Of a stretch of 64,000 nucleotides of DNA, positions 1 to 64,000 are shown one piece after another. The notes under the pieces are model-generated. The model was not told where the DNA came from, searched no databases, and was given only the letters and a program-made list of their open reading frames with translations. The first letter of the stretch is position 1; every line of letters begins with the position of its first letter. A program made the translations under genes and the position numbers. The stretch comes from Acidimicrobiia bacterium (GTDB lineage Bacteria > Actinomycetota > Acidimicrobiia > Spongiisociales > ZC4RG35): positions 128,001-192,000 of the forward strand of contig OZ244034.1 in NCBI GenBank assembly GCA_965215185.1. Direction: 5' to 3'.

Positions 1-956
1 CACCGCTGCTCCACCAGGTAGCGAAAGACGCTCTCCAGGGAGTCATCCTCTGCAGACACGGCGGTGACCAGGGAGTCGGTCTGTAGCGCCGCGACTGCGA
101 TGTCGAGCCCGAGGGCGCCGGCGTCGCTGGTTTTGATCTCGACCCCGGCCGGGTCAACGCGCACAGCTTCTACCCAATCCCCAACCAGGAGCCGCCGAGC
201 CAGTTCCCGTGGCCGGTCGGTGGTGATCCGGATCAGGCGCGGGGTGTCGGACATGGCGTCGCGAATGGCGCCAACGGATCCCGCCGCCGCAACGCGGCCG
301 TTGACCATGGCGACCACTCTCCCGGCCATGCGCTCGACCTCGGCCAGCACGTGGGACGAGACGATGATGGTCCTGCCCTCCCTCCCCAGTTGTACGAAGA
401 GTTCGATCAGGCGGCCGCGCTGGACCGGATCGGTTCCGTTGAGGGGTTCGTCCAGGATCAGGACCTGCGGATCGTGGACGAGAGCGGCCGCGACCTTGGC
501 CCGCTGGCGCATACCCTTCGAGAATCCCGAGAGGGATCGGTCGGCGGCTTCAGTGAGTTGGACGGTCCCCAGCGCCCGTTGAGCGGCAACCTTCGCGTCG
601 CGTACCTTGGAAAGCGCCGCGCTCCATTCGACGAAGCGGCGGGCGCTCATGTGGTTGTAGACCGCTTCGTCTTCGGGGACGAAGCCCACGTGTCGGTAGA
701 CGCCGTGCTGCTTCCTCGGGGTCAGGCCCAGGATGGTTGCTTTGCCGGCCGACGGTGACAGCAAACCGGCCAGCACCCTCAGCAGGGTGGTCTTGCCGGC
801 GCCGTTGGGTCCCAGAAGCCCCGTTACCCCCGGTCCGAAGGAGCAGCTCACCTCCGAGACCGCCACCTTCTGTCCGAACCACTTCGAGAGGTCGGTGGCA
901 ACCACCGTGGCGTCGGAAACGTCTCGAGCGTCCATTGGGTGAGGCGCGCTCGTCAT
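1..956 (-). CDS. ABC-2 type transporter ATP-binding protein (stop codon just outside the window)
   Basis: Not in the ORF track. Manual translation from ATG 956 (ATGA overlap with the upstream stop) gives Walker A GPNGAGKTT, signature FSKGMRQR, Walker B LILDEP, H-loop SSH and C-terminal SLESVFRYL. Confidence 0.9.
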   Translation of the reverse strand, partial: MTSAPHPMDARDVSDATVVATDLSKWFGQKVAVSEVSCSFGPGVTGLLGPNGAGKTTLLRVLAGLLSPSAGKATILGLTPRKQHGVYRHVGFVPEDEAVYNHMSARRFVEWSAALSKVRDAKVAAQRALGTVQLTEAADRSLSGFSKGMRQRAKVAAALVHDPQVLILDEPLNGTDPVQRGRLIELFVQLGREGRTIIVSSHVLAEVERMAGRVVAMVNGRVAAAGSVGAIRDAMSDTPRLIRITTDRPRELARRLLVGDWVEAVRVDPAGVEIKTSDAGALGLDIAVAALQTDSLVTAVSAEDDSLESVFRYLVEQR

Positions 957-1870
957 GTCAGCTTCCGGTATCGCCAGCCCACCAGGAGCACGCTGATGAT
1001 CGCCAGGCCCATCACCACCATGAGGGAGGCTTCGGGGCCGAAGCCTCCCTGGGCCGGGATCACGATGGACGAGTCCAGGTCGAAGATCCAGTCACGGACA
1101 TATCGCGGGTGCTGTTCCAGCGCGAGCAAAGAGGTCCACCGGGTGCCGGGCGTTGAGCTTGTTTCCTGGAAGATGCGGGCGATGAGGTTGAGGCCCAGCA
1201 GCACGGCGATGAACCCCGCCGCGGCTGTACCTACCCGGTTGGCGAATGAGGCGGCCAGGAAGGTCAGCGAGGCATGCAGCGTGAAGTAGACGAGCGCGGC
1301 CGCGGGGACTTTCCACAGGATGTCGGTGGTTCCTCCCAAGTAGGAGAGGAACCCGGTTGGCGAAAGGGCGGCGTATCCCAGGTGGAGAAGCAGTTGCGGG
1401 ACCAGCCAGAAGCTCAGGATGACCGTGGCATAGGTCACTGCTTTCGCCACCAGGTAGTCGCGCACGATCAGAGGTCTCGAGAAGTAGACGTTCAGTACTC
1501 CCTGGGTGCGATCGGGAATCAGCAATTGGGGGCCGGTGTAGGCGGCGAAAAGCAGGGCGATGTTCGATATGAAGTCGAAGTATCCGCCGTACCGGGGGAA
1601 CAGCTCCGAGGTGTCCAGCGAAACGGGAAGGGTCGATGAGATCCATTCGACTGCGATCAAGATCACCGCCGACGCCAGCGCCAGCGCGATGAGCGTCCAC
1701 GGGAACAATTTGCGTTTTGCTTTTCGCCGCAGCCCCAGTACCCGCCGGTATCCTTCCCTGATAATCGCCTTCATGGCTCCGCGCCGCCCAGTGCGGGGCC
1801 CGTGGTAACTGCGGTAGCCGCGATCGAGGATGATCGCCGGGTCGTGACTGCTCATCGGGGTATCAGCCAT
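953..1870 (-). CDS. ABC-2 type transporter permease
   Basis: Several hydrophobic segments and a DRTQGVLNVYFSRPL motif typical of ABC-2 permeases. It lies between two ABC ATPases. Start set at ATG 1870, overlapping the upstream stop. Confidence 0.85.
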   Translation of the reverse strand: MADTPMSSHDPAIILDRGYRSYHGPRTGRRGAMKAIIREGYRRVLGLRRKAKRKLFPWTLIALALASAVILIAVEWISSTLPVSLDTSELFPRYGGYFDFISNIALLFAAYTGPQLLIPDRTQGVLNVYFSRPLIVRDYLVAKAVTYATVILSFWLVPQLLLHLGYAALSPTGFLSYLGGTTDILWKVPAAALVYFTLHASLTFLAASFANRVGTAAAGFIAVLLGLNLIARIFQETSSTPGTRWTSLLALEQHPRYVRDWIFDLDSSIVIPAQGGFGPEASLMVVMGLAIISVLLVGWRYRKLT

Positions 1871-2807
1871 TCGATTGTTTCGTTGCCGCCACAAACACGT
1901 CTTCCAGACTTCTCAGATCGGTGCCCATTTCGCGGACCGATGAGCCAGAAGCCGCCAGCGCATCACGCACCGCGATGAACACGTTTTCCGAGGAGCTTAT
2001 GGCCGTCACGACCCGACCGGCGTAGGTGACCTCGACGCCCCGTGCGGTGAGGGCGGCTACCAGCGGCAGGGGATCCCCGAAGACCTCCACCGACACCGCA
2101 GTGCCGTCGCTGGGAGGATCGAGAGGGGCTGAGCGGAGCAACCGGCCGCCATCCAGCATCACCACCCAGTCGCAGGTTTGCTCGACATCGTCCAAGAGGT
2201 GGGATGAAAAGAGCACGCTCATGCCGAACTCACGGAAGCGGTGGATGACCTCCAGCATCTGGTCGCGCCCTGCGGGATCAAGACCGGAGGCAGGCTCGTC
2301 GAGGAGCACCAACCTGGGATCGTGCACGATGCTCTGGGCCAGTTTCACGCGTTGCTGCATGCCGGTCGAGAAGTCCCCGATGTAGCGGAATCGTTCCTCG
2401 TGCAGTCCCACCAGAAATAGGGTTTCCGACGCCCGGCGGCGGGCTTCGGTCGATGGGATTCCGGCCAGTTCTGCGGCGAATGCCACGAAGTCGGCCGCCG
2501 TCTGGTCACGGGGGAGGCAATTTCCCTCCGGCATGTAACCGATCCTGGCTCGCAGACCGGCGGCATCTTTGGCGACCGGAGTTCCGAACACCGCAACATG
2601 CCCGGAGGTTGGTGCGGTCAACCCCAACAACAATCTGATCAGGGTGGTCTTGCCCGCCCCGTTGGCCCCTACCAGCCCGGTAATGCCGGATGGGACGGTG
2701 AGATCGACCCCGGCGAGAGCGCGGACATCCCCGAAGTGTTTGTGGAGGTTCCTGGTTTCGATGATCGGCGCGTCGGCAACTGCAGGTCCGGTCGGTCCGT
2801 TGCTCAC
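1863..2807 (-). CDS. ABC-2 type transporter ATP-binding protein
   Basis: GANGAGKTT, FSTGMQQR, LVLLDEP and SSH motifs. Confidence 0.93.
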   Translation of the reverse strand: MSNGPTGPAVADAPIIETRNLHKHFGDVRALAGVDLTVPSGITGLVGANGAGKTTLIRLLLGLTAPTSGHVAVFGTPVAKDAAGLRARIGYMPEGNCLPRDQTAADFVAFAAELAGIPSTEARRRASETLFLVGLHEERFRYIGDFSTGMQQRVKLAQSIVHDPRLVLLDEPASGLDPAGRDQMLEVIHRFREFGMSVLFSSHLLDDVEQTCDWVVMLDGGRLLRSAPLDPPSDGTAVSVEVFGDPLPLVAALTARGVEVTYAGRVVTAISSSENVFIAVRDALAASGSSVREMGTDLRSLEDVFVAATKQSNG

Positions 2808-2809
2808 GA

Positions 2810-2936
2810 TCGTCGGCGCCGCCGGGGGTCCATCTGGCCGAACTTAGCCCCTTTGCTGAGGAGCACCGACTTGGGATCATGCACGATGCTCTCGGCCAAC
2901 TTCACGCGTTGGTGCATACCGGCTTGAGAAGTTCCG
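2810..2936 (-). pseudogene. Degenerate fragment of an ABC ATPase (signature to Walker B region)
   Basis: 2858-2936 aligns by eye with 2301-2378. It translates as NFS/AGMHQRVKLAESIVHDPKSVLL versus DFSTGMQQRVKLAQSIVHDPRLVLL, with a 1-nt insertion. Confidence 0.75.
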
Positions 2937-2941
2937 GGCTG

Positions 2942-4093
2942 CTAGGCGAAGGTAAGAAGGCGGCGGGGGTTTTCGATGAGGATCTGGTCGATCAAGCTCT
3001 GGTCAAATCCCTTGTAGCGCATCAGTTGCTGGACGGTTTCGGGTATGTGCTGCCAGCCGTGTCCACCGTATTTGCGCTGCCAGTGTTGTAGGGCAAGATC
3101 CGATGAAATGAGCAATTGATCTTGGTGACCGGCTTCGGCGACGGCCATCAGGTAGTTGAGCCGTATGGCGTCGTTGGCCACGTCCACGGGGCCGCGTTGT
3201 CGGTAGGACGGTTCCCATCCGAAAGTGTCGATGGAAAGGTTCACCCCGGTGGCCGCCAACTCCAGGAAGGGGGCCGGATCGAAGGAGTGGGGAGCAGGCC
3301 GGGAAGGAAGGCGGTGCTCCAAGTGACAGATAATGGTCCGGGAGAGATCTCCGCCCTCTTCCTCAACGATCCGTACGGTGTCCCAGATTGATGCGGCGCT
3401 GAACCCGGGATGGATGGAGAGCGCCGCGCCTGTCTCCTTTTGGGAGCGGATAGAGGCTCGAAGGGCTTTCTCTTCGTTGGGATGAAGCGGCCAGGTCAGT
3501 CCCACCTCTCCGATGATTCCCGCTTTGATGCCTCCCGCCACTCCCTGGGTGATGTCGCCGGTGATCAGTTCCTGAACCCTGGAGATGTCCAGTTCCGACA
3601 TATTGGAGGGGTGAAACTCGTAGGCATAAAAGCCGCTGCCCATCACTATGTGGACACCGGTTGCTCGGGCTATCTGGGCCAAACCCCGAGGATCGCGGGC
3701 CAGCCCCCGGGGGGTCTGGTCGACCAGGCAGGTTCCGCCGTGGCGTTTGAAGAGATTTGCCTCGTAGATAACGTCGTCAATATCGGTGATCCGGTAATCG
3801 CCGTAATAGAACCAGTGGCGGGCAATGTCCCCGCGGTTCTCCAGGGTGACGGGCTGTCCCCATTTGGCGGTCCAAGTGGCTGCCACTCCCGGGCCGTCCT
3901 GTCCCCGTTCCCATCCCGCCTCGGGGATCTCCCCGGCCTTCTTGGCGGATTCGCCCGAGTTGATCAGGGCCGTGGCGGAGGACTGCCCCATGGTCATGTC
4001 GATGAGTACGTGTTCATGGGGGAGGGTTATGCCGAGAACGTCGGGAGAGATAGTTCCCAGGACCGTTTGCACCTTGCCGTTTTGGGTAGTCAT
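2942..4093 (-). CDS. Phosphotriesterase-family amidohydrolase (PHP/PTER-like)
   Basis: GKVQTVLG...TLPHEH start, GIIGEVG (Glu bridging ligand), SIHPG, ICHL, ISSD and terminal ENPRRLL. Start trimmed to MTTQNGK at 4093. Confidence 0.9.
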   Translation of the reverse strand: MTTQNGKVQTVLGTISPDVLGITLPHEHVLIDMTMGQSSATALINSGESAKKAGEIPEAGWERGQDGPGVAATWTAKWGQPVTLENRGDIARHWFYYGDYRITDIDDVIYEANLFKRHGGTCLVDQTPRGLARDPRGLAQIARATGVHIVMGSGFYAYEFHPSNMSELDISRVQELITGDITQGVAGGIKAGIIGEVGLTWPLHPNEEKALRASIRSQKETGAALSIHPGFSAASIWDTVRIVEEEGGDLSRTIICHLEHRLPSRPAPHSFDPAPFLELAATGVNLSIDTFGWEPSYRQRGPVDVANDAIRLNYLMAVAEAGHQDQLLISSDLALQHWQRKYGGHGWQHIPETVQQLMRYKGFDQSLIDQILIENPRRLLTFA

Positions 4094-4252
4094 GCCCGCC
4101 ATTCTACGGGAGGACAACTGTGGGAGAGACCCGCTCTCGATGCTATATATGATGATTTCCACGAGGCCGGGTCGACTTGGCGAGCCAAGAAGTGTTTAGC
4201 CGGGGCGATCCGGCATTATCGGCGGACGCGGAAAGGAGTCGAGTCGGTAGCA

Positions 4253-5308
4253 ATGAGGGTGGAGCGACTGATACAGGCTGTGGATCTGCACGCTGCCGGA
4301 GAGCACGGACGGGTGATCGTGGGCGGTGTGTTGGATGTGCCCGGCGCCTCGATGTTCGAGAAGATGCAGTATCTGGAGCAGCATGCCGACGGACTTCGCA
4401 AGCTCATGCTCCGCGAGCCGCGCGGCTACCCGGCCGCCAATTGCAACCTGGTGCTTCCTCCTACCGTGCCGGAGGCTGACGCCGGGTTTGTGATTATGGA
4501 GCAGACCGAATACCCACCCATGTCGGGAACTAACGCCATATGTACCGTGACCGCCCTGATTGAAACCGGGATGGTTCGCTCACGGGAACCGGTGACTGAA
4601 CTCACTTTGGAGACTCCGGCCGGACTGATCGAGGTGGAGGCTCGGGTGGAGGGGGGCAAGGTCACGGGGGTGACCTTTGAAAACGTGCCGGCCTTCGCCG
4701 TTCACCTGGGCGCCACGGTGGAGATTCCCACGCTGGGAGAAGTGGAGGTGGATGTGGCTTGGGGTGGGATGTTCTTCGCCATAGCCGACGCCCGCCGCTT
4801 TGGGCTTTCCATCAATCCCGAAAACGGCGCCGAATTGGTGCGCATCGGAGCGATGATCAAACAGGCCGCCCGTGAGCAGTTGGAAACAGTCCATCCCGAA
4901 AACCCCGAGATCCGCCAAGCCAGCATCGGCCAACTCACCGAGCCTTTCGATCCGACGACCGGCAAGGCCAAGAACGCGGTCACCGTGGCGACGGGTGACC
5001 TTGATTGGGACCGGCCCGAGACATGGACGGGAGCTCTGGACCGCTCCCCATGCGGTACTGGCACCTCAGCGCGGATGGCGGTTCTTCATGCCCGCGGAGA
5101 GCTGGGTATCGGGCAGGCGTTTCATCACTACGGGCCGCTCGACACCGTCTTCACTGGGCGGTTGATCAGGGAGACAACAGTGGGAGGAACCTCGGCGGTG
5201 ATTCCCACTATCAGCGGCGCGGCGTGGATCACCGGTCTCGCCCAGTACGTGGTGGATCCGAGCGACCCGTTTCCCGAAGGTTTCACGATCGGCGACATCT
5301 GGGGGTGA
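4253..5308 (+). CDS. Proline racemase family protein (Ser/Cys active-site type)
   Basis: REPRG, MSGTN (in place of MCGH), DRSPCGTGTSA and DPFPEGF motifs. Start ATG 4253, with AAGGAG upstream, inside the longer 3410 ORF. Confidence 0.9.
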   Translation: MRVERLIQAVDLHAAGEHGRVIVGGVLDVPGASMFEKMQYLEQHADGLRKLMLREPRGYPAANCNLVLPPTVPEADAGFVIMEQTEYPPMSGTNAICTVTALIETGMVRSREPVTELTLETPAGLIEVEARVEGGKVTGVTFENVPAFAVHLGATVEIPTLGEVEVDVAWGGMFFAIADARRFGLSINPENGAELVRIGAMIKQAAREQLETVHPENPEIRQASIGQLTEPFDPTTGKAKNAVTVATGDLDWDRPETWTGALDRSPCGTGTSARMAVLHARGELGIGQAFHHYGPLDTVFTGRLIRETTVGGTSAVIPTISGAAWITGLAQYVVDPSDPFPEGFTIGDIWG

Positions 5309-5342
5309 TGTCCGCTCCTCGCTTCATCTATTAAAGATCGCT

Positions 5343-5380
5343 TCCGCCTCCAGGTCCAAAGCCGGAGGTGGACCCTTTTT
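5343..5380 (+). terminator. Probable intrinsic terminator
   Basis: Stem tccgcctcc/ggaggtgga followed by cccttttt, downstream of the racemase gene. Confidence 0.45.
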
Positions 5381-5519
5381 CCATGATCGTCGTGGGTAAG
5401 GGGACGGTTGAGGATAAACCACAGCGCCCCACCCTCCGCTCCAAGGAGCCCTTTCAGACATCTGGAGCCGATCTGAATACCGCCCCTATGTGTTTCCAGC
5501 GGCGACATAGGCAAAATGA

Positions 5520-5666
5520 GTTGAATGGTATAAGCAAATAAATTGTGAATAATATGCAAGCGGGGAAGATTTACCGGTACGCTGACCTATAGGTTCCGGG
5601 ACCATCTCCGACTACTTGTTGATCATGACTCTCCGGAAAATGTGACGGTTTAGTTTCTATAAGGAG
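5520..5666 (+). promoter_or_regulatory. AT-rich amtB promoter region with a partial GlnR-like box
   Basis: Strongly AT-rich tract at 5520-5560. GTGAC-n6-GTTTC at 5642-5657 reads GAAAC-n6-GTCAC on the minus strand. RBS AAGGAG at 5661-5666. Confidence 0.35.
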
Positions 5667-5672
5667 TTGTTC

Positions 5673-6893
5673 ATGATTGCTGGTGATACAGCGTGGATTA
5701 TTGTTGCCACGGCCCTTGTTCTGTTTATGACCCTGCCGGGTCTGGCGTTGTTCTATGCCGGCCTGGTGCGTTCGAGGTCGGCTTTGTCCGTGATGATGCA
5801 ATGCGTCTCTATTACCGCTCTGGCCAGCGTTTTGTGGTTGGTCCTGGGCTATACCCTGTCTTTTGGCGACAGTCAGGGCGGCATCGTCGGCGGGCTGGGC
5901 AAGGTCTTTTTCGCCGGTGTTCAAGGATCCCAATCGGGCACCATACCCGAGATAGTTTTCGCCATCTTCCAGATGACCTTTGCCATCATCACCCCGGCGC
6001 TGATCGTGGGCGCCTATGTGGAGCGAATCAAGTTCTCATCAGTTCTCATCTTCAGCAGTGCATGGCTCCTGTTGGTCTACTCGCCCATTTGTCATTGGGT
6101 CTGGGGAGGCGGATGGTTGGGCGAGTTGGGAATCATGGACTTCGCCGGCGGTTTGGTGGTCCATGCCAGCGCCGGATCGGCGGCCCTGGTGGTCGCCGCC
6201 GTGCTGGGAGCACGGCGGGGCTTCCCCGACAAGATCAAACCCCCGCACAATCCCGGCATGACTGCGGCGGGGGCGGCGATGCTCTGGGTAGGTTGGTTCG
6301 GGTTCAACGGAGGCAGTCAACTCGCCGCCGACGGCGGAGCCGGCCTGGCGATCGCCGCTACGCACTTTGCCGCGGTGGGCGCGGCCATTACCTGGTCGGT
6401 AATCGAATGGAAGAAAGTGGGCAAGCCTTCGCTGGTCGGCATGGTCACCGGTGTGATCGCGGGCCTGGCGACCGTTACTCCTGCTTCCGGTTTCATCAGC
6501 CCGGTCGGCGGCCTGCTGCTGGGCGCGGTCGCAGGCGTGGTGTGTTACTACGCAGTCGATCTGGTGAAGGGGAAATGGAATATCGACGATTCGCTGGACG
6601 TGTTCGCCGTGCACGGTGTTGGCGGGGCGCTGGGCACGTTGCTGGTGGCGGTGCTGGCCCTGGACAGCCTCGGGGGCGGCGGCCTGTCGGTCTCCAGCGG
6701 CGGCTTTGGCGCCCAGATCGGCGTGCAGGCGCTGGGGGTGCTCGCCACTCTCGTCTGGTCGGGCGGTGTCACATTCATAATCGTGAAGGTCACCGCCAGG
6801 CTCACCGGCGGGTTGCGGGTCGACTCCGAAGATGAGATGGCCGGTCTTGACCAAGCCCTCCACGGCGAGCAGGCCTATGACCTGGAGTCGTAA
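5673..6893 (+). CDS. amtB: Ammonium transporter
   Basis: FQMTFAIITPAL, DFAGGLVVH, WVGWFGFNGGS and DDSLDVFAVHG (twin His retained). Start ATG 5673 follows AAGGAG. Confidence 0.96.
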   Translation: MIAGDTAWIIVATALVLFMTLPGLALFYAGLVRSRSALSVMMQCVSITALASVLWLVLGYTLSFGDSQGGIVGGLGKVFFAGVQGSQSGTIPEIVFAIFQMTFAIITPALIVGAYVERIKFSSVLIFSSAWLLLVYSPICHWVWGGGWLGELGIMDFAGGLVVHASAGSAALVVAAVLGARRGFPDKIKPPHNPGMTAAGAAMLWVGWFGFNGGSQLAADGGAGLAIAATHFAAVGAAITWSVIEWKKVGKPSLVGMVTGVIAGLATVTPASGFISPVGGLLLGAVAGVVCYYAVDLVKGKWNIDDSLDVFAVHGVGGALGTLLVAVLALDSLGGGGLSVSSGGFGAQIGVQALGVLATLVWSGGVTFIIVKVTARLTGGLRVDSEDEMAGLDQALHGEQAYDLES

Positions 6894-6917
6894 GAAACAA
6901 GCTATATAACGAAAATC

Positions 6918-6952
6918 CGAAAGCAGTCCGCCAATTTCGCGGGCTGCTTTCG
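6918..6952. terminator. Hairpin terminator between convergent amtB and crotonase genes
   Basis: cgaaagcagtccgc / gcgggctgctttcg inverted repeat. Confidence 0.7.
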
Positions 6953-6953
6953 T

Positions 6954-7802
6954 TTATTCCGACGCCAGATCCCGGGCGATGGAGCGAGGGTTCTGGCCCC
7001 CAATGTGGTCGTCGGAGGTAAGGGCGCTGTGGGCGTGCGCCACCTGGTGCAGCCCGAAGGCCGTGGACATCCCGTCCCGCAGGCCCATGCGGTTCTCGAC
7101 CGCGTTGAGAGCCCGCTTGGCAAGCGCCACCCCGAACCGGGGCCGGGCCGCGCACCTCTCCGCCAACCGGGCGGTGGCGTCTCGCAGCTGATCACGGGGC
7201 ACCACCCGGTTGACCATTCCCACCTCGTAGGCGCGGGCGGCAGACATGCGATCGCCCACCAGCAGAAATTCCCGGGCGATGCGAGTGGACATCACGAACT
7301 GGTGGGCGAAATACTCGATGCCGGGGATGCCCATCCTCACCACCGGATCGGCGAAATAGGCGTCGTCCGAGGCCACGATCAGGTCAGCCGGCCATATCAG
7401 GGAAAGGCCCCCCGCCACACAAGCTCCGTGCACCATTGCTATCAGGGGTTTGGGATGGTCTCTCCAGCGAAGCGGGATGGAGAGATAAGCCTCGTCCTCC
7501 CGTACCAGGATGGTCTCCGCTCCCTCCTTGTCGGAGTGGTCGTACCAGGTGGTGGCGACTCTCGGGAAGGGCTTCTCAAGATCACGGCCAGGGCTTCCCA
7601 GGTCATGGCCGGAACAGAAGTGAGGCCCGGCCCCGCCGATCACCACCGCTCCCACACCGTCGTCGGACGCAGCCTGCGTCAACGCTTTATCCAAAGCGTT
7701 GATCAGAGCGACATTGAGGGCGTTTCGATACCGGGGACGGTTAAGGGTGAGCCACATCACCGATCCCACTTGTTGGGAGAGGAGCACCGGTTCAGGCGTC
7801 AT
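6954..7802 (-). CDS. Enoyl-CoA hydratase/crotonase family protein
   Basis: TLNRP..RNAL, FCSGHDL, KPLIAMVHGACVAGG and ADLIVAS motifs. Confidence 0.9.
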   Translation of the reverse strand: MTPEPVLLSQQVGSVMWLTLNRPRYRNALNVALINALDKALTQAASDDGVGAVVIGGAGPHFCSGHDLGSPGRDLEKPFPRVATTWYDHSDKEGAETILVREDEAYLSIPLRWRDHPKPLIAMVHGACVAGGLSLIWPADLIVASDDAYFADPVVRMGIPGIEYFAHQFVMSTRIAREFLLVGDRMSAARAYEVGMVNRVVPRDQLRDATARLAERCAARPRFGVALAKRALNAVENRMGLRDGMSTAFGLHQVAHAHSALTSDDHIGGQNPRSIARDLASE

Positions 7803-8814
7803 GGACTAACCTGATCAGCCTTCTCCCGCGGTTCTCCCCCCAGAAAAGTCCCACAAAGGCCCCGGGGGCGTTCTCGAAACCTTCGATGATCTCCTCCCTG
7901 AAAACCAATCGGTCTCCCACTATCCACTCTCTCATCTCGGCCATGGCCTGGCGAAAGCGGGGGAGAAAGTCCCACACAACGAACCCGGTCATGGTGATCC
8001 GCCGATTGATCATCTCACCTACCGCCCGGATTCCCCGAGGGTCGGTGCGGGCATATTCGCTTATCTGGCCAGAAATCGCTACTCGCCCCCCTTGACTCAT
8101 GTTGACCAGAGCGGCGTCCAGCGTCTCACCTCCCACATTGTCGAAGTAAACATCCACCCCCTCGGGGCAAACCCGAGCGATGCCAGCCGCCAGGTCGGGT
8201 TCGGCCCGATAATCAATGCAGGCGTCGGCGCCCAGTTCCTCTGTGACCAGGCTGCACTTTTGTTCCGATCCGACTATCCCCACAACCCGGCATTCCAGAT
8301 TGCGGGCAACTTGAACGGCGGTGCTGCCCACTGCCCCGGCTGCCGAGGACACCAGCACAGTTTCCCCGGGCTGGGCTTCGGCCACCAGGCGCATGCCGAA
8401 ATAGGCGGTAAGTCCAGAGACTCCCAACGCTCCGATAGCGGCACGCTCGGAGATGGGAGCGCTGAAAATGTTGGGGTCCAAACGGAGCACGCCGCGACCA
8501 GAGGAGACATAGCTCTCTCGCCAGCCGTTGGCGCAGCTAACCCGATCTCCAACCGCGAAGCGGGGATTTCGGGATTCGGTGACTACCCCCACCGAAAAGC
8601 CGTCGATGACCTCTCCCGGTTGAAGGCGGGGAGCGTAGCTGTCCCGGGTCAGGCGATCCAGCACACCAGGATCAACCGAGACGAAGGTATTGCGGACCAT
8701 GATCTTTCCCTCGCCCACCTCCGGGAGATCTTTAGTCACCAGTTGGAAGTTGTCGGGGGTCGGTGCTCCTTGGGGAGTCGAGGCCAGCACCCAGGATCGA
8801 CTTGAAGACATCAT
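7792..8814 (-). CDS. NADP-dependent alkenal/one reductase (CurA/PTGR-like MDR)
   Basis: VSVDP, GLTAYFG, SAAGAVGS, DVYFDNVGG and GQISEY motifs. Confidence 0.9.
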   Translation of the reverse strand: MMSSSRSWVLASTPQGAPTPDNFQLVTKDLPEVGEGKIMVRNTFVSVDPGVLDRLTRDSYAPRLQPGEVIDGFSVGVVTESRNPRFAVGDRVSCANGWRESYVSSGRGVLRLDPNIFSAPISERAAIGALGVSGLTAYFGMRLVAEAQPGETVLVSSAAGAVGSTAVQVARNLECRVVGIVGSEQKCSLVTEELGADACIDYRAEPDLAAGIARVCPEGVDVYFDNVGGETLDAALVNMSQGGRVAISGQISEYARTDPRGIRAVGEMINRRITMTGFVVWDFLPRFRQAMAEMREWIVGDRLVFREEIIEGFENAPGAFVGLFWGENRGRRLIRLVHDA

Positions 8815-8821
8815 TGCTGTT

Positions 8822-9883
8822 TCACTCCTTGCTGTGGGGGACGATCACGGCCCGGCTCTCCAAGCTTCCATCCCGCAGCTTCTGGTATGCGAGGGGGGCT
8901 TGTTGCATCGGGAATCTCTGGATCTCGCTTCTGATTGCGCCGGATCCGGCCAGGGCCACCACCTCGGCCAGATCGGGGATCGTACCCCAGAATACGGTGG
9001 CGGCCGACAGGCCCCTCGGAACATGGATATACCCCATTGGAAAGGACCCCGGTCCGATTCCCACCACAGTGATGTGCCCCCGGATGGCGGCAACCGAAAC
9101 GGCCAAGGCCAGGCTGTCGTCGATCCCAACGATGTCAAGAATCAACTCCGCCCCCCGGCGGCCGGTGATTTCCAGGATTTGAGCGGAAGCGTCCTCTGTG
9201 GACAAAACCGTGTGATGAGCTCCGCTGCGGCGGGCGGCCTGCAGCCGGGAGGGGGAGATGTCAACCGCCACTACCTGGGTGTCCGACAACGCCCGGAGGA
9301 TCTGCACCGCCAACGATCCCAGCCCCCCGATCCCGATGACCACCGCGGTGGAACTCGGATGCAGCCGGCCAAGGTTCTGCTTGATGGCGTGATAGGTGGT
9401 CAACCCGGCGTCGGTGAGTGGAGCAGCTTCCACCGGATCGAGATCGGCGGGCAGGGGCACCAGGTGACGGGATTGGGGCACCAGGAAGAATTCGGCTATC
9501 CCGCCGTCTCGCCCCAGGCCGGGTCTGCCGGGGCCCGACGCCACCACCTGAGCGGCGTTTTCACAGTAATTCTCGGCCTGTGCCGCACACTGCCGGCAGG
9601 CGTTGCATCCCCAGGCGCCGTAGACCGCAACCGGCGTTCCCACGGGGAGCCCAGAGCCTCCCGGCCCGGACGACTCCACCCACCCGGTGATTTCGTGACC
9701 GACGGTGAAAGGAAGCTCATAGGAGGGCAAGCTCGATCGCGGCCAGTCACATAGATACAGATCAGAGTGGCATACCCCCGCTCCCGCCACCCGGATCAGC
9801 GTTTCTCCCGGGCCGGGACTGGGCACGGGCACCTCCAATAGTTCGAAGTCCTTCTCCCAGGTGGTGAACTGATACGCCAACAT
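8822..9883 (-). CDS. Zinc-dependent alcohol dehydrogenase
   Basis: GVCHSD, GHE, CNACRQC...C structural Zn site, PLTDAGLT and GIGGLG. Start trimmed to MLAYQF. Confidence 0.92.
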   Translation of the reverse strand: MLAYQFTTWEKDFELLEVPVPSPGPGETLIRVAGAGVCHSDLYLCDWPRSSLPSYELPFTVGHEITGWVESSGPGGSGLPVGTPVAVYGAWGCNACRQCAAQAENYCENAAQVVASGPGRPGLGRDGGIAEFFLVPQSRHLVPLPADLDPVEAAPLTDAGLTTYHAIKQNLGRLHPSSTAVVIGIGGLGSLAVQILRALSDTQVVAVDISPSRLQAARRSGAHHTVLSTEDASAQILEITGRRGAELILDIVGIDDSLALAVSVAAIRGHITVVGIGPGSFPMGYIHVPRGLSAATVFWGTIPDLAEVVALAGSGAIRSEIQRFPMQQAPLAYQKLRDGSLESRAVIVPHSKE

Positions 9884-9978
9884 CTTGATGCCTTTAGGAG
9901 GGTAACGGGCGCTCAACTTGCTATTTTGGAATCCTATCGCCTCATATAGGGCCTGTTAGCTGGAAGGAAGGAACCATT

Positions 9979-10470
9979 ATGCCGTCAGGCTTCCCCGATT
10001 GGACTCCACAAGGAGACACCGAAGAGACCCGTAGGCTGTTCATGCGATGGCTGGAGGGGCAGGAAGCGGATTTCCCCAACCCTCCGGATGACTCATGGAA
10101 GCAGAGACTGCTGGACCTTGTCGAGGAGTTCGTCCATCCCGACGTGGTGCTCCACAATGTGCCGGTGCGGCGCCCCGGGCGGGACGGCTGGGTCGAGTTT
10201 CTAATGGGGCTGGGAGAGGCCTATCCGGATTCCAACACGAATTACGACATCATTATGGTGGATGGTGACATGGCGGCCGCCCGCTGGCATTACACGGCCA
10301 CCCAGATGTCTTCGCACTTCGAGCATGAGGCGACTGGAAAGAAAGTCCGAGTGGACGGGGTGATGTTCGAGCGCTTCCGCGACGGCAAGATAGTTGAGCA
10401 TTGGGCGCTGATCGACCGCCTCAGCTGGCTGCAGCAACTGGGGTCGGTAGAGGAGTCGATTCGTCTTTGA
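9979..10470 (+). CDS. SnoaL-like ester cyclase / NTF2-fold protein (copy 1)
   Basis: HPDVVLH, EAYPD, DGDMAAARW, ATGKKV and RFRDGKIVEHW...D pattern. Confidence 0.85.
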   Translation: MPSGFPDWTPQGDTEETRRLFMRWLEGQEADFPNPPDDSWKQRLLDLVEEFVHPDVVLHNVPVRRPGRDGWVEFLMGLGEAYPDSNTNYDIIMVDGDMAAARWHYTATQMSSHFEHEATGKKVRVDGVMFERFRDGKIVEHWALIDRLSWLQQLGSVEESIRL

Positions 10471-10509
10471 ACCTCGACCTGAGACTGAGCCTTTAGAAAG
10501 GAGATCAAA

Positions 10510-11001
10510 ATGCCTGTTGTTCTACCAGAGGGGAATCCGGACGGGGACACGGAGGAGACCCGGCGGGTTTTCGTGGACTTTATGGTCGGGCAGGAGTCCG
10601 ACTTTCCCTACCCGCCTGATGACTCGTGGAAGGGCCGCATGCGGGCTCTGGTGGAAAAGTACGTCCATCCCGAGGTAGTGGTCCGCAACGTTCCGGTGCG
10701 CAGCCCCGGTCGGGATGGATACGCAGACTTTCTCATAGCCCTGGGAGAGGCCTATCCGGACGGGCAGACCACTTTCAACATGATCGTGGCGGACGGAGAC
10801 ACCGTTGCTTCCAAGTGGACCTTCAGGGCCACCCAGCAATTCGCCCACTTCGAGCACGGCGCCTCCGGTCAGAAGATCGAGGTGGACGGCATGTCGTTCG
10901 CCCGCATCCGGGACGGGAAACTGGCGGAGTACTACTCACTGGCCGACAAGCTGGCCTGGGCTAAACAATTGGGCATAGTGGACCCATCCGTGCAGCTCTA
11001 A
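10510..11001 (+). CDS. SnoaL-like ester cyclase / NTF2-fold protein (copy 2)
   Basis: Same length (163 aa) and motifs as copy 1. AAGGAG RBS. Confidence 0.85.
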   Translation: MPVVLPEGNPDGDTEETRRVFVDFMVGQESDFPYPPDDSWKGRMRALVEKYVHPEVVVRNVPVRSPGRDGYADFLIALGEAYPDGQTTFNMIVADGDTVASKWTFRATQQFAHFEHGASGQKIEVDGMSFARIRDGKLAEYYSLADKLAWAKQLGIVDPSVQL

Positions 11002-11044
11002 ACCTCTTGGTCTGAACTCCGCTCCGGTCCCGATACCGAATGGG

Positions 11045-12118
11045 TCAGGTGGCTAAGGGGCGGTAGTCGATGTCATAGCCAAAGGCCCGGGGCCCCACCA
11101 CCTCCAGGGCCCTGGAGGTCTTGAGGAGGTCGGGACACGGGATCACCAGGACATCAGTCCGCAGCCCGTATCGGACCAACTCGGTGGTGATCGGCTCGCC
11201 CTCGTCGCTGGTCACCAAGGTGATGAGATCGGGGACTGTCACGGGCACCCGTTCACCCTCGCGAATCACCAGGTTCTCGTTCTGGAAGTCGATCTCCACG
11301 CGGCGTCCTGCGTCGTCGTCCGACCCGTCGATCACCAGGCGTCCCTTCGCGAAGCCTCGCGTGGCGCGCCGTTCGACGTCGACTACCTTGCCTCGGATGT
11401 ACCGGCGCCCACCTGTCTGGCGCACAATGGCATCGCCCGGATCCTCGTGAAGTTTGCGGGCGGCTAGGACTGCTCTGCCTATGCGGATGGCGAGCGACAG
11501 CGTGTTGGGGATGATGAATTTGCGGCAGAAAGCCCCGTCCATCACCGCGGTGGCCAGGCCGGCGTGACCCCCCATGTCGATGGTGACCGACCGAAGAATT
11601 CTCTCGAGCCAATGGGCGTCGAGGATCCGGTCCACCACGATTCGGTTGCCCCGCTCGTCAGCCAGAGCGGCAGGGAACGGCGATCCCCCGTAGATAAGGT
11701 AGGTGATCATCTGCAGCTCGGGGAATGCCCTTCCCATACCGTCACCGTCTACAACAGGAATGCCGAGGCGGGCTCCGACGACCAGCGGCACCATCGAGTT
11801 ACCTCCGCCCATCTCGAATGGGGCGATGGCGGTGAATCGGCGGCCCAGGTAGCGCTCCAACGCCTGGACGGCGTCGGTCTCCTCGTTTCCTCCCGCCACC
11901 TTCTCGTATGCAACCACGGGAGAACCCATACCGCCTGCGACCACTAGAAGATCGTCGTCGGCTATCTCCGTCGGGTCGATGATTTCAATCTTCTTACCGG
12001 CGCGCAGCTCTGCACGGGCTCTCAGCCGTCCCAGGTAGGGGTTTCCGCCTCCGCCGGTACCGAGGATGGCCGCCCCGATCGCCGCAGGAGTGAGATCTTT
12101 CTCGGTTATCTCCCACAT
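11045..12118 (-). CDS. DUF917 family protein (thiohydantoin desulfurase-like)
   Basis: GAAILGTGGGGNP, MGSP, EMGGGNS, DGDGMGRAFPELQM, FQNENL, VPDLI and TTELVRYG motifs characteristic of DUF917. Confidence 0.9.
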   Translation of the reverse strand: MWEITEKDLTPAAIGAAILGTGGGGNPYLGRLRARAELRAGKKIEIIDPTEIADDDLLVVAGGMGSPVVAYEKVAGGNEETDAVQALERYLGRRFTAIAPFEMGGGNSMVPLVVGARLGIPVVDGDGMGRAFPELQMITYLIYGGSPFPAALADERGNRIVVDRILDAHWLERILRSVTIDMGGHAGLATAVMDGAFCRKFIIPNTLSLAIRIGRAVLAARKLHEDPGDAIVRQTGGRRYIRGKVVDVERRATRGFAKGRLVIDGSDDDAGRRVEIDFQNENLVIREGERVPVTVPDLITLVTSDEGEPITTELVRYGLRTDVLVIPCPDLLKTSRALEVVGPRAFGYDIDYRPLAT

Positions 12119-12186
12119 CTGTATCTGTTCCGCTTTACGAACCCCAACTCGAGCCTGTCAGTTTACGAGAGGGATCGATTCACCCA

Positions 12187-12498
12187 TCAGAAAGGACGTG
12201 GTTGGGGTGTCAGCATCCTGACGTCTACGTCGGCAATGTAATCCATGGGATCAAATGACAGGTCGTCCCACCGAGGATCGGCGTCATATCGTTCTTCGGC
12301 CTCTGCGAATGTCAAATCGCCTTCGTAGTGAACGATCCAAACGTACTGACATGTCTCCTCCACCAACCAGGGACCCTCGAGCCGGAACCCGTGATCCAAC
12401 CGGATTGGCACAATTTCCTGGTTCACCTTCGTGGCGAACTCTTGCCACGTGTCGGGATGGAGGCCGTAGATACGGAGCTGGGCGACCATTTCCGTCAT
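12187..12498 (-). CDS. NIPSNAP family protein
   Basis: QLRIYGLHP...P.RLDHGF....W......YVWI pattern. The real start lies in the 3' part of the 13047 ORF. Confidence 0.75.
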   Translation of the reverse strand: MTEMVAQLRIYGLHPDTWQEFATKVNQEIVPIRLDHGFRLEGPWLVEETCQYVWIVHYEGDLTFAEAEERYDADPRWDDLSFDPMDYIADVDVRMLTPQPRPF

Positions 12499-12606
12499 CC
12501 TAGCAGGCGTATTGACGGGGCCTGGTTGTTGCGCCGTCCATGCGGCGGGAGCCGCGTACCCACCTTTGGGTAGACTACGGTAACCGGAAATCTGAGGTGA
12601 TAATCG

Positions 12607-13467
12607 ATGCAATTCCTGGCGCCGAACACGGTAGAAGAGGCGCTTGTGATGCTGTCGGAACGAGGAGATGGTCTCCGAGTGCTGGCCGGTGGAACGGACG
12701 TGATGATTCAACGCATGACCGGCCAACTGCCTCGTTCCGAATCGCTGCTGTACATCGGGGGGATTGCCGAACTGCAAGGTGTGGATTGTTCGAATGGAAA
12801 TATCCGGATCGGCGCCCTGACCACCCACCGAGACCTGCGGTGTGATCCGATCATCACCACCAATCTGCCTTCGTTTGCCGAAGCCGCCGCTACGGTCGGC
12901 GGATGGCAGACCCAGGTCGTCGGCACTGTGGGAGGTAATCTCTGCAACGCCTCGCCGGCCGCTGATCTGGCGCCCCCGATCCTGGCGGCTGATGCCACCA
13001 TGGTGGTGTCCGGGGTGGATGGTCCTACTCGGATACCGGCCGACCACTTCTTTGTGGGTAGACGCCGCACCGCCCTCCCTCCGGGACAGATTCTGTTGGG
13101 GATCGAAGTGCCGGCGCCCCCGGCGGACACCTGGGAGTCCTATCTCAAGGTGGGACGCCGAAGCGCTATGGAGGTTGCCTTGGTGGGCTTGGCGGTCCGT
13201 TTCAGTGTTGTCGGCAACCGGATAGAGACAGCCCGATTAGGTGTCTGTTCGGTGGCGGTAACACCGCAGAGGATGCATCATGCCGAATCAGCGTTGGTGG
13301 GTTCTACTCTCGACGAGGGCGCGGTGGCGGTGGCGGTGCGACGGTCGATGGAGGAGGTCCATCCGATCGACGACCAGCGGGCCACCGCTACTTATCGTCG
13401 GATGCTGGTCGGGCGTCTCATCCGAAAAGCCGCCCGCGTTGCGCGTAAGAGGCTGGGGATCGAATGA
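12607..13467 (+). CDS. Molybdenum hydroxylase FAD-binding (medium) subunit
   Basis: LAGGTD, GTVGGNLCNASPAAD and PIDDQRATATYR motifs. Confidence 0.92.
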   Translation: MQFLAPNTVEEALVMLSERGDGLRVLAGGTDVMIQRMTGQLPRSESLLYIGGIAELQGVDCSNGNIRIGALTTHRDLRCDPIITTNLPSFAEAAATVGGWQTQVVGTVGGNLCNASPAADLAPPILAADATMVVSGVDGPTRIPADHFFVGRRRTALPPGQILLGIEVPAPPADTWESYLKVGRRSAMEVALVGLAVRFSVVGNRIETARLGVCSVAVTPQRMHHAESALVGSTLDEGAVAVAVRRSMEEVHPIDDQRATATYRRMLVGRLIRKAARVARKRLGIE

Positions 13468-13937
13468 CGCAGACGCTCACTTTCAAGGTCAACGGGATGC
13501 TGCGAACAGTGGAGGCCCATGGGGACGAAGTCCTCCTCGACACGCTTCGGGACCGCCTCTATCTGACAGGTACCAAGCGGGGGTGTGACGAGGGCGAGTG
13601 CGGGGCCTGTACGGTGGTTGTCGACCGGGCGCCTGTTCATTCCTGCATCTTCCCGGCGCTGGCGGCGGCGGGCACCGACGTCAGAACCGTGGAAGGCCTG
13701 GCCGGACGGGACGGAGAACTTAGCACCCTCCAGAAGGCCTTTGTCGACCGGGCGGCGGTTCAATGCGGCTTTTGCACCCCGGGTTTCCTGATGACCCTGA
13801 CCGCGCTGCTCGAGAGCAATGCGCCTACCTCTGACAGCGACATCGATGAAGCCATAGTGGGCAACATCTGCCGCTGCACCGGATACAGCGCGATTCGGGC
13901 CGCGGTCCGGTCTGTAGTGAGGGAGGGCGGGAGTTGA
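13464..13937 (+). CDS. Molybdenum hydroxylase [2Fe-2S] (small) subunit
   Basis: GCDEGECGACTV, QCGFCTPG and NICRCTGY. Confidence 0.95.
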   Translation: MTQTLTFKVNGMLRTVEAHGDEVLLDTLRDRLYLTGTKRGCDEGECGACTVVVDRAPVHSCIFPALAAAGTDVRTVEGLAGRDGELSTLQKAFVDRAAVQCGFCTPGFLMTLTALLESNAPTSDSDIDEAIVGNICRCTGYSAIRAAVRSVVREGGS

Positions 13938-16219
13938 CGGCTATAGGTCTGAGCACGCCGCGGTCAGATGCCGACGCCAAAGTGCGAGGGCTGGCCGTTT
14001 ACGGTGTTGACTACCGGGAGGTCGGGATGCTCCATGCCCGATTGCTGCGTTCCCCGGTTGCCGCCGGCAGAATCATCCGTCTGGACGTGACGGAGGCGCG
14101 CTCGAGCCCCGGAGTCCACGCGGTGGTGACCGCCGCCGAGGCGCCCCAACACCGCAATGGCCTGGTGCTACTGGACACGCCCTTTTTTCCAGGTGACACG
14201 GTGTTGTACGAAGGGGAACCCATTGCCATGGTGGTGGCCGACACGCCCCGGCAAGCCCAGTTGGCGGTGGAGACCATCGGACTCGATATAGAAGAGGTGG
14301 AACCGGTTTGCAACGTGGCGGAGGCGCTTCAGCCCGGCGCCAGGTTGTTGCATCCCGACCTGGATTCCTACGGCGCCATTCCCGGGGTCGGGCCCTGGCC
14401 GAAGGGGGGTAACTGTGGGGGGGTTTTGACCTCCGATCCCGGGGGGGTGGACGAAGCATTCGAACTAGCCGACATCATCGTGGAGGACTTTTACACGGTT
14501 CCTCGTCAGTACCAGGCGTATCTCGAGCCCAAGTCGGCTACTGCCTCCTATGACGGCTGGCGCTGGACCGTGCACGTGTCCCATCAATTCCCCTTCAACG
14601 CGCGTAGCAGGGTGGCGCAGGCGCTGGGAGTACCCCCCTCTCGGATCCGGGTGGTAGGACATCACATCGGAGGCGGGTTCGGGGCGCGTCTCGACCTCGG
14701 GCTCGAGCAGTATGCGGCCATCGGCGCTTCCCTCACCGGCCGTACCGTCCAACTGGTCAATGATCGGGTGGAAGACCTTATCTCCTGTATGTCCCGGGAA
14801 AACGCCACCATCAGGGTCCGCTCCGGGGTGACGAAACAAGGGCGGATCGTTGCCCGGGAGTTCCAATGTCTGATGGATGCCGGCGCCTACCAGGGCGATA
14901 CGGCTTATCTGACCAGCATCGCCCTTCTCATGGTGGGTTCGGTGTATCGGGTGGGACCCACCCGGGTGACTGCCAAGAGCGTGTACACCAACACGGCGCC
15001 GTCCGGGGCTTTCCGGGGTGTCAGCGGGACCTATATCTGTTTCGCCTTGGAGCGGCACACCGACCGCTTGGCGCAGGCGATCGGCATGGACCGGCGGGAG
15101 TTCCGGATGCGCAACCTCTTTGAGTCCGGCGACTCAATGCTCAACGGACAGACTCTGGACGACGCCGATATCTTGCGGGAAGCGTTCGACCGGGTCGAGG
15201 AGATCGCCCCTTGGACCGAGACCGGGAAGGGTCCCCTTAAAGGGGTGGGTTTGGCCGCGGTCATCTGGCTCACCAACCCCCTGGCCGGTTCGGCGACTGT
15301 GAGCATCCAAGAGGACGGCGCTCTGGGCGTCTCGACCGCCGCCACCGAAAACGGCAGCGGGGCGGTAACGATGGGAGTACGCCAGATCGCCGCCGCTGAG
15401 TTCGGTCTCGGCGCCGAGCAGGTGTTCGTGACTTCTCCGGACACTGACACACAGGCTTTTGACGCCGGATCCCAGGGGAGCAGAACCACCCATGTGGTGG
15501 GAATGGCCATTAAGGCAGCCGCCAAGCAGCTGAAACCACGCCTGTTCAACATCGCATCGGGCCTGCTTCACGCGCTCCCGGACGACCTGGAACTGGGCGG
15601 AGGCAATGTATGCGTGCGCGACGACCCGTCCCGAGCTGTTTCTCTGGGAGAGGTTGCCCGCACGGCTCTGGGCGTCGGCGGGCCTCTCAGCGCTACCGGG
15701 ACCTACAATGTCCCCCTCCCCAAATGGGATCCGGATTCGGCGCAAGGTCTGTTGTTTCCCGTCTTCCCGGTCCCCACCTATCACGTCCATCTCGCCGAAG
15801 TGGAGGTTGACCCCGACGATGGTTCGGTCCGGGTCACCCGATATGTCGTAGCTCAGGAGGTGGGGCGGATGATCAATCCGGATGGCGTCTATGGCCAAAT
15901 CCAGGGAGGAGTCGCCCAGGGGATGGGATATGCCCTCTGGGAAGGTTTGGAAAGCCAGAACGGTCGTTACACCCGCCGCACCTTGGAATCGTACGGGTTG
16001 CCGTTGGCTGTGGACATACCCGACGTGGAGATCATGGTTCTCGAACATCCGTGCGAGGCGGGTCCTTACGGAGCGAAAGGGGCTGCCGAGCCGCCCATAG
16101 TGCCCGTGGCGGCGGCGATCGCCAATGCCGTGTCGGACGCTACCGGCGCCAACATCACCAGGCTCCCGATAGATCCGGAGGAGTTGTTGTTGGCTATGGA
16201 CAATCGGCGGGAAGGTTGA
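13934..16219 (+). CDS. Xanthine dehydrogenase-family molybdopterin (large) subunit
   Basis: QAYLEP, IGGGFG, GAFRG, GSRTT, GQIQGGVAQGMG and GAKGAAEPP. Confidence 0.93.
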   Translation: MTAIGLSTPRSDADAKVRGLAVYGVDYREVGMLHARLLRSPVAAGRIIRLDVTEARSSPGVHAVVTAAEAPQHRNGLVLLDTPFFPGDTVLYEGEPIAMVVADTPRQAQLAVETIGLDIEEVEPVCNVAEALQPGARLLHPDLDSYGAIPGVGPWPKGGNCGGVLTSDPGGVDEAFELADIIVEDFYTVPRQYQAYLEPKSATASYDGWRWTVHVSHQFPFNARSRVAQALGVPPSRIRVVGHHIGGGFGARLDLGLEQYAAIGASLTGRTVQLVNDRVEDLISCMSRENATIRVRSGVTKQGRIVAREFQCLMDAGAYQGDTAYLTSIALLMVGSVYRVGPTRVTAKSVYTNTAPSGAFRGVSGTYICFALERHTDRLAQAIGMDRREFRMRNLFESGDSMLNGQTLDDADILREAFDRVEEIAPWTETGKGPLKGVGLAAVIWLTNPLAGSATVSIQEDGALGVSTAATENGSGAVTMGVRQIAAAEFGLGAEQVFVTSPDTDTQAFDAGSQGSRTTHVVGMAIKAAAKQLKPRLFNIASGLLHALPDDLELGGGNVCVRDDPSRAVSLGEVARTALGVGGPLSATGTYNVPLPKWDPDSAQGLLFPVFPVPTYHVHLAEVEVDPDDGSVRVTRYVVAQEVGRMINPDGVYGQIQGGVAQGMGYALWEGLESQNGRYTRRTLESYGLPLAVDIPDVEIMVLEHPCEAGPYGAKGAAEPPIVPVAAAIANAVSDATGANITRLPIDPEELLLAMDNRREG

Positions 16220-17772
16220 TTTTGCGCCTCGGCATCGATGTCGGAGGCACCAATACCGATGCGGTCCTGATGAAAGGTCGGCAGGTTGTGTCGGCCTGCA
16301 AGACTCCGACCACCCCCAATGTCTCATCGGGCATAGGTGCCGCCCTTGGGCAGATTCTCGCCGCCTCGTTGGTCGATCCCCGAGAGATTGCCGCAGTGAT
16401 GATCGGCACCACCCACTTCACCAATGCGGTTGTGGAGGCCCGGCAGTTGGCGGCCACTGCTGTGGTTCGCCTCGGGGCGCCGGCGACTCTTTCCATTCCT
16501 CCCATGACTGACTGGCCGGACCGTCTGCGCCAGGCTTTGGGTAGTCACACCTATGTGTGCCGCGGGGGCCACGAATTCGATGGACGGGAGATATCCGCCC
16601 TTGACCCCGATGAACTCAGACGCGTCGCGGTTGAGATCGGCGAAGCCGGTGTCACTTCGGTGGCCTTGACCTCGGTGTTCTCGCCGGTCAACGCCGAGAT
16701 GGAGACTGCGGCCGCCGCCATCTTCGCCGAGGAGCTTTCCGGGGTGACGGTCTCCCTTTCGAGGGAAATAGGACGGGTGGGTCTTCTCGAGAGAGAAAAT
16801 GCCACCATCCTCAATGCCTCCCTGGCTCCCCTCGCAGACCGTGTGTTCGACGGCTTCGAGGAAGTGGTGGCCCAAGCCGGGGTGTGCGCCCCTCTGTTCA
16901 TTTCGCAGAACGATGGGACGCTGTTGGGCCTCGACTATGCCCGCCGCTATCCGGTCGCCACGTTCGCGTCGGGCCCTACCAACTCGATGCGGGGCGCTGC
17001 CTTCCTGAGCGGTGTTTTGGACGGCGTCGTGATAGATGTGGGTGGGACGACGACCGACGTAGGAATTCTGGTAGGGGGTTTTCCCAGAGAGGCGTCGGTT
17101 GGGGTGCAGGTTGGTGGGGTAAAAACCAACTTTCGAATGCCCGACGTGCTGTCGCTGGGCATCGGCGGCGGTTCACTAGTCAGCTCTGACGGGAACGAGG
17201 TTACGGTCGGTCCGGAAAGTGTCGGTTATCGGCTCGACGAACGAGCGCTGGTTTTCGGTGGATCAGAACTCACCGCTACCGACATCGCGGTAGCTGGAGG
17301 TTTGGCGTCTATTGGGGATCGGTCTGCCGTCAACCAACTGGATCGAGGTGTGGTAAGGCTGGCGCTGGATCGGATCCGCCACGAGATTGCGCGAACGGTC
17401 GACCGACTGAAGACGAGCGCCGACCCGGTTATGGCCATCGTGGTGGGTGGGGGATCCATCCTGTTGGAGGACGGTCTTCCGGGTGTTAGGGAGATGATCC
17501 GACCGGCCCACTTTGCGGTTGCCAACGCCATCGGGGCGGCGATCGCTCAGGTCGGGGGAGAGGTGGACCGGATCTACTCTCTTGACGACCTCCACCGAGA
17601 GGAAGCCTTGGAATCCGCTCGCTCCGAAGCGGTGGATAGGGCGATTGTCGCAGGCGCCAACCCTGCCACGGTGGAGGTGGTGGATATCGAGGAGGTGCCA
17701 CTCGCCTATCTTCCTTCCAATGCGGTACGGATCAGGATGAAGGCCGTTGGAGATCTGGCATTGTCAGTCTGA
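16216..17772 (+). CDS. Hydantoinase/oxoprolinase family protein (HyuA-like, DUF917-partner type)
   Basis: GIDVGGTNTD, IGTTHFTNA, LLERENATILNA, SGPTNSMRGA, DVGGTTTD and VANAIGAA. TTG start overlaps the upstream stop. Confidence 0.9.
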   Translation: MILRLGIDVGGTNTDAVLMKGRQVVSACKTPTTPNVSSGIGAALGQILAASLVDPREIAAVMIGTTHFTNAVVEARQLAATAVVRLGAPATLSIPPMTDWPDRLRQALGSHTYVCRGGHEFDGREISALDPDELRRVAVEIGEAGVTSVALTSVFSPVNAEMETAAAAIFAEELSGVTVSLSREIGRVGLLERENATILNASLAPLADRVFDGFEEVVAQAGVCAPLFISQNDGTLLGLDYARRYPVATFASGPTNSMRGAAFLSGVLDGVVIDVGGTTTDVGILVGGFPREASVGVQVGGVKTNFRMPDVLSLGIGGGSLVSSDGNEVTVGPESVGYRLDERALVFGGSELTATDIAVAGGLASIGDRSAVNQLDRGVVRLALDRIRHEIARTVDRLKTSADPVMAIVVGGGSILLEDGLPGVREMIRPAHFAVANAIGAAIAQVGGEVDRIYSLDDLHREEALESARSEAVDRAIVAGANPATVEVVDIEEVPLAYLPSNAVRIRMKAVGDLALSV

Positions 17773-18064
17773 TTTCGCATTAGTGGGTGCTCGGACGCCT
17801 CCCCCGGGGGCTACACCATCGGCGACTTCATATCGACCATAGGATTGCCCAGACTCTTGGTCGAGGGGGCGTCTGTCCTAACCGCAGAGATCTCTGGCCC
17901 GTCGAAGAAACCCACCCTCAGCCGCGCCATGGCCGATCCGGGGGTAGCCTAAATGGGATTCGCATGACGCCACAGCAGATCCTCTTATACCTTGATGGGT
18001 CACCTGATTCGAGCGTCGCCTGCGCTCATACAAGTTAAGTAGAAAACAAATCAAGGAGGTTTTC

Positions 18065-19819
18065 GTGGAAAGTAGACGACTCCGGCTGGTTCGAGCCAAG
18101 AGGATGGCGATCCTGGTCACGTTGGCTCTGGTAGTAGCGGCGTGCGGAGGTGACGACCAGGATTCAGTTGCCACAACCGCAACCGCAGCCCCGGCCCAAG
18201 AGGCCACAACCACGGCGGCGCCGGCGGCGCCGACCACAACCGCTGCCGAAGAGATGGATGAGGAAGAAGCGCCGACTACGACGGCCGCGATGGTCGAGAA
18301 GCCGGTGATCGTGGCGTCCCTGGCTGACACACCCAACCTGATCGAGTTGCACACATTCCGCGCCACGTCCGCTTATGCGGTGACCAATGCGGCCTACGAG
18401 CCTCTGATCAAACAAGTCTTCGAGGAGCAGCCCAATGGGTTGTTGCAGGGGTCGTTCGTCGACCATGTCGGAGCGGGCGCCGAGTCCTTCGACATCCAGG
18501 AAACGGCCGATGGTGGTTTCCTGGCCACCTTCACGATCCGCCAGGGTCAGACCTTTTCTGATGGCACCCCGGTGACCGCCGCCGATTACAAGTACGTGTT
18601 CGACCGTTCGATCGAAGGTCCCGGGTACATAGGCCTGCTGCTTCCATTTGTGGGTATTTCGAGCACCGATCAGATCAGGGCGATCGACGATTACACCTTC
18701 GAGGTGGAGACCACCGTGCAGAGTCCCCTGTTTCACAGGTTCCTCACCTTCCAGGTGTTCGGAGCGATGAACCGGGCAGAGGCTGAGGCAAATGCCACCG
18801 AGGATGATCCATGGGCCTTTGCCTATTACAACGACAAAAGCGGCGGATCGGGACCCTACTACGTAGCCAAGTTCGACCCGGACAACGAAGTCGTGCTCGA
18901 ACCCAATCCCGGCTATTGGAATGCGGAGAATTTGGCAAACGCAGGTGTCATAATAAGGCCGATCCCCGACGCCAATGAGAAGGCGCGCCTGGTTTCGGCC
19001 GGCGATATCGACGTGGCGACCGGGATCCCGCCCAAGCTGCTTGCGGTTCTGCAAGATGATCCGAATGTGAAGATCTGGGCGAGCAAAACCACCGGTGTCC
19101 ACTACCTGGCCATGAACCAGACCATCGCACCGCTCGACAACGTCCATGTGCGCAAAGCCATCGTCAGCACCGTACCCTATCAGGCGCTGATAGACAGTGT
19201 GATGTTCGGTTTCGCGTCGCCTGCGGGAGGGGTCGTGACATCCACCATGGAGACCCATGACTCCTCGATCGGAGGCCAGTTCCAGCAAGACCTGGAGGCG
19301 GCTCGCGGCCATCTGGAAGCATCGGGTGTGGAAGATCTGACTCTGTTGCTGGGGGTACGTGAATCACGCCTTGGCGACCAGGAGGCGGCGGTGTTAATCC
19401 AAGATGCTCTCCGCCAGATCGGAGTCACGGTCGATGTGCAGATTCTGCCCGACGGCGATTTTGCCGGCCGGATAAATGCCAACGAACTGCCGCTGTTCAT
19501 TCATGACTGGTTCTCTTGGGGTGAGGATCCCTTCTACCAGATGAGATTCCTGACCACCTGCGGCCAGTTCGTCAACTACGCGCGTTTTTGCGACGAGGCT
19601 TATGACGCTCTTGTCCAGGAAGGCACATTCACCACCGATCCGGCGGTTCGCGGCGACGTCTCTTCCCAGGCGCAGCAGATCTTCTTGGATCAGGCGGTGT
19701 GGGCGCCGCTTTGGTCCTCAGATCGGACTACCGTCACCCACAAATGCGTTACCGGCGTAGTGCAGGATTACACGCGGATACCGGTCTTCACCGAGATGTC
19801 GAAGGTCCCGGACTGCTGA
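18065..19819 (+). CDS. ABC transporter substrate-binding lipoprotein, family 5 (Dpp/Opp-like)
   Basis: Lipobox LVVAAC, TTAAP linker, FSDGTPVTAAD, GSGPY, PNPGYW and VRKAI. AAGGAGG RBS. Confidence 0.92.
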   Translation: MESRRLRLVRAKRMAILVTLALVVAACGGDDQDSVATTATAAPAQEATTTAAPAAPTTTAAEEMDEEEAPTTTAAMVEKPVIVASLADTPNLIELHTFRATSAYAVTNAAYEPLIKQVFEEQPNGLLQGSFVDHVGAGAESFDIQETADGGFLATFTIRQGQTFSDGTPVTAADYKYVFDRSIEGPGYIGLLLPFVGISSTDQIRAIDDYTFEVETTVQSPLFHRFLTFQVFGAMNRAEAEANATEDDPWAFAYYNDKSGGSGPYYVAKFDPDNEVVLEPNPGYWNAENLANAGVIIRPIPDANEKARLVSAGDIDVATGIPPKLLAVLQDDPNVKIWASKTTGVHYLAMNQTIAPLDNVHVRKAIVSTVPYQALIDSVMFGFASPAGGVVTSTMETHDSSIGGQFQQDLEAARGHLEASGVEDLTLLLGVRESRLGDQEAAVLIQDALRQIGVTVDVQILPDGDFAGRINANELPLFIHDWFSWGEDPFYQMRFLTTCGQFVNYARFCDEAYDALVQEGTFTTDPAVRGDVSSQAQQIFLDQAVWAPLWSSDRTTVTHKCVTGVVQDYTRIPVFTEMSKVPDC

Positions 19820-19828
19820 GCGAAAAAA

Positions 19829-19866
19829 GGAAGGGCGGGGGCGGCCAGGCCGGTCCCGCCCTCCCT
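19829..19866 (+). other. Intercistronic stem-loop after the binding-protein gene
   Basis: ggaagggcggg...cccgccctccc inverted repeat. This position is typical of mRNA-stabilising or attenuating hairpins in ABC operons. Confidence 0.55.
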
Positions 19867-19875
19867 CAGTAGGGA

Positions 19876-20913
19876 ATGTCCTTTCGGATGTGGAGATATC
19901 TCGGAAGAAGATTGCTGGTGTCGGTAGCCACCGTGGCCGGCATAGTGGTAGTGGTGTTTTTCATTATGCGGGTACTGCCCGGCGACGCCGCGGCGGTACG
20001 AGCCGGGCCCTATGCCTCCGAGGAGAAGCTTGAACAGATAAGGGAACAGTTCGGCTTCAGTGATCCGATGCCGGTGCAGTTCGTCAACTATGTGCGGGAT
20101 GTGGTCGGTGGTGACCTGGGAACCTCGATCAGAACGGGTGGAAAGGTCACCGAAGAACTCCTTACCCGCCTGCCCGCTTCCCTAGAGCTTGCCTTCTATT
20201 CGGTGCTTCTGGCGGTGGTGGTCGGCGTCCCGATTGGCGTTACGGCAGCTTCCCGGCGGGACACCGGGATCGACAGGGCGGCGCGGGTGATTGCGGTTCT
20301 CGGATCGTCCATGGCGTTTTTCTGGCTGGGGCTGATGCTGACTTTCGTGTTCTTCTTCAAGCTCGGCTGGTTTCCAGGTCCGGTTGGAAGGCTGGCCATC
20401 ACTACGCAATCACCAGATCCCATCACCGGCTTCTTCACCTTCGACGCGGCTCTGGCTGGGAATTGGGGTCTCATGTGGGAGGCCTTTCGGTACCTTGCCC
20501 TTCCCGCTGTGACCGTGGGTTTCATACTGTCGGCGCCCATCCTCAAGATCGTTCGCTCCTCGATGATCGAAGTCCTCGACAGCGAATACGTCCGCACGGC
20601 CCGAGCCTTGGGGGTCCCCAGGCGTCAGGTTCTGTTTCGAGACGGCTTCCGTAACGCCTTGGTTCCGGTGACGACCGCCATCGGCATCGTCTTCGGATAC
20701 ATGCTGGGCGGCAACATCATCGTCGAGTTGATCTTCGCCTGGCCGGGCGTCGGTCGATACGCATATGAGGCATTGCGGGTCAGTGACCTGGAGGCCCTCC
20801 AAGGATTCGTGATTGTGGTCGGGTTGCTGTATATCGTTCTCAACGTTTTGATCGACTTCGTTTACAGCTGGATCGACCCCCGCATCAAGTTGGGGCAGAA
20901 AGTGGTGGCGTGA
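19876..20913 (+). CDS. dppB: Dpp/Opp-type ABC permease (B subunit)
   Basis: LPGDAA, GDLGTS, RLPASLEL, EAA loop YVRTARALG and IVELIFAWPGVG. Confidence 0.88.
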   Translation: MSFRMWRYLGRRLLVSVATVAGIVVVVFFIMRVLPGDAAAVRAGPYASEEKLEQIREQFGFSDPMPVQFVNYVRDVVGGDLGTSIRTGGKVTEELLTRLPASLELAFYSVLLAVVVGVPIGVTAASRRDTGIDRAARVIAVLGSSMAFFWLGLMLTFVFFFKLGWFPGPVGRLAITTQSPDPITGFFTFDAALAGNWGLMWEAFRYLALPAVTVGFILSAPILKIVRSSMIEVLDSEYVRTARALGVPRRQVLFRDGFRNALVPVTTAIGIVFGYMLGGNIIVELIFAWPGVGRYAYEALRVSDLEALQGFVIVVGLLYIVLNVLIDFVYSWIDPRIKLGQKVVA

Positions 20914-21791
20914 CTTCGATGTCCAACGCATCCAATTCCACTGGTTCGCCATTCGTTCCGCCTCGGATCGATACCCGCGAAAGACCCCTTCCCCTGGCCT
21001 CCCGCAAGCCCCTGGCGGTGGTGGGGATGATCATTTTGGCCATCTACATTTTGCTGGCCGCCGTAGGCCCCTTCTTCGTGGCGGACCCGGTGTCGACCAA
21101 TCCGACGGAAGCGCTGCTTTCTCCCTCCCTGGATCACTTTATGGGAACTGACAACTTCGGCCGCGATGTCTTTGCCAGGGCCGTTCACAGCGCGCGACTC
21201 GATCTGACCTTGGGTGTTGTTATAGCCATCTGCGCGATGGTGATCGGGTCGGCGATCGGGGTGGTGGCCGGTTACTGGGGAGGCGCCATTGATGAGACGT
21301 TGATGCGGTTCACCGACATCGTGCTGGCTTTCCCCGGCTTCGTGCTCGCCCTGATCCTGGTGGCGGTACTCGGTAACAGCACCCTCAACGTCGGCATAGC
21401 AGTGACCGCGGCATTCGTACCTTATTTCATCCGCCTCACCAGGGCTCAGGCCCTTTCCGAGCGGGGACTCGAATATGTGGACGGCGCCAAATTGGCAGGA
21501 AACCGTTCGGGACGAGTGGCCTTTGTCCATGTCCTGCCCAACTCGCTCCAGCCATCTTTGGTGACAGCCACTCTGGTGGCCGGCTGGGCGATCCTTACGG
21601 TGTCAGGGTTGGCTTTCCTGGGAGTGGGGATCAAACCTCCCACTGCCGAATGGGGTGTGATGGTAAGCGAAGGCGCCCGGGATATCGATGCCGGACACTG
21701 GTGGACTTCACTATTTCCGGGCGGGATGATCGTCCTGGCGGCTATGGCCTTCCACTTCATCGGTGATGAGTTCGGAGGCCGGGAGGCATGA
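20910..21791 (+). CDS. dppC: Dpp/Opp-type ABC permease (C subunit)
   Basis: HFMGTDNFGRD, HVLPN and LAFLGVG..PPTAEWG. Confidence 0.88.
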   Translation: MTSMSNASNSTGSPFVPPRIDTRERPLPLASRKPLAVVGMIILAIYILLAAVGPFFVADPVSTNPTEALLSPSLDHFMGTDNFGRDVFARAVHSARLDLTLGVVIAICAMVIGSAIGVVAGYWGGAIDETLMRFTDIVLAFPGFVLALILVAVLGNSTLNVGIAVTAAFVPYFIRLTRAQALSERGLEYVDGAKLAGNRSGRVAFVHVLPNSLQPSLVTATLVAGWAILTVSGLAFLGVGIKPPTAEWGVMVSEGARDIDAGHWWTSLFPGGMIVLAAMAFHFIGDEFGGREA

Positions 21792-22741
21792 GTCTGCTGG
21801 AGGTGGATGGGCTAACGGTGGGATTGGACCGTAGCCCGACATCGATCCTGGCCAATGTTTCCTTCAACGTACCGGCGGGCCAGATCGTTGGATTGGTGGG
21901 CGAGTCGGGTTCCGGTAAGACCATGGCCGCTTTAACCATGATGGGCCTCCTCCCCGATGGGATAGGGGTGCGGTCTGGCAGCATCCGTGTCGACAACCGC
22001 CAACTCATGGACCCCGACACGATGACGGTGAGGCGCCGAGCCGGCGACATGGCCATGATCTTCCAACATCCTCAAGCTGCTCTGAATCCGACCATGAAAG
22101 TTGGTCGTCAGATCGCCCGCGTGTTTTCCTTGCATCAAAGCTGTGGCCGCGGCGAGGCGATGTCGCAGAGCATCGAGATACTGGGCCGGGTGGGCATTTC
22201 CGGGGCGGGGCGGGTCGCGCAAGCCTATCCCCATCAGCTATCGGGTGGTATGTGCCAGCGGGTCATGATTGCCATGGCCCTTGCCTGCCGGCCCCGTATC
22301 CTGGTCGCCGACGAACCCACCACCGCGCTGGACGTGACCATCCAGGCCCAGATCTTCGATCTCATCAGGGACCTGGTGGCAGAAACAGGGGCAGGTGTCC
22401 TGTTCATAACCCATGACTTGGCGGCGGTGGCCGAGATGTGCGACACAGTCACTGTTCTGTTCGGAGGTCAAGTCATGGAGGAGGGATTCAGGGATGACGT
22501 TTTCCGGCGCCCTCGACACCCTTACACCAACTACCTGCTTGATTCGGTTCTAAAGGAGGTGGATCCCCAGGTCATCGAAGCTGGTGTCGATTTCGGGCTG
22601 GTCGGGTGTCGTTTCGGCCATCGGTGCCGCTACGCGTGGGAGGCGTGCGGTAAGGTGCCGGAGCTGGTAACCGTGGGCGAGGGCCACCGCTCCGCTTGCT
22701 TTCTGCACACTGTGGAGGAAAACGGTGCCGGCGCTTCTTGA
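21788..22741 (+). CDS. dppD: Dpp/Opp-type ABC ATPase (D subunit)
   Basis: GESGSGKT, YPHQLSGGMCQR, ADEPTTALD, HPYT and a C-terminal Cys cluster. Confidence 0.9.
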   Translation: MSLLEVDGLTVGLDRSPTSILANVSFNVPAGQIVGLVGESGSGKTMAALTMMGLLPDGIGVRSGSIRVDNRQLMDPDTMTVRRRAGDMAMIFQHPQAALNPTMKVGRQIARVFSLHQSCGRGEAMSQSIEILGRVGISGAGRVAQAYPHQLSGGMCQRVMIAMALACRPRILVADEPTTALDVTIQAQIFDLIRDLVAETGAGVLFITHDLAAVAEMCDTVTVLFGGQVMEEGFRDDVFRRPRHPYTNYLLDSVLKEVDPQVIEAGVDFGLVGCRFGHRCRYAWEACGKVPELVTVGEGHRSACFLHTVEENGAGAS

Positions 22742-23678
22742 GGTAAGAGGGCTCCGCAAAACGTTCGGCCGTGGGCGTGGCGCCCTACCAGCGGTCCGTG
22801 GGGTGGATCTGGATGTGGAGCGAGGGGAGACTGTGGGGGTGGTGGGCGAATCCGGTTGCGGCAAGACTACGCTGGCCAGGATGGTGGCAGGCCTTACCCG
22901 GGCCACCGACGGCCTTATCCGCTTCGATGGATCGGTTCTGGATGGACATTCGGCATCGATGGAGAACCGACAGCGGATCCAGATGGTGTTTCAACATCCG
23001 GCGCAGTCGCTGAACCGCCGCATGTCGGTTGGCGCGATGCTGGCCGAGCCCCTTCGACTCTTGGCCGGAGTTCCCAAATCAGAGACAACCCATCGCATCG
23101 AGGAGATGCTGCAATTGGTGGGTCTGGATGCAGCCTTTCGGAACCGCCGCCCGCGACAACTCTCCGGAGGCCAACAACAGCGGGTGGCGATCGCCCGCGC
23201 CCTGATGCCCGATCCCGATCTGGTGGTGCTCGACGAGCCCACCTCGAGTCTGGACCAGTCGCTGCGGGGTCGCATCATCGCTCTGCTCCGCGGGATTCAG
23301 GAGATCAGGGGAGTGTCCTATTTGCTCATCAGCCACGATCTGGGCACTGTCCGCCGGATCGCCGACCGGGTGGCGGTGATGTATTTGGGCAGGATTGTGG
23401 AGGTCGCCGGGACCCGGGAACTCTTCGAGGACCCTCGTCATCCTTACACCAAGGCACTGTTGTCGGTGGCACCCACCATGGACTTGGACAAGGTGCGAGA
23501 CAGGATCACCCTCGAAGGGGAGACTCCTAGTCCCACCGACCTGCCGACTGGCTGTTCCTTCCAAGATCGGTGCCCGTTGGTGTTCGATCGCTGCCGGCAT
23601 GAGTCTCCGGTTCTGACTTCGGTGGCCAGCTATCGTAAGGTGGAATGCTTCGCCGCCGGACCCGAATCCGACTCCTGA
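22725..23678 (+). CDS. dppF: Dpp/Opp-type ABC ATPase (F subunit)
   Basis: [27 protein letters not shown] and GCSF..RCP. Confidence 0.9.
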
Positions 23679-23697
23679 TGCTGGGAAGGATTCGCTC

Positions 23698-24699
23698 GTG
23701 ACCCAAGACAGAGCGATCGGGCTGGTGCTGGGCAGTGCTATAGCGCCCTCGGACCTGGCTGCGGCCGCGCGAACGGCAGAGCAGGGGGGCTTTGACGAAA
23801 TATGGCTTGCGGAGGACTTCTTCTTTACCGGCGGCATCTCCGGCGCTTCGCTGGTGCTTTCGGCCACCGAACGGACCGTGGTGGGGCTCGGTGTGGTGTC
23901 GGCAATGGTAAGGCACCCGGCCCTCCTTGCTATGGAGATCTCGACGATCTCGGCCGGGTATCCAGGGCGGTTGACTGCCGGTGTCGGACTCGGCGTGCCC
24001 GGATGGATACGCCAGATGGGCCTGCATCCCCGCTCCCCGCTAACTGCGATGCGGGAGAGCGTTTCGTCGGTCAGACGGCTGCTGGCGGGAGAAACACTCG
24101 ATGGGAATGGCAAGGTGTTCGATTTCCACGATGTGACGCTCACCTATCCCGAAACGGGAGTCCCCACCCCGATCCACATGGGCGTGACCGGTCCGAAGAT
24201 GCTCCGCCTGTCAGGGGAGATCGCGGACGGTACGGTGCTCTCTGTGGCTGCCAGTCACGAGTACGTGCAATGGGCCAGGGAACGGATCGATGAGGGACGG
24301 CGGTTGGGGGGACGGTCCGGGCCACATCGGATAACCCTCTTCGCCATATATTCGGTGGCCGACGATCCCCAACAAGCCCGCAGAGCGGTTCGCGGTCCCC
24401 TCTCGTTCTACAAGTCGTTGGGCGCCAATGCTCTGACCGACGTGTACGGGAATTCCGAACAACTCCGCAGCCTCATTGACAGCGGTGGCTATGAAGCGGT
24501 GCGCCAGGGGATGCCCGACCAGTGGATTGAGGATCTCACCATCGCCGGCTCACCGCAGGAGGTAGCCGCCAAGATCGAGAGTTTCTACGAGATCGGCGCC
24601 GACTGCGTAGCGCTCTTCCCAATGCCCAGTGACCAGGTCGGCCGCATGGTGGAATTGACCGCCGAGCAGGTCCTACCCCTGTTGAGAACCCGCGGCTGA
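23698..24699 (+). CDS. LLM-class oxidoreductase (Mer-like, probably F420-dependent)
   Basis: GFDEIWLAED, RHPALLAME, GPKMLRLSGEIADG and IAGSP. Confidence 0.88.
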   Translation: MTQDRAIGLVLGSAIAPSDLAAAARTAEQGGFDEIWLAEDFFFTGGISGASLVLSATERTVVGLGVVSAMVRHPALLAMEISTISAGYPGRLTAGVGLGVPGWIRQMGLHPRSPLTAMRESVSSVRRLLAGETLDGNGKVFDFHDVTLTYPETGVPTPIHMGVTGPKMLRLSGEIADGTVLSVAASHEYVQWARERIDEGRRLGGRSGPHRITLFAIYSVADDPQQARRAVRGPLSFYKSLGANALTDVYGNSEQLRSLIDSGGYEAVRQGMPDQWIEDLTIAGSPQEVAAKIESFYEIGADCVALFPMPSDQVGRMVELTAEQVLPLLRTRG

Positions 24700-24749
24700 A
24701 CCGCTGGCGGTTAGCCGAAAGCGCGGCGGCTTAACACGAGTTGCCTGGA

Positions 24750-25310
24750 TCAGTCCAACTCGTTGATCGTTACCGAGTTGATCGTCACGTCGGTCAGCGG
24801 CCGGTCGTTGCGGCCGGTCGCCACATTTTGCATGGCGTCCACCACGTCCAGTCCTTTCACCACTTTGCCGAACAGCGAATATTGCGGCGGGAGTCGGCGG
24901 CCGTTGGGCCCGCTGATGATGAAGAACTGGCTCCCGTTAGTGTTTGGCCCGGCGTTGGCCATGGCCAGCGAGCCAAGTTCGTAGCGTCCCGGCTTGGGCA
25001 ACTCGTCGGCAAAGCGGTACCCAGGACCACCCCGCCCCGTGCCGGTGGGATCGCCGCCCTGGCAGACGAAACCTTTGATGATGCGATGGAAGATCACACC
25101 GTCGTAGTAGTGGTAGCGGGCCAGCACTACGAAGTTGTTCACGGTGCGGGGAGCGGAGATCGCATCCAAAGCGATGGTGATTGTGCCCATTGACGTCTCC
25201 ATCACCGCGGTGTAGGACTTGGCCGCATCGATACAAATGGGGGGCGGTTTGGGGAATTCGCGGCGGACAGGACTGGATCCGTCCTCGGCGGGGCAAGGGG
25301 TGTCGGCCAC
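24750..25310 (-). CDS. Cyclophilin-type peptidyl-prolyl cis-trans isomerase
   Basis: FHRIIKGFVCQGGDPTGTGRGGPGY and AMANAGPNTNGSQFF. GTG start 25310 follows AAGGAG. Confidence 0.95.
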   Translation of the reverse strand: MADTPCPAEDGSSPVRREFPKPPPICIDAAKSYTAVMETSMGTITIALDAISAPRTVNNFVVLARYHYYDGVIFHRIIKGFVCQGGDPTGTGRGGPGYRFADELPKPGRYELGSLAMANAGPNTNGSQFFIISGPNGRRLPPQYSLFGKVVKGLDVVDAMQNVATGRNDRPLTDVTINSVTINELD

Positions 25311-25593
25311 TGGAGGCTCCTTTACTGCTGAATCTTCGGATTGGAGGGACGGGCTAACCCTAATCACGCCCCCTACGTGCAGGGGCATGTTGGAGGGATC
25401 CGCTCCCGGTGGGCAGTGCGCGGCGGCGATCAGGCCGCGGGCGACGCTGAGGTAGTCTCGTCATCTCTCGCCATATGTCTCCCGGATAAGCGGCTCCTTG
25501 GAGGCGACCCTGCGTAGGGCCTCCATCCGCGACTTGGATGGTTGCCTCGCCTACTCTGGAGACGGTCGACACCGAGTGTCAGGGGTGATCAAC

Positions 25594-26940
25594 TTAGTCG
25601 GTCCTCGCTGCGGCGAGAACGTCGAAGGACGATGTGATGGCCTGGCGAAGTTCGTCGAGTTGAGTGTCTCCCATCGCCGTTGAGAGCGCCACTATCACTC
25701 GCGACGGTGCGGTGAAGACGCCGCGTTCCATAAGGAGGTAAAACAGGGCGGTCAGCGGCTCCATCTTCCGCGTCTTGGCCTGCCGGTAGCTGGTTGGCAG
25801 GTCTGATCCCACATGTAGCTGCAGAAGGCTCCCGTAGCCGCCAGCTATGAGCGGCAGCCCGAGCCGGGGGCACTCTTCGTTGATCCACGCCCGCAGGTGG
25901 TCGCCGTTGGCGTTGAGCCGGTCGATGGCTGCGGGGGTGAGGTTGCGCAAGGCGTGGACACCTGCGGCCATGGTCAGGGGATTGGCGTTGAAGGTGCCGC
26001 TCTGGGTCATCACCTGGTTGCCTCGGGGGTCGGTCATCGACATCAGTTCCTCCGAGCCTCCGAAGGCGCCGACCGGGAGGCCTCCGCCGATCAGCTTGCC
26101 GAGGACGGTGAGATCAGGGGTGAGGCCGAGGGTTTGCTGGATGCCGCCGTAGGCGTACCGCAGGGTCTGGATCTCGTCGAGGATCACCAGCGTCCCTGTG
26201 TCGGCGGCCGCCTTGGAGATAGCCTCCAGATAGCCGTCCGGCGGCCTGAGGCCGCCACCGAAACCCTGGATAGGTTCGACGATGAGCGCCGCCGACGTGC
26301 GACCGTGCTCTCCGATTAACCGGACGGCCTCGTCGTTGTCGTCGAACGGGATCACGTGCGTTGCGGTGGCCACGCTTTCGGGGACTCCTTCCTCCGGCAG
26401 TGCCGCCGGCTGGTCGAGGCCCAAGCGCTTCACGCTGACTTGCACGGACTCGTTTCCTCCGTGATATCCGCCCTCCACCTTGATCACGTCGGCGCGTCCG
26501 GTGGCATGCCGGGCGAGGCGGATGGCGTACAGGACCGCCTCGCTGCCAGAGTTGGTGAACCGCACCTTCTCCATGCTGTTCACCCTGGCAGTGATCTCCT
26601 CGGCCAACTCAATCTCCGACGGCGACGGCGCGGCGTAGGCCGTGCCGCGGGCTGCCTGCTCCGCGATTACCCGCACGGTCTCGGCGTCGGGGTGACCATG
26701 GATCAGGCTCGTGTAGTTGTTGACGACATCAAGGTAGCGATGGCCGTCGAGATCGTGGAGGTAGGGACCCTCGGCATGATCGATATAAAAAGGAAACGGC
26801 TCGAAATACAGTTGGGTACGCGAGTTGCCGCCCGGCATGACCGCCAGCGCGCGTGTAAAGGCGGCCTCCGACCGCGAATTCCTGGCGGCGTAGGCCGTCT
26901 TCAGGTCGGCGATCAACGAATCCAGTCCGGTCACATTCAC
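25594..26940 (-). CDS. Class III aminotransferase (GSA-aminomutase-like, beta-amino acid transaminase type)
   Basis: MPGGNSR, FTNSGSEA, GYHG, LDEIQ, GKLIGGG and SGTFNANP. Confidence 0.88.
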   Translation of the reverse strand: MNVTGLDSLIADLKTAYAARNSRSEAAFTRALAVMPGGNSRTQLYFEPFPFYIDHAEGPYLHDLDGHRYLDVVNNYTSLIHGHPDAETVRVIAEQAARGTAYAAPSPSEIELAEEITARVNSMEKVRFTNSGSEAVLYAIRLARHATGRADVIKVEGGYHGGNESVQVSVKRLGLDQPAALPEEGVPESVATATHVIPFDDNDEAVRLIGEHGRTSAALIVEPIQGFGGGLRPPDGYLEAISKAAADTGTLVILDEIQTLRYAYGGIQQTLGLTPDLTVLGKLIGGGLPVGAFGGSEELMSMTDPRGNQVMTQSGTFNANPLTMAAGVHALRNLTPAAIDRLNANGDHLRAWINEECPRLGLPLIAGGYGSLLQLHVGSDLPTSYRQAKTRKMEPLTALFYLLMERGVFTAPSRVIVALSTAMGDTQLDELRQAITSSFDVLAAARTD

Positions 26941-28517
26941 CTCCTCTTGAGAGCCCGGCCGGGGGTGGCGGAGGTACGGCGATGGTCGTCAACCACCGGG
27001 ACACCGTTGACGATCACGTGTGGGATGCCGGTCGGGAATTGACATGGGTCTTGCAGGGAGGCCGTACTACCCACGGTGTGGGGGTCGAACACTACGAGGT
27101 CCGCTTTGGCGTCGTCGCGGATGACGCCGCGGTCGCCGATGCCCAGCAGACCGGCGGGGTACGAGGTCATCTTGCGGATGGCCTCTTCCATGGTCATCAA
27201 ACCCTCATCTCTCGCCAGGCCCCCGAGCATCTTGGGGAAGGTGCCATAGCTTCGTGGGCTTGGTGCGGTGCCCACCAGCAGCGCATCGCTTCCAACCGCA
27301 CACAGGTCGTGGCTGAGGATGTGGCGCACCGTTTCCATGTTATTGGAGTCGTGGCCGACGTAAGAAAGGCCGAGGTTTTCGGCGATGAGCAGGTCACAGA
27401 GCGCCTCCAGCGGGTCGAGGCCCATCGCGGCGGCGATCTGGTCGAGAGGAACACCTTCGAATTGCCGGTAGTCGGGGTTCTCGAACCCGCTGAGGTGCCA
27501 GCCGGTGGGATTTCGCCAGCGGCTCTGCCGGGGATCTGTCTCCTCGCGCATCTTGGCTCGCGAGTCCGGACTGCCCAGGTGCTCGAACAGGCGGTCGGGT
27601 CCGCCGTTCTGAATCCACTCGGGAAGGGCGACCTGCGCCCGCGAGCCACCCTGGTTGTAGGGATAGGCATCGAACGACACCTGGAGACCTTCCTGGCGGG
27701 CCTCCTCGACGAGGCCCAGGAGCTCATGGAACTCGCCGTCCTTTTTGGAGAGCGACGCGTAGTGCGAGATATGCAATGCGGCGCCGGTGCGACGGGTGAT
27801 CTCGACCACCTCGTGGAACGGATCGGCGAAGGTGGCGCCCGCCCCGTAGCGCACATGCGACACGTGCATGGCGCCGTTCCGGGCCGCCACCTCGGCCAGC
27901 TCGGTGAGTTCGTCGATCTCGGCGAAACTGCCAGGGGGGTAGGTCAGTCCCGTCGAGAAACCGAATGCCCCCTGGTCGAGACCTTCCTGCAGTAACTGTC
28001 GCTGCACGGCCATGTCCTGGGCGGTGAGCTCGGCGTCATCCCAGCCGACGCTGGCCACCCGCAGCGGCGTGTTGCCGATGACATAGGCGATATTCACTGG
28101 TACCGACCTGTCGTAGAGATCGAGGTACTCGGCAACCGAACTCCACCTGAAGCCCGGCGGGCGGCGCCCGTCGAGCCCCGCGTTCATCACACTCCAGCCA
28201 TCGAGGTCGTCGGCGGACGGGAATGGGGCATAGGAGTTGCCATCGACGCCGATCAGCTCCGTGGTGACGCCCTGCCGGATCTTCGGCTCATGGGCCGGAT
28301 CGGCCAGGATCGCCATCGTCGAATGGGCGTGCATATCGATGAAGCCAGGGCATACGGAGAGGCCGCTCGCATCGATCACGCGACCGGCTTCCATACGGGT
28401 TGTGTCGCCGCGCAGGACGATGATCGTGTCTGCATCGACGCCGATATCCGCACTGATCCACGACGATCCGGTCCCGTCGTACACGCGGCCGCCGCGGATC
28501 AGCAGGTCGAGACTCAT
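26937..28517 (-). CDS. N-acyl-D-amino acid deacylase (D-aminoacylase) family
   Basis: PGFIDMHAHS, QGVTT, STGLTYPPG, DAYPY, GSDA and PRSYGTFP. Start trimmed to MSLDLLIRGG. Confidence 0.9.
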   Translation of the reverse strand: MSLDLLIRGGRVYDGTGSSWISADIGVDADTIIVLRGDTTRMEAGRVIDASGLSVCPGFIDMHAHSTMAILADPAHEPKIRQGVTTELIGVDGNSYAPFPSADDLDGWSVMNAGLDGRRPPGFRWSSVAEYLDLYDRSVPVNIAYVIGNTPLRVASVGWDDAELTAQDMAVQRQLLQEGLDQGAFGFSTGLTYPPGSFAEIDELTELAEVAARNGAMHVSHVRYGAGATFADPFHEVVEITRRTGAALHISHYASLSKKDGEFHELLGLVEEARQEGLQVSFDAYPYNQGGSRAQVALPEWIQNGGPDRLFEHLGSPDSRAKMREETDPRQSRWRNPTGWHLSGFENPDYRQFEGVPLDQIAAAMGLDPLEALCDLLIAENLGLSYVGHDSNNMETVRHILSHDLCAVGSDALLVGTAPSPRSYGTFPKMLGGLARDEGLMTMEEAIRKMTSYPAGLLGIGDRGVIRDDAKADLVVFDPHTVGSTASLQDPCQFPTGIPHVIVNGVPVVDDHRRTSATPGRALKRR

Positions 28518-29878
28518 GCCTGTCGTCCGAAACGTGCCAGGTACCGCCCGTTCTCCGGTCCAACCAGCTCGCCATCCGACATGACCACCGAGCCGCCGTG
28601 TACCACGAGATTCGGCATACCGCTGGTGGAGAGTGACTCGAATAGCGAGTACCCGGCACTGGGTTCGAGGTTGTCGTGGGTCAGCCGTACCTCGGGCTGT
28701 CCCTCCGCAATGACGACCAAGTCGGCATCCGAGCCTTCCGCCAGCACGCCTTTCTGCGGGTAGATTCCGTAGATCTGCGCGGCCCTCGTGGAGGTGACCT
28801 CGGCAAGTCGCTCGATCGTCAGCCGCCCCTTCTTGAACCCCTCGCTGAAGGCGAGAGGCAGCATGACGCCGGCGCCGGCGATGCCGCCGAAGGTGGCGTC
28901 GAGGATGTTGTCGGCGGCCAGCTTCACCTCCAGGCTCTTGGGTGAGTGGTCCGACGAGAGATGATCGATCCGGCCGTCGGCCAGAGCGTCCCATAGCTGA
29001 GGGAGGTGTTCGGGGTCTCGCAGCGGCGGACCGACCTTGCCCAACGGCCCGCGTTCGAGGACCTCGTCGTTGGTGAGCAACAGGTAGTGGATCTGCGTCT
29101 CGGCGGTCACCGAGCCTCCCGAGACCTTTAGCGCACCGAGCATTGCAGCCCCCGGCGCCGAGGTGCAATGTACGAAGTGGAGATGGCACCCGGTCAGTGC
29201 GGCGAACATCGCGGTGCGGTTCATGCCTTCGGGCTCCAGCTCCACCGGCTGGCTGCGCAGGAAACTCGCATTGATGACTCCCCGCTGGCGTTCGATCGCG
29301 TCGAGGTAGTCGATGGCGCCGCCGTTCTCGGCATGGACGAGGGTGATGCCGCCCACCGCCGCCGCCCGTTCCATGAGGAGGCAGATGGAGGCGTCGTCGA
29401 GCATCTGGCCCCGCTGAGCGTAGGCGACCATCGTCTTGAAGGAGCTGACGCCGACCTCGGCGCTTCGGGCAACCGTCCCTTCGATGTCGTCGCCGGGCAT
29501 GAACAAGGCGTTGATGAAGTAGTCGGTGGCGACGCCGTCACGCTCCCGCCCGATCTCGGCTTCGACCGCCTCGGCCACAGTGGTCGCTGGGGTTCGCTGT
29601 GCGTACGCGCCGATTGTCGTCACGCCTCCTCGCAGGGCTGCCCGCGCGGCCTGGTGCAGATCGTGCAGCAACGGCTCGCTGATGGAATACCCACCCAACG
29701 AGATGTGGACGTGAGGATCCACCGCCCCCGGCAGCACCCAGGCGCCGTTCACGTCGGCGATCGTCCTGCCTTCCAAGCCCGTTCCGATCTGGTGGATGAC
29801 ACCGTCCCGGAACGAGATGTCGCCCTCCACAACGCCGTCTGCGGTGACCAGACGTCCATTGCGAACGACTCCCATCAT
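28514..29878 (-). CDS. Cyclic amidohydrolase (dihydropyrimidinase/allantoinase-like)
   Basis: DPHVH, GGVTT, SFK, VHAEN, VHCTS, PPLR, SDH and GSDADLV. Confidence 0.88.
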   Translation of the reverse strand: MMGVVRNGRLVTADGVVEGDISFRDGVIHQIGTGLEGRTIADVNGAWVLPGAVDPHVHISLGGYSISEPLLHDLHQAARAALRGGVTTIGAYAQRTPATTVAEAVEAEIGRERDGVATDYFINALFMPGDDIEGTVARSAEVGVSSFKTMVAYAQRGQMLDDASICLLMERAAAVGGITLVHAENGGAIDYLDAIERQRGVINASFLRSQPVELEPEGMNRTAMFAALTGCHLHFVHCTSAPGAAMLGALKVSGGSVTAETQIHYLLLTNDEVLERGPLGKVGPPLRDPEHLPQLWDALADGRIDHLSSDHSPKSLEVKLAADNILDATFGGIAGAGVMLPLAFSEGFKKGRLTIERLAEVTSTRAAQIYGIYPQKGVLAEGSDADLVVIAEGQPEVRLTHDNLEPSAGYSLFESLSTSGMPNLVVHGGSVVMSDGELVGPENGRYLARFGRQA

Positions 29879-30621
29879 GCATCTCCCAGCCGGGCGGCGA
29901 TGCGTTTCCGGGTTGTGGCCGACGTGATCGCCTCCAACGAGGAAGCCCACGAATCTTCGTCCCATGGCATGTCCCCGAGCGCGTTCAGGTGCGCCTTCAT
30001 CGCAGCCAAGGCCGAGGCGTCAAGCGCGGCGATCTCCGCGGCAAGATCCATCGCGGCTGCGTCGAGGTCCTCGGGGGTGTGGACCGAACGGACGAAACCG
30101 ATCCGCTCGGCCTCTGCAGCAGTCAGCCGGCGGCCGGTCAACAGCATGTCGCTAGCCATCGATTCCCCGACCCCCCGCACCAGCCGAGCGATATCGCTTC
30201 GGGTGATGACTATCCCCAACGTCGCCGCCGGGATCGAGAACCAGGCCCGATCGGAGGCGATCCGAACATCGCAGGCCGCGGCAACCTCGGTCCCTGCCCC
30301 GACGGCGGCTCCGCTCACCACGGCAATGACCGGCTGCGGGCATGCCTCGATCGACGCCATCACCGACTCGACTCCTTCCAAGGACACTCGCACCGCGGCC
30401 GGGTCTGCGCCGCCGAACTGTTCGAGGTCGGCGCCGGCGCTGAACACCCGGTTACCGGTTGATGTCACCAGGACAACACGTACCGAGTCGTCCTTGGCGC
30501 ACTGGCTCATGAGGCCGGCCATCTCGGCCCACATCGGCGTCGACCAGGCGTGCTTGCGCTCCGGACGGTCAATGGTCACCCGGGCCACACCGCCATGGCG
30601 AGTCAGGCTTAGCTCGGACAT
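29875..30621 (-). CDS. Enoyl-CoA hydratase/isomerase family
   Basis: FSAGADL, GAAVGAG and ACDVRIA. Start trimmed to MSELSL. Confidence 0.88.
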   Translation of the reverse strand: MSELSLTRHGGVARVTIDRPERKHAWSTPMWAEMAGLMSQCAKDDSVRVVLVTSTGNRVFSAGADLEQFGGADPAAVRVSLEGVESVMASIEACPQPVIAVVSGAAVGAGTEVAAACDVRIASDRAWFSIPAATLGIVITRSDIARLVRGVGESMASDMLLTGRRLTAAEAERIGFVRSVHTPEDLDAAAMDLAAEIAALDASALAAMKAHLNALGDMPWDEDSWASSLEAITSATTRKRIAARLGDA

Positions 30622-31412
30622 CAGAACACCCCGCGGGTGGATGCGCCGTCGAGTTGGATTGCCGAGCCGGTAGCCGGGGCCGCGGCATCCGAGCAGAGAT
30701 AGGCGATCGCTTCGGCCACTTCCTCCGGGGTCGTGAAGCGACCGAGCGGGACCCTGTCGTCCAGGTAGGCGGCCCGGAACGCCTCGTTGGTCATGCCGGC
30801 GTCTGCGGCCCAGACCTCGATTGCGTCCTCCATGCGATCGGTCGTGGTCAGGCCGGGATTCACCGCCATCACTCGGATACCGTGCGGTCCGCACAACTCC
30901 GCCACCGACTTGGTGAAATGGAGCAAAGCGGCGTTCAGCGAGCCGAGCACGTAGGCTGGGGAGGCGAAGCGCCCGGCCATCCCGACGACGTTGACGATCA
31001 CACCGCCTCCGCCCTCCTTCATGATGGGGAAGACGGCCCGGGTGCACCGCACGTAGCCCATCAACTTCAAGTCGATCGAATACGACCAGTCGGCGTCCGT
31101 GACCATTTCGAGGCTGCCGAACGGCGAGGAGCCGGCGTTGTTGACCAAGACGTCGATCCCGCCGAGCGCATTGGCCGCTTCTTCTACTGTTCGATCCGGC
31201 ACCTCTGGCCGCGAGAGGTCGGCCACTATCGTCACCACCTTCACCCCGTGTGTCGAGGCGATGTGGGCTCGTGCTTCGGACAGCCGGGCCTCGTTGCGAG
31301 CCACGAGCGCCAGATTGACACCTTCGGCAGCCAGCCGATCGGCCGTGGCAAGACCGATGCCCGCGCTTGCGCCGGTGACAAGGGCACTGCGACCGCGCAG
31401 CCTTCGGCTCAT
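30621..31412 (-). CDS. Short-chain dehydrogenase/reductase (atypical active site)
   Basis: TGASAGIG, VNNAG and VNPG. YVLGSLNAAL in place of YxxxK. Confidence 0.88.
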   Translation of the reverse strand: MSRRLRGRSALVTGASAGIGLATADRLAAEGVNLALVARNEARLSEARAHIASTHGVKVVTIVADLSRPEVPDRTVEEAANALGGIDVLVNNAGSSPFGSLEMVTDADWSYSIDLKLMGYVRCTRAVFPIMKEGGGGVIVNVVGMAGRFASPAYVLGSLNAALLHFTKSVAELCGPHGIRVMAVNPGLTTTDRMEDAIEVWAADAGMTNEAFRAAYLDDRVPLGRFTTPEEVAEAIAYLCSDAAAPATGSAIQLDGASTRGVF

Positions 31413-31771
31413 ACGGGATCCTCAAACACCATCGTCTGGTTGTGGCTGAAGTTGACCCGGGGAGGAGAGAAGACCTCGATGGTGATTACCGGGTCGTCGG
31501 ACACCACCCGTCCACCGTGCTCGACGCCGGACGGGGCGTGGATCACCTGTCCGGGTCCGACGGTCCGTGTCTCGCCGTCCACCGTGAATTCGAGCTGTCC
31601 CTGCAACACGCAGATGATCTGCTCCTGGTGATGGGAGTGGAGGCCGAAGTCGGTTCCCGGCGCTATCTCGGCGCGAATCACCTGGAGGTCCTTGCCGGTG
31701 ACGTTCCACACGAAGTCGCCCGGAAACGCCTCGAACCCGTCCTGTTCGTTCCAATCGGTGAAACTGGCCAT
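31409..31771 (-). CDS. Cupin domain protein
   Basis: HSHHQEQ...G...P.GVEH cupin motifs. Start trimmed to MASFTDW. Confidence 0.88.
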   Translation of the reverse strand: MASFTDWNEQDGFEAFPGDFVWNVTGKDLQVIRAEIAPGTDFGLHSHHQEQIICVLQGQLEFTVDGETRTVGPGQVIHAPSGVEHGGRVVSDDPVITIEVFSPPRVNFSHNQTMVFEDPV

Positions 31772-31778
31772 GGCGCCC

Positions 31779-32549
31779 CTATTCGTAGTAGCCGTCTGGT
31801 GACTTGAGCGTGGTTTCCCACTGCTCGATGTCATGCGCCACCAGGATCGTTGCTCCGTCGCGGTCTTCGAAGCCTTTAAGCCGGGACAGCGACTTGATGG
31901 CTGCATACTCGTCGGTAGTCGTCGGCGGTGGGAGGCGCCGGTCGATCTGGTCCCGTCGATAGGCCGCATCGCCGGTGAGGACGTAGCGACCCGAGGGCAG
32001 GTCGACCACCAGCGATTGATGCCCCGGGGTGTGGCCGTCGGTCAGCACGGCATTAACACCCGGGACGATCTGGACATCGCCCTCGTGGTATCGATAGGTG
32101 ATCTCGGGCCGATCGAAGTCGTTGCGCACGAAGCCGGGCGCTCCGAACCGGTCCGGGAACTGGCCCCATCGACGCTCGGCTCGCTGCAGATGCACGGTGG
32201 CGTCGGGGAAGAATCGGATGCCGCCGGCGTGATCCATGTGCAGATGCGACACCACCACATGCGCGACGTCCGCTACCTCGATGCCCGCCTCGGCCAGGCG
32301 TGCCATCGGATGGTCGGCGTCTGACATCTCCATCCGGAACGCCTTCGCCAGCCGTCCCCACGTCGCCTCCGGATCGGTCGCTGCCGCCGGGTCGCTTCCC
32401 GTGTCGAACAACACCCAGCCGTCGTCGGTCTCGATTGCAAAGATGGCGATCGGGACCCCGACCTCGTCGTTCGACCCTCCCATCTTTGTTCGGAACTCGG
32501 CCAGGTAGCAGGTGCCGGTGGGCAGCACGAACATCTTACGAGCGGCCAT
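31779..32549 (-). CDS. Metallo-beta-lactamase-fold lactonase (AiiA/N-acyl-homoserine lactonase family)
   Basis: FDTG, SHLHMDHAGG, GHTPGHQS, GDAAY and AHD. Start trimmed to MAARK. Confidence 0.9.
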   Translation of the reverse strand: MAARKMFVLPTGTCYLAEFRTKMGGSNDEVGVPIAIFAIETDDGWVLFDTGSDPAAATDPEATWGRLAKAFRMEMSDADHPMARLAEAGIEVADVAHVVVSHLHMDHAGGIRFFPDATVHLQRAERRWGQFPDRFGAPGFVRNDFDRPEITYRYHEGDVQIVPGVNAVLTDGHTPGHQSLVVDLPSGRYVLTGDAAYRRDQIDRRLPPPTTTDEYAAIKSLSRLKGFEDRDGATILVAHDIEQWETTLKSPDGYYE

Positions 32550-33931
32550 TACACCACCGGCATCTTGTCGGGGGCAACGGTGATTACAGCGCCGCGGTGG
32601 CTCGTGCCCCGATCGACCTCGCCGTCCTCGTACAACACCTCGCCCCCGGCGATCGTCATGCGGGGCCAACCCCGCATCTGCATGCCCTCGTACGGCGTGT
32701 AGTCCGAGTGCCCGTTGAGCATGTCCGCGTCGATGGTGACCTCTTTGTCGAGGTCGATCATCACGAGGTCGGCGTCACTGCCGACTTGGATCGCCCCCTT
32801 GCGCGGTGATGCTCCCATGAGACGGGCGAAGTTCGCTGATGTCAGTTCGACGACCTTTTCGAGCGTCAGCCGTCCCTGGTTGACGCCTTCCGACAAGAGG
32901 ACGGGGAGGATCATGGTCATACTGCCGGGGAGACCAGGACCGACGTCCCAGATGTTGCCTTGGCGCGTCTGCAGGTCGTAGTCGCAGTGGTCGGACCCCA
33001 TCCAGTCGATGGTCCCATCCGCCAGGCCGGCCCACAACAGTTGCTGGTCGGCTTTCGTCCGAAGCGGCGGGTTGACTTTGCCCCACGTGCCCAGTGGCAT
33101 GTCCATGTCCAGCACAAGGTACTGCGGGCAGGTCTCCATGTAAAGGCGTGGGTAGCGGTTCCTCGCTGTGCGGATGAGTTCTGGGCCGCGGCCGACGCTG
33201 GTGTGGATCACACTGAGGGGGGCGCCGGCGTTCTCAGCGAGGATCGATGAGCGGATGATCGCTTCCTCTTCGGTGAAGTGGGGGCGGTGCCTGCTCCACG
33301 AGGCGGTGTCGGTGGCGTCGGGGTTGGCTGCGATCGCCAGTTCCCGGTTGTGGAGGATCACGTCGATGTTTTCGGCGTGGATGAGGGACATCACGCCGGG
33401 GCGAGAGGCCACCTGGCGCATGCCTTCGAAGATCAGTCCGTCGTCGAGCCCTTTGATCCCGTATGCGGCCTCGGGTCCCTTCATCGCCATGTGGAACTTG
33501 TACGAGGTAAGGCGCAGTTGATCGACCGTCTGGGGGATCTCGGAAACCTGCTGCGCGTTCGTGACCAGCCCGTGAAAGCCCACGTCAACGATGCTGTGTT
33601 CCTCGATCTCGTCGACATGCTGCTGGTGGTTGTCCTTGAAGGAACCGGGCGACAGCAGGTAGTGCCACATGGTGGTCACGCCCCCGGTCACGGCTGCCGC
33701 GCTCTCGGTGCGGCACGAGTCGGCAAACGATAGGATCACTCCGAGATGGACGTGTGAATCGATCAAGCCGGGCAGCACGTAGGCGCCGTCGGCATCGATT
33801 ACCCGGTCGGCGGAGGGCGCGTCGCCCGGCGGAAGGAGCGCCTGGATAACCCCATCGCTGCAAAGGACCGTGGCTCTTGTCTGGCCGGCCGGGCTGACCA
33901 GTGTGGCGTCTTTGACAGTTAGTGACGTCAT
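32549..33931 (-). CDS. Cyclic amidohydrolase (dihydropyrimidinase/allantoinase-like)
   Basis: DSHVH, GGVTT, SYK, IHAEN, ETCPQYL, KVNPPLR and GSDHC. Start trimmed to MTSLTV. Confidence 0.9.
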   Translation of the reverse strand: MTSLTVKDATLVSPAGQTRATVLCSDGVIQALLPPGDAPSADRVIDADGAYVLPGLIDSHVHLGVILSFADSCRTESAAAVTGGVTTMWHYLLSPGSFKDNHQQHVDEIEEHSIVDVGFHGLVTNAQQVSEIPQTVDQLRLTSYKFHMAMKGPEAAYGIKGLDDGLIFEGMRQVASRPGVMSLIHAENIDVILHNRELAIAANPDATDTASWSRHRPHFTEEEAIIRSSILAENAGAPLSVIHTSVGRGPELIRTARNRYPRLYMETCPQYLVLDMDMPLGTWGKVNPPLRTKADQQLLWAGLADGTIDWMGSDHCDYDLQTRQGNIWDVGPGLPGSMTMILPVLLSEGVNQGRLTLEKVVELTSANFARLMGASPRKGAIQVGSDADLVMIDLDKEVTIDADMLNGHSDYTPYEGMQMRGWPRMTIAGGEVLYEDGEVDRGTSHRGAVITVAPDKMPVV

Positions 33932-35262
33932 GTCTCGTACAGCTTCTCGATGAGTCGGACCTTCTCCCGTCCGGGTGATGGATATGTGCCAAAGGATACG
34001 ACCTCGACCTTTGCGTTGACCCTGCACATGTCGGAGATGGCTCGGGTCAGCTTCGAGCGAAGTTCGTGGTCGTCATCGGCGGACCTCTCCTCACCCCGTT
34101 CGATCCGGATGTGGAGGGGGCCGGGCCAGGTGTACTCGGGCTCGTGCTTGAGGATCCGGACGGCGCCGCTGGTGGCAGGTCGCATCCCCATGACGATGTC
34201 CTGGAGGGCGGTCGGGAAAAAGTTGACGCCCTTGATGATCAACAGGTCGTCGGTGCGCCCGTAACACTTGATCTTGGGGCTCGTCCGTCCGCACCGGCAT
34301 TCGGTGTCGAGCACCTCGACTATGTCGCTGTGCCGGAAGCGCAGCACGGGAGTCGCCGCCCGGTCCAGATGCGAGTACACCAACTCTCCCGTTGCTCCCG
34401 CCGTGATCTCCACCGGATCGCCGGCGTCGTCGACCAGCTCCCAGTAGACGAATTCGTGGGCAACGAAGTGCATGCCGCTTTGATCCTCACATTCCGCCCA
34501 CAGAACAGGTGAGAGGTCGGTGCCGCCCATCACTTCCCGCATCTGCGCTCCCCATAGCGCCTCTGCTTGTCGGCGGAACTCCGGGATGCCGCCCCCGGGT
34601 TCGCCGCCCACGTAGATCCGCTCGATCGACAGTTCCCGGGCGTCGACCCCTAACACATCCCGGGCCTGTTTGCCGAGGTATCGGGCGAAGTTCGGGGTGG
34701 CGACCAGCCCGGTTGGGCGCAGGTCGCTGATGGCATGGAGCAACCAGGTGGTTCCCGGCTCGGCGCCGGCCGGGATGCACGCTGCACCCAGGGCTTCGAG
34801 GCCCTGTACGACCGGCAGGCCACCCACCCAGCAGCGGGACATTCCCAGCCCCTGCAGCACCCGGTCACCCGGGCGGAAGCCATGGGCCCAGAAGGTTCGG
34901 CGGGTGATCTCGGCCCAGTTCGCCCGGTCGCGGGCGGTGAGCCCGACATAAGACGGTCGTCCGCTGGTCCCGGTTGATGCTTGGAATTGAACGACATCGC
35001 CTGGTTCGGCGGCGAGATGGTTCCCGAGCGGTGGGCTCGCCGCGATGGACTTGCGTATGTCCTCCTTGTGGGTGAACGGGACCCGATTCAGGTCTTCGAC
35101 CGACCTAACCGAGTCGGGGTCCAGGCCGGCGCCCCGCAGCTTCTCCTGATAGAAGGGTGAGCGCTCCCAGAGGTAGGCGAGTTGCGTGGTGAGGTGCTTG
35201 TTCTGGATCGTCCGGATCTCGGCCGGTGGCAAGCCCTCGATTGCCGCTCCGAGATCAACCAC
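33928..35262 (-). CDS. Phenylacetate-CoA ligase (PaaK) family acyl-CoA ligase
   Basis: SPFYQEKL, PFTHKED, STGTSGRP, GGEPG, CRCGRT and GRTDDLLIIKGVNFFP. Confidence 0.9.
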   Translation of the reverse strand: MVDLGAAIEGLPPAEIRTIQNKHLTTQLAYLWERSPFYQEKLRGAGLDPDSVRSVEDLNRVPFTHKEDIRKSIAASPPLGNHLAAEPGDVVQFQASTGTSGRPSYVGLTARDRANWAEITRRTFWAHGFRPGDRVLQGLGMSRCWVGGLPVVQGLEALGAACIPAGAEPGTTWLLHAISDLRPTGLVATPNFARYLGKQARDVLGVDARELSIERIYVGGEPGGGIPEFRRQAEALWGAQMREVMGGTDLSPVLWAECEDQSGMHFVAHEFVYWELVDDAGDPVEITAGATGELVYSHLDRAATPVLRFRHSDIVEVLDTECRCGRTSPKIKCYGRTDDLLIIKGVNFFPTALQDIVMGMRPATSGAVRILKHEPEYTWPGPLHIRIERGEERSADDDHELRSKLTRAISDMCRVNAKVEVVSFGTYPSPGREKVRLIEKLYET

Positions 35263-36259
35263 AGGGCACCGCCGTTGCGCGGTCGGTCAAGGCGGCGCCG
35301 AGTGCGACCACGGCGCCGGGTCCGAGCGCATGGTGAGCCACGACTCGGTCAAGGCCTGCATCCCCGAGGCGGGCCAGCCGTTTGGCCACATCGGCCGGAG
35401 TGCCGGCGACCGCCAGCCGGTCGACCAGATCGTCGGGTACAAGAGCGGCCGCAGCTTCGGCGCCGTCGCTCGCCTTCGTCTCTACGATTTGGGAGCGGAC
35501 GGCGAGAATCGCGTCGCGCGAAACATCGGTCCCGACCAGTCGCGCCGACACGTCGGGGATCTCCCCCAGGTAGTACGCGACGGATCGCCGCGCCACGTCC
35601 CTTGCGTCTGCCCGATTGTCGGCCACCGCGGTGAGCACCAGCGCGCCCAACGAGTAGTCGTCCCGGCCGCGTCCGGCTTTGGCCAGGGCCGCGTCGAGCA
35701 GTTCGGCGCTTGACTCGATGAATGTCGGCGAACACATTACCCCCAGCAGCGCCCCGTCGTAGTGGGCGGCCGACATCGCCAGCGATTGCGGACCCATCGA
35801 TCCGATGTAGATTGGTACCGGCGGCGGCCGAGAGGCGAGCTGGGCTCCGTTGTAGGCGGTGTCCCCGCTGAGGAGGGTGCGGGTGGCCGTGGCGGCATCT
35901 CGCAGGCCGGTCACCTGGTTGGCAGGGATGGTTCCGAGCCGTGATGCGCCGTGATGCGCCACCCCGTATCCGAGCGTGAATCGGTCGCCCCATCGCTCGG
36001 TGAGGGATGCCAGTTCCATCGCCACAGATGCCGGGTGGCGAATGAACGGACTCAGTACCCCAAAGCCGATCCTGACCGAGGACGTGGCCTCGGCGACTGC
36101 GGCGGCGATGGTGAACACACCCCGGTGGAAGTGTTGCTCGGCGATCCAGATTGTCCCGAACCCGCCCTGCTCTGTCGCCTGGGCCACGGCGACGATCTCA
36201 TCCACCGTCCGGCCATTGTCCAGGCCGACGTCGAAGCTCGGGGCAGATCGGACCGTCAT
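35255..36259 (-). CDS. LLM-class oxidoreductase
   Basis: [27 protein letters not shown] and VAGTP. Confidence 0.86.
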
Positions 36260-37506
36260 GGTCTGGTAATGCGGGTCTCACCCCCGATCATGACCCGCTT
36301 GATCCTGTGACGTTCTTGGAGGATGCGGACGTCGTCGAGAGGGTTGCCGTCGATGATGAGCAGGTCGGCGACCTTACCCACCTGCAGCGTTCCGAAGTCG
36401 CCGTCGATCCGGAAGAATTCGGCGTTGCCTCTGGTGGTCGTGACGAGGGCATCCATGGTCGAGAGGCCGAGGCTGGTCTGAACCTCCAGTTCATAGGCCT
36501 CCTCACCGTGTGGATCGGCCGGCGTGCCGAGGAAGTCGGACCCGATGGCTCTCTTGACGCCGATCGACATAGCGCGGGGCAAGGTGTCGGCGTACGAATC
36601 GAGCGCCATCTTGCAGCGCTCCACGTACACCGGGTTGAGACCGAGATCGCCCCCGCGTTCGACCGCCCGCGCCAGATATCCCACGTTGGGATCCCACGTG
36701 ACATCATGACGCGCCATCATCTCGAGGGTCTCGTCATCGATCCAGTACCCGTGCTCGATCGAATCGGCCCCCGCCCCGATGGCGCGCTGCATACCGATGC
36801 ACGACTCCCCGATGAGGGTGTTGCTGTGGGCGGAGAGGAGAGCACCCACGTTGTGTGCGACATGGGCAGCGGCCTCGATCTCGGCCCCGGTCCACGCCGA
36901 CTCGGCGCGAATAAACGACGGATCGATGCCGCCGGTCACGCCGAGCTTGATGTCTGTCGCGCCGCCGCGAATCTGCTCGCGAGCCGCCTTGGCCACCTCG
37001 GCGACGCCATCGGCCAACCGGACGAATCCGGGAGGTTCGGGGCCTTGCATCCACTCGAGGCGGATGAACGGCAGGTCCGGGATCCCGCCGGTCTCAGCGA
37101 TGAACCGCCCGACCGCCCGCATGCGGGGACCATTGACCTTGCCTTCCTCGATCGCCTTCTTCAGCTCGAGGCTGTGATCGCTCCCGCAGTCCCGGATGAG
37201 CGTGTAGCCAGCGCCGAGGATTTCCTGGACCTCGATCGCCGAGCGGATCGCATGGAGCTTCGGTGACTCCATGGCCCACGACATGAAGTCGTACCCCTGG
37301 ATGCCGAACAGGTGGAGGTGGGCGTCGATGAGGCCCGGCAGCACATGCGCGCCGGCCGCGTCGATTACCTCGGCGCCCGCGGGAACCTCCACGTCGGCGC
37401 CGATGGCGGTAATGCGGTCGTCCTCGATGACCAGGCTGGCCGGGCCGTAGGGCTCGGCGCCTGTCCCGTCGAAGATCGACGCATTCGTGATTGCTGTGGT
37501 GCCCAT
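36256..37506 (-). CDS. Metal-dependent amidohydrolase (Xaa-Pro dipeptidase/carboxypeptidase-like subgroup)
   Basis: [11 protein letters not shown]...TGG, SAH, SIEHG, GSD and GKVADL..IDGNPL. Confidence 0.9.
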
Positions 37507-37517
37507 GTGTGCCTCCT

Positions 37518-38507
37518 CTAGCCCTGCGGGGCCAGTGCTTCGATTCCGCGTTCGATGTCACCGATCACCGTGATGATCGGGTGATCGATCCCGGCGTCGA
37601 TGTAGCGCTGCAGGCCCTCAAGACAGTCGTCCCGGGTGCCGTTGATCGTGATCTCATCGATGGTCTCGTCGGTGATGTATCGCTTGCCGGCCTCGCCGCC
37701 TCCCTCGTCCACGGCGGCTGCCAGCCGCTCCCATCCCGCACCGTTCTCACCCCACACCGAGGTCCGCTTGGTGATGTCGGGAAGGCGAGCCAGGTAGAGG
37801 GCGAGAAGGGGACGCAGATAGTCGCGGGCAGCCTCCTTCGAGTCGTCCACGGCCGCCACCACCATCATCCCCACCTCAATATCGTCGACCGTGCGGCCAG
37901 CCTTCTCAGCACCCTTGTTGAGATGCTCGCGTGCCCACGTGACATAGTCGGTGCTCAGAAAGGCGTTGAGCGATGCGCCCTCGGCGATCTCACCGGTCAA
38001 CTGGCACGCCAGCGGGCCGGTGGGGCCCAGCCACACGGGCAGGTCGCGGCGTACCGGCTCGAAGTCGAGTTCGGCGTTCTCGAGGTGGACCATCTCGCCC
38101 TGGTAGTCAAAGTGCGTCCCGTGAGCATGCCACACGGCCCGGCAGGCTTCCACGTATTCGCGCAGCGCCTTGAGCGGCTTCTCGAAATTGATGCCCTGGG
38201 CCTTGATGAGCACCCGGGAGCCGGCGCCGATGCCAGCCACCATCCGGCCGCCGGACAACTCGTCGAGGGCGGCGAAGGTGGTTGCCATCAGCAGCGGGCT
38301 GCGAGTGAAGATCGGCACGACGCTCGGGCCGATGATGAGGCGCTCGGTCACGGCGGCGGCCGCTGCGCAGGCGGTGATGCCGTCGCGGGAGAAGTTGTGC
38401 TCGGCGTACCAGATCGAGTCGTACCCGAGATCCTCCACCCGCTTGGTGAGCCGGACGGTCTCCGGGAGGGGCGTCGTTTGCAGCAAGCCGATGCCGGTCT
38501 TGATCAT
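37518..38507 (-). CDS. LLM-class oxidoreductase (Mer-like)
   Basis: [24 protein letters not shown] and TGEIAEG. Confidence 0.88.
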
Positions 38508-38525
38508 GTTTTCTCCTTGGTTAGG

Positions 38526-39308
38526 TCAGTTGAGGTAGGGGCGGAGGATGCGTTTCTGGAGGAGTTGGAATAGGGTCCCGAAGACCAGGCCGAGGATGCC
38601 GACCAGGAGGATCGCTCCGTACATCTCGGCGGGGAAGAGGCTGCGGCGCATGAAGAGGATGAACCAGCCGAGCCCGTTGGTGGAGAGGATGAGCTCGGAC
38701 GCCACCATGAGCACAAGTGCGATACCGACCGCCTGGCGAGCGCCGGCCACGATCTGGGGGACCGCCAGGCCGAACACTGCTCGTCGCAGCACCAGGGTTT
38801 CGGATCCGCCGAAGCTTCTCACCACGTCGGGCAACAGCGACTGCTTGGCGGTACGGACGCCGAAGATCGTGTTGATCGCCACAAAGATGAAGGAAGCCCA
38901 GGCGATCACGATGATGCGGGACAGATCCCCGATCCCGACCACCAGCACGAGGACGGGCAGGAAGAGGATGACCGGGATCGGTCGAAGGAACTCAAGCAGC
39001 GAGATCGCCACGGACCCGGGTTTGTTCCACCACTCGACGACCACGCCGAACACGACGCCGACTACCACCCCGATGAGCCAACCCGCCACGGCGCGGTAGA
39101 CGCTCTTGCCAATCTGGAACAAAAGACCGTCGCCCGACCGGTACGGAGGGTCGGTGAAGGCGGTGAGAGTGTCGGTGAATACCTGAGTGGGCGGCGGAAA
39201 TAGGAATGGGTTGACCATCTCGGCGCGGCTCACGTACTCCCACACCCCGAAGATGGCGGCCAGCACGATCATGGTCTTCAGTCCGCGAATCCACACCGAG
39301 GTGGTCAT
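38526..39308 (-). CDS. NitT/TauT-family ABC permease
   Basis: FPPP, RPIP, VASE and GLG motifs. Confidence 0.88.
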   Translation of the reverse strand: MTTSVWIRGLKTMIVLAAIFGVWEYVSRAEMVNPFLFPPPTQVFTDTLTAFTDPPYRSGDGLLFQIGKSVYRAVAGWLIGVVVGVVFGVVVEWWNKPGSVAISLLEFLRPIPVILFLPVLVLVVGIGDLSRIIVIAWASFIFVAINTIFGVRTAKQSLLPDVVRSFGGSETLVLRRAVFGLAVPQIVAGARQAVGIALVLMVASELILSTNGLGWFILFMRRSLFPAEMYGAILLVGILGLVFGTLFQLLQKRILRPYLN

Positions 39309-40102
39309 GCGCGGTCACCCCGGCCTTTTAGGAGGCGCCAGACCTCTTTATATCTCGTCCGAAACTGGTCCGAGGCGATGAACTCCTCGAAGCTCGAGGT
39401 CCGCTCGCCCTGCATGAAATCGGTGAGCACGCGGGCAGGGCGTTGATCGAGGACCACCGTGCGGTCGCCGAGGTAAAGCGATTCTTCGATGTCGTGGGTG
39501 ACGAACAGCACGGTTCGGTGCAGACTCTCGAGGATCTTGCGGATCTCTTCTTGCAGGACACGCCGGATCTGGGCGTCGAGCGATCCGAACGGTTCGTCCA
39601 TCAACAGCACGTCAGGCTCATAGGCGAGCACGCGGGCCAACTGCACCCGCTGCTGCATGCCCCCCGAGAGCTCGCGCGGATATGCGTTTTCGAACCCTTG
39701 CAGACCGACCATCTCTATGTATCGGGCGGCCGCCTCGGCCCGCTCGGCCCGCGACGCTACGCCCTCGATCTCCAGCCCGAACTCGACATTTTTCTGCACG
39801 GTCTTCCATGGCGCCAGCGCGTTGGCGTAGTCCTGGAAAACGAAGCCGATTCGCGGCTTCGGTGAGCTGGGCTCGAAGGTGATGGACCCACCGGTCACCG
39901 GGGTCAACCCGTCGATCATCTTGAGGATCGTCGATTTACCGCAGCCGGACGGCCCGACGATCGTCACCAGCTCGCCCGGCCGAAACGAGAGGTCCAGTCC
40001 ATCGATGATTTTGAGATCTTCGTCTTGGCCACGCCGGGCGTAGCTCTTGGTCACACCCTTCAGGTGGATGGCCGGACTGGAGGAGGTCTTATGGGTGGTC
40101 AT
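39305..40102 (-). CDS. NitT/TauT-family ABC ATPase
   Basis: GPSGCGKST, YPRELSGGMQQR, LMDEPFGSLD and VTHDIEE. Start trimmed to ATG 40102. Confidence 0.92.
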   Translation of the reverse strand: MTTHKTSSSPAIHLKGVTKSYARRGQDEDLKIIDGLDLSFRPGELVTIVGPSGCGKSTILKMIDGLTPVTGGSITFEPSSPKPRIGFVFQDYANALAPWKTVQKNVEFGLEIEGVASRAERAEAAARYIEMVGLQGFENAYPRELSGGMQQRVQLARVLAYEPDVLLMDEPFGSLDAQIRRVLQEEIRKILESLHRTVLFVTHDIEESLYLGDRTVVLDQRPARVLTDFMQGERTSSFEEFIASDQFRTRYKEVWRLLKGRGDRA

Positions 40103-40857
40103 GCCAACGATGTCTCCGACCACCAGGGGAACAGCCTCCGCTGGGCTACCTCGAGCAGGCGGAATGCCCCGTACCCGATGACTGCGATCAGGGCGATAGC
40201 GGCATACATCCGTCCAAACAGAGCGTTGCTTTGGGTGCGGAGAATATAGAAGCCGAGTCCCGACAGCCCGATGACCATATCGGCGACGACGATGACGATG
40301 AGCGCCACCGACACGTTCTGTCGCAGACTCGAGAGGAAATAGGGGAGCAGGCTTGGTATTCCGACCTTGCGGAGCACTTTCACCTCTCCGGCGCCGAAGC
40401 TGCGGGCCGCGTCCTGCAACGTGTCCGGGATGTGTTTCACGCCGGCGACTACGTTGATCACGGCCAGGAAGAAACAACCCCACGCCACGGCGAACGCACC
40501 CACCAGGAACGAGTCGGCGAGCACCAGGAGCGCCATGGGGACCATGGCGACCGCAGGGATGGCGCGAAAGAAGTCGAGCGGCCCGCTCATCCACGAATCG
40601 ACGGAGGCGTACCGCCCCACGGCCATTCCGACCACAACCGCGGCGCCGAACCCGATCGCGTAGCCGACGAGCGCGGTCCACATGCTCTCAAGCGTGGCGG
40701 GGCCGAGGTTCACCCAGTCCTCGGAACCCGCCCGCAAGACCTCGTTGGGTGGTGGAATGAACTTTGAATTAACGAACCCGGTGGCCGTAGCCGCCACCCA
40801 CGCTACGAGGATGACGGCTGCGGCAGTGAGTCCAGCGAACCGCTGGGCTCCTCTCAC
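40099..40857 (-). CDS. NitT/TauT-family ABC permease
   Basis: IPPP, RAIP, DAARSFGA and GLG. Confidence 0.88.
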   Translation of the reverse strand: MRGAQRFAGLTAAAVILVAWVAATATGFVNSKFIPPPNEVLRAGSEDWVNLGPATLESMWTALVGYAIGFGAAVVVGMAVGRYASVDSWMSGPLDFFRAIPAVAMVPMALLVLADSFLVGAFAVAWGCFFLAVINVVAGVKHIPDTLQDAARSFGAGEVKVLRKVGIPSLLPYFLSSLRQNVSVALIVIVVADMVIGLSGLGFYILRTQSNALFGRMYAAIALIAVIGYGAFRLLEVAQRRLFPWWSETSLA

Positions 40858-40878
40858 TTCAACTCCCGATCGAGTTGG

Positions 40879-42096
40879 TTACGGCAGTTGGCTCGGATCC
40901 CAGGGGAAGTAGCGACCGTTCTCGATCAACTCGTCTTCGGTGAACGGGAGGTCCGAGATGAACGCTCCCACGTCCAGCCCCTCTCCGAGCAGATCCGCAT
41001 TGACCATCAGGTCGGCAACGCGCTGCATCTGATCGACCCAGTTCTCCGGCCAGGTCACGTACAGGTGCGGCGGATTGTTCCTCTGCGCCTCCTCCGGCAC
41101 ACCCGAGATGGCCACTGAAATGTCCAGGGCCTCGGCCGGGTTGTCGACGATCCACTGACTGGCGTCACGGATGGCGAGCGCCCATGCCCTGACGGTATTG
41201 GGGTTCTCAGCTACGAACTCGGGCGTGGCCGCCATCGGGAACATGCCGGCGCCACGGTCACCCAGCATCTCCGGGATACCGTTTTCACCGCCGATATAGG
41301 GGTCACCGATCGAGCGGAAGCCGTTCCCCTCGGTCTCTCCGAACGGAATGATGGCGCCGACGAACGGGTAGATCATGTATCCGACATCGATCTCCCCCGA
41401 CGTGATGAGATCCGGGTGCGCGCCCCAGAACGCTTCGATGAGCTCGACGCTGTCCGGATCGACGCCCACCTCGAGCATGATCGATATAAGGAAAGCCTCT
41501 TCGTTCGACCCGCGGGCGATCACGCCGATGCGGGCACCTTCGAGATCTGCGACCGTTTGGATCGGCGAGTCCTCGGCGACGATCAGACGATGCGTGGTGT
41601 AGTCAGCGCCGCCTTCGCGGGCGTAGAACGCATGCGTCGTGATGAACTTGAGCTGCTGGCCACGCTCGGCCAGCGAGAAGGCCAGCGGCCAGCTCGTGTA
41701 GCCCATGTCCGCCTCACCGGACAAGGCCGCCTCAGTGGAGCGGCCTGCGCCGCCCTCGAACGCAAGGATCTCCGGCGCCAGCCCGTAGTCGGCGAAGAAG
41801 CCTTTTTCCTGAGCCACATAGAGGGGTAGGAACTGCGCGAGTGTGGCCGGCATCACCTTGATGTTCGCCTTCTCGGGTGTCATGTCGACCATGGCTGCGG
41901 TCGTGGTGGGGGCTGCGGTCGTGGTCGGGGCTGCGGCCGTGGTGGTCGTGGCTGCGGCCGTGGTGGCCGGCGCCTGGGTCGTGGCTGGGGCCACCGTTGT
42001 TACGGGGGTCGATTCGTCGCTTGATCCACATGCGGTGAATACCAGTGCGAGGGCGACGAGGAGTACCAGCGAACCCCTGTTCCGAATCCTGTGCAT
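40879..42096 (-). CDS. ABC substrate-binding lipoprotein (NMT1/THI5/SsuA-like)
   Basis: Lipobox LVFTAC, TTAAP linker, LYVAQEKGFF...GL, SPIQTVADLEG and FVAENP. Confidence 0.88.
   Translation of the reverse strand: MHRIRNRGSLVLLVALALVFTACGSSDESTPVTTVAPATTQAPATTAAATTTTAAAPTTTAAPTTTAAMVDMTPEKANIKVMPATLAQFLPLYVAQEKGFFADYGLAPEILAFEGGAGRSTEAALSGEADMGYTSWPLAFSLAERGQQLKFITTHAFYAREGGADYTTHRLIVAEDSPIQTVADLEGARIGVIARGSNEEAFLISIMLEVGVDPDSVELIEAFWGAHPDLITSGEIDVGYMIYPFVGAIIPFGETEGNGFRSIGDPYIGGENGIPEMLGDRGAGMFPMAATPEFVAENPNTVRAWALAIRDASQWIVDNPAEALDISVAISGVPEEAQRNNPPHLYVTWPENWVDQMQRVADLMVNADLLGEGLDVGAFISDLPFTEDELIENGRYFPWDPSQLP
41890..42003 (-). repeat. Low-complexity coding repeat (Thr/Ala/Pro linker)
   Basis: Recurrent ggctgcgg(t/c)cgtggt units encoding TTAAPTTTAA. 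A similar linker lies at about 18170-18290. Confidence 0.7.
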
Positions 42097-42487
42097 TTTC
42101 TCTCCTTCTTCTACGAAAAACGCTATTAGCTGGGCCGGAGTCTAACTCTCCACCCAGGTTGGTGCTGGGGTGAGTCCCACATGAATCTCTTTAGTCGGCG
42201 ATTGGGTAGCCAGGTTACGGAGTCGAATGGTTCCCGACTATCGAACGTGTAGCCGACCGGCTGTGTGGCACCCTTCCGCTCTATTACTCAGGTAGATCAG
42301 CGTCGAGGTTCCCCTTGACCGACCACGCTGCGCCTATGTGGGGGTTCGTCGCGGCTGAGATGACCTGCGCCGGGGGTTCTTTGGTCTGGACCGCCTGGCT
42401 TTGGAGACCCGGGTTCTCTCCAAGATGGGATCGGGAGTGCTTCTAGCATTGCTGGGGTGATCGACGCTTAGACGTAAGGAGTGTGCG

Positions 42488-43507
42488 TTGAACGCTTGCA
42501 TTGCCAGAGTGGGAATCTGTTTCCTGGATCGTCCCGACGCCCGCACCCAGGTGGCTCTTGCCCAAGAGGCCGAAGCGCTGGGGTACGAATCGGTCTGGAT
42601 ATGCGAGACACGCACCGCCCGCGACGCCATCTCGGTGATGGGGGCGGTCGCCCATCAGACCGAGCGGATAAAAATCGGGGCCGGGGTGGTGAACACCTGG
42701 ACCAGACCCGCCTCGCTCATGGCCCTGACCTTCGCCTCCCTCGACGAGTTGGCGCCCGCTCGGATGCTGCTGGGCCTGGGCGCTTACTGGGACCCGCTGG
42801 CCTGGAAGCAGGGAGTGATCCGAAGCCGGCCGCTGCGACAGATGCGGGAGTATGTGGAAGTGGTGCGCAGACTCCTAGCTCTGGAGACGGTCACCTTCGA
42901 GGGCGATCTGGTGCAGGTGAGAGATCTACGCCTGGAACTGGGGGAGGGCGCGTCTGATGCCCCGAGGCAGGTCCCCATCTATATCGGCGCCACCGGTCCC
43001 AAGATGCTGGCGCTATCGGGAGAGATCGCCGACGGGGTGCTGCTCAACGGATTCACATCCCCCTCCTATCAGGCTCAGGCCTTCGACCGGATGGCGCAGG
43101 GCGCGGCCCGGGTTGGCAAATCCCTTGACGATCTCGACCTTCCGCAAGTGGTGGTGGTAAGCGCCGATGACCGTCATCCCGAGCGGGCGTTCGAGGTGGC
43201 CCTTCGGATGACCACCATGTATCTGGGACAGCAGCCCCACATCGCCCTGGCCAGCGGCGTTCCGGAAGACCTGCTGGCTGAGGTCAAAGACGAGATGGGG
43301 GGCTGGCCTCCCAGGGCAGGGGGGATCGATGATGCGATGCGGCTGGTGCCCGCCGAAGTGGTGAGCGCGCTGTGCGTGTGGGGAGATCTGGCCGCCTGTC
43401 GGCAGGGTCTAGCGGCCTACGCTACCCGTCCCAATGTGTATCCGGTGGCGCTGCCCATCACCGAGAATTATCGGGAGATGGCAGAGGCATTCGCGCCCGG
43501 CGGCTAG
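42488..43507 (+). CDS. LLM-class oxidoreductase (Mer-like, probably F420-dependent)
   Basis: GYESVWICE...RDA, TRP, PIYIGATGPKM and GEIADG. TTG start follows AAGGAG. Confidence 0.88.
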   Translation: MNACIARVGICFLDRPDARTQVALAQEAEALGYESVWICETRTARDAISVMGAVAHQTERIKIGAGVVNTWTRPASLMALTFASLDELAPARMLLGLGAYWDPLAWKQGVIRSRPLRQMREYVEVVRRLLALETVTFEGDLVQVRDLRLELGEGASDAPRQVPIYIGATGPKMLALSGEIADGVLLNGFTSPSYQAQAFDRMAQGAARVGKSLDDLDLPQVVVVSADDRHPERAFEVALRMTTMYLGQQPHIALASGVPEDLLAEVKDEMGGWPPRAGGIDDAMRLVPAEVVSALCVWGDLAACRQGLAAYATRPNVYPVALPITENYREMAEAFAPGG

Positions 43508-43526
43508 ATCCCAAAAAGCGCCGCCA

Positions 43527-44372
43527 TCAAGTGGCGATGGCCCCGTAAAGGTCGGGACGGCGGTCGCGAAAAAAGCCCCATTCGTTGCGGATCTGGGGAA
43601 CCACCGAGAAGTCGAGATCGGCCAGCAGCACCTCATCGTCCTGATCGCTGGCCTGGCTGATGATCTGTCCCTTGGGATCCACCCACACCGACGATCCGTA
43701 GAAGTGCGAGTCGGAGCCGTCTTGGTCGACTCCCACCCGGTTCACTCCTCCCACGTACATGATGTTGTCCACTGCGTGGGCGCGAAGTTCCAGTTCCCAC
43801 AGATAGCGGCTCATCCCGGTGGTGGCGGTGGGCACCACCATCAACTGGGCGCCCTGCAGGGCAAACGCCCGCACCCCTTCCGGGAAATGGCGGTCATAGC
43901 AGATGTACACCGCGAACTTGATCCCGAACGGCGTGTCGAAGGTGACAAAGCCGGTGTCTCCCGGTGCGAAGTAGTACTTCTCGATTCCGGTCAGGGTGGG
44001 CGTGCTGACCAAAGGGATGTGGCTCTTTCGGTAGATACCCAAAAGTTCCCCGTCGGCGCCGATCACCGGGGCGGTGTTGAACAGCATCCCCTCGATGGTC
44101 TTCTCATAGATTGGCGCTACCAGCACCACTCCCGTCTCCCGAGCCACCTCTTGCATCCGCTCGGTGGTGGGGCCGGGGATCGGCTCGGCGAGATCAAAAT
44201 GGCGGGGGTCCATCTCATAGGGGAAGTAGATGGTGTTGAACAGTTCCTGCAGACAAACGATTTGCGCCCCCTGGTCGGCGGCCTGGCGAACCAGTTGTTC
44301 CCCCTTGGCGATGTTGGCCTCTTTGTCGTAGACGGTTGACATCTGGATGAGTGCGGTTCTGACGGTGGTCAT
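43527..44372 (-). CDS. Nitrilase-family N-carbamoyl amidohydrolase (beta-ureidopropionase-like)
   Basis: Catalytic Glu-Lys-Cys in QELF, RKSHIP and ICYDRHFPE. EKYYF.PG and FFRDRRPDLY. Directly downstream of dihydropyrimidinase. Confidence 0.88.
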   Translation of the reverse strand: MTTVRTALIQMSTVYDKEANIAKGEQLVRQAADQGAQIVCLQELFNTIYFPYEMDPRHFDLAEPIPGPTTERMQEVARETGVVLVAPIYEKTIEGMLFNTAPVIGADGELLGIYRKSHIPLVSTPTLTGIEKYYFAPGDTGFVTFDTPFGIKFAVYICYDRHFPEGVRAFALQGAQLMVVPTATTGMSRYLWELELRAHAVDNIMYVGGVNRVGVDQDGSDSHFYGSSVWVDPKGQIISQASDQDDEVLLADLDFSVVPQIRNEWGFFRDRRPDLYGAIAT

Positions 44373-44387
44373 ACTTTCTCCCCGGGG

Positions 44388-45791
44388 TCAGGAAATCATT
44401 TCGGTGGTAAGTGTTTCAGAGGGTCGGCGTTTGATGAACCGACCCGCGCCGGCCCGGCCCACGAACTTACCATCCCGGACCACCGGCTCTCCTCTCAACA
44501 GCACCGTCTCCGCAGCTCCCTGCAGCACCCACCCCTCATAGGGGTTGTAGTCGCAGTTGGTCATCTGGGTTTCGGCCGAGAGGGTCTGCCGCCGGTTCGG
44601 ATCAAAGATCACCAGGTCCGCATCAGATCCGGGCGCGATCTCGCCTTTTTGGGGATACAGCCCGAACAGGCGGGCGGCATTGGTGGAAGTAATCTCCACC
44701 CAACGGTTGTGAGATATCCGGTTCTCCCGCACTCCGAAGTGGTAGAGGAGGCTCACCCGCCATTCCACTCCGGGCATCCCGTTGGGGATCTTGGTGAAAT
44801 CCCCTCTTCCCATCTCTTTTTGCGCCTTGTAATGGAACGGTGCATGGTCGGTGGCCACCAACTGCAAGTCACCGGCGGCCAGTCCTTCCCAAAGCCGCTC
44901 GCGATGGGATGGGGACCGCAGGGGTGGTGAGCAGACGTACTTGGCGCCCTGGAACCCGGGCGAGGCCAGCACATCATCAGAGAGCAGCAGATACTGGGGG
45001 CAGGTCTCGGCATACACGGGCAGTCCCCGCTCGCGACCCTGCCCCACCGCCTGCAGGGCCTCGGCCGCGGAGAGGTGCACCACATAGACCGGTACCTGGG
45101 CGATCTCGGCCAGGGCTATGGCCCGCGAGGTTGCCTCTCCTTCGGCTATGGAAGGCCGGGTCATGGAGTGAAAGCGGGGTTCGGTGTGCCCGGCGGCGAT
45201 CGCCTGCTGGATGAGCACCTCGATGGCGGGGCCGTTCTCGCAGTGCAGCATGATCAGACCCCCGTGGTCGGCGGTCCACTGCAGCGCCCGGAAGATGGCG
45301 CCGTCGTCCAGCATCCAGGCGTTGGGGTAGGCCATGAACAGCTTGAAGCTGGAGACGCCCTCTTCGATCAGCGCGCCCAAAGACGGCATATAGGACTCCG
45401 GAAGGTCGGTGATGATCTGGTGGAAGGCCCAGTCCACCGCGGCTCTGCCTTCCGATTTTCCGAACCACTCCTCGAGCGAAACCCGTGGATCATTGCCCTT
45501 TTGCTGGATGGGGAAGTCGATGATGGTGGTGGTTCCCCCCACTGCCGCGGCCACGGTGCCGGTGTAAAAGTCGTCGGAGATGAGGGTGTTGCCGGCCGGT
45601 GTGTCCATGTGGGTGTGAGGGTCGATCCCTCCGGGGATGACCAGTTTGCCGGTGGCGTCCATAATCCGGTCCGCCGGGAAGTCGCCCAAGTTCCCCACCC
45701 TGGCAATCTTTGCGTTCTCGATGAGAATGTCCTCTACCGTGTCCCGGGAGGCGGTTATTACCCGCCCTCCCTTGATCAGGGTGGTGCTCAC
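44388..45791 (-). CDS. hydA: Dihydropyrimidinase / D-hydantoinase (copy 1)
   Basis: PGGIDPHTH, GGTTT, SFKLFMAYP, HCENG, VHLS, YVCSPPLR, TDHAPF and KIPNG. Confidence 0.94.
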   Translation of the reverse strand: MSTTLIKGGRVITASRDTVEDILIENAKIARVGNLGDFPADRIMDATGKLVIPGGIDPHTHMDTPAGNTLISDDFYTGTVAAAVGGTTTIIDFPIQQKGNDPRVSLEEWFGKSEGRAAVDWAFHQIITDLPESYMPSLGALIEEGVSSFKLFMAYPNAWMLDDGAIFRALQWTADHGGLIMLHCENGPAIEVLIQQAIAAGHTEPRFHSMTRPSIAEGEATSRAIALAEIAQVPVYVVHLSAAEALQAVGQGRERGLPVYAETCPQYLLLSDDVLASPGFQGAKYVCSPPLRSPSHRERLWEGLAAGDLQLVATDHAPFHYKAQKEMGRGDFTKIPNGMPGVEWRVSLLYHFGVRENRISHNRWVEITSTNAARLFGLYPQKGEIAPGSDADLVIFDPNRRQTLSAETQMTNCDYNPYEGWVLQGAAETVLLRGEPVVRDGKFVGRAGAGRFIKRRPSETLTTEMIS

Positions 45792-45814
45792 CAGCCTCTC
45801 CTTGTCATTTGCCC

Positions 45815-45824
45815 CTAGCCTATT
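45815..45824 (-). promoter_or_regulatory. Putative -10 element (TAGGCT) of hydA copy 1
   Basis: AATAGGCTAG on the minus strand. The same 10-mer sits at nearly the same distance upstream of hydA copy 2. Confidence 0.55.
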
Positions 45825-45862
45825 CCAGTATCTTGCTGGGGTAATCCTTTTGGAGGATCAAC

Positions 45863-46756
45863 TTGACCGAAAAAGCGTCCGGACCATCAGCGGAGATGGA
45901 TTTTTCTTCTGCAGACGAGGTGGCGGAACTTCTGGGCCGCCAAAACTATCTGGCCGACCGGGGATTGGCCACCGCCATCTATCTGGCGCGGGCCCTTCCT
46001 CAGCCGCTGATGCTGGAAGGCGAGGCCGGGGTGGGGAAGACCGAAGTGGCCAAGGCGTTGGCGGACGGGTTGGGAGTTCCACTGGTGCGTCTGCAGTGCT
46101 ATGAAGGCATAGACGCCGCCCAGGCTCTATACGAATGGGACTACACCCGCCAGCTTCTCCACCTGCGGGCCGCCGACCTGCGGGACGGGGGCGGTCGCGA
46201 CATTTACGGGGAGGAGTTTCTGTTGGAAAGACCGCTTCTGCGGGCCCTGAGGTCCGAGGGCAGATGCGTGTTGCTGATTGATGAAATAGACCGCGCCGAT
46301 GATGAATTCGAGGCTTTCCTCCTGGAGATTCTATCCGAATTCCAAATCTCAATTCCCGAGTTGGGGGTTATCCAGTCCGCTGCTGCTCCGATGGTGGTGC
46401 TCACCTCCAACCGCACCCGGGAATTGCACGATGCTCTCAAACGCCGCTGTCTCTATCACTGGATAAATCTCCCGGATCCCCTCCGGGAGGTGGCGATAAT
46501 AAGAGCCAGAGCGCCGGAGGTGTCCGAGGCGCTGGCCCGCAAGGTGGTGCGTGCGGCCGCGCGCCTGCGCCAGGCCGATCTGGTGAAGACGCCGGGAGTG
46601 GCGGAAACCATCAGTTGGTCGAGGGCGTTAGAGCGGCTGGGGACCAAACGCCTTGACACCGAGACGGTCCGACTCACCCTGGGGGCGGCGCTTAAGGAAC
46701 GCGACGACCTGGAAACAGCGGAAGGATTCATTGAGGAACTCGCCGACCTTGAATGA
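45863..46756 (+). CDS. coxD: MoxR-family AAA+ ATPase (CoxD-like)
   Basis: LEGEAGVGKTE, RLQCYEG, LIDEIDRADDEFEA and TSNRTRELHDALKRRC. Confidence 0.9.
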   Translation: MTEKASGPSAEMDFSSADEVAELLGRQNYLADRGLATAIYLARALPQPLMLEGEAGVGKTEVAKALADGLGVPLVRLQCYEGIDAAQALYEWDYTRQLLHLRAADLRDGGGRDIYGEEFLLERPLLRALRSEGRCVLLIDEIDRADDEFEAFLLEILSEFQISIPELGVIQSAAAPMVVLTSNRTRELHDALKRRCLYHWINLPDPLREVAIIRARAPEVSEALARKVVRAAARLRQADLVKTPGVAETISWSRALERLGTKRLDTETVRLTLGAALKERDDLETAEGFIEELADLE

Positions 46757-47885
46757 TGGCGAGGAACTTTTCGGGTCACTGATCCGCTTCGCCCAACATC
46801 TGCGAACCCACGGTTTCACGGTGGGACCGGGTCGGATTCTGTCTTTCTGCCGGGCGGCGGCCCAACTCGATCCCACCGATCCGGCTGACTTGTACTGGGC
46901 AGGCCGGCTGACCCTGGTGGATGACCATCGCAGGTTCGCCGACTACGACCGGGCTTTCGCCGAGTGGTTCTCTCGTTCCGAGCAGGAGCCCTCCACTCGC
47001 CCGGGAGAGTTCACATTCGGAGGATGGGACGATGAGGCAGCGCCTATCGGAACGCAGACGGTTGCGACTACCCAAGAGGTCTCGGTGGTTGACCCTTCCG
47101 AGGACGGCGCCAGCTCCAGTGGCCCAACGGCTTCCGAAGACGAGATCCTCAAGGAAAAGCGGTTTGATCACTGGAGCGAGGAAGACCTGCGTCGGCTTCA
47201 CCAGTTGGTGGCCGGGATAGCGGTGAACCTGCCCAAGCGGGTGGTGCGGCGCACCCGGCCGGGACCAAGAGGACGCATCGATTTACGGAGAACCGTACGC
47301 CGTTCACTGCGCAGTGACGGCGAACCCTTTCACAGGGCGTTTCGTCGCCGACGGATCAAGCCCCGCCAACTGGTGATGATCCTCGACATCTCGGGGTCCA
47401 TGGCCGGATTCTCCCGACCGCTGCTCCACTTCGCCTATGCCACCCATCGCGCTGCCCACGGGGTTGAAGTGTTCTGTTTCGGAACCAGGCTCACCCGGAT
47501 AACCCCTCAGCTTCGCTGGCGCGATCCCAATCGCTCGATTGAAGAAGCCGCATCCCGGGTGGTGGATTGGGAGAGCGGCACGCGGATCGGCGAGTCGCTC
47601 ACCGAGTACGTGCGGCGCTACGGCCCCGACTCCCGCAATCGGGGGTCGGTGGTACTGATCTGCTCGGACGGCCTGGAAAGAGGGAGCCCCGAGGTTCTGG
47701 GGTCGGCGATGGCCCGCCTGTCCCGGCAAGCGCACCGGGTGATATGGGTGAATCCCCTGATGGGAGACCCCGGATTTCGCCCTCTGACCAGGGGACTGAT
47801 AGCTTCCCTTCCCCATATCGACTCCATGTTGCCGGGGCACAACCTGGCTGCCTTGGATCAAATGGCCGGGTTGTTGGCTGAATAA
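46749..47885 (+). CDS. coxE: vWA-domain protein (CoxE-like)
   Basis: MIDAS DISGSM, FGTRLTRIT, GTRIG, SDGLERG and WVNPL. TTG start at 46749. Confidence 0.88.
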   Translation: MNDGEELFGSLIRFAQHLRTHGFTVGPGRILSFCRAAAQLDPTDPADLYWAGRLTLVDDHRRFADYDRAFAEWFSRSEQEPSTRPGEFTFGGWDDEAAPIGTQTVATTQEVSVVDPSEDGASSSGPTASEDEILKEKRFDHWSEEDLRRLHQLVAGIAVNLPKRVVRRTRPGPRGRIDLRRTVRRSLRSDGEPFHRAFRRRRIKPRQLVMILDISGSMAGFSRPLLHFAYATHRAAHGVEVFCFGTRLTRITPQLRWRDPNRSIEEAASRVVDWESGTRIGESLTEYVRRYGPDSRNRGSVVLICSDGLERGSPEVLGSAMARLSRQAHRVIWVNPLMGDPGFRPLTRGLIASLPHIDSMLPGHNLAALDQMAGLLAE

Positions 47886-47959
47886 ATCTCTCTGAGCGGA
47901 CTTCCTGCGGAGCGCACCTCTATATTTGGCGTGCAAGACTTACGCGAGATGGGAGAGCG

Positions 47960-48823
47960 ATGAAACCCGCAACTTTCGAATACCACGCTCCCGAATCTGT
48001 CGACGACGCGGCCGGACTGTTAAGCAGCCATGAGGACGCCAAGGTGCTGGCCGGAGGCCAGAGCCTGGTCCCCATGATGAGCTTCCGACTGGCCAGGCCC
48101 GCACGCATCGTCGACATCAACGGGATTTGTGACCTTGATTACATCCGATGCAATGGGGGTGACCTGCAAATCGGGGCCACGGCCCGGCAGACCGCGGTGG
48201 AAGAATCCTCCGAAGTGGCCACCCATGCCCCGCTCCTGGTGGCCGCCACCGGCTATGTGGGCCATCGGGCGATCCGCAACCGCGGGACCCTGGCGGGAAG
48301 CCTGGCGCACAACGACCCGGCCTCGGAATACCCGGCGGTACTGATGGCTTTGGGCGCCTCCGTCACCGCAGTCTCCTCCGGGGGATCCAGGGTGCTGTCC
48401 GTGGAAGATCTGGTCAGGGGGCACTTCCTCTCGACTGCACTTGGACCCGATGAACTAATCACCGAGATCTCGGTTCCCGCCCAATCCGGCGGTTACGGTT
48501 TTGCCGAGTTCTCCCGTCGCCACGGGGACTTCGCCATAGCCGGCGCGGCGGTGGTGGTGAGTATGAACGGAGACTCGGTGGAATCGGCTTCCATCACCGC
48601 TTTCGGAGGGACGCAGCCCGCCCGTCTGGACGAAGCGGAAGCGGTCCTGGCCGGTACCGATGGAGGGGCCGCCGCTGTGGCGGAGGCCGCCGCCCGGGCC
48701 GCTGCCCAGTTCCCTACCACCGACGACATTCACGGAAGCGCCGACTACCGGCGCAATTTGATCGATGTGCTCACCCGACGGGGGTTGCAGCAGGCGATCG
48801 CCCACGCTCAGGAGGTGGAATGA
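47960..48823 (+). CDS. CoxM-like FAD-binding subunit of a Mo hydroxylase
   Basis: MKPATFEY, LAGGQSL.PMM..RLA.P, IRNRGT..GS and RRHGDFA. Confidence 0.93.
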   Translation: MKPATFEYHAPESVDDAAGLLSSHEDAKVLAGGQSLVPMMSFRLARPARIVDINGICDLDYIRCNGGDLQIGATARQTAVEESSEVATHAPLLVAATGYVGHRAIRNRGTLAGSLAHNDPASEYPAVLMALGASVTAVSSGGSRVLSVEDLVRGHFLSTALGPDELITEISVPAQSGGYGFAEFSRRHGDFAIAGAAVVVSMNGDSVESASITAFGGTQPARLDEAEAVLAGTDGGAAAVAEAAARAAAQFPTTDDIHGSADYRRNLIDVLTRRGLQQAIAHAQEVE

Positions 48824-49305
48824 TGGCCCAAGTGGCGATAACGCTCAACGTGAACGGAAGAAACCAAACCACTTTGGCTGAACCCAGGGAGATCCTGGCC
48901 GATGTGCTGCGAGACCAACTGGGACTCACCGGTACCCATTTGGGGTGCGAACACGGGGTGTGCGGGGCGTGCACCGTTCTCCTGGACGGAGAGATGGTGC
49001 GTTCTTGCCTGCTCTTTGCCGTACAAGTCCAGGGTGCCGAGATCACCACCATCGAAGGTTTGGAACAAGATGGCGAGCTTCATCCCATGCAGAAGGCCTT
49101 CTCGGAGTACCACGGTTTGCAATGCGGGTTCTGCACTCCGGGAATGATCCTGGCCGGAGTGGATCTGTTGAAGCGCAATTCTGATCCCACAGCCCAAGAA
49201 GTGCGGGATGACATGGGCGGAAACATCTGCCGCTGCACCGGATACCAGAAGATCGTCGAATCGGTGCTGGGTGCGGCTAGGGAAATGAACGAGGTGACAT
49301 CATGA
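48820..49305 (+). CDS. CoxS-like [2Fe-2S] subunit
   Basis: GCEHGVCGACTV, QCGFCTPG and NICRCTGY. Confidence 0.95.
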   Translation: MMAQVAITLNVNGRNQTTLAEPREILADVLRDQLGLTGTHLGCEHGVCGACTVLLDGEMVRSCLLFAVQVQGAEITTIEGLEQDGELHPMQKAFSEYHGLQCGFCTPGMILAGVDLLKRNSDPTAQEVRDDMGGNICRCTGYQKIVESVLGAAREMNEVTS

Positions 49306-51668
49306 CCACCACCCAATGGATCGGCGCGCGTGCGCCGCGGCGGGAGGACCCGGCTCTGATCAGGGGACGGGGCCGTTTCATAGCCGACATAAAACTGCAC
49401 GGGACCCTGCACATGGCAATACTGCGCAGCCCCTACGGCCATGCCCGTATCAACTCGGTGGACGCCTCCGAGGCCAGAGCAATGGACGGCGTTCACATGG
49501 TCATTACTCCCGACGACATCCCCGATCACATCACCCCTTTCCCGGTGGTCTGGAGGCTGCCGGGCCAAAAGGATTCATGCACTCCTGCCCTAGCGGTCGG
49601 CAAGGTCCGCTATGTGGGCGAGCCGGTGGCGGCGGTGGTGGCCGAATCCCGGTATCTGGCCGAAGACGCTCTCGACGGCATCGATGTCGACTACGAGCCC
49701 CTCGATGCGGTGACCAACGCCGAGGCGGCCTTGGACGAGGGCGCCCCGGTAATCAACGAGGAGTGGGGCGACAACGTCGCAGTACACCATGTTTTTGCGG
49801 GATACAACGCTCTGGGCGTGTGCGGATACGAGCCCGAGGTTTTCGACAATGCCGATGAGATAGTCCGGGGCAGGTTCACCATCGGGCGCCACTCGGGTAT
49901 CCCGCTGGAGACCCGGGGCATTGTGGCCGACTGGGACGAGGTCCACGGACGGCTCACTGTTCATTCCGAGTCGCAGGTGGCTAGCTTGTTCCGCACGGAA
50001 CTGGCCGCCTCGCTGGGTCTTCCCGAGACCGCGGTCCGGGTGCTCACCCCCAACATGGGCGGAGGGTTCGGCAATAAGTGGGACCGCTACCCCGAGGATC
50101 TGTTGGTCAGCATTGCCAGCATGGAACTGGGCAAGCCCGTCAAATGGATCGGTGACCGGCGCGAGGGCCTGATGGCCACCGTGCACGGCCGGGGGCAGAT
50201 CCAGGAGTGGGAGATGGCTCTGAACAGCGACGGAACCATCCTGGGACTGCGAGGCAAGGTCATCAACGACCTGGGCGCCCATCTGCACAGCGTCGGAATA
50301 GGCCCGGCTTGGGTGACCGGCGCAGCCGCGCCTAACCAGTACCGGATCACCAACTATTACTGCGATGTGATAGCGGCTGCCACCAACAAGACCCCAGTCA
50401 GCACCTTCCGAGGTTTCGGCGGACCCGAGGGAATTTTCGGGACTGAGCGGATGGTGGACAAAGCGGCGCGCCAGCTGGGCATCGACCCGGCTGAACTGCG
50501 GCGCAAGAACCTGATCCAGCCCGACGAGTTCCCCTGGTTCAACGCGGCCGGCGCCGTCTATGACTCCGGCAACTTCCCGGCCTGTCTGGAAAAGGCGCTG
50601 GAAGCAGCCGATTACGACCGGCTCCGAGGGGAGCAGAAGGAACTGCGCGAGCAGGGCATTTACCGGGGAATCGGCATCTCCAGTTACATCCATGTCTCGG
50701 GCTTCGGGCCCTCGCCCATCCTGGGGTATCTCGGCTACTACACGGGCGGTTACGAAGGTTCCACGATCAAGATCGACCCGAACGGAAAGGCCACTGTCTA
50801 CACGGGGATGATCCCCATGGGACAGGGAACCGAGACCACCTTGGCGCAGGTTGCGGCTCACCATCTGGAGATCGACATGGCCGACGTCCGGGTGGTGTGG
50901 GGCGACACCGATCAGACTCCCTACACCGGGTTCGGCTCGGCAGGCAGCCGCTCCAATGTCGCGGCGGTGGCAGTGATCAAGGCCATTGAGGAGATCAAGG
51001 CCAAGGCGGTCCGCATCGGAGCGGGAATGCTGGAGGCAGATACCGAAGACGTGCAGTACACCGACGGCATGGTCTCGGTGAAAGGCGCCGAGGAAATGCG
51101 TTCGGTCAGCCTGGCGCAGGTCGCCCAACAAGCCTATTGGGCGCATGCCCTTCCCGAGGGCGACCAGCCCTTCCTGGAGGCCACTTACGTATACGACCCG
51201 CCCAACTTCACCACTGCCTCGGGTTGCCATCTAGTGGTGTTGGATGTCGACACCCAGACCGGCAAGATCACCTGGCAGAATTATGTGGTGGTGGATGACT
51301 GCGGACCGGTGATCAACCCGCTGCTGGTGGAAGGACAGATCCAGGGCGGCATAGCTCAGGCTTTGGGCGGCGCCGTCTTGGAAGAGTTCGTGTACGACGA
51401 GGACGGCCAGTTGCTCACCGCCTCCTTGATGGACTACCTGCTGCCTTCTTTCACCGACGTTCCCGACTTCGAGATTCATCATGTGGTTACCCCCTCTCCT
51501 CACACCGAAGGGGGCTTCAAGGGCATGGGCGAGGCCGGCACCTTCCCGCCGGGTGCGGCGGTGGCCAACGCGGTCACCGACGCTCTCAGCCATCTGGGAG
51601 TGGAGGCCGATGAGCTTCCCATCACTCCCAGTCGGCTCTGGAACCTCATCAGGGAGGCCACCGGGTAA
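49302..51668 (+). CDS. CoxL-like molybdopterin subunit (not form I CO dehydrogenase)
   Basis: RREDP, PLETRG, MGGGFG.K, GQG.ET, GSRS and KGMGEAG. Active-site loop is STFRGFGGPE rather than AYxCSFR. Confidence 0.9.
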   Translation: MTTTQWIGARAPRREDPALIRGRGRFIADIKLHGTLHMAILRSPYGHARINSVDASEARAMDGVHMVITPDDIPDHITPFPVVWRLPGQKDSCTPALAVGKVRYVGEPVAAVVAESRYLAEDALDGIDVDYEPLDAVTNAEAALDEGAPVINEEWGDNVAVHHVFAGYNALGVCGYEPEVFDNADEIVRGRFTIGRHSGIPLETRGIVADWDEVHGRLTVHSESQVASLFRTELAASLGLPETAVRVLTPNMGGGFGNKWDRYPEDLLVSIASMELGKPVKWIGDRREGLMATVHGRGQIQEWEMALNSDGTILGLRGKVINDLGAHLHSVGIGPAWVTGAAAPNQYRITNYYCDVIAAATNKTPVSTFRGFGGPEGIFGTERMVDKAARQLGIDPAELRRKNLIQPDEFPWFNAAGAVYDSGNFPACLEKALEAADYDRLRGEQKELREQGIYRGIGISSYIHVSGFGPSPILGYLGYYTGGYEGSTIKIDPNGKATVYTGMIPMGQGTETTLAQVAAHHLEIDMADVRVVWGDTDQTPYTGFGSAGSRSNVAAVAVIKAIEEIKAKAVRIGAGMLEADTEDVQYTDGMVSVKGAEEMRSVSLAQVAQQAYWAHALPEGDQPFLEATYVYDPPNFTTASGCHLVVLDVDTQTGKITWQNYVVVDDCGPVINPLLVEGQIQGGIAQALGGAVLEEFVYDEDGQLLTASLMDYLLPSFTDVPDFEIHHVVTPSPHTEGGFKGMGEAGTFPPGAAVANAVTDALSHLGVEADELPITPSRLWNLIREATG

Positions 51669-51673
51669 GCGCG

Positions 51674-52432
51674 ATGGATACTCAGCTAACCGGCAAGGTG
51701 GCCCTGGTCACCGGAGCCAGCCAGGGCATTGGCCGCGCCATCGCCATAGCCCTTGCCCAGGAAGGCGCTCAGGTGGCGTTGATGGCGCGCAACCGCCAGG
51801 GCCTGGAGGAGACCCTGGAGTTGATCGGAGGGTCGGGCATGATCATGCCCTGCGATGTGACCGACCCTCCGGCGGTGCGGCAGGCGGTTGAAGATGTGGT
51901 GTCGGCGTTGGGAGGACTGGATGTGGTGGTTAACAACGCCGGCCAACGACAGAACTTCAAGACACTGGACAAGCTGTCCATCGAGGAGTGGAGGAAGGTG
52001 GTCGAGGCCAACCTCTCGTCGGTTTTCTACGTCACCAACGCCGCCGCGCCTCATCTGATCGAGCAGCGATCGGGCGCGGTGGTGAATGTGTCCTCCATCG
52101 CTGGTCCGTTCGCCTTTCCCACCATCGGGTCCTACAGCGCCGCCAAGGCGGGAGTGATCGGCCTCACCAAAACCATGGCCGCCGAGTGGGCCGAGTTCGG
52201 GGTGAGGGTCAACTCGGTGGCGCCGGGATGGACAGAATCTCCGATGAATGTCGAGTTGCGCACCGACCCCGGAAACGCCGAACTCTTGGCGACGATAACG
52301 TCCAAGATTCCCCTGGGCCGTTTCGCCTCAGGTACCGAGATAGCCCAGGCTGTGGTCTTCCTGGCAGGCGCCACCGGCAGCTACATCACCGGTGAGACGT
52401 TAATGGTGGACGGCGGCTGGGGCATGGTCTAG
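51674..52432 (+). CDS. Short-chain dehydrogenase/reductase (copy 1)
   Basis: TGASQGIG, NNAG and YSAAK. Confidence 0.93.
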   Translation: MDTQLTGKVALVTGASQGIGRAIAIALAQEGAQVALMARNRQGLEETLELIGGSGMIMPCDVTDPPAVRQAVEDVVSALGGLDVVVNNAGQRQNFKTLDKLSIEEWRKVVEANLSSVFYVTNAAAPHLIEQRSGAVVNVSSIAGPFAFPTIGSYSAAKAGVIGLTKTMAAEWAEFGVRVNSVAPGWTESPMNVELRTDPGNAELLATITSKIPLGRFASGTEIAQAVVFLAGATGSYITGETLMVDGGWGMV

Positions 52433-52446
52433 TAGAAGGTCGGATC

Positions 52447-53739
52447 TTGCCTGACAAATCACAAATCCTGGCTGCCCTGGATCGGGAGTTGGCGCAATAC
52501 CGCCGAGCCAATCCCCGCTCGGTGGAATTATCCCGCCGGGCACAGAAGGTGTTGCCGGGCGGCACCACCCGCACCACCACCTACTTTCCACCCTTCCCTC
52601 CCTTCCAAGTGCGCGGAGAGGGGTGCCACATCTTCGATGTGGACGGCAATCGACGGGTCGACTACCTCAACAACTACACCTCTCTGATCTGCGGCCACGC
52701 CCATCCTCACATCCTGAAGGCCGCCCAGGAAGCTGCGGACGGGGGTACCGCCTTCGCGGCGCCAACAGAGTACGAGGTGCGGCTGGCGGAGGTGTTGTGC
52801 GAGCGGGTTGCCTCTGTGGAATTGGTGCGATTCACCAATTCAGGAACCGAGGCGACCATGGCCGCCTTGCGGGTGGCCCGCGCCTATACCGGACGGTCCA
52901 AGATCGGTCGTTTCGAGGGCAGCTACCACGGGACGCACGACTACACAACCACTCCGGGGCCAGGGGTTCCCCAAGAAATATCAGGGTTGGTCGTCGATCT
53001 TCCTTACAACGATTTCGAGGGATGCCGGAAGATTCTGGATGAGGTGGGCGAAGAACTGGCTGCCATCATAGTGGAGCCGGTGTTGGGCGCCTCGGGGGTC
53101 ATCCCCGCCCAGCGTAACTTCTTGACCTTCCTCCGTTCGGCCACCACTGCCTTCGGGTCGGTGCTGATCTTTGACGAAGTGCAAACCCTGCGGCTGCACC
53201 CAGGAGGCGCCGAGGCCATCTACGAGGTCCGTCCCGACCTGAGCACCTTCGCCAAGATCATCGGCGGCGGTTTCCCGGTGGGCGCCTTCGGGGGAGCCGG
53301 CGAGATCATGCAGATCCTGCACCCCGTTTCAGGAGACATCTCGTGGGGAGGCACCTTCAACGGCAACCCGGTGACCGCCGCGGCTGGCATCGCCTGCTTG
53401 GAGATGCTCACCGACCAGGTGATCGCCGACCTGAACCTCACGGGGGAATACGCCATCGCCGGGATAAACGGGGCCTTCGCATCCGGTGGCCTGCCCGGCC
53501 AAGCCACCGGATTGGGATCGCTTTTCAACCTCCATCCAACCTCCGAGCCGATCACCGATGTCCACGCAGTAAACCGGGTGGATCCCGACCTTCGACGCCT
53601 ATTCCACATCGGCCTGCTCAACCGCGGCTTCTATCTATCTGCACGTGGCACGGCCTGTCTCTCAACGCCCATGACCACCGCCCATGTCGATAACCTGATC
53701 TCCGCTACCGGCGACGTCATTGAGGGCGTCTTCGGATAA
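52447..53739 (+). CDS. Class III aminotransferase (GSA-aminomutase-like, beta-amino acid transaminase type)
   Basis: LPGGTTR, FTNSGTEA, SYHG, FDEVQ, AKIIGGG and GGTFNGNP. Confidence 0.88.
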   Translation: MPDKSQILAALDRELAQYRRANPRSVELSRRAQKVLPGGTTRTTTYFPPFPPFQVRGEGCHIFDVDGNRRVDYLNNYTSLICGHAHPHILKAAQEAADGGTAFAAPTEYEVRLAEVLCERVASVELVRFTNSGTEATMAALRVARAYTGRSKIGRFEGSYHGTHDYTTTPGPGVPQEISGLVVDLPYNDFEGCRKILDEVGEELAAIIVEPVLGASGVIPAQRNFLTFLRSATTAFGSVLIFDEVQTLRLHPGGAEAIYEVRPDLSTFAKIIGGGFPVGAFGGAGEIMQILHPVSGDISWGGTFNGNPVTAAAGIACLEMLTDQVIADLNLTGEYAIAGINGAFASGGLPGQATGLGSLFNLHPTSEPITDVHAVNRVDPDLRRLFHIGLLNRGFYLSARGTACLSTPMTTAHVDNLISATGDVIEGVFG

Positions 53740-53906
53740 GTTTGCACGTATTGCCGGGATGGCATTGCCCAAAGGTCTCTTGCCACGGTCAATGCGGCGC
53801 CACTCTTGTGTGACTAGCCCCCGGGTCAACGGCCCCGACTCAGGTCGGGCTGCTTCTTGTCAGGGTCTTCTCAGACAATCCTGAACATGGCAGAGCCCTG
53901 CTTCGG

Positions 53907-55310
53907 TCAGGTGATCCGGTCGGAGGCCAAATCTGTGGAGGGGCGGCGTCTTAAGAACCGGCCCATGCCGGCCCGACCGACGAACTTCCCGCTCCTGGCC
54001 ACGGTCTCACCCCTCAGCAGGACTGTTTCCGGAACACCGCTCAGGGTCCAACCCTCATAAGGGTTATAGTCGCAGTTGGTCACCTGGGCCTCGGCCGTGA
54101 GGGTCTGTTCCCGTTCGGGATCGAATATCACCAGGTCGGCATCCGACCCGAGGGCGATTTCACCCTTTTGGGGATAGAGTCCGAACATCCGGGCCGCGTT
54201 GGTGGAGGTGATCTCCACCCAGCGATTGAGGGAGATTCTGTTCTGCAGCACTCCGAAGTGGTAAAGCAGGCTCATCCTCCACTCCACCCCCGGCATCCCG
54301 TTGGGGATCTTGGAGAAATCCCCTCTCCCCATTTCCTTCTGGCCCGAGAAATTGAACGGGGCGTGGTCGGTGGAGACCAGTTGCAAGTCACCGGAGGACA
54401 ATCCCTCCCACAGCGGTTCTTGGTGGGAAACGGGCCGCAGTGGAGGAGAGCAGACGTACTTCGCCCCTTCGAATCCCGGTGCTCGGAGAGCCTCATCGCA
54501 GAGCAGCAGATAGTGAGGGCAGGTCTCCGCGTAGACGGGCAGTCCCCGTCGACGGGCCCTTCGGACCGCCTGCAATGATTCCGCGGCGGAGAGATGCACT
54601 ACGTACACGGGCACCTGGGCGATCTCGGCCAGGGCGATGGCCCGGAAGGTGGCCTCCCCTTCCACAGTGGAAGGCCGGGTGAGAGCGTGGTTGATCGGAT
54701 CGGTCCGTCTGGCGGCCAGCGCCTGCTGGATGAGCACTTCGATGGCGGGCCCGTTTTCGCAATGAAGCATCACCAGGCCCCCGTTGTCTCGGGTCCACTG
54801 CAGGGCGCGCAGAATGGCGCCGTCGTCCAGCATCAGGGCATTGGGATATGCCATGAACAGCTTAAAGCTGGATATCCCTTCTTCGATCAACTTGCCCAAG
54901 GAAGGCAGGTAGGCGTCTCGGAGATCGGTGATGATCTGGTGAAAGGCCCAGTCCACGGCGGTTTTGCCCTCCGATCTTCCGAACCACTCCTCCAGAGACA
55001 CCCGGGGGTCTTCTCCCCGGTTCTGGGTGGGAAAGTCGATGATGGTGGTGGTGCCTCCCGCCGCCGCCGCGGCGGTGCCAGTGAAAAAGTCGTCAGATCC
55101 GATAGTGTCGGCCGACGGCAGGTCAAAGTGAGTGTGAGGGTCGATACCCCCCGGGATCACCAACTTTCCGGAGGCCTGAAGCACCTGGTCGGCGGGAAAG
55201 TCGACCAGATTCCCCATCCTGATGATCTTCCCATCCTCAATGAGGATGTCCTCTTTGACATCACGGGAGGCGGTTATCACCCTCCCGCCCCTAATCAGTG
55301 TGGTGCTCAC
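53907..55310 (-). CDS. hydA: Dihydropyrimidinase / D-hydantoinase (copy 2)
   Basis: Same length (467 aa) and all metal-ligand motifs as copy 1. Confidence 0.94.
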   Translation of the reverse strand: MSTTLIRGGRVITASRDVKEDILIEDGKIIRMGNLVDFPADQVLQASGKLVIPGGIDPHTHFDLPSADTIGSDDFFTGTAAAAAGGTTTIIDFPTQNRGEDPRVSLEEWFGRSEGKTAVDWAFHQIITDLRDAYLPSLGKLIEEGISSFKLFMAYPNALMLDDGAILRALQWTRDNGGLVMLHCENGPAIEVLIQQALAARRTDPINHALTRPSTVEGEATFRAIALAEIAQVPVYVVHLSAAESLQAVRRARRRGLPVYAETCPHYLLLCDEALRAPGFEGAKYVCSPPLRPVSHQEPLWEGLSSGDLQLVSTDHAPFNFSGQKEMGRGDFSKIPNGMPGVEWRMSLLYHFGVLQNRISLNRWVEITSTNAARMFGLYPQKGEIALGSDADLVIFDPEREQTLTAEAQVTNCDYNPYEGWTLSGVPETVLLRGETVARSGKFVGRAGMGRFLRRRPSTDLASDRIT

Positions 55311-55334
55311 CCAAGCCTCCTTCAGCTTTTGCTT

Positions 55335-55344
55335 CTAGCCTATT
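55335..55344 (-). promoter_or_regulatory. Putative -10 element (TAGGCT) of hydA copy 2
   Basis: 10-mer identical to 45815-45824. Confidence 0.55.
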
Positions 55345-55469
55345 AAAACATGTTGCCGAGCAGATCTCATCCGAGAATGCAGCCGGGTCCACGTAGGTGC
55401 GAAATGTTGGGAAAAGCGTGTTCCTCCCAAGTTGACCCATCTGTCCCGATATCGGAGGCCAAGTAGCGC

Positions 55470-56207
55470 ATGGATACCAAACTTGCCGGCAAGGTTGCTT
55501 TGGTCACCGGAGCTGTGGCCCTTGCCCGAGAAGGTACGCAGGTGGCGCTGCTGGCGCGCAGCCGCCCGGGTCTGGAGGAGACGCTGGAGATGATCGGGGG
55601 ATCGAGATCCGGTTTGGTGGTGCCCTGTGACGTGACCGACCCCGGGGCGTTGGCCACCGCAATCGACGGCGCAGTGGCTGAACTGGGCAGACTGGACGTG
55701 GTGATCAACAACGCCGGACAAAGCCAGCACCGTGCCCGGCTGGACCAATTGGAAGCCTCAGAATGGGGAAGGATGATCGAGGTCAATCTCTCATCGGTGT
55801 TCTACGTCACCCGCGTCGCAGTGCAACATCTCATAGAGCAGCGATCGGGATCGGTGGTGAACATTGCTTCCATCTCAGGTCCGCTCGCCATTCCGCGGAT
55901 AGGCGCATACGCTGCTGCCAAAGCTGGGATTATCGGTCTTACCAAGACAATGGCGGCCGAGTGGAGCGAGTGCGGGGTGAGAGTCAATACGGTGGCTCCG
56001 GGATTCATAGAAACACCGATGAATGCCCCGTTCCGCAACGATCCCGCCAATGCCGAGCAACTGGCGACCATCAACTCCAACATTCCCGCCGGACGCCATG
56101 GCTCGCCGGAGGAGGTAGCTCAATCAGTGGTGTTCCTGGCGGGCGCCACCGGCAGCTACATCACCGGCCAGACCCTGATGGTGGACGGCGGCTGGAGCGT
56201 GGTCTAG
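55470..56207 (+). pseudogene. SDR copy 2 with in-frame deletion of the Gly-rich NAD(P)-binding loop
   Basis: VTGAVALAREG versus VTGASQGIGRAIAIALAQEG in copy 1. The rest (NNAG, YAAAK) is intact and the frame is open, so inactivity is inferred. Confidence 0.6.
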
Positions 56208-56269
56208 TTACAAGTACCTAACCATGCCTCAGAACTGACAAAGTAAGACTGCGGTTTATATCGAAGGTA

Positions 56270-57090
56270 TCACGCTCGGGAGGTACCCCCCTTGGGTGAG
56301 TAGCCCAAGGCCGACGGCCCCTGCCACGGTCGGGGCCGTTTCGAATGGCGTTCGCGTAACTCAAGGATCGGAACCTCCCATGATTCGACCTGGAGGCGGT
56401 CACGGTACTTGGGGTCACCGCTGTCGTCCTCGGTGCGGCACACCATTCCCAGGACCCGGACTGCATCGATCTGCTCAAGGCGAGTGGCGGCCATCGCCTA
56501 GCGGCTTCTTCAGAAAGGAGCGCTACCGGAGCATGCTGCTCGTCCAACACCCATACCCCGACCGTTGTAGCCGCATTCCAAGTCGACCTTATCCCCTTCC
56601 TGCAACCTGGCTAAAGAGGAGTGGATTCGATGACGTTCCTTCTTCTGCCCGGCGGAATCTATGAACAGGTCTGTCATTCCCAGCACCCTATATCCGAGAT
56701 TGACGGGTTGAGCAGACTCGCCCCTAGCTACCGCTGCCTTTCGATTGAGGGTCGAATTTCGGATCTCCGCAAAGTAGGGATTGGGGTTATTAAGGGAGTC
56801 GATCAGGGCGAGCGTGTGACGGGCGCGGGTCATGGCAACGTAATAAAGCTGCCCTTCTTCCTCGGCGGAATCATGACCCGCACGACGGGTTTTCCTTAGG
56901 CCTTCCACCACCAACACGTGATCGAATTTCAATCCCTTCGCGGTATGGATCGTGCTCACCAGAACCCCATCGCCGATGAGACGGTGCGCGGAGCAATTCG
57001 CCTGGAGAGACCACGATCTCCTCCACATCGCGGCGGCGCGCCCGGCGGATTGCCCTGAGGATCTGTGCTATATCCCGTTTGGTCAACTGG
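56270..57090 (-). pseudogene. Fragmented helicase relic (UvrD-like C-terminal motifs, probably from a large RecQ-UvrD fusion)
   Basis: STIHTAKGLKFDHV and EEEGQLYYVAMTRAR (SF1 motifs V/VI). Coding sense continues across several frames. Confidence 0.7.
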
Positions 57091-57292
57091 CCCGATCCGG
57101 GGGGTTGGACGGTCTATGTTCATCATTTGCCCCGGTTCTGGCCCCGTGCCCGGGGTACGCCTCGCGGGCAGTGGGTGGAGTGGCCGCTGCCGGATGGGGT
57201 GCTTGATTTGGAGACAGCTTCTGGGGGTTAGCTGCGTCGGGCGGGCGGGGGCTGCATGAGGGGGTTTGTGATCAGCGGTTGAACGGTTGGTG

Positions 57293-57423
57293 GGTGTAAC
57301 AGGTGTGGGGTTCGGGGTTTGGTGTAACAGGTGGTGGTGGAGGTTTGGATCAGCGCGTGTAGGGTTTTGTTCTTCCGCCAGCCGGGTGGGTGTGTTACGT
57401 GTTACACACCTGTTACGGTTACA
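57293..57423. repeat. Iteron-like direct and inverted repeats
   Basis: GGTGTAACAGGTG at 57293-57305 and 57321-57333. Inverted CACCTGTTAC at 57407-57416. GTTAC at 57394, 57401, 57412 and 57418. Confidence 0.7.
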
Positions 57424-57856
57424 GCGGGCGTAGTTTGATTCCTCGGCGTATCCGGGTGACTTTGCCGCCTATTCGGGCGGTTTCTGACGGTCCCCATTTG
57501 TTGGTGATGAGCTGTTGAAGTACCCGCTGGGGAACAGGTTGGGTGTTGTTTTTTTGGCACCATCTGCTGTGAGAGGTGGTGAGAGCAGCGGTGGCTGTGA
57601 TGGTGTCCGGCGTGGCCTCCATAACGCAGTCGTTCACCCACGCGGTGAACTGCTCGGTGGGGGTGGTGGGCTGCGGTCGGGCATGTTTTTGAGGGTTGCT
57701 GCCATTGATGGACGGCGGGTTGGGCTGGTTGTTGATAATGTTTTTGTGTTGACGTTCGATCATTTTGTCGGTGGTTTTTGGTTGTCCGGTTTGGAGCCAG
57801 TGCGCGATCTTTTTGGGGAGGGTGTCGTAGTGGTCAAGTCTCTGTTCGACGGACAC
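57419..57856 (-). pseudogene. C-terminal winged-helix domain of a P4/D5-type primase-helicase (truncated)
   Basis: FTAWVNDC...WCQKNN.QP.....L...RIRRGIKLR matches the usual terminus of this family. No ATPase domain is present. Confidence 0.55.
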
Positions 57857-57906
57857 CAGTCCGGCAAACCGGGGAAACCTCAGTTACTTGTTGAACAGAG
57901 CTTTCT

Positions 57907-58620
57907 CTAGTTGTAGAACTGAGGCAAGCCTCCCGCCGTTGCAAAGCCTCCGTCGGCTATCAGGGTGGCGCCGGTTACGTGGGCGAAGTCGTCGGAGCAG
58001 TAGGCGAGGATCAGACGGGCCAGTTCTTCGGGTCTGAATAAGCGACCTAGGGGAGTCATGGCCAAAATGGCCTTTTCCCGATCCGAGCCTGGTTTCATGT
58101 TCTGGCGCACGATGGGGGTGTTCACTACTCCCGGGCTCACTGCCACCACCCGGATCTGGTGGGCGGCCCACTCCAGGGCCAGCACCTCGGTGAGCGCCTC
58201 CACTCCCGCTTTGGCTGCACAGTAGTTGGCGTGGAGGGCGCAGGCCCGTTGGGCGGCCAATGAGGCGATGTTCAACACCACCGCTCCCCGGGCTTGGCAG
58301 AGGTTGGGATAGAACGCCTGTGAGGTCATGAAGGTTCCTGTCAGACACACGTCCAACACGCTTTGCCATTGGTGGGGGGTCATCTCGGCCGCCGGAGCGC
58401 GATCTCCAAAACCAGCCCCGTTGATCAATAGTTTCACCGGGCCGGTTTCCGCGGCAACCTTGCCCAAAGCATCCCGGTCGCGCACATCCTCCATGTGCCA
58501 CGAGACATGTTCGAGGTCCGCCGGCGGGTCGATCACGTCGATCCCGGTTATGGTCCACCCACGCTCGGAGAGCAGGCGGACGCATGCCGACCCGATCGCG
58601 CCCGAAGCGCCGGTGACCAC
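57907..58620 (-). CDS. Short-chain dehydrogenase/reductase (5' end possibly disrupted)
   Basis: TGASGAIG, INGAG and YCAAK. An upstream in-frame ATG at 58662 is cut off by TGA at 58645-58647. Confidence 0.75.
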   Translation of the reverse strand: MVTGASGAIGSACVRLLSERGWTITGIDVIDPPADLEHVSWHMEDVRDRDALGKVAAETGPVKLLINGAGFGDRAPAAEMTPHQWQSVLDVCLTGTFMTSQAFYPNLCQARGAVVLNIASLAAQRACALHANYCAAKAGVEALTEVLALEWAAHQIRVVAVSPGVVNTPIVRQNMKPGSDREKAILAMTPLGRLFRPEELARLILAYCSDDFAHVTGATLIADGGFATAGGLPQFYN

Positions 58621-58684
58621 TGCATGTGAAGGTGTCTCGATGAATCAGAGAGTAGTTGCCATCCGGTCTGACACAGCCTTCGAG

Positions 58685-59599
58685 TCACTCGGTAGGCACA
58701 ATCTCAGAGATGTCACATCCGTGGATACTCTGCAGCAGGTTGAGGAAGGCCAGGAGAGGGGGACTGTAATGCTGAGCGCGGCGAACCAGCACGTGAGTTG
58801 GCAGGTGAACCCGATGCTCGCCCAGCAACTCTATGACCCGGATCGATCCCCGCTTGACTTCACCGAGAATGGCGCTTCGGGGTAGGAAGGATATGCCCAG
58901 ACCCAAGGCGACCATGCGTTTGGTGGCTTCGATGTTGTCGAGCATCGTCTCGATCTGGGGGACGATTCCTGCTTGGCGGCAGGCCTGGTTGATAAGCAAG
59001 AAATATGTGGAAGTGGGGTCATAGAGTATGAGGGGTTCTTTGGCCACTTCGGTTATGAGTGCCTGTCCTCGCCTGGCGAAGGGGTGGTCAGCAGAGGTGA
59101 CGAGAACGATCTCCTCGTCGTAAAGATGTATGGAGAAAACCTCCGGGTGGTACAGACCTCTCGACAGGCCCAAGTCGACCACGCCGCTGGCAACCATCTC
59201 AATCACATCGGAGGAGCGGCCGGTGCGGATGCGGGTTGAGACGCTGGGAAACTGGCGGTGGTAGCGCCCGAGGAGCGGGGGGAGGATGTAGGTGCCAATG
59301 ACCCGCGCCGACCCGATCGTGATCGTGAGTTTTCGGGTTTCCTGGGAACTTTTCACCGCTTCTTTTCCCAAGTCGAGGGTGTGGAGGGCTTGCTCGACGA
59401 AGGGCAAGAATGCCTCCCCGGCTTCGGTGAGCCGCACTCCACGTCCCATGCGATGAAAAAGCGGTGTGCGAAGTTCCCGCTCCAGTGATCTGATCCGACC
59501 GCTCAGCGAGGGTTGACTGAGATACAAAGCCCTGGCCGCGCCACGAAAGCTGCCGGCTTTGGCTGCTTCCAATAACGATTGCAGTTGCGAAAGTTCCAT
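58685..59599 (-). CDS. LysR-family transcriptional regulator
   Basis: GSFRGAARALYLSQPSLS..I..LE...LF.R...LTEAG HTH and GLGISFLP. Start trimmed to MELSQL. Confidence 0.95.
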   Translation of the reverse strand: MELSQLQSLLEAAKAGSFRGAARALYLSQPSLSGRIRSLERELRTPLFHRMGRGVRLTEAGEAFLPFVEQALHTLDLGKEAVKSSQETRKLTITIGSARVIGTYILPPLLGRYHRQFPSVSTRIRTGRSSDVIEMVASGVVDLGLSRGLYHPEVFSIHLYDEEIVLVTSADHPFARRGQALITEVAKEPLILYDPTSTYFLLINQACRQAGIVPQIETMLDNIEATKRMVALGLGISFLPRSAILGEVKRGSIRVIELLGEHRVHLPTHVLVRRAQHYSPPLLAFLNLLQSIHGCDISEIVPTE

Positions 59600-59620
59600 A
59601 TCGATCCGCCCAGTGGAAAT

Positions 59621-59671
59621 ATAGGCATAGCCTATCACTGCGATATGGAATTAGGGTCTTATCCTATCACT
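59621..59671. promoter_or_regulatory. Putative LysR operator between lysR and aceA
   Basis: Dyad ATAGG-N5-CCTAT (T-N11-A) at 59621-59635. CCTATCACT is repeated at 59631 and 59663. Confidence 0.6.
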
Positions 59672-59791
59672 CGGACAGTTGCATACTTTGCCCAACCGTC
59701 CTGACCGTCGCTTTTAGAACTTGACCTCGAAGGGCCGGTCGGTGCGGCGATTCCACGAAAACAGTACAACCCCTACCGCCAAAGGAGGACG

Positions 59792-61093
59792 ATGATCATG
59801 TCGAATAATGGCCACAACGGGTTTGCTGGGAAAGTAGCGGAACTCCGAGTCCGCTGGGACCACGAGGCTCGGTGGCAGGGAATCGAGCGCAATTATTCCC
59901 CCGAAGATGTGATGTCCCTGCGGGGCAGTCTCAACATCGAGCACAGCCTTGCCCGGGCAGGAGCGCAGCGACTGTGGAGCTTGCTCCACACCGAGCCAAT
60001 GGTCCGTACGTTCGGAGCCTTGACCGGCGCTCAGGCGGTCCAGATGGTGAAAGCGGGGCTGAAGGCCATCTATCTGAGCGGTTGGCAAGTGGCCGCCGAC
60101 GCCAATCAGGCGGGTCAGACCTATCCAGACCAGAGTCTGTATCCCTCCGACAGTGCGCCGCGCTTGATCAAGCGGATCAACAACGCTTTGATACGAGCCG
60201 ATCAGATCGCCTATAACAACGGGGAGTCCAACACTGAATGGTTCGCGCCGATTGTTGCCGACGCCGAGGCCGGTTTCGGCGGTCCGATCCATGCTTTCGA
60301 GCTGATGAAAGCCATGATCGAAGCGGGCGCGGCAGGCGTGCACTTCGAGGATCAACTCGCCTCCGAGAAAAAGTGTGGCCACATGGGCGGCAAGGTCTTG
60401 GTGCCGACCTCCCAGTTTCTCCGCACCCTGAACGCCGCGCGGCTCGCCGCCGATGTCTTGGATGTGCCAACCGTGCTGATGGCCCGGACCGACGCTCGCG
60501 ACGCGACGCTGTTGATGAGTGACGTGGACCACCGTGATCGCCGGTTCATCACCGGCGATCGGACCGCCGAGGGTTACCACATGGTGCGGGGCGGGATGGA
60601 GGCCGCCACGGCCCGCGCTTTGGCCTACGCTCCATACGCCGACATCCTGTGGTGTGAGACCTCCGAGCCGGACCTTGAGGAGGCGGCGCTATTCGCCGAA
60701 GAGATACATGCCCGGTACCCCGGCAAACTCCTTGCCTACAACTGCTCGCCGTCCTTCAACTGGAGACAACATCTCACCGAAACCCAGATTGCTCGGTTCC
60801 AAGACGAACTGGCCAGGTTGGGATACCGATTCCAGTTCATCACGCTCGCGGGATGGCATCTGCTCAACTACCACACTTTCGACCTCGCCAGGGCCTACAG
60901 CACCTGGGGAATGTCCGCCTATGGCGGTCTGCAAAACCGCGAATTCACTGCCGAGGCCAATGGCTACACGGCCACCAAACACCAGGCAGAAGTCGGAGCG
61001 GGCTATTTTGACCGGGTAATGCAGGTTGTTACAGGTGGCCAGGCGTCCACCCTGGCGTTGGCGGGATCCACCGAAGAGATGCAGTTCAACTGA
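59792..61093 (+). CDS. aceA: Isocitrate lyase
   Basis: [47 protein letters not shown] and STEEMQF. Confidence 0.97.
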
Positions 61094-61157
61094 CCCGGGA
61101 GCTTCCCCTGTCCGGTTGACGGGTTTCAACCGGGTCTATATCCCAGGCGGCGCTGAT

Positions 61158-61985
61158 CTACGCCGGATCGGCGCCGTCCTGGGAAAGGCTGCGCAAATAA
61201 TTTGCCCGGCCTCGTTCTCCGATGCGAATGAAGAAGGGTAGAAGCCGGGGGATCAAACCGGGTGTCCACAGGGCAGCCCGGGCGGAGAGGCTTTCATGAT
61301 AAGGGATGTAAATCTCAAGTTTCGGCTTGTCGAGAGCGCGCTCGTAGGCGTCCGCCACTTCGTGGACCGTGAGAACACGGCTGAGGAAGTTGAGGGCGCT
61401 TCCTAACCGGGCCTCCCCCTCCAGCATCGGTGTGTTCACGGCGGTGGGGTAGATGCCGCTGACGTGCACACCGGTACCCGCCACCTCACAGTTGAGGGCA
61501 GCCAGGAATGCACGCAGCCCTGCCTTGGCCGCGGAATACGAGGCCGAGCCCGGCAGCGGACAGATCCCTCCCAGGGAGACGGTAGCCATAACGTGGCCGC
61601 GGTCGCGGGGCAGGAAGACACCCAAAGCGGCATTGATGAGATGCATGGAACTGCGCAAGATCACATCGAGTTGAAGATCGATCTCCTCAGGTGTGTGATC
61701 TGCCACGTCGGCCGGGACAGTAACCCCAGCATTGCAGACCAGAACTTCCAGGTCTTTTTGCCACTCGGTGGCGATGCGTTGGCACAGGCTCCGGGTTTCC
61801 GCGGCAACGGAAAGATCGCAAGCCACCGGAATCGACTCGCCGCCCAGGGCAGTTGCTGCTTGATCGGCTAATTCCTCGGTGCGATCCACCGCTATTACTC
61901 GATAGCCACGGCTGTTGAAACGCTTTGCGACCTCGGCGCCGATGCCCGAAGCGGCGCCGGTGACGATTGCCAAGCTCTGGGTCAT
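61158..61985 (-). CDS. Short-chain dehydrogenase/reductase
   Basis: TGAASGIG, CNAG and YSAAK. Confidence 0.9.
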   Translation of the reverse strand: MTQSLAIVTGAASGIGAEVAKRFNSRGYRVIAVDRTEELADQAATALGGESIPVACDLSVAAETRSLCQRIATEWQKDLEVLVCNAGVTVPADVADHTPEEIDLQLDVILRSSMHLINAALGVFLPRDRGHVMATVSLGGICPLPGSASYSAAKAGLRAFLAALNCEVAGTGVHVSGIYPTAVNTPMLEGEARLGSALNFLSRVLTVHEVADAYERALDKPKLEIYIPYHESLSARAALWTPGLIPRLLPFFIRIGERGRANYLRSLSQDGADPA

Positions 61986-62062
61986 TGTTGTTCTCCCATC
62001 CGGCCGATATCTGTGATGTGAGGGGCGCCAACCAGAGAGGGTCGGCGAGAACGGAGCATACG

Positions 62063-63379
62063 CTACCGGTCCTCGCCATCCTCCGGAAGGCCGATCTTGG
62101 CTTTCACCTTGCTCAGGATCTTGAGGTAGGTGTCCAATTCGACATAGTTGGAGTGCCGGTCCGAGCCGATGTAACGATGTCCGCCTTTGAGATCCGGGAA
62201 ATGATTCGTTTTCAGATCCTGGAACCCTTCGGCAGTGGAGGATTCCGGGGCCGCGGTGGCGTCGGCCACGATGAGTTCGGCCATCGCGTCGAAAGTGGGA
62301 TAGGCGGCGGCTGCAAACTCGAGAAACCCCAGAACCGCCAGGTTCGGGCAGTTGCGGGCAAACATGCCCAAATAGAGATCGGGTCGACCCTCCTTGGTCT
62401 GCAGCACGCCGTCATCGAGAAACGGGCTGACCTGCTGATAACCCGTAGCGGTGATCACCAGATCGATCTGCTCTCGGGTGCCGTCTGCGAAGACGACCGC
62501 GTCGCCGTCGAAGCGATCAATGTCGGGTCTTGCAATACAGTCGCCATGGCTGAGGTAATGAAGGATCTGGGTGTTCATCAGCGGGTGCGACTCGAAGATC
62601 CGGTGGTCGGGTTTAGGAAGCCCGTAGCGGCGGAGATCGCCGGTGAGAAGGCGCAAGATCGCCGTGAAGATCGGGACCTCGAGCCAGTGGGGGAGCTTGG
62701 GGCCCTGGGAAGCAAACACGTCGGCAGCCTTTCCGAAGACGTGCTTGGGAATGAGGTGATAACCGCGGCGCAGGCTCCAGAAAGCCTGATCGGCGCGAGC
62801 GGAAGCGTCGCAGGCGATGTCGGCGCCGGAGTTGCCGCCGCCCACCACCAGCACCCGCTTGCCTTCGAACTCCTTGGCTGACCGGTAGGTGACTGCGTGC
62901 CTTATCTCGCCACGAAACTCTCCCGGCCAGGTCACGATGTTGGGCACCCACGTCACTCCGTTGGCGCAGATCAGGTAGCGACATCTGCGAGTGCCGCCAT
63001 CACCGAGGCGCAGTTCCCACAACCCACCGGGGATCGGAACCGCTTTCTTTACCGGCGTTTCGAAGCGGATGTGGCGGCGAAGATCGAACCGATCCGCAAA
63101 AGCGCCGATGTAACTGCGCACTTGGCGGTAATTCGGGTAGTCCGGATAGTCCTCGGGCATCGGGAAGCCCGGAATGCCGGACAGCGTCCGCGATGAAATG
63201 AAATGAGCGGACTCGTACATCGGCGAACCCGGTGCATCGATATTCCAGACTCCGCCCACGTCGCTTTGGCGCTCGAAGAGCTCGAAGGTCGCCTCCGTTC
63301 GGGCCAAGCAGCGGGCCAGGAGCAGGCCTGCCGGGCCGGCGCCCACGACTGCCACATCAAGGATTGTCGGGTTCTTCAT
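62063..63379 (-). CDS. Flavin-containing monooxygenase (FMO family)
   Basis: GAGPAG, GGVW, FMO motif FRGEIRHAVTY, GGGNSG and ATGY. Confidence 0.9.
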   Translation of the reverse strand: MKNPTILDVAVVGAGPAGLLLARCLARTEATFELFERQSDVGGVWNIDAPGSPMYESAHFISSRTLSGIPGFPMPEDYPDYPNYRQVRSYIGAFADRFDLRRHIRFETPVKKAVPIPGGLWELRLGDGGTRRCRYLICANGVTWVPNIVTWPGEFRGEIRHAVTYRSAKEFEGKRVLVVGGGNSGADIACDASARADQAFWSLRRGYHLIPKHVFGKAADVFASQGPKLPHWLEVPIFTAILRLLTGDLRRYGLPKPDHRIFESHPLMNTQILHYLSHGDCIARPDIDRFDGDAVVFADGTREQIDLVITATGYQQVSPFLDDGVLQTKEGRPDLYLGMFARNCPNLAVLGFLEFAAAAYPTFDAMAELIVADATAAPESSTAEGFQDLKTNHFPDLKGGHRYIGSDRHSNYVELDTYLKILSKVKAKIGLPEDGEDR

Positions 63380-63597
63380 AGCCAGAGCCCGGGCCGAAAG
63401 TTTGCGGCGACCGTATTCAGTCTTGGATCGGAGACGCTCATCTCACTAAGTGTCGACTCCTGAAAAGCAAAGGCCAAATTCTGGCATGGGGCGCTGTGAT
63501 GCTGTGCTCGAAAGATTGGCGCCTGCCTCCTTTCCGAAGCTATCGGGAGTGATGTGGTCGGCTACTAGTCTTGCCCGAATGAACGAGGAGCCAGCAG

Positions 63598-64000
63598 TTG
63601 CCAGACGTGATTGACCACAACTACGTAAGCCGTGTCGAGAAGGTGGTCCGCGAGGGAGATTTCTTTGGGAAAGCCGCCCGAAACGACCGGGAATCACGGT
63701 ACCCGATCGAAAACATGGAGGCGCTGAAGTCGGTAGGGGTGCCTTCCATGGCCATCCATCCCCAGTTCGGCGGACCCGGACATAACATTGCCACTCGCAC
63801 CAAGGTGGCGGAAACGATCGCCTACGGCGACCCGGTTTCGGCCGCCTGCACCAACATGCACTGGTCGGCGCTCGATCTGATCGGCCCCTATGCCTTTGGG
63901 GACAAGAACATGGCGGCTTTGCTCAGGGACTGTGCTGAGAACCAGTCCATGTTCTGCGGCGCCGCTTCGGCGCCGTCGGACGAGTTGGATGTGACCAAGG
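63598..64000 (+). CDS. Acyl-CoA dehydrogenase family protein (N-terminal part, runs off the window)
   Basis: Not in the ORF track. TTG start after GAGGAG gives AARNDRESRYPIENMEALK...IHPQFGG...IAYGDP..A...NMH. Confidence 0.8.
   Translation, partial: MPDVIDHNYVSRVEKVVREGDFFGKAARNDRESRYPIENMEALKSVGVPSMAIHPQFGGPGHNIATRTKVAETIAYGDPVSAACTNMHWSALDLIGPYAFGDKNMAALLRDCAENQSMFCGAASAPSDELDVTK

Follow-up and report, generated by a model that had tools for sequence, protein, structure and literature searches.

As judged from sequence, the genes described here are one functional unit. They lie in the window, the whole stretch of 64,000 nucleotides of DNA from a marine Acidimicrobiia bacterium that was analyzed, and they encode a molybdenum (Mo) hydroxylase, a short HyuA-like ATPase, a DUF917 protein, a Dpp-type importer, and an LLM oxidoreductase. 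This gene set, which is present twice in the genome, probably takes up a nitrogen-ring compound, oxidizes it, and cleaves the ring at the expense of ATP. In our view, the odds are even that a conserved module, of which this region is one copy, serves to catabolize a nitrogen heterocycle or a cyclic amide taken up by the cell.

Organization and conservation of the gene cluster

An earlier note on this DNA had listed the genes of the cluster and described 4-nt overlaps between some of them. The open reading frames and Pfam matches place every gene where that note had put it (Table 1), and the junction sequences agree: coxM/coxS, coxS/coxL, and coxL/hyuA meet at ATGA, TTGA, and TTGA, respectively, each with an overlap of 4 nt. 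The large Mo subunit gene is translationally coupled to hyuA. The hyuA-like gene is followed by a gap of 292 nt and then by the SBP_bac_5 lipoprotein gene, which has a GTG start behind an AAGGAGG ribosome binding site and encodes a lipobox-like N terminus. The LLM gene begins 19 nt past the end of the second oligo_HPY ATPase gene. The intergenic region at 12499..12606 gave neither a sigma-70-like nor an Rfam match. As the earlier note had observed, HyuB and urocanase are missing from the window: none of the 10 genomic PF02538 matches fall there, and the sole urocanase of the genome is located with the HAL-type lyase at C1:1.58 Mb.

Table 1. Features of the gene cluster and its flanks, in window positions
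Feature	Position	Strand	Evidence
SnoaL-like protein 1 (163 aa)	9979..10470	+	Pfam SnoaL 1.2e-28
SnoaL-like protein 2 (163 aa)	10510..11001	+	Pfam SnoaL 2.4e-23
DUF917 (S-Me-THD family), type-1 subfamily	11045..12118	-	Pfam S-Me-THD_N + S-Me-THD_C, E 1e-58 to 1e-67
NIPSNAP-like small protein, ∼103 aa, dimeric alpha-beta-barrel type	12187..12498	-	Pfam NIPSNAP 1.4e-6
Divergent intergenic region, 108 nt, between NIPSNAP/DUF917 arm and coxMSL-hyuA arm	12499..12606	.	Sequence
FAD-binding subunit of Mo hydroxylase, CoxM/XdhB type	12607..13467	+	Pfam FAD_binding_5 + CO_deh_flav_C
2x[2Fe-2S] subunit, CoxS type	13464..13937	+	Pfam Fer2 + Fer2_2
Molybdopterin subunit, CoxL type, xanthine-oxidase family	13934..16219	+	Pfam Ald_Xan_dh_C, MoCoBD_1, MoCoBD_2
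Short HyuA-like ATPase, 518 aa, TTG start	16216..17772	+	Pfam Hydant_A_N + Hydantoinase_A
Family-5 solute-binding lipoprotein, Dpp/Opp type	18065..19819	+	Pfam SBP_bac_5 2e-70
ABC permease 1	19876..20913	+	Pfam BPD_transp_1
ABC permease 2	20910..21791	+	Pfam BPD_transp_1 + OppC_N; GTGA overlap
ABC ATPase 1	21788..22741	+	Pfam ABC_tran + oligo_HPY
ABC ATPase 2	22725..23678	+	Pfam ABC_tran + oligo_HPY
LLM (luciferase-like) oxidoreductase, probably F420-dependent	23698..24699	+	Pfam Bac_luciferase 2e-51

The same genome carries a second, rearranged copy of the set (locus B, L011) in the order DUF917-HyuA-LLM-CoxM-CoxS-CoxL. All six families are reciprocal best paralogues between the window and locus B at 40%–54% identity (CoxM, 44%; LLM, 47%), with the next-best paralogues, including that of LLM, at ∼30%. 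The earlier note had also included LLM in the set, and this assignment holds because the gene was duplicated together with the others.

The linkage also extends to other species. Among the 28 closest DUF917 loci elsewhere (at least 61% identity), 24 have a CoxL orthologue, 25 a HyuA-like gene, and 19 an LLM gene; Mo linkage is found for 27 of the 31 rows of the DUF917 clade. Starting from CoxL, the HyuA-like gene lies directly downstream in 30 of 34 loci, many of which are near kin (for example, 11 are near-identical Poriferisodalis-type loci), such that independent lineages number about a dozen rather than 34. Across 300 other genomes of the class, eight have a CoxL orthologue, all in a band at 53%–59% identity, and a gap then separates this band from matches at 36% or less. 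HyuA-like and DUF917 genes are present at all eight of the orthologue loci that have enough flank, and a control locus with a 36% CoxL has neither. The CoxL clade is restricted to loci with both genes. The linkage is therefore not unique to this genome, a case that the earlier note had raised against its own proposal.

It is scarcely credible that unrelated operons were juxtaposed by chance in a gene-dense catabolic island. The window is indeed rich in amidohydrolases, LLMs, and SDRs and holds a second CoxMSL set; DUF917 reads from the other strand, and 292 nt separate the hyuA-like gene from the importer. However, the arrangement is far beyond chance because it is duplicated in the genome as reciprocal best paralogues and is conserved across species in both search directions (from DUF917 and from CoxL). 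Moreover, colinear coxMSL-hyuA-duf917 operons occur at five loci (L096, L097, L099, L101, and L102).

Some members of the neighborhood are less widely shared. In the close relatives L015 and L016, the HyuA-like gene, DUF917, and a SnoaL pair are kept and the Mo enzyme is absent; the importer and LLM were not found in L016 by Pfam mapping or in L015 by tblastn. Thus, the HyuA-like/DUF917 core is not strictly dependent on these additions. Other accessory genes vary by lineage, and the source genome lacks orthologues of the PALP, M24, second LLM, and SDR genes seen at L017, L018, L022, and L025. The NIPSNAP-like gene is limited to the closest relatives L012–L014 and to L092. Its product scores 28.9 bits in Pfam against a cut-off of 22.3, and in-frame ATGs at 12498 and 12489 agree with this match, whereas the listed 286-aa reading frame overlaps coxM.

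Two SnoaL-like genes (9979–11001, plus strand), located just beyond the start of the region in the earlier note, are also part of the neighborhood. Their products are 56% identical, and the second gene is convergent with the 3′ end of the DUF917 gene. Such a pair adjoins DUF917 at five loci (the window, L012, L013, L015, and L016), and at 10 further loci its position is occupied by another subfamily, SnoaL_2.

RNA-library contigs touching both arms of the cluster came from four runs of a single study; they are assembled sequences from a relative that is 95%–99% alike, and the libraries may contain DNA. One contig spans 12158–12442 in the NIPSNAP region, and the longest and deepest contigs cover the SBP_bac_5 lipoprotein gene.

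The HyuA-like ATPase and its probable DUF917 partner

Like HyuA/HyuB hydrolases such as N-methylhydantoinase, 5-oxoprolinase, and caprolactamase, the HyuA-like protein contains Hydant_A_N and Hydantoinase_A domains together with two DxGGT-type motifs. A fixed partner gene likewise accompanies it in every case. In contrast, it is ∼170–200 aa shorter than the eight canonical HyuA proteins of the genome (687–799-aa frames), matching positions 1–171 of the 291-position Hydantoinase_A profile, and its partner is DUF917, with no HyuB gene alongside. Its best PDB matches are N-methylhydantoinase (7hk5, 4e-25) and the alpha subunit of caprolactamase (6yra, deposited under the name 5-oxoprolinase).

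DUF917 very probably takes the place of HyuB as the partner of the HyuA-like protein, as the earlier note had tentatively suggested. This conclusion is backed by fusion proteins, genome bookkeeping, and operon adjacency. Longer homologues occur in algae, fungi, and marine invertebrates, and 108 of these 112 proteins unite the two in a single chain of ∼1000 aa; DUF917 aligns colinearly with the C-terminal half of the eukaryotic fusions. A fused starfish protein is colinear with the HyuA-like protein (46%, in its N-terminal half) and DUF917 (40%) of the window over their full lengths, and its AF2 model (pTM 0.90) confines disorder to the linker. The genome holds eight long HyuA genes beside 10 HyuB genes and two short HyuA-like genes with two DUF917 genes. 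Among 52 more distant loci, the HyuA-like gene adjoins DUF917 in 43. Foldseek and VIA-align comparisons of DUF917 brought up no HyuB-like fold, and any equivalence with HyuB would thus be functional and not homologous.

These distant loci include hyuA-like/duf917/duf917/Dpp-ABC operons of Alphaproteobacteria, Thermomicrobiales, and others, whose HyuA-like and DUF917 proteins are 45%–60% identical to those of the window. They resemble the window in carrying a Dpp-type importer (40/52), and they differ from it in having two tandem DUF917 paralogues (43/52) and neither a Mo hydroxylase nor an LLM (0/52).

A different use of the ATPase is quite unlikely, namely that the pair uses ATP for carboxylation or phosphorylation, in the manner of acetone/acetophenone carboxylase, in place of hydrolytic ring opening. 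For the HyuA half of the fusion model, matches to the ATP-binding subunits of these carboxylases are of about the same quality as those to caprolactamase and N-methylhydantoinase. However, the known activities of the DUF917 family are hydrolytic, going by the family names, and the peptide-type importer of the distant loci suits polar nitrogen compounds better than ketones.

The earlier note had assigned desulfurase chemistry to DUF917. According to this scheme, the cell takes up a thio-imidazole or thio-pyrimidine, hydroxylation gives a thiohydantoin-like ring, and DUF917 strips off the sulfur, released as H2S or methanethiol, before ATP-driven ring opening. We regard this as very unlikely. 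Pfam and NCBIfam do name the family for S-methyl thiohydantoin desulfurase and thiohydantoin desulfurase, and the protein of the window shares with these enzymes the full-length Pfam domains and the fold of the family member 2o3i, which is the sole match to its AF2 model (pLDDT 91.9) by Foldseek and VIA-align (Z 38.9). However, it scores far under both NCBIfam desulfurase equivalogs (90.8 bits against a cut-off of 450 and 77.9 bits against 440). No ergothionase, thiourocanate-hydratase, or sulfide/thiol-handling gene was found in the window, at locus B, or at eight other Pfam-mapped loci, and the only urocanase and HAL-type lyase of the genome form a hut-like pair at a distance of 1.4 Mb. Characterized DUF917 enzymes are reportedly stand-alone hydrolytic desulfurases that act without an ATPase. 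Unlike the desulfurases of ergothioneine breakdown, the type of DUF917 seen in the window has an obligate ATPase, either as a separate partner or fused to it, and the fusion across eukaryotes favors a joint ATP-dependent reaction. There is no pointer to sulfur chemistry at this module, and the order of hydroxylation and then desulfuration is not supported.

The Mo hydroxylase, LLM oxidoreductase, and importer

The Mo enzyme shares the FAD-2x[2Fe-2S]-Mo gene order and coupled starts with 4-hydroxybenzoyl-CoA reductase, 6-hydroxypseudooxynicotine/nicotine dehydrogenase, quinoline 2-oxidoreductase, and bacterial xanthine dehydrogenase (XDH). Like these three-subunit hydroxylases of the xanthine-oxidase family, its large subunit keeps the catalytic Glu (in AAEPP), the Arg (in AFRG), and the active-site Gln; its clade differs from them in occurring only where HyuA-like and DUF917 genes are also present. 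In contrast to XDH, it has Leu at the position of a Glu that we take to be the residue that binds xanthine, and it lacks the AYxCSFR loop of CO dehydrogenase. All NCBIfam equivalog scores are under their cut-offs, reaching at most ∼53% of them (XdhA, 411/780; PucD, 397/784; 4-hydroxybenzoyl-CoA reductase alpha, 426/995 bits). The cut-offs and motifs rule out a xanthine, nicotinate, or CO dehydrogenase, and so the plain xanthine/nicotinate dehydrogenase that would have spoken against the earlier proposal is not what is encoded here.

An unlikely variant is that the module is real, with the Mo enzyme working downstream of ring cleavage or on a by-product, for example in the oxidation of a semialdehyde derived from the opened ring, instead of hydroxylating the heterocycle. 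This would fit its resemblance to aldehyde oxidoreductases and archaeal glyceraldehyde dehydrogenase (310–369 bits, under cut-offs), the loss of the presumed xanthine-binding Glu, and the aldehyde dehydrogenases and aminotransferases near some loci. However, the subunit finds its best structure and family matches among ring-acting enzymes (4-hydroxybenzoyl-CoA reductase, 6-hydroxypseudooxynicotine dehydrogenase, and XdhA), and the aminotransferase beside the window cluster is not conserved (31% identity to those at other loci). The coupling of coxL to hyuA suits consecutive steps, without fixing their order.

The best NCBIfam and PDB matches of the LLM protein are all F420 enzymes (such as Mer and FGD), although they are under cut-offs. 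CofH and CofE are both over cut-off in the genome, which indicates that F420 can be made. The SBP_bac_5 lipoprotein has no informative equivalog, and orthologues of its importer occur at 8 of the 28 close loci.

Proposed function of the module

The partnership of the HyuA-like protein and DUF917 is drawn from genomic evidence, and we infer the ring-opening chemistry, the order of steps, and the substrate class. In the proposed route, the Dpp-type ABC importer and its lipoprotein binding protein would bring the compound into the cell. The Mo enzyme would then introduce an oxo group adjacent to a ring nitrogen to give a lactam, and the LLM may adjust the redox state of the ring at a C=N or C=C bond, by either reduction or oxidation. 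The resulting cyclic amide would be hydrolyzed in an ATP-dependent manner by the HyuA-like protein and DUF917, which may form a two-part ring opener akin to N-methylhydantoinase, 5-oxoprolinase, and caprolactamase.

The anaerobic breakdown of nicotinate by Eubacterium barkeri follows a similar plan: The ring of a lactam formed by a Mo hydroxylase is saturated by a ferredoxin-dependent reductase and then opened by a hydrolase, enamidase. The order proposed here would be analogous, with an F420-type LLM and the HyuA-like/DUF917 pair in the later roles, and the likeness is offered as an analogy only. Our literature search, whose coverage excluded most subscription journals, agrees with the earlier note that no described pathway has this combination of genes, and it found no member with a tested function for the HyuA-like/DUF917 pair, the CoxL clade, or the LLM clade. 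In a set of mostly marine Acidimicrobiia, a three-subunit Mo hydroxylase and an F420-type LLM are added to a HyuA-like/DUF917 core.

Gene organization of the module

The window is a catabolic island, and all of the genes that the earlier note had named within it were recovered by open reading frame (ORF) listing and Pfam searches. The module comprises genes for a DUF917 protein, a short HyuA-like ATPase, the CoxM, CoxS, and CoxL subunits of a molybdenum (Mo) hydroxylase, and a luciferase-like oxidoreductase (LLM), which are arranged in two arms together with a Dpp-type importer. The junctions of the coxM-coxS-coxL-hyuA series are ATGA, TTGA, and TTGA overlaps in the sequence. A gap of 292 nt separates the hyuA-like gene from the binding-protein gene, which is followed by genes for two permeases and two oligo_HPY-tailed ATPases and, after 19 nt, by the LLM gene. 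The match to NIPSNAP corresponds to the C-terminal end of a 286-amino-acid ORF, which at its full length would overlap coxM. An Rfam scan of positions 9800–25600 (E up to 0.1) revealed no family, and this interval has a single promoter-like match, located inside coxS, which is fewer than shuffled sequences gave.

Features of the module in the window and of its second copy in the same genome
Feature	Position	Strand	Remarks
SnoaL-like gene pair	9979-11001	+	ends facing the 3′ end of the DUF917 gene (convergent)
DUF917 (S-Me-THD_N + _C)	11045-12118	-	Pfam
NIPSNAP-like protein, ~100-103 aa	start 12498 or 12489 (in-frame ATGs)	-	Pfam, 28.9 bits (cut-off 22.3)
FAD subunit (coxM)	12607-13467	+	ORF and Pfam
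2x[2Fe-2S] subunit (coxS)	13464-13937	+	ORF and Pfam
Molybdopterin subunit (coxL)	13934-16219	+	ORF and Pfam
HyuA-like protein, 518 aa	16216-17772	+	TTG start; ORF and Pfam
Family-5 binding protein	18065-19819	+	GTG start, AAGGAGG upstream, lipoprotein-type N-terminus
Luciferase-like oxidoreductase (LLM)	23698-24699	+	Pfam
Six-gene module of locus B	L011 (G000:C1:3012000-3031000), 8993-16533		rearranged relative to the window

Four metatranscriptome runs from one study yielded assembled contigs from a relative that is 95–99% alike, although these libraries may contain DNA. The contigs cover pieces of the second SnoaL gene and of the NIPSNAP-like, coxM/coxS, coxL, hyuA-like, permease, and LLM genes, while several genes or bins are left uncovered. 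The binding-protein gene is covered at the highest depth and by the longest of the contigs, at 1582 nt. These data hint only weakly at transcription of both arms in nature.

Several neighboring genes deserve mention. A 632-amino-acid frame at positions 3410–5308 encodes a proline-racemase-family protein whose Pfam match spans residues 291–626 only, so that it either carries a long N-terminal extension or has a start that was called too early. Positions 26937–45791 hold a dense catabolic run with five amidohydrolase-family genes, two further LLM genes, a metallo-beta-lactamase-fold protein, an AMP-binding enzyme, and an NMT1-type ABC system; one of the amidohydrolases (750 amino acids) overlaps an aminotransferase gene by 4 nt. 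Within 45863–53739 lies a second, unrelated CoxM/S/L set (47960–51668; CoxL ∼29% identical), with genes for a MoxR-type AAA protein and a VWA CoxE-like protein upstream and for an SDR and a class-III aminotransferase downstream.

Recurrence of the gene set

The genome is a single 3.12-Mb contig that carries exactly two DUF917 genes and ten Hydantoinase_A matches, two of which are short HyuA-like proteins. The second DUF917 gene resides at 3.02 Mb in locus B, where DUF917, HyuA-like, LLM, CoxM, CoxS, and CoxL are encoded in this order, all on the same strand. Window and locus B proteins are 40% (DUF917), 50% (HyuA-like), 47% (LLM), 44% (CoxM), 54% (CoxS), and 53% (CoxL) identical, and all six pairs are mutual best matches within the genome. 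The next-best paralogs reach ∼30–33% for CoxL, CoxM, LLM, and HyuA; the CoxS pair stands out less, since further paralogs show similar identity at a lower score. That an old duplicate has retained the six genes in shuffled order is strong evidence that they work jointly. Because the LLM was duplicated with the set, it belongs to the module despite the importer that stands between it and the Mo enzyme in the window. Elsewhere in the locus B region are an IS110-family transposase (946–2325) and, on the opposite strand, part of a further CoxM/CoxL set (17320–18851).

A pattern scan of contigs representing one genome per species, with both DUF917 paralogs as queries, gave at least 486 confirmed bacterial relatives. 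The best 80 of these were kept, and the window proteins were mapped onto their loci by tblastn. Among the 28 loci with DUF917 identity of at least 61%, a HyuA-like gene is present in 25, a CoxL ortholog (at least 45% identity) in 24, the LLM in 19, and the orthologous importer in eight; many of the loci, here and in the CoxL comparison below, are close kin (11 Poriferisodalis-type loci are near-identical in DUF917), and we estimate about a dozen independent lineages. Most are Acidimicrobiia metagenome-assembled genomes (MAGs), several of them named Candidatus Poriferisodalis. A few contigs are labeled Gammaproteobacteria, Acidobacteria, Poseidoniales, or Streptosporangiaceae, but such labels may be wrong, as L024 (“Poseidoniales”) is almost identical in DUF917 to L026 (“Acidimicrobiales”). 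Binning rather than genuine spread may also lie behind the Gammaproteobacteria and Acidobacteria labels of L022, L023, and L025; the G+C content of L022 and L023 is 0.56–0.57, and that of the rest is 0.60–0.69.

CoxL is missing from four of the 28 close loci. Two of these (L019 and L038) are truncated at the ends of their contigs, and two (L015 and L016) represent true absence. In L016, a 91%-identical relative showing synteny with the window, the NIPSNAP, coxMSL, importer, and LLM genes have been lost, and the HyuA-like gene, DUF917, and the SnoaL pair have been kept. This pattern indicates that the ATP-dependent pair is the core and that the remaining genes are an add-on. In both L016 (8276–12166) and L015 (1633–7555), whose DUF917 proteins are 88–91% identical, the hyuA-like and duf917 genes are directly divergent with no NIPSNAP/coxMSL block between them. 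The genes flanking this pair are syntenic with the window, and L016 also has no aminotransferase block.

The other 52 loci, with DUF917 proteins 45–57% identical, belong to Alphaproteobacteria, Thermomicrobiales, one Vibrio, and others. The HyuA-like gene directly adjoins DUF917 in 43 of them, 43 carry two or more DUF917 genes (mostly in tandem), and ABC permeases and ATPases of the same type are found in 40. Neither the Mo enzyme nor the LLM occurs in any of the 52.

Searching from the Mo subunit leads to the same neighbors. Among 301 genomes of the class, CoxL orthologs form a band of 53–59% identity in eight others, followed by a gap down to 36% or less. With five short contigs (L093–L095, L103, and L104) left out of the context test, all eight ortholog loci with enough flank (L092 and L096–L102) carry both a HyuA-like gene and DUF917, and a control locus with a 36%-identical CoxL carries neither. 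The HyuA-like gene lies directly downstream of CoxL on the same strand for 30 of 34 orthologs that have at least 1600 nt of room downstream, and it is located elsewhere within the locus for the other four. No CoxL ortholog was detected in 400 genomes sampled from the rest of the phylum (E up to 1e-150), and a metagenome scan with CoxL found only four loci, three of which are too short to show context.

Two candidate additions to the module were rejected. A class-III aminotransferase appeared at 12 loci in ORF clustering, but the enzyme in the window is only ∼31% identical to the others. An accessory set in L017, L018, L022, and L025 (PALP, an M24 prolidase-like protein, a second LLM, SDRs, and a 2-hydroxyacid dehydrogenase) falls outside the invariant module because it has no orthologs in the source genome.

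The linkage of DUF917, HyuA-like, and Mo-enzyme genes proposed in the earlier note thus recurs both in other species and at a second locus. The genomic evidence shows that the six genes form one unit, that the HyuA-like and DUF917 proteins constitute a pair, and that a peptide-type importer commonly accompanies this pair.

The HyuA-like/DUF917 pair

The HyuA-like protein matches Hydant_A_N (126 bits) and, over positions 1–171 of 291 only, Hydantoinase_A (108.6 bits), and its translation contains the nucleotide-binding-type motifs DVGGTNTD and DVGGTTTD. The absence of a HyuB partner from the window had raised the prospect that DUF917 takes its place, and the bookkeeping of hydantoinase genes in this genome is consistent with that proposal. 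Each of the eight long HyuA frames (687–799 amino acids) adjoins one or more of ten HyuB (PF02538) genes. None of these ten falls in the window or near either short HyuA-like gene, both of which reside with DUF917 genes. Eight full-length HyuA and ten HyuB genes, three of the latter in tandem at C1:1183281–1188324, are an unusually large hydantoinase/oxoprolinase complement for a 3.1-Mb genome.

Adjacency and gene fusion point in the same direction. Colinear coxM-coxS-coxL-hyuA-duf917 operons are present in L096, L097, L099, L101, and L102. Among 112 DUF917 homologs longer than 625 amino acids, 108 are single chains that include Hydantoinase_A domains as well; the other four (P0002–P0004 and P0051; 668–770 amino acids) have DUF917 only and are too long for one copy. 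The HyuA-like::DUF917 fusions (P0005–P0113; ∼900–1080 amino acids) are widespread among green algae, fungi, and marine invertebrates. The marine animals that bear them include amphioxus, bivalves, echinoderms, and corals, and no fusion protein from a vertebrate is among the matches listed.

In a starfish protein of 1007 amino acids, residues 12–536 align with the whole HyuA-like protein (46% identity) and residues 595–998 with the whole DUF917 protein (40% identity). An AlphaFold2 model of this fusion, built from 68 aligned sequences, has a pLDDT of 89.1 and a pTM of 0.90, with only the linker (540–580) disordered. The confidence of this model suggests that the two modules may pack in a defined way. 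The counterparts of the HyuA half are the subunits that bind ATP in N-methylhydantoinase, caprolactamase, and acetone or acetophenone carboxylase. The sole structural match of the DUF917 half is 2o3i, a structural-genomics protein of unknown function, and fold searches with the DUF917 model revealed no HyuB-like fold. These matches suggest that DUF917 is a functional stand-in for HyuB rather than a detectable homolog of it. From gene content, adjacency, fusion, and the predicted structure of the fused protein, we consider it very probable that the HyuA-like and DUF917 proteins are partners forming two parts of one enzyme.

A tree of DUF917 proteins separates two subfamilies that correspond to the two tandem genes of alphaproteobacterial operons. 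The protein in the window is type 1 and that of locus B is type 2, and both types occur together in one cluster in L018 and L022/L023. The enzyme may normally hold two different DUF917 subunits, with the source genome splitting the types over two loci. Among the loci L040–L091, from Alphaproteobacteria and others, a HyuA-like gene followed by two tandem DUF917 paralogs can be seen, for example, in L069 (8440–12200).

Probable chemistry and significance

The earlier note had proposed that a thio-heterocycle is desulfurized by DUF917. The family, also called S-Me-THD, reportedly owes its name to work on ergothioneine catabolism, and the DUF917 protein matches PF06032 and PF20906 strongly (197.6 and 226.9 bits versus a gathering score of 27) and resembles the 2o3i fold (VIA Z 38.9, rmsd 2.5 Å over 336 residues). 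Nevertheless, it falls far below the cut-offs of both desulfurase equivalogs (90.8 versus 450 bits for NF058529 and 77.9 versus 440 bits for NF058532). Neither the window nor locus B encodes an ergothionase or a thiourocanate hydratase, the single urocanase of the genome forms a pair with a HAL-type lyase at C1:1.58 Mb (1.4 Mb away), and no sulfur-related neighbor was found in any locus mapped by Pfam. Sulfur chemistry for this module is therefore not supported by gene content or family scores, and this part of the proposal falls away.

FAD, 2x[2Fe-2S], and MoCo-binding subunits are all present in the Mo enzyme. The Mo subunit scores under every NCBIfam equivalog cut-off, with 4-hydroxybenzoyl-CoA reductase alpha (426/995 bits) and XdhA (411/780) as its best matches. 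Other xanthine dehydrogenase equivalogs (PucD, 397/784; XdhB, 259/850) and form I CO dehydrogenase (273.5/991) were also missed. Among proteins with solved structures, it best matches 4-hydroxybenzoyl-CoA reductase, a mycobacterial CoxL, and 6-hydroxypseudooxynicotine dehydrogenase. In alignments it keeps the predicted catalytic Glu (...AAEPP...), which lines up with the catalytic Glu of 1rm6, 8uem, and 7dqx, together with an Arg (...AFRG...) and a Gln (...RQYQAYLEP...). Where xanthine dehydrogenases have a GGGFGGKE-type motif, the protein has GGGFGARL, with Leu replacing a Glu that we take to be their substrate-binding residue. It also lacks the AYxCSFR loop of CO dehydrogenase, carrying ...SGAFRGVSG... 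in contrast to ...AYACSFR... in 8uem. These features indicate a genuine hydroxylase-type enzyme that is unassigned in specificity, in agreement with the expectation that it is not a plain xanthine dehydrogenase.

The LLM matches Bac_luciferase with 175.6 bits, and its best families and structures are all F420-dependent (Mer and FGD), with scores under the cut-offs (Mer, 158/276). The genome encodes the F420 biosynthesis proteins CofH (466 versus 374 bits) and CofE (251 versus 181 bits). The importer is of the Dpp/Opp type and has all five components: a family-5 binding protein, two BPD_transp_1 permeases, and two oligo_HPY-tailed ATPases. The binding protein reached no equivalog and gave no clue to its ligand. 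In L017 (3995–4756), and also in L018, L022, and L025, an SDR that is absent from the window is encoded directly downstream of hyuA-like; its second-best NCBIfam match in L017 is dihydropteridine/dihydrofolate reductase (161 bits versus a cut-off of 325). This SDR, together with the Mer-like LLM, points weakly to pteridine-like rings as possible substrates.

Since the pair is tied to a dedicated Mo hydroxylase, an F420-type oxidoreductase, and a binding protein, its chemistry is narrowed to oxidized N-heterocycles or lactams. Judging from what is known of these families, the importer would bring in an N-heterocycle, the Mo enzyme would install an oxo group that turns this ring or a cyclic imine into a cyclic amide, and the F420-type LLM would adjust ring saturation. 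The HyuA-like and DUF917 proteins would then spend ATP to open the stable cyclic amide in the manner of HyuA/HyuB enzymes. The tight coupling of coxL and hyuA fits consecutive steps in either order. We give this whole scheme, in which Mo hydroxylase and F420-type oxidoreductase feed ATP-dependent opening of an imported N-heterocycle, about an even chance of being correct.

In the searched literature, neither the HyuA-like/DUF917 pair nor this combination of genes is characterized, and nothing on the desulfurases was found. The view that the combination is coherent and undescribed holds. In the portions available, a preprint on cyclodipeptide oxidase describes DUF917 proteins as uncharacterized, suspected hydantoinases that show enrichment in the vicinity of genes for hydantoin racemase and AroM, and its supplements may list such clusters (10.1101/2023.09.25.559410). 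In the accessible parts of two other papers, DUF917 appears only in a mutation table (PMC9503626) and “hydantoinase” only within the reference list (PMC8305020).

A broader reading that joins these observations is possible but somewhat doubtful. The pair would constitute a new class of ATP-dependent amidohydrolases that open rings and use the unrelated DUF917 fold in place of HyuB. This class would be conserved beyond bacteria in green algae, fungi, and marine invertebrates, which have the two parts fused. In marine and sponge-associated Acidimicrobiia, it would perform the last step of an undescribed Mo-hydroxylase/F420 route that mineralizes a marine N-heterocycle. Candidate substrates include a pyrazinone or cyclic-dipeptide-derived compound, a pteridine, and a pyridine or pyrimidine derivative.

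DUF917 and short HyuA-like proteins make up a large family pair without a known joint function, and the binding protein and the two paralogous enzyme sets in one genome are concrete reagents for finding the substrate. The hydantoinase/oxoprolinase class would be extended if the pair proves to act as an ATP-dependent lactamase whose second subunit is new. Should a common marine or sponge metabolite prove to be the substrate, the module would represent a new nitrogen-recycling route in abundant, uncultured symbionts.
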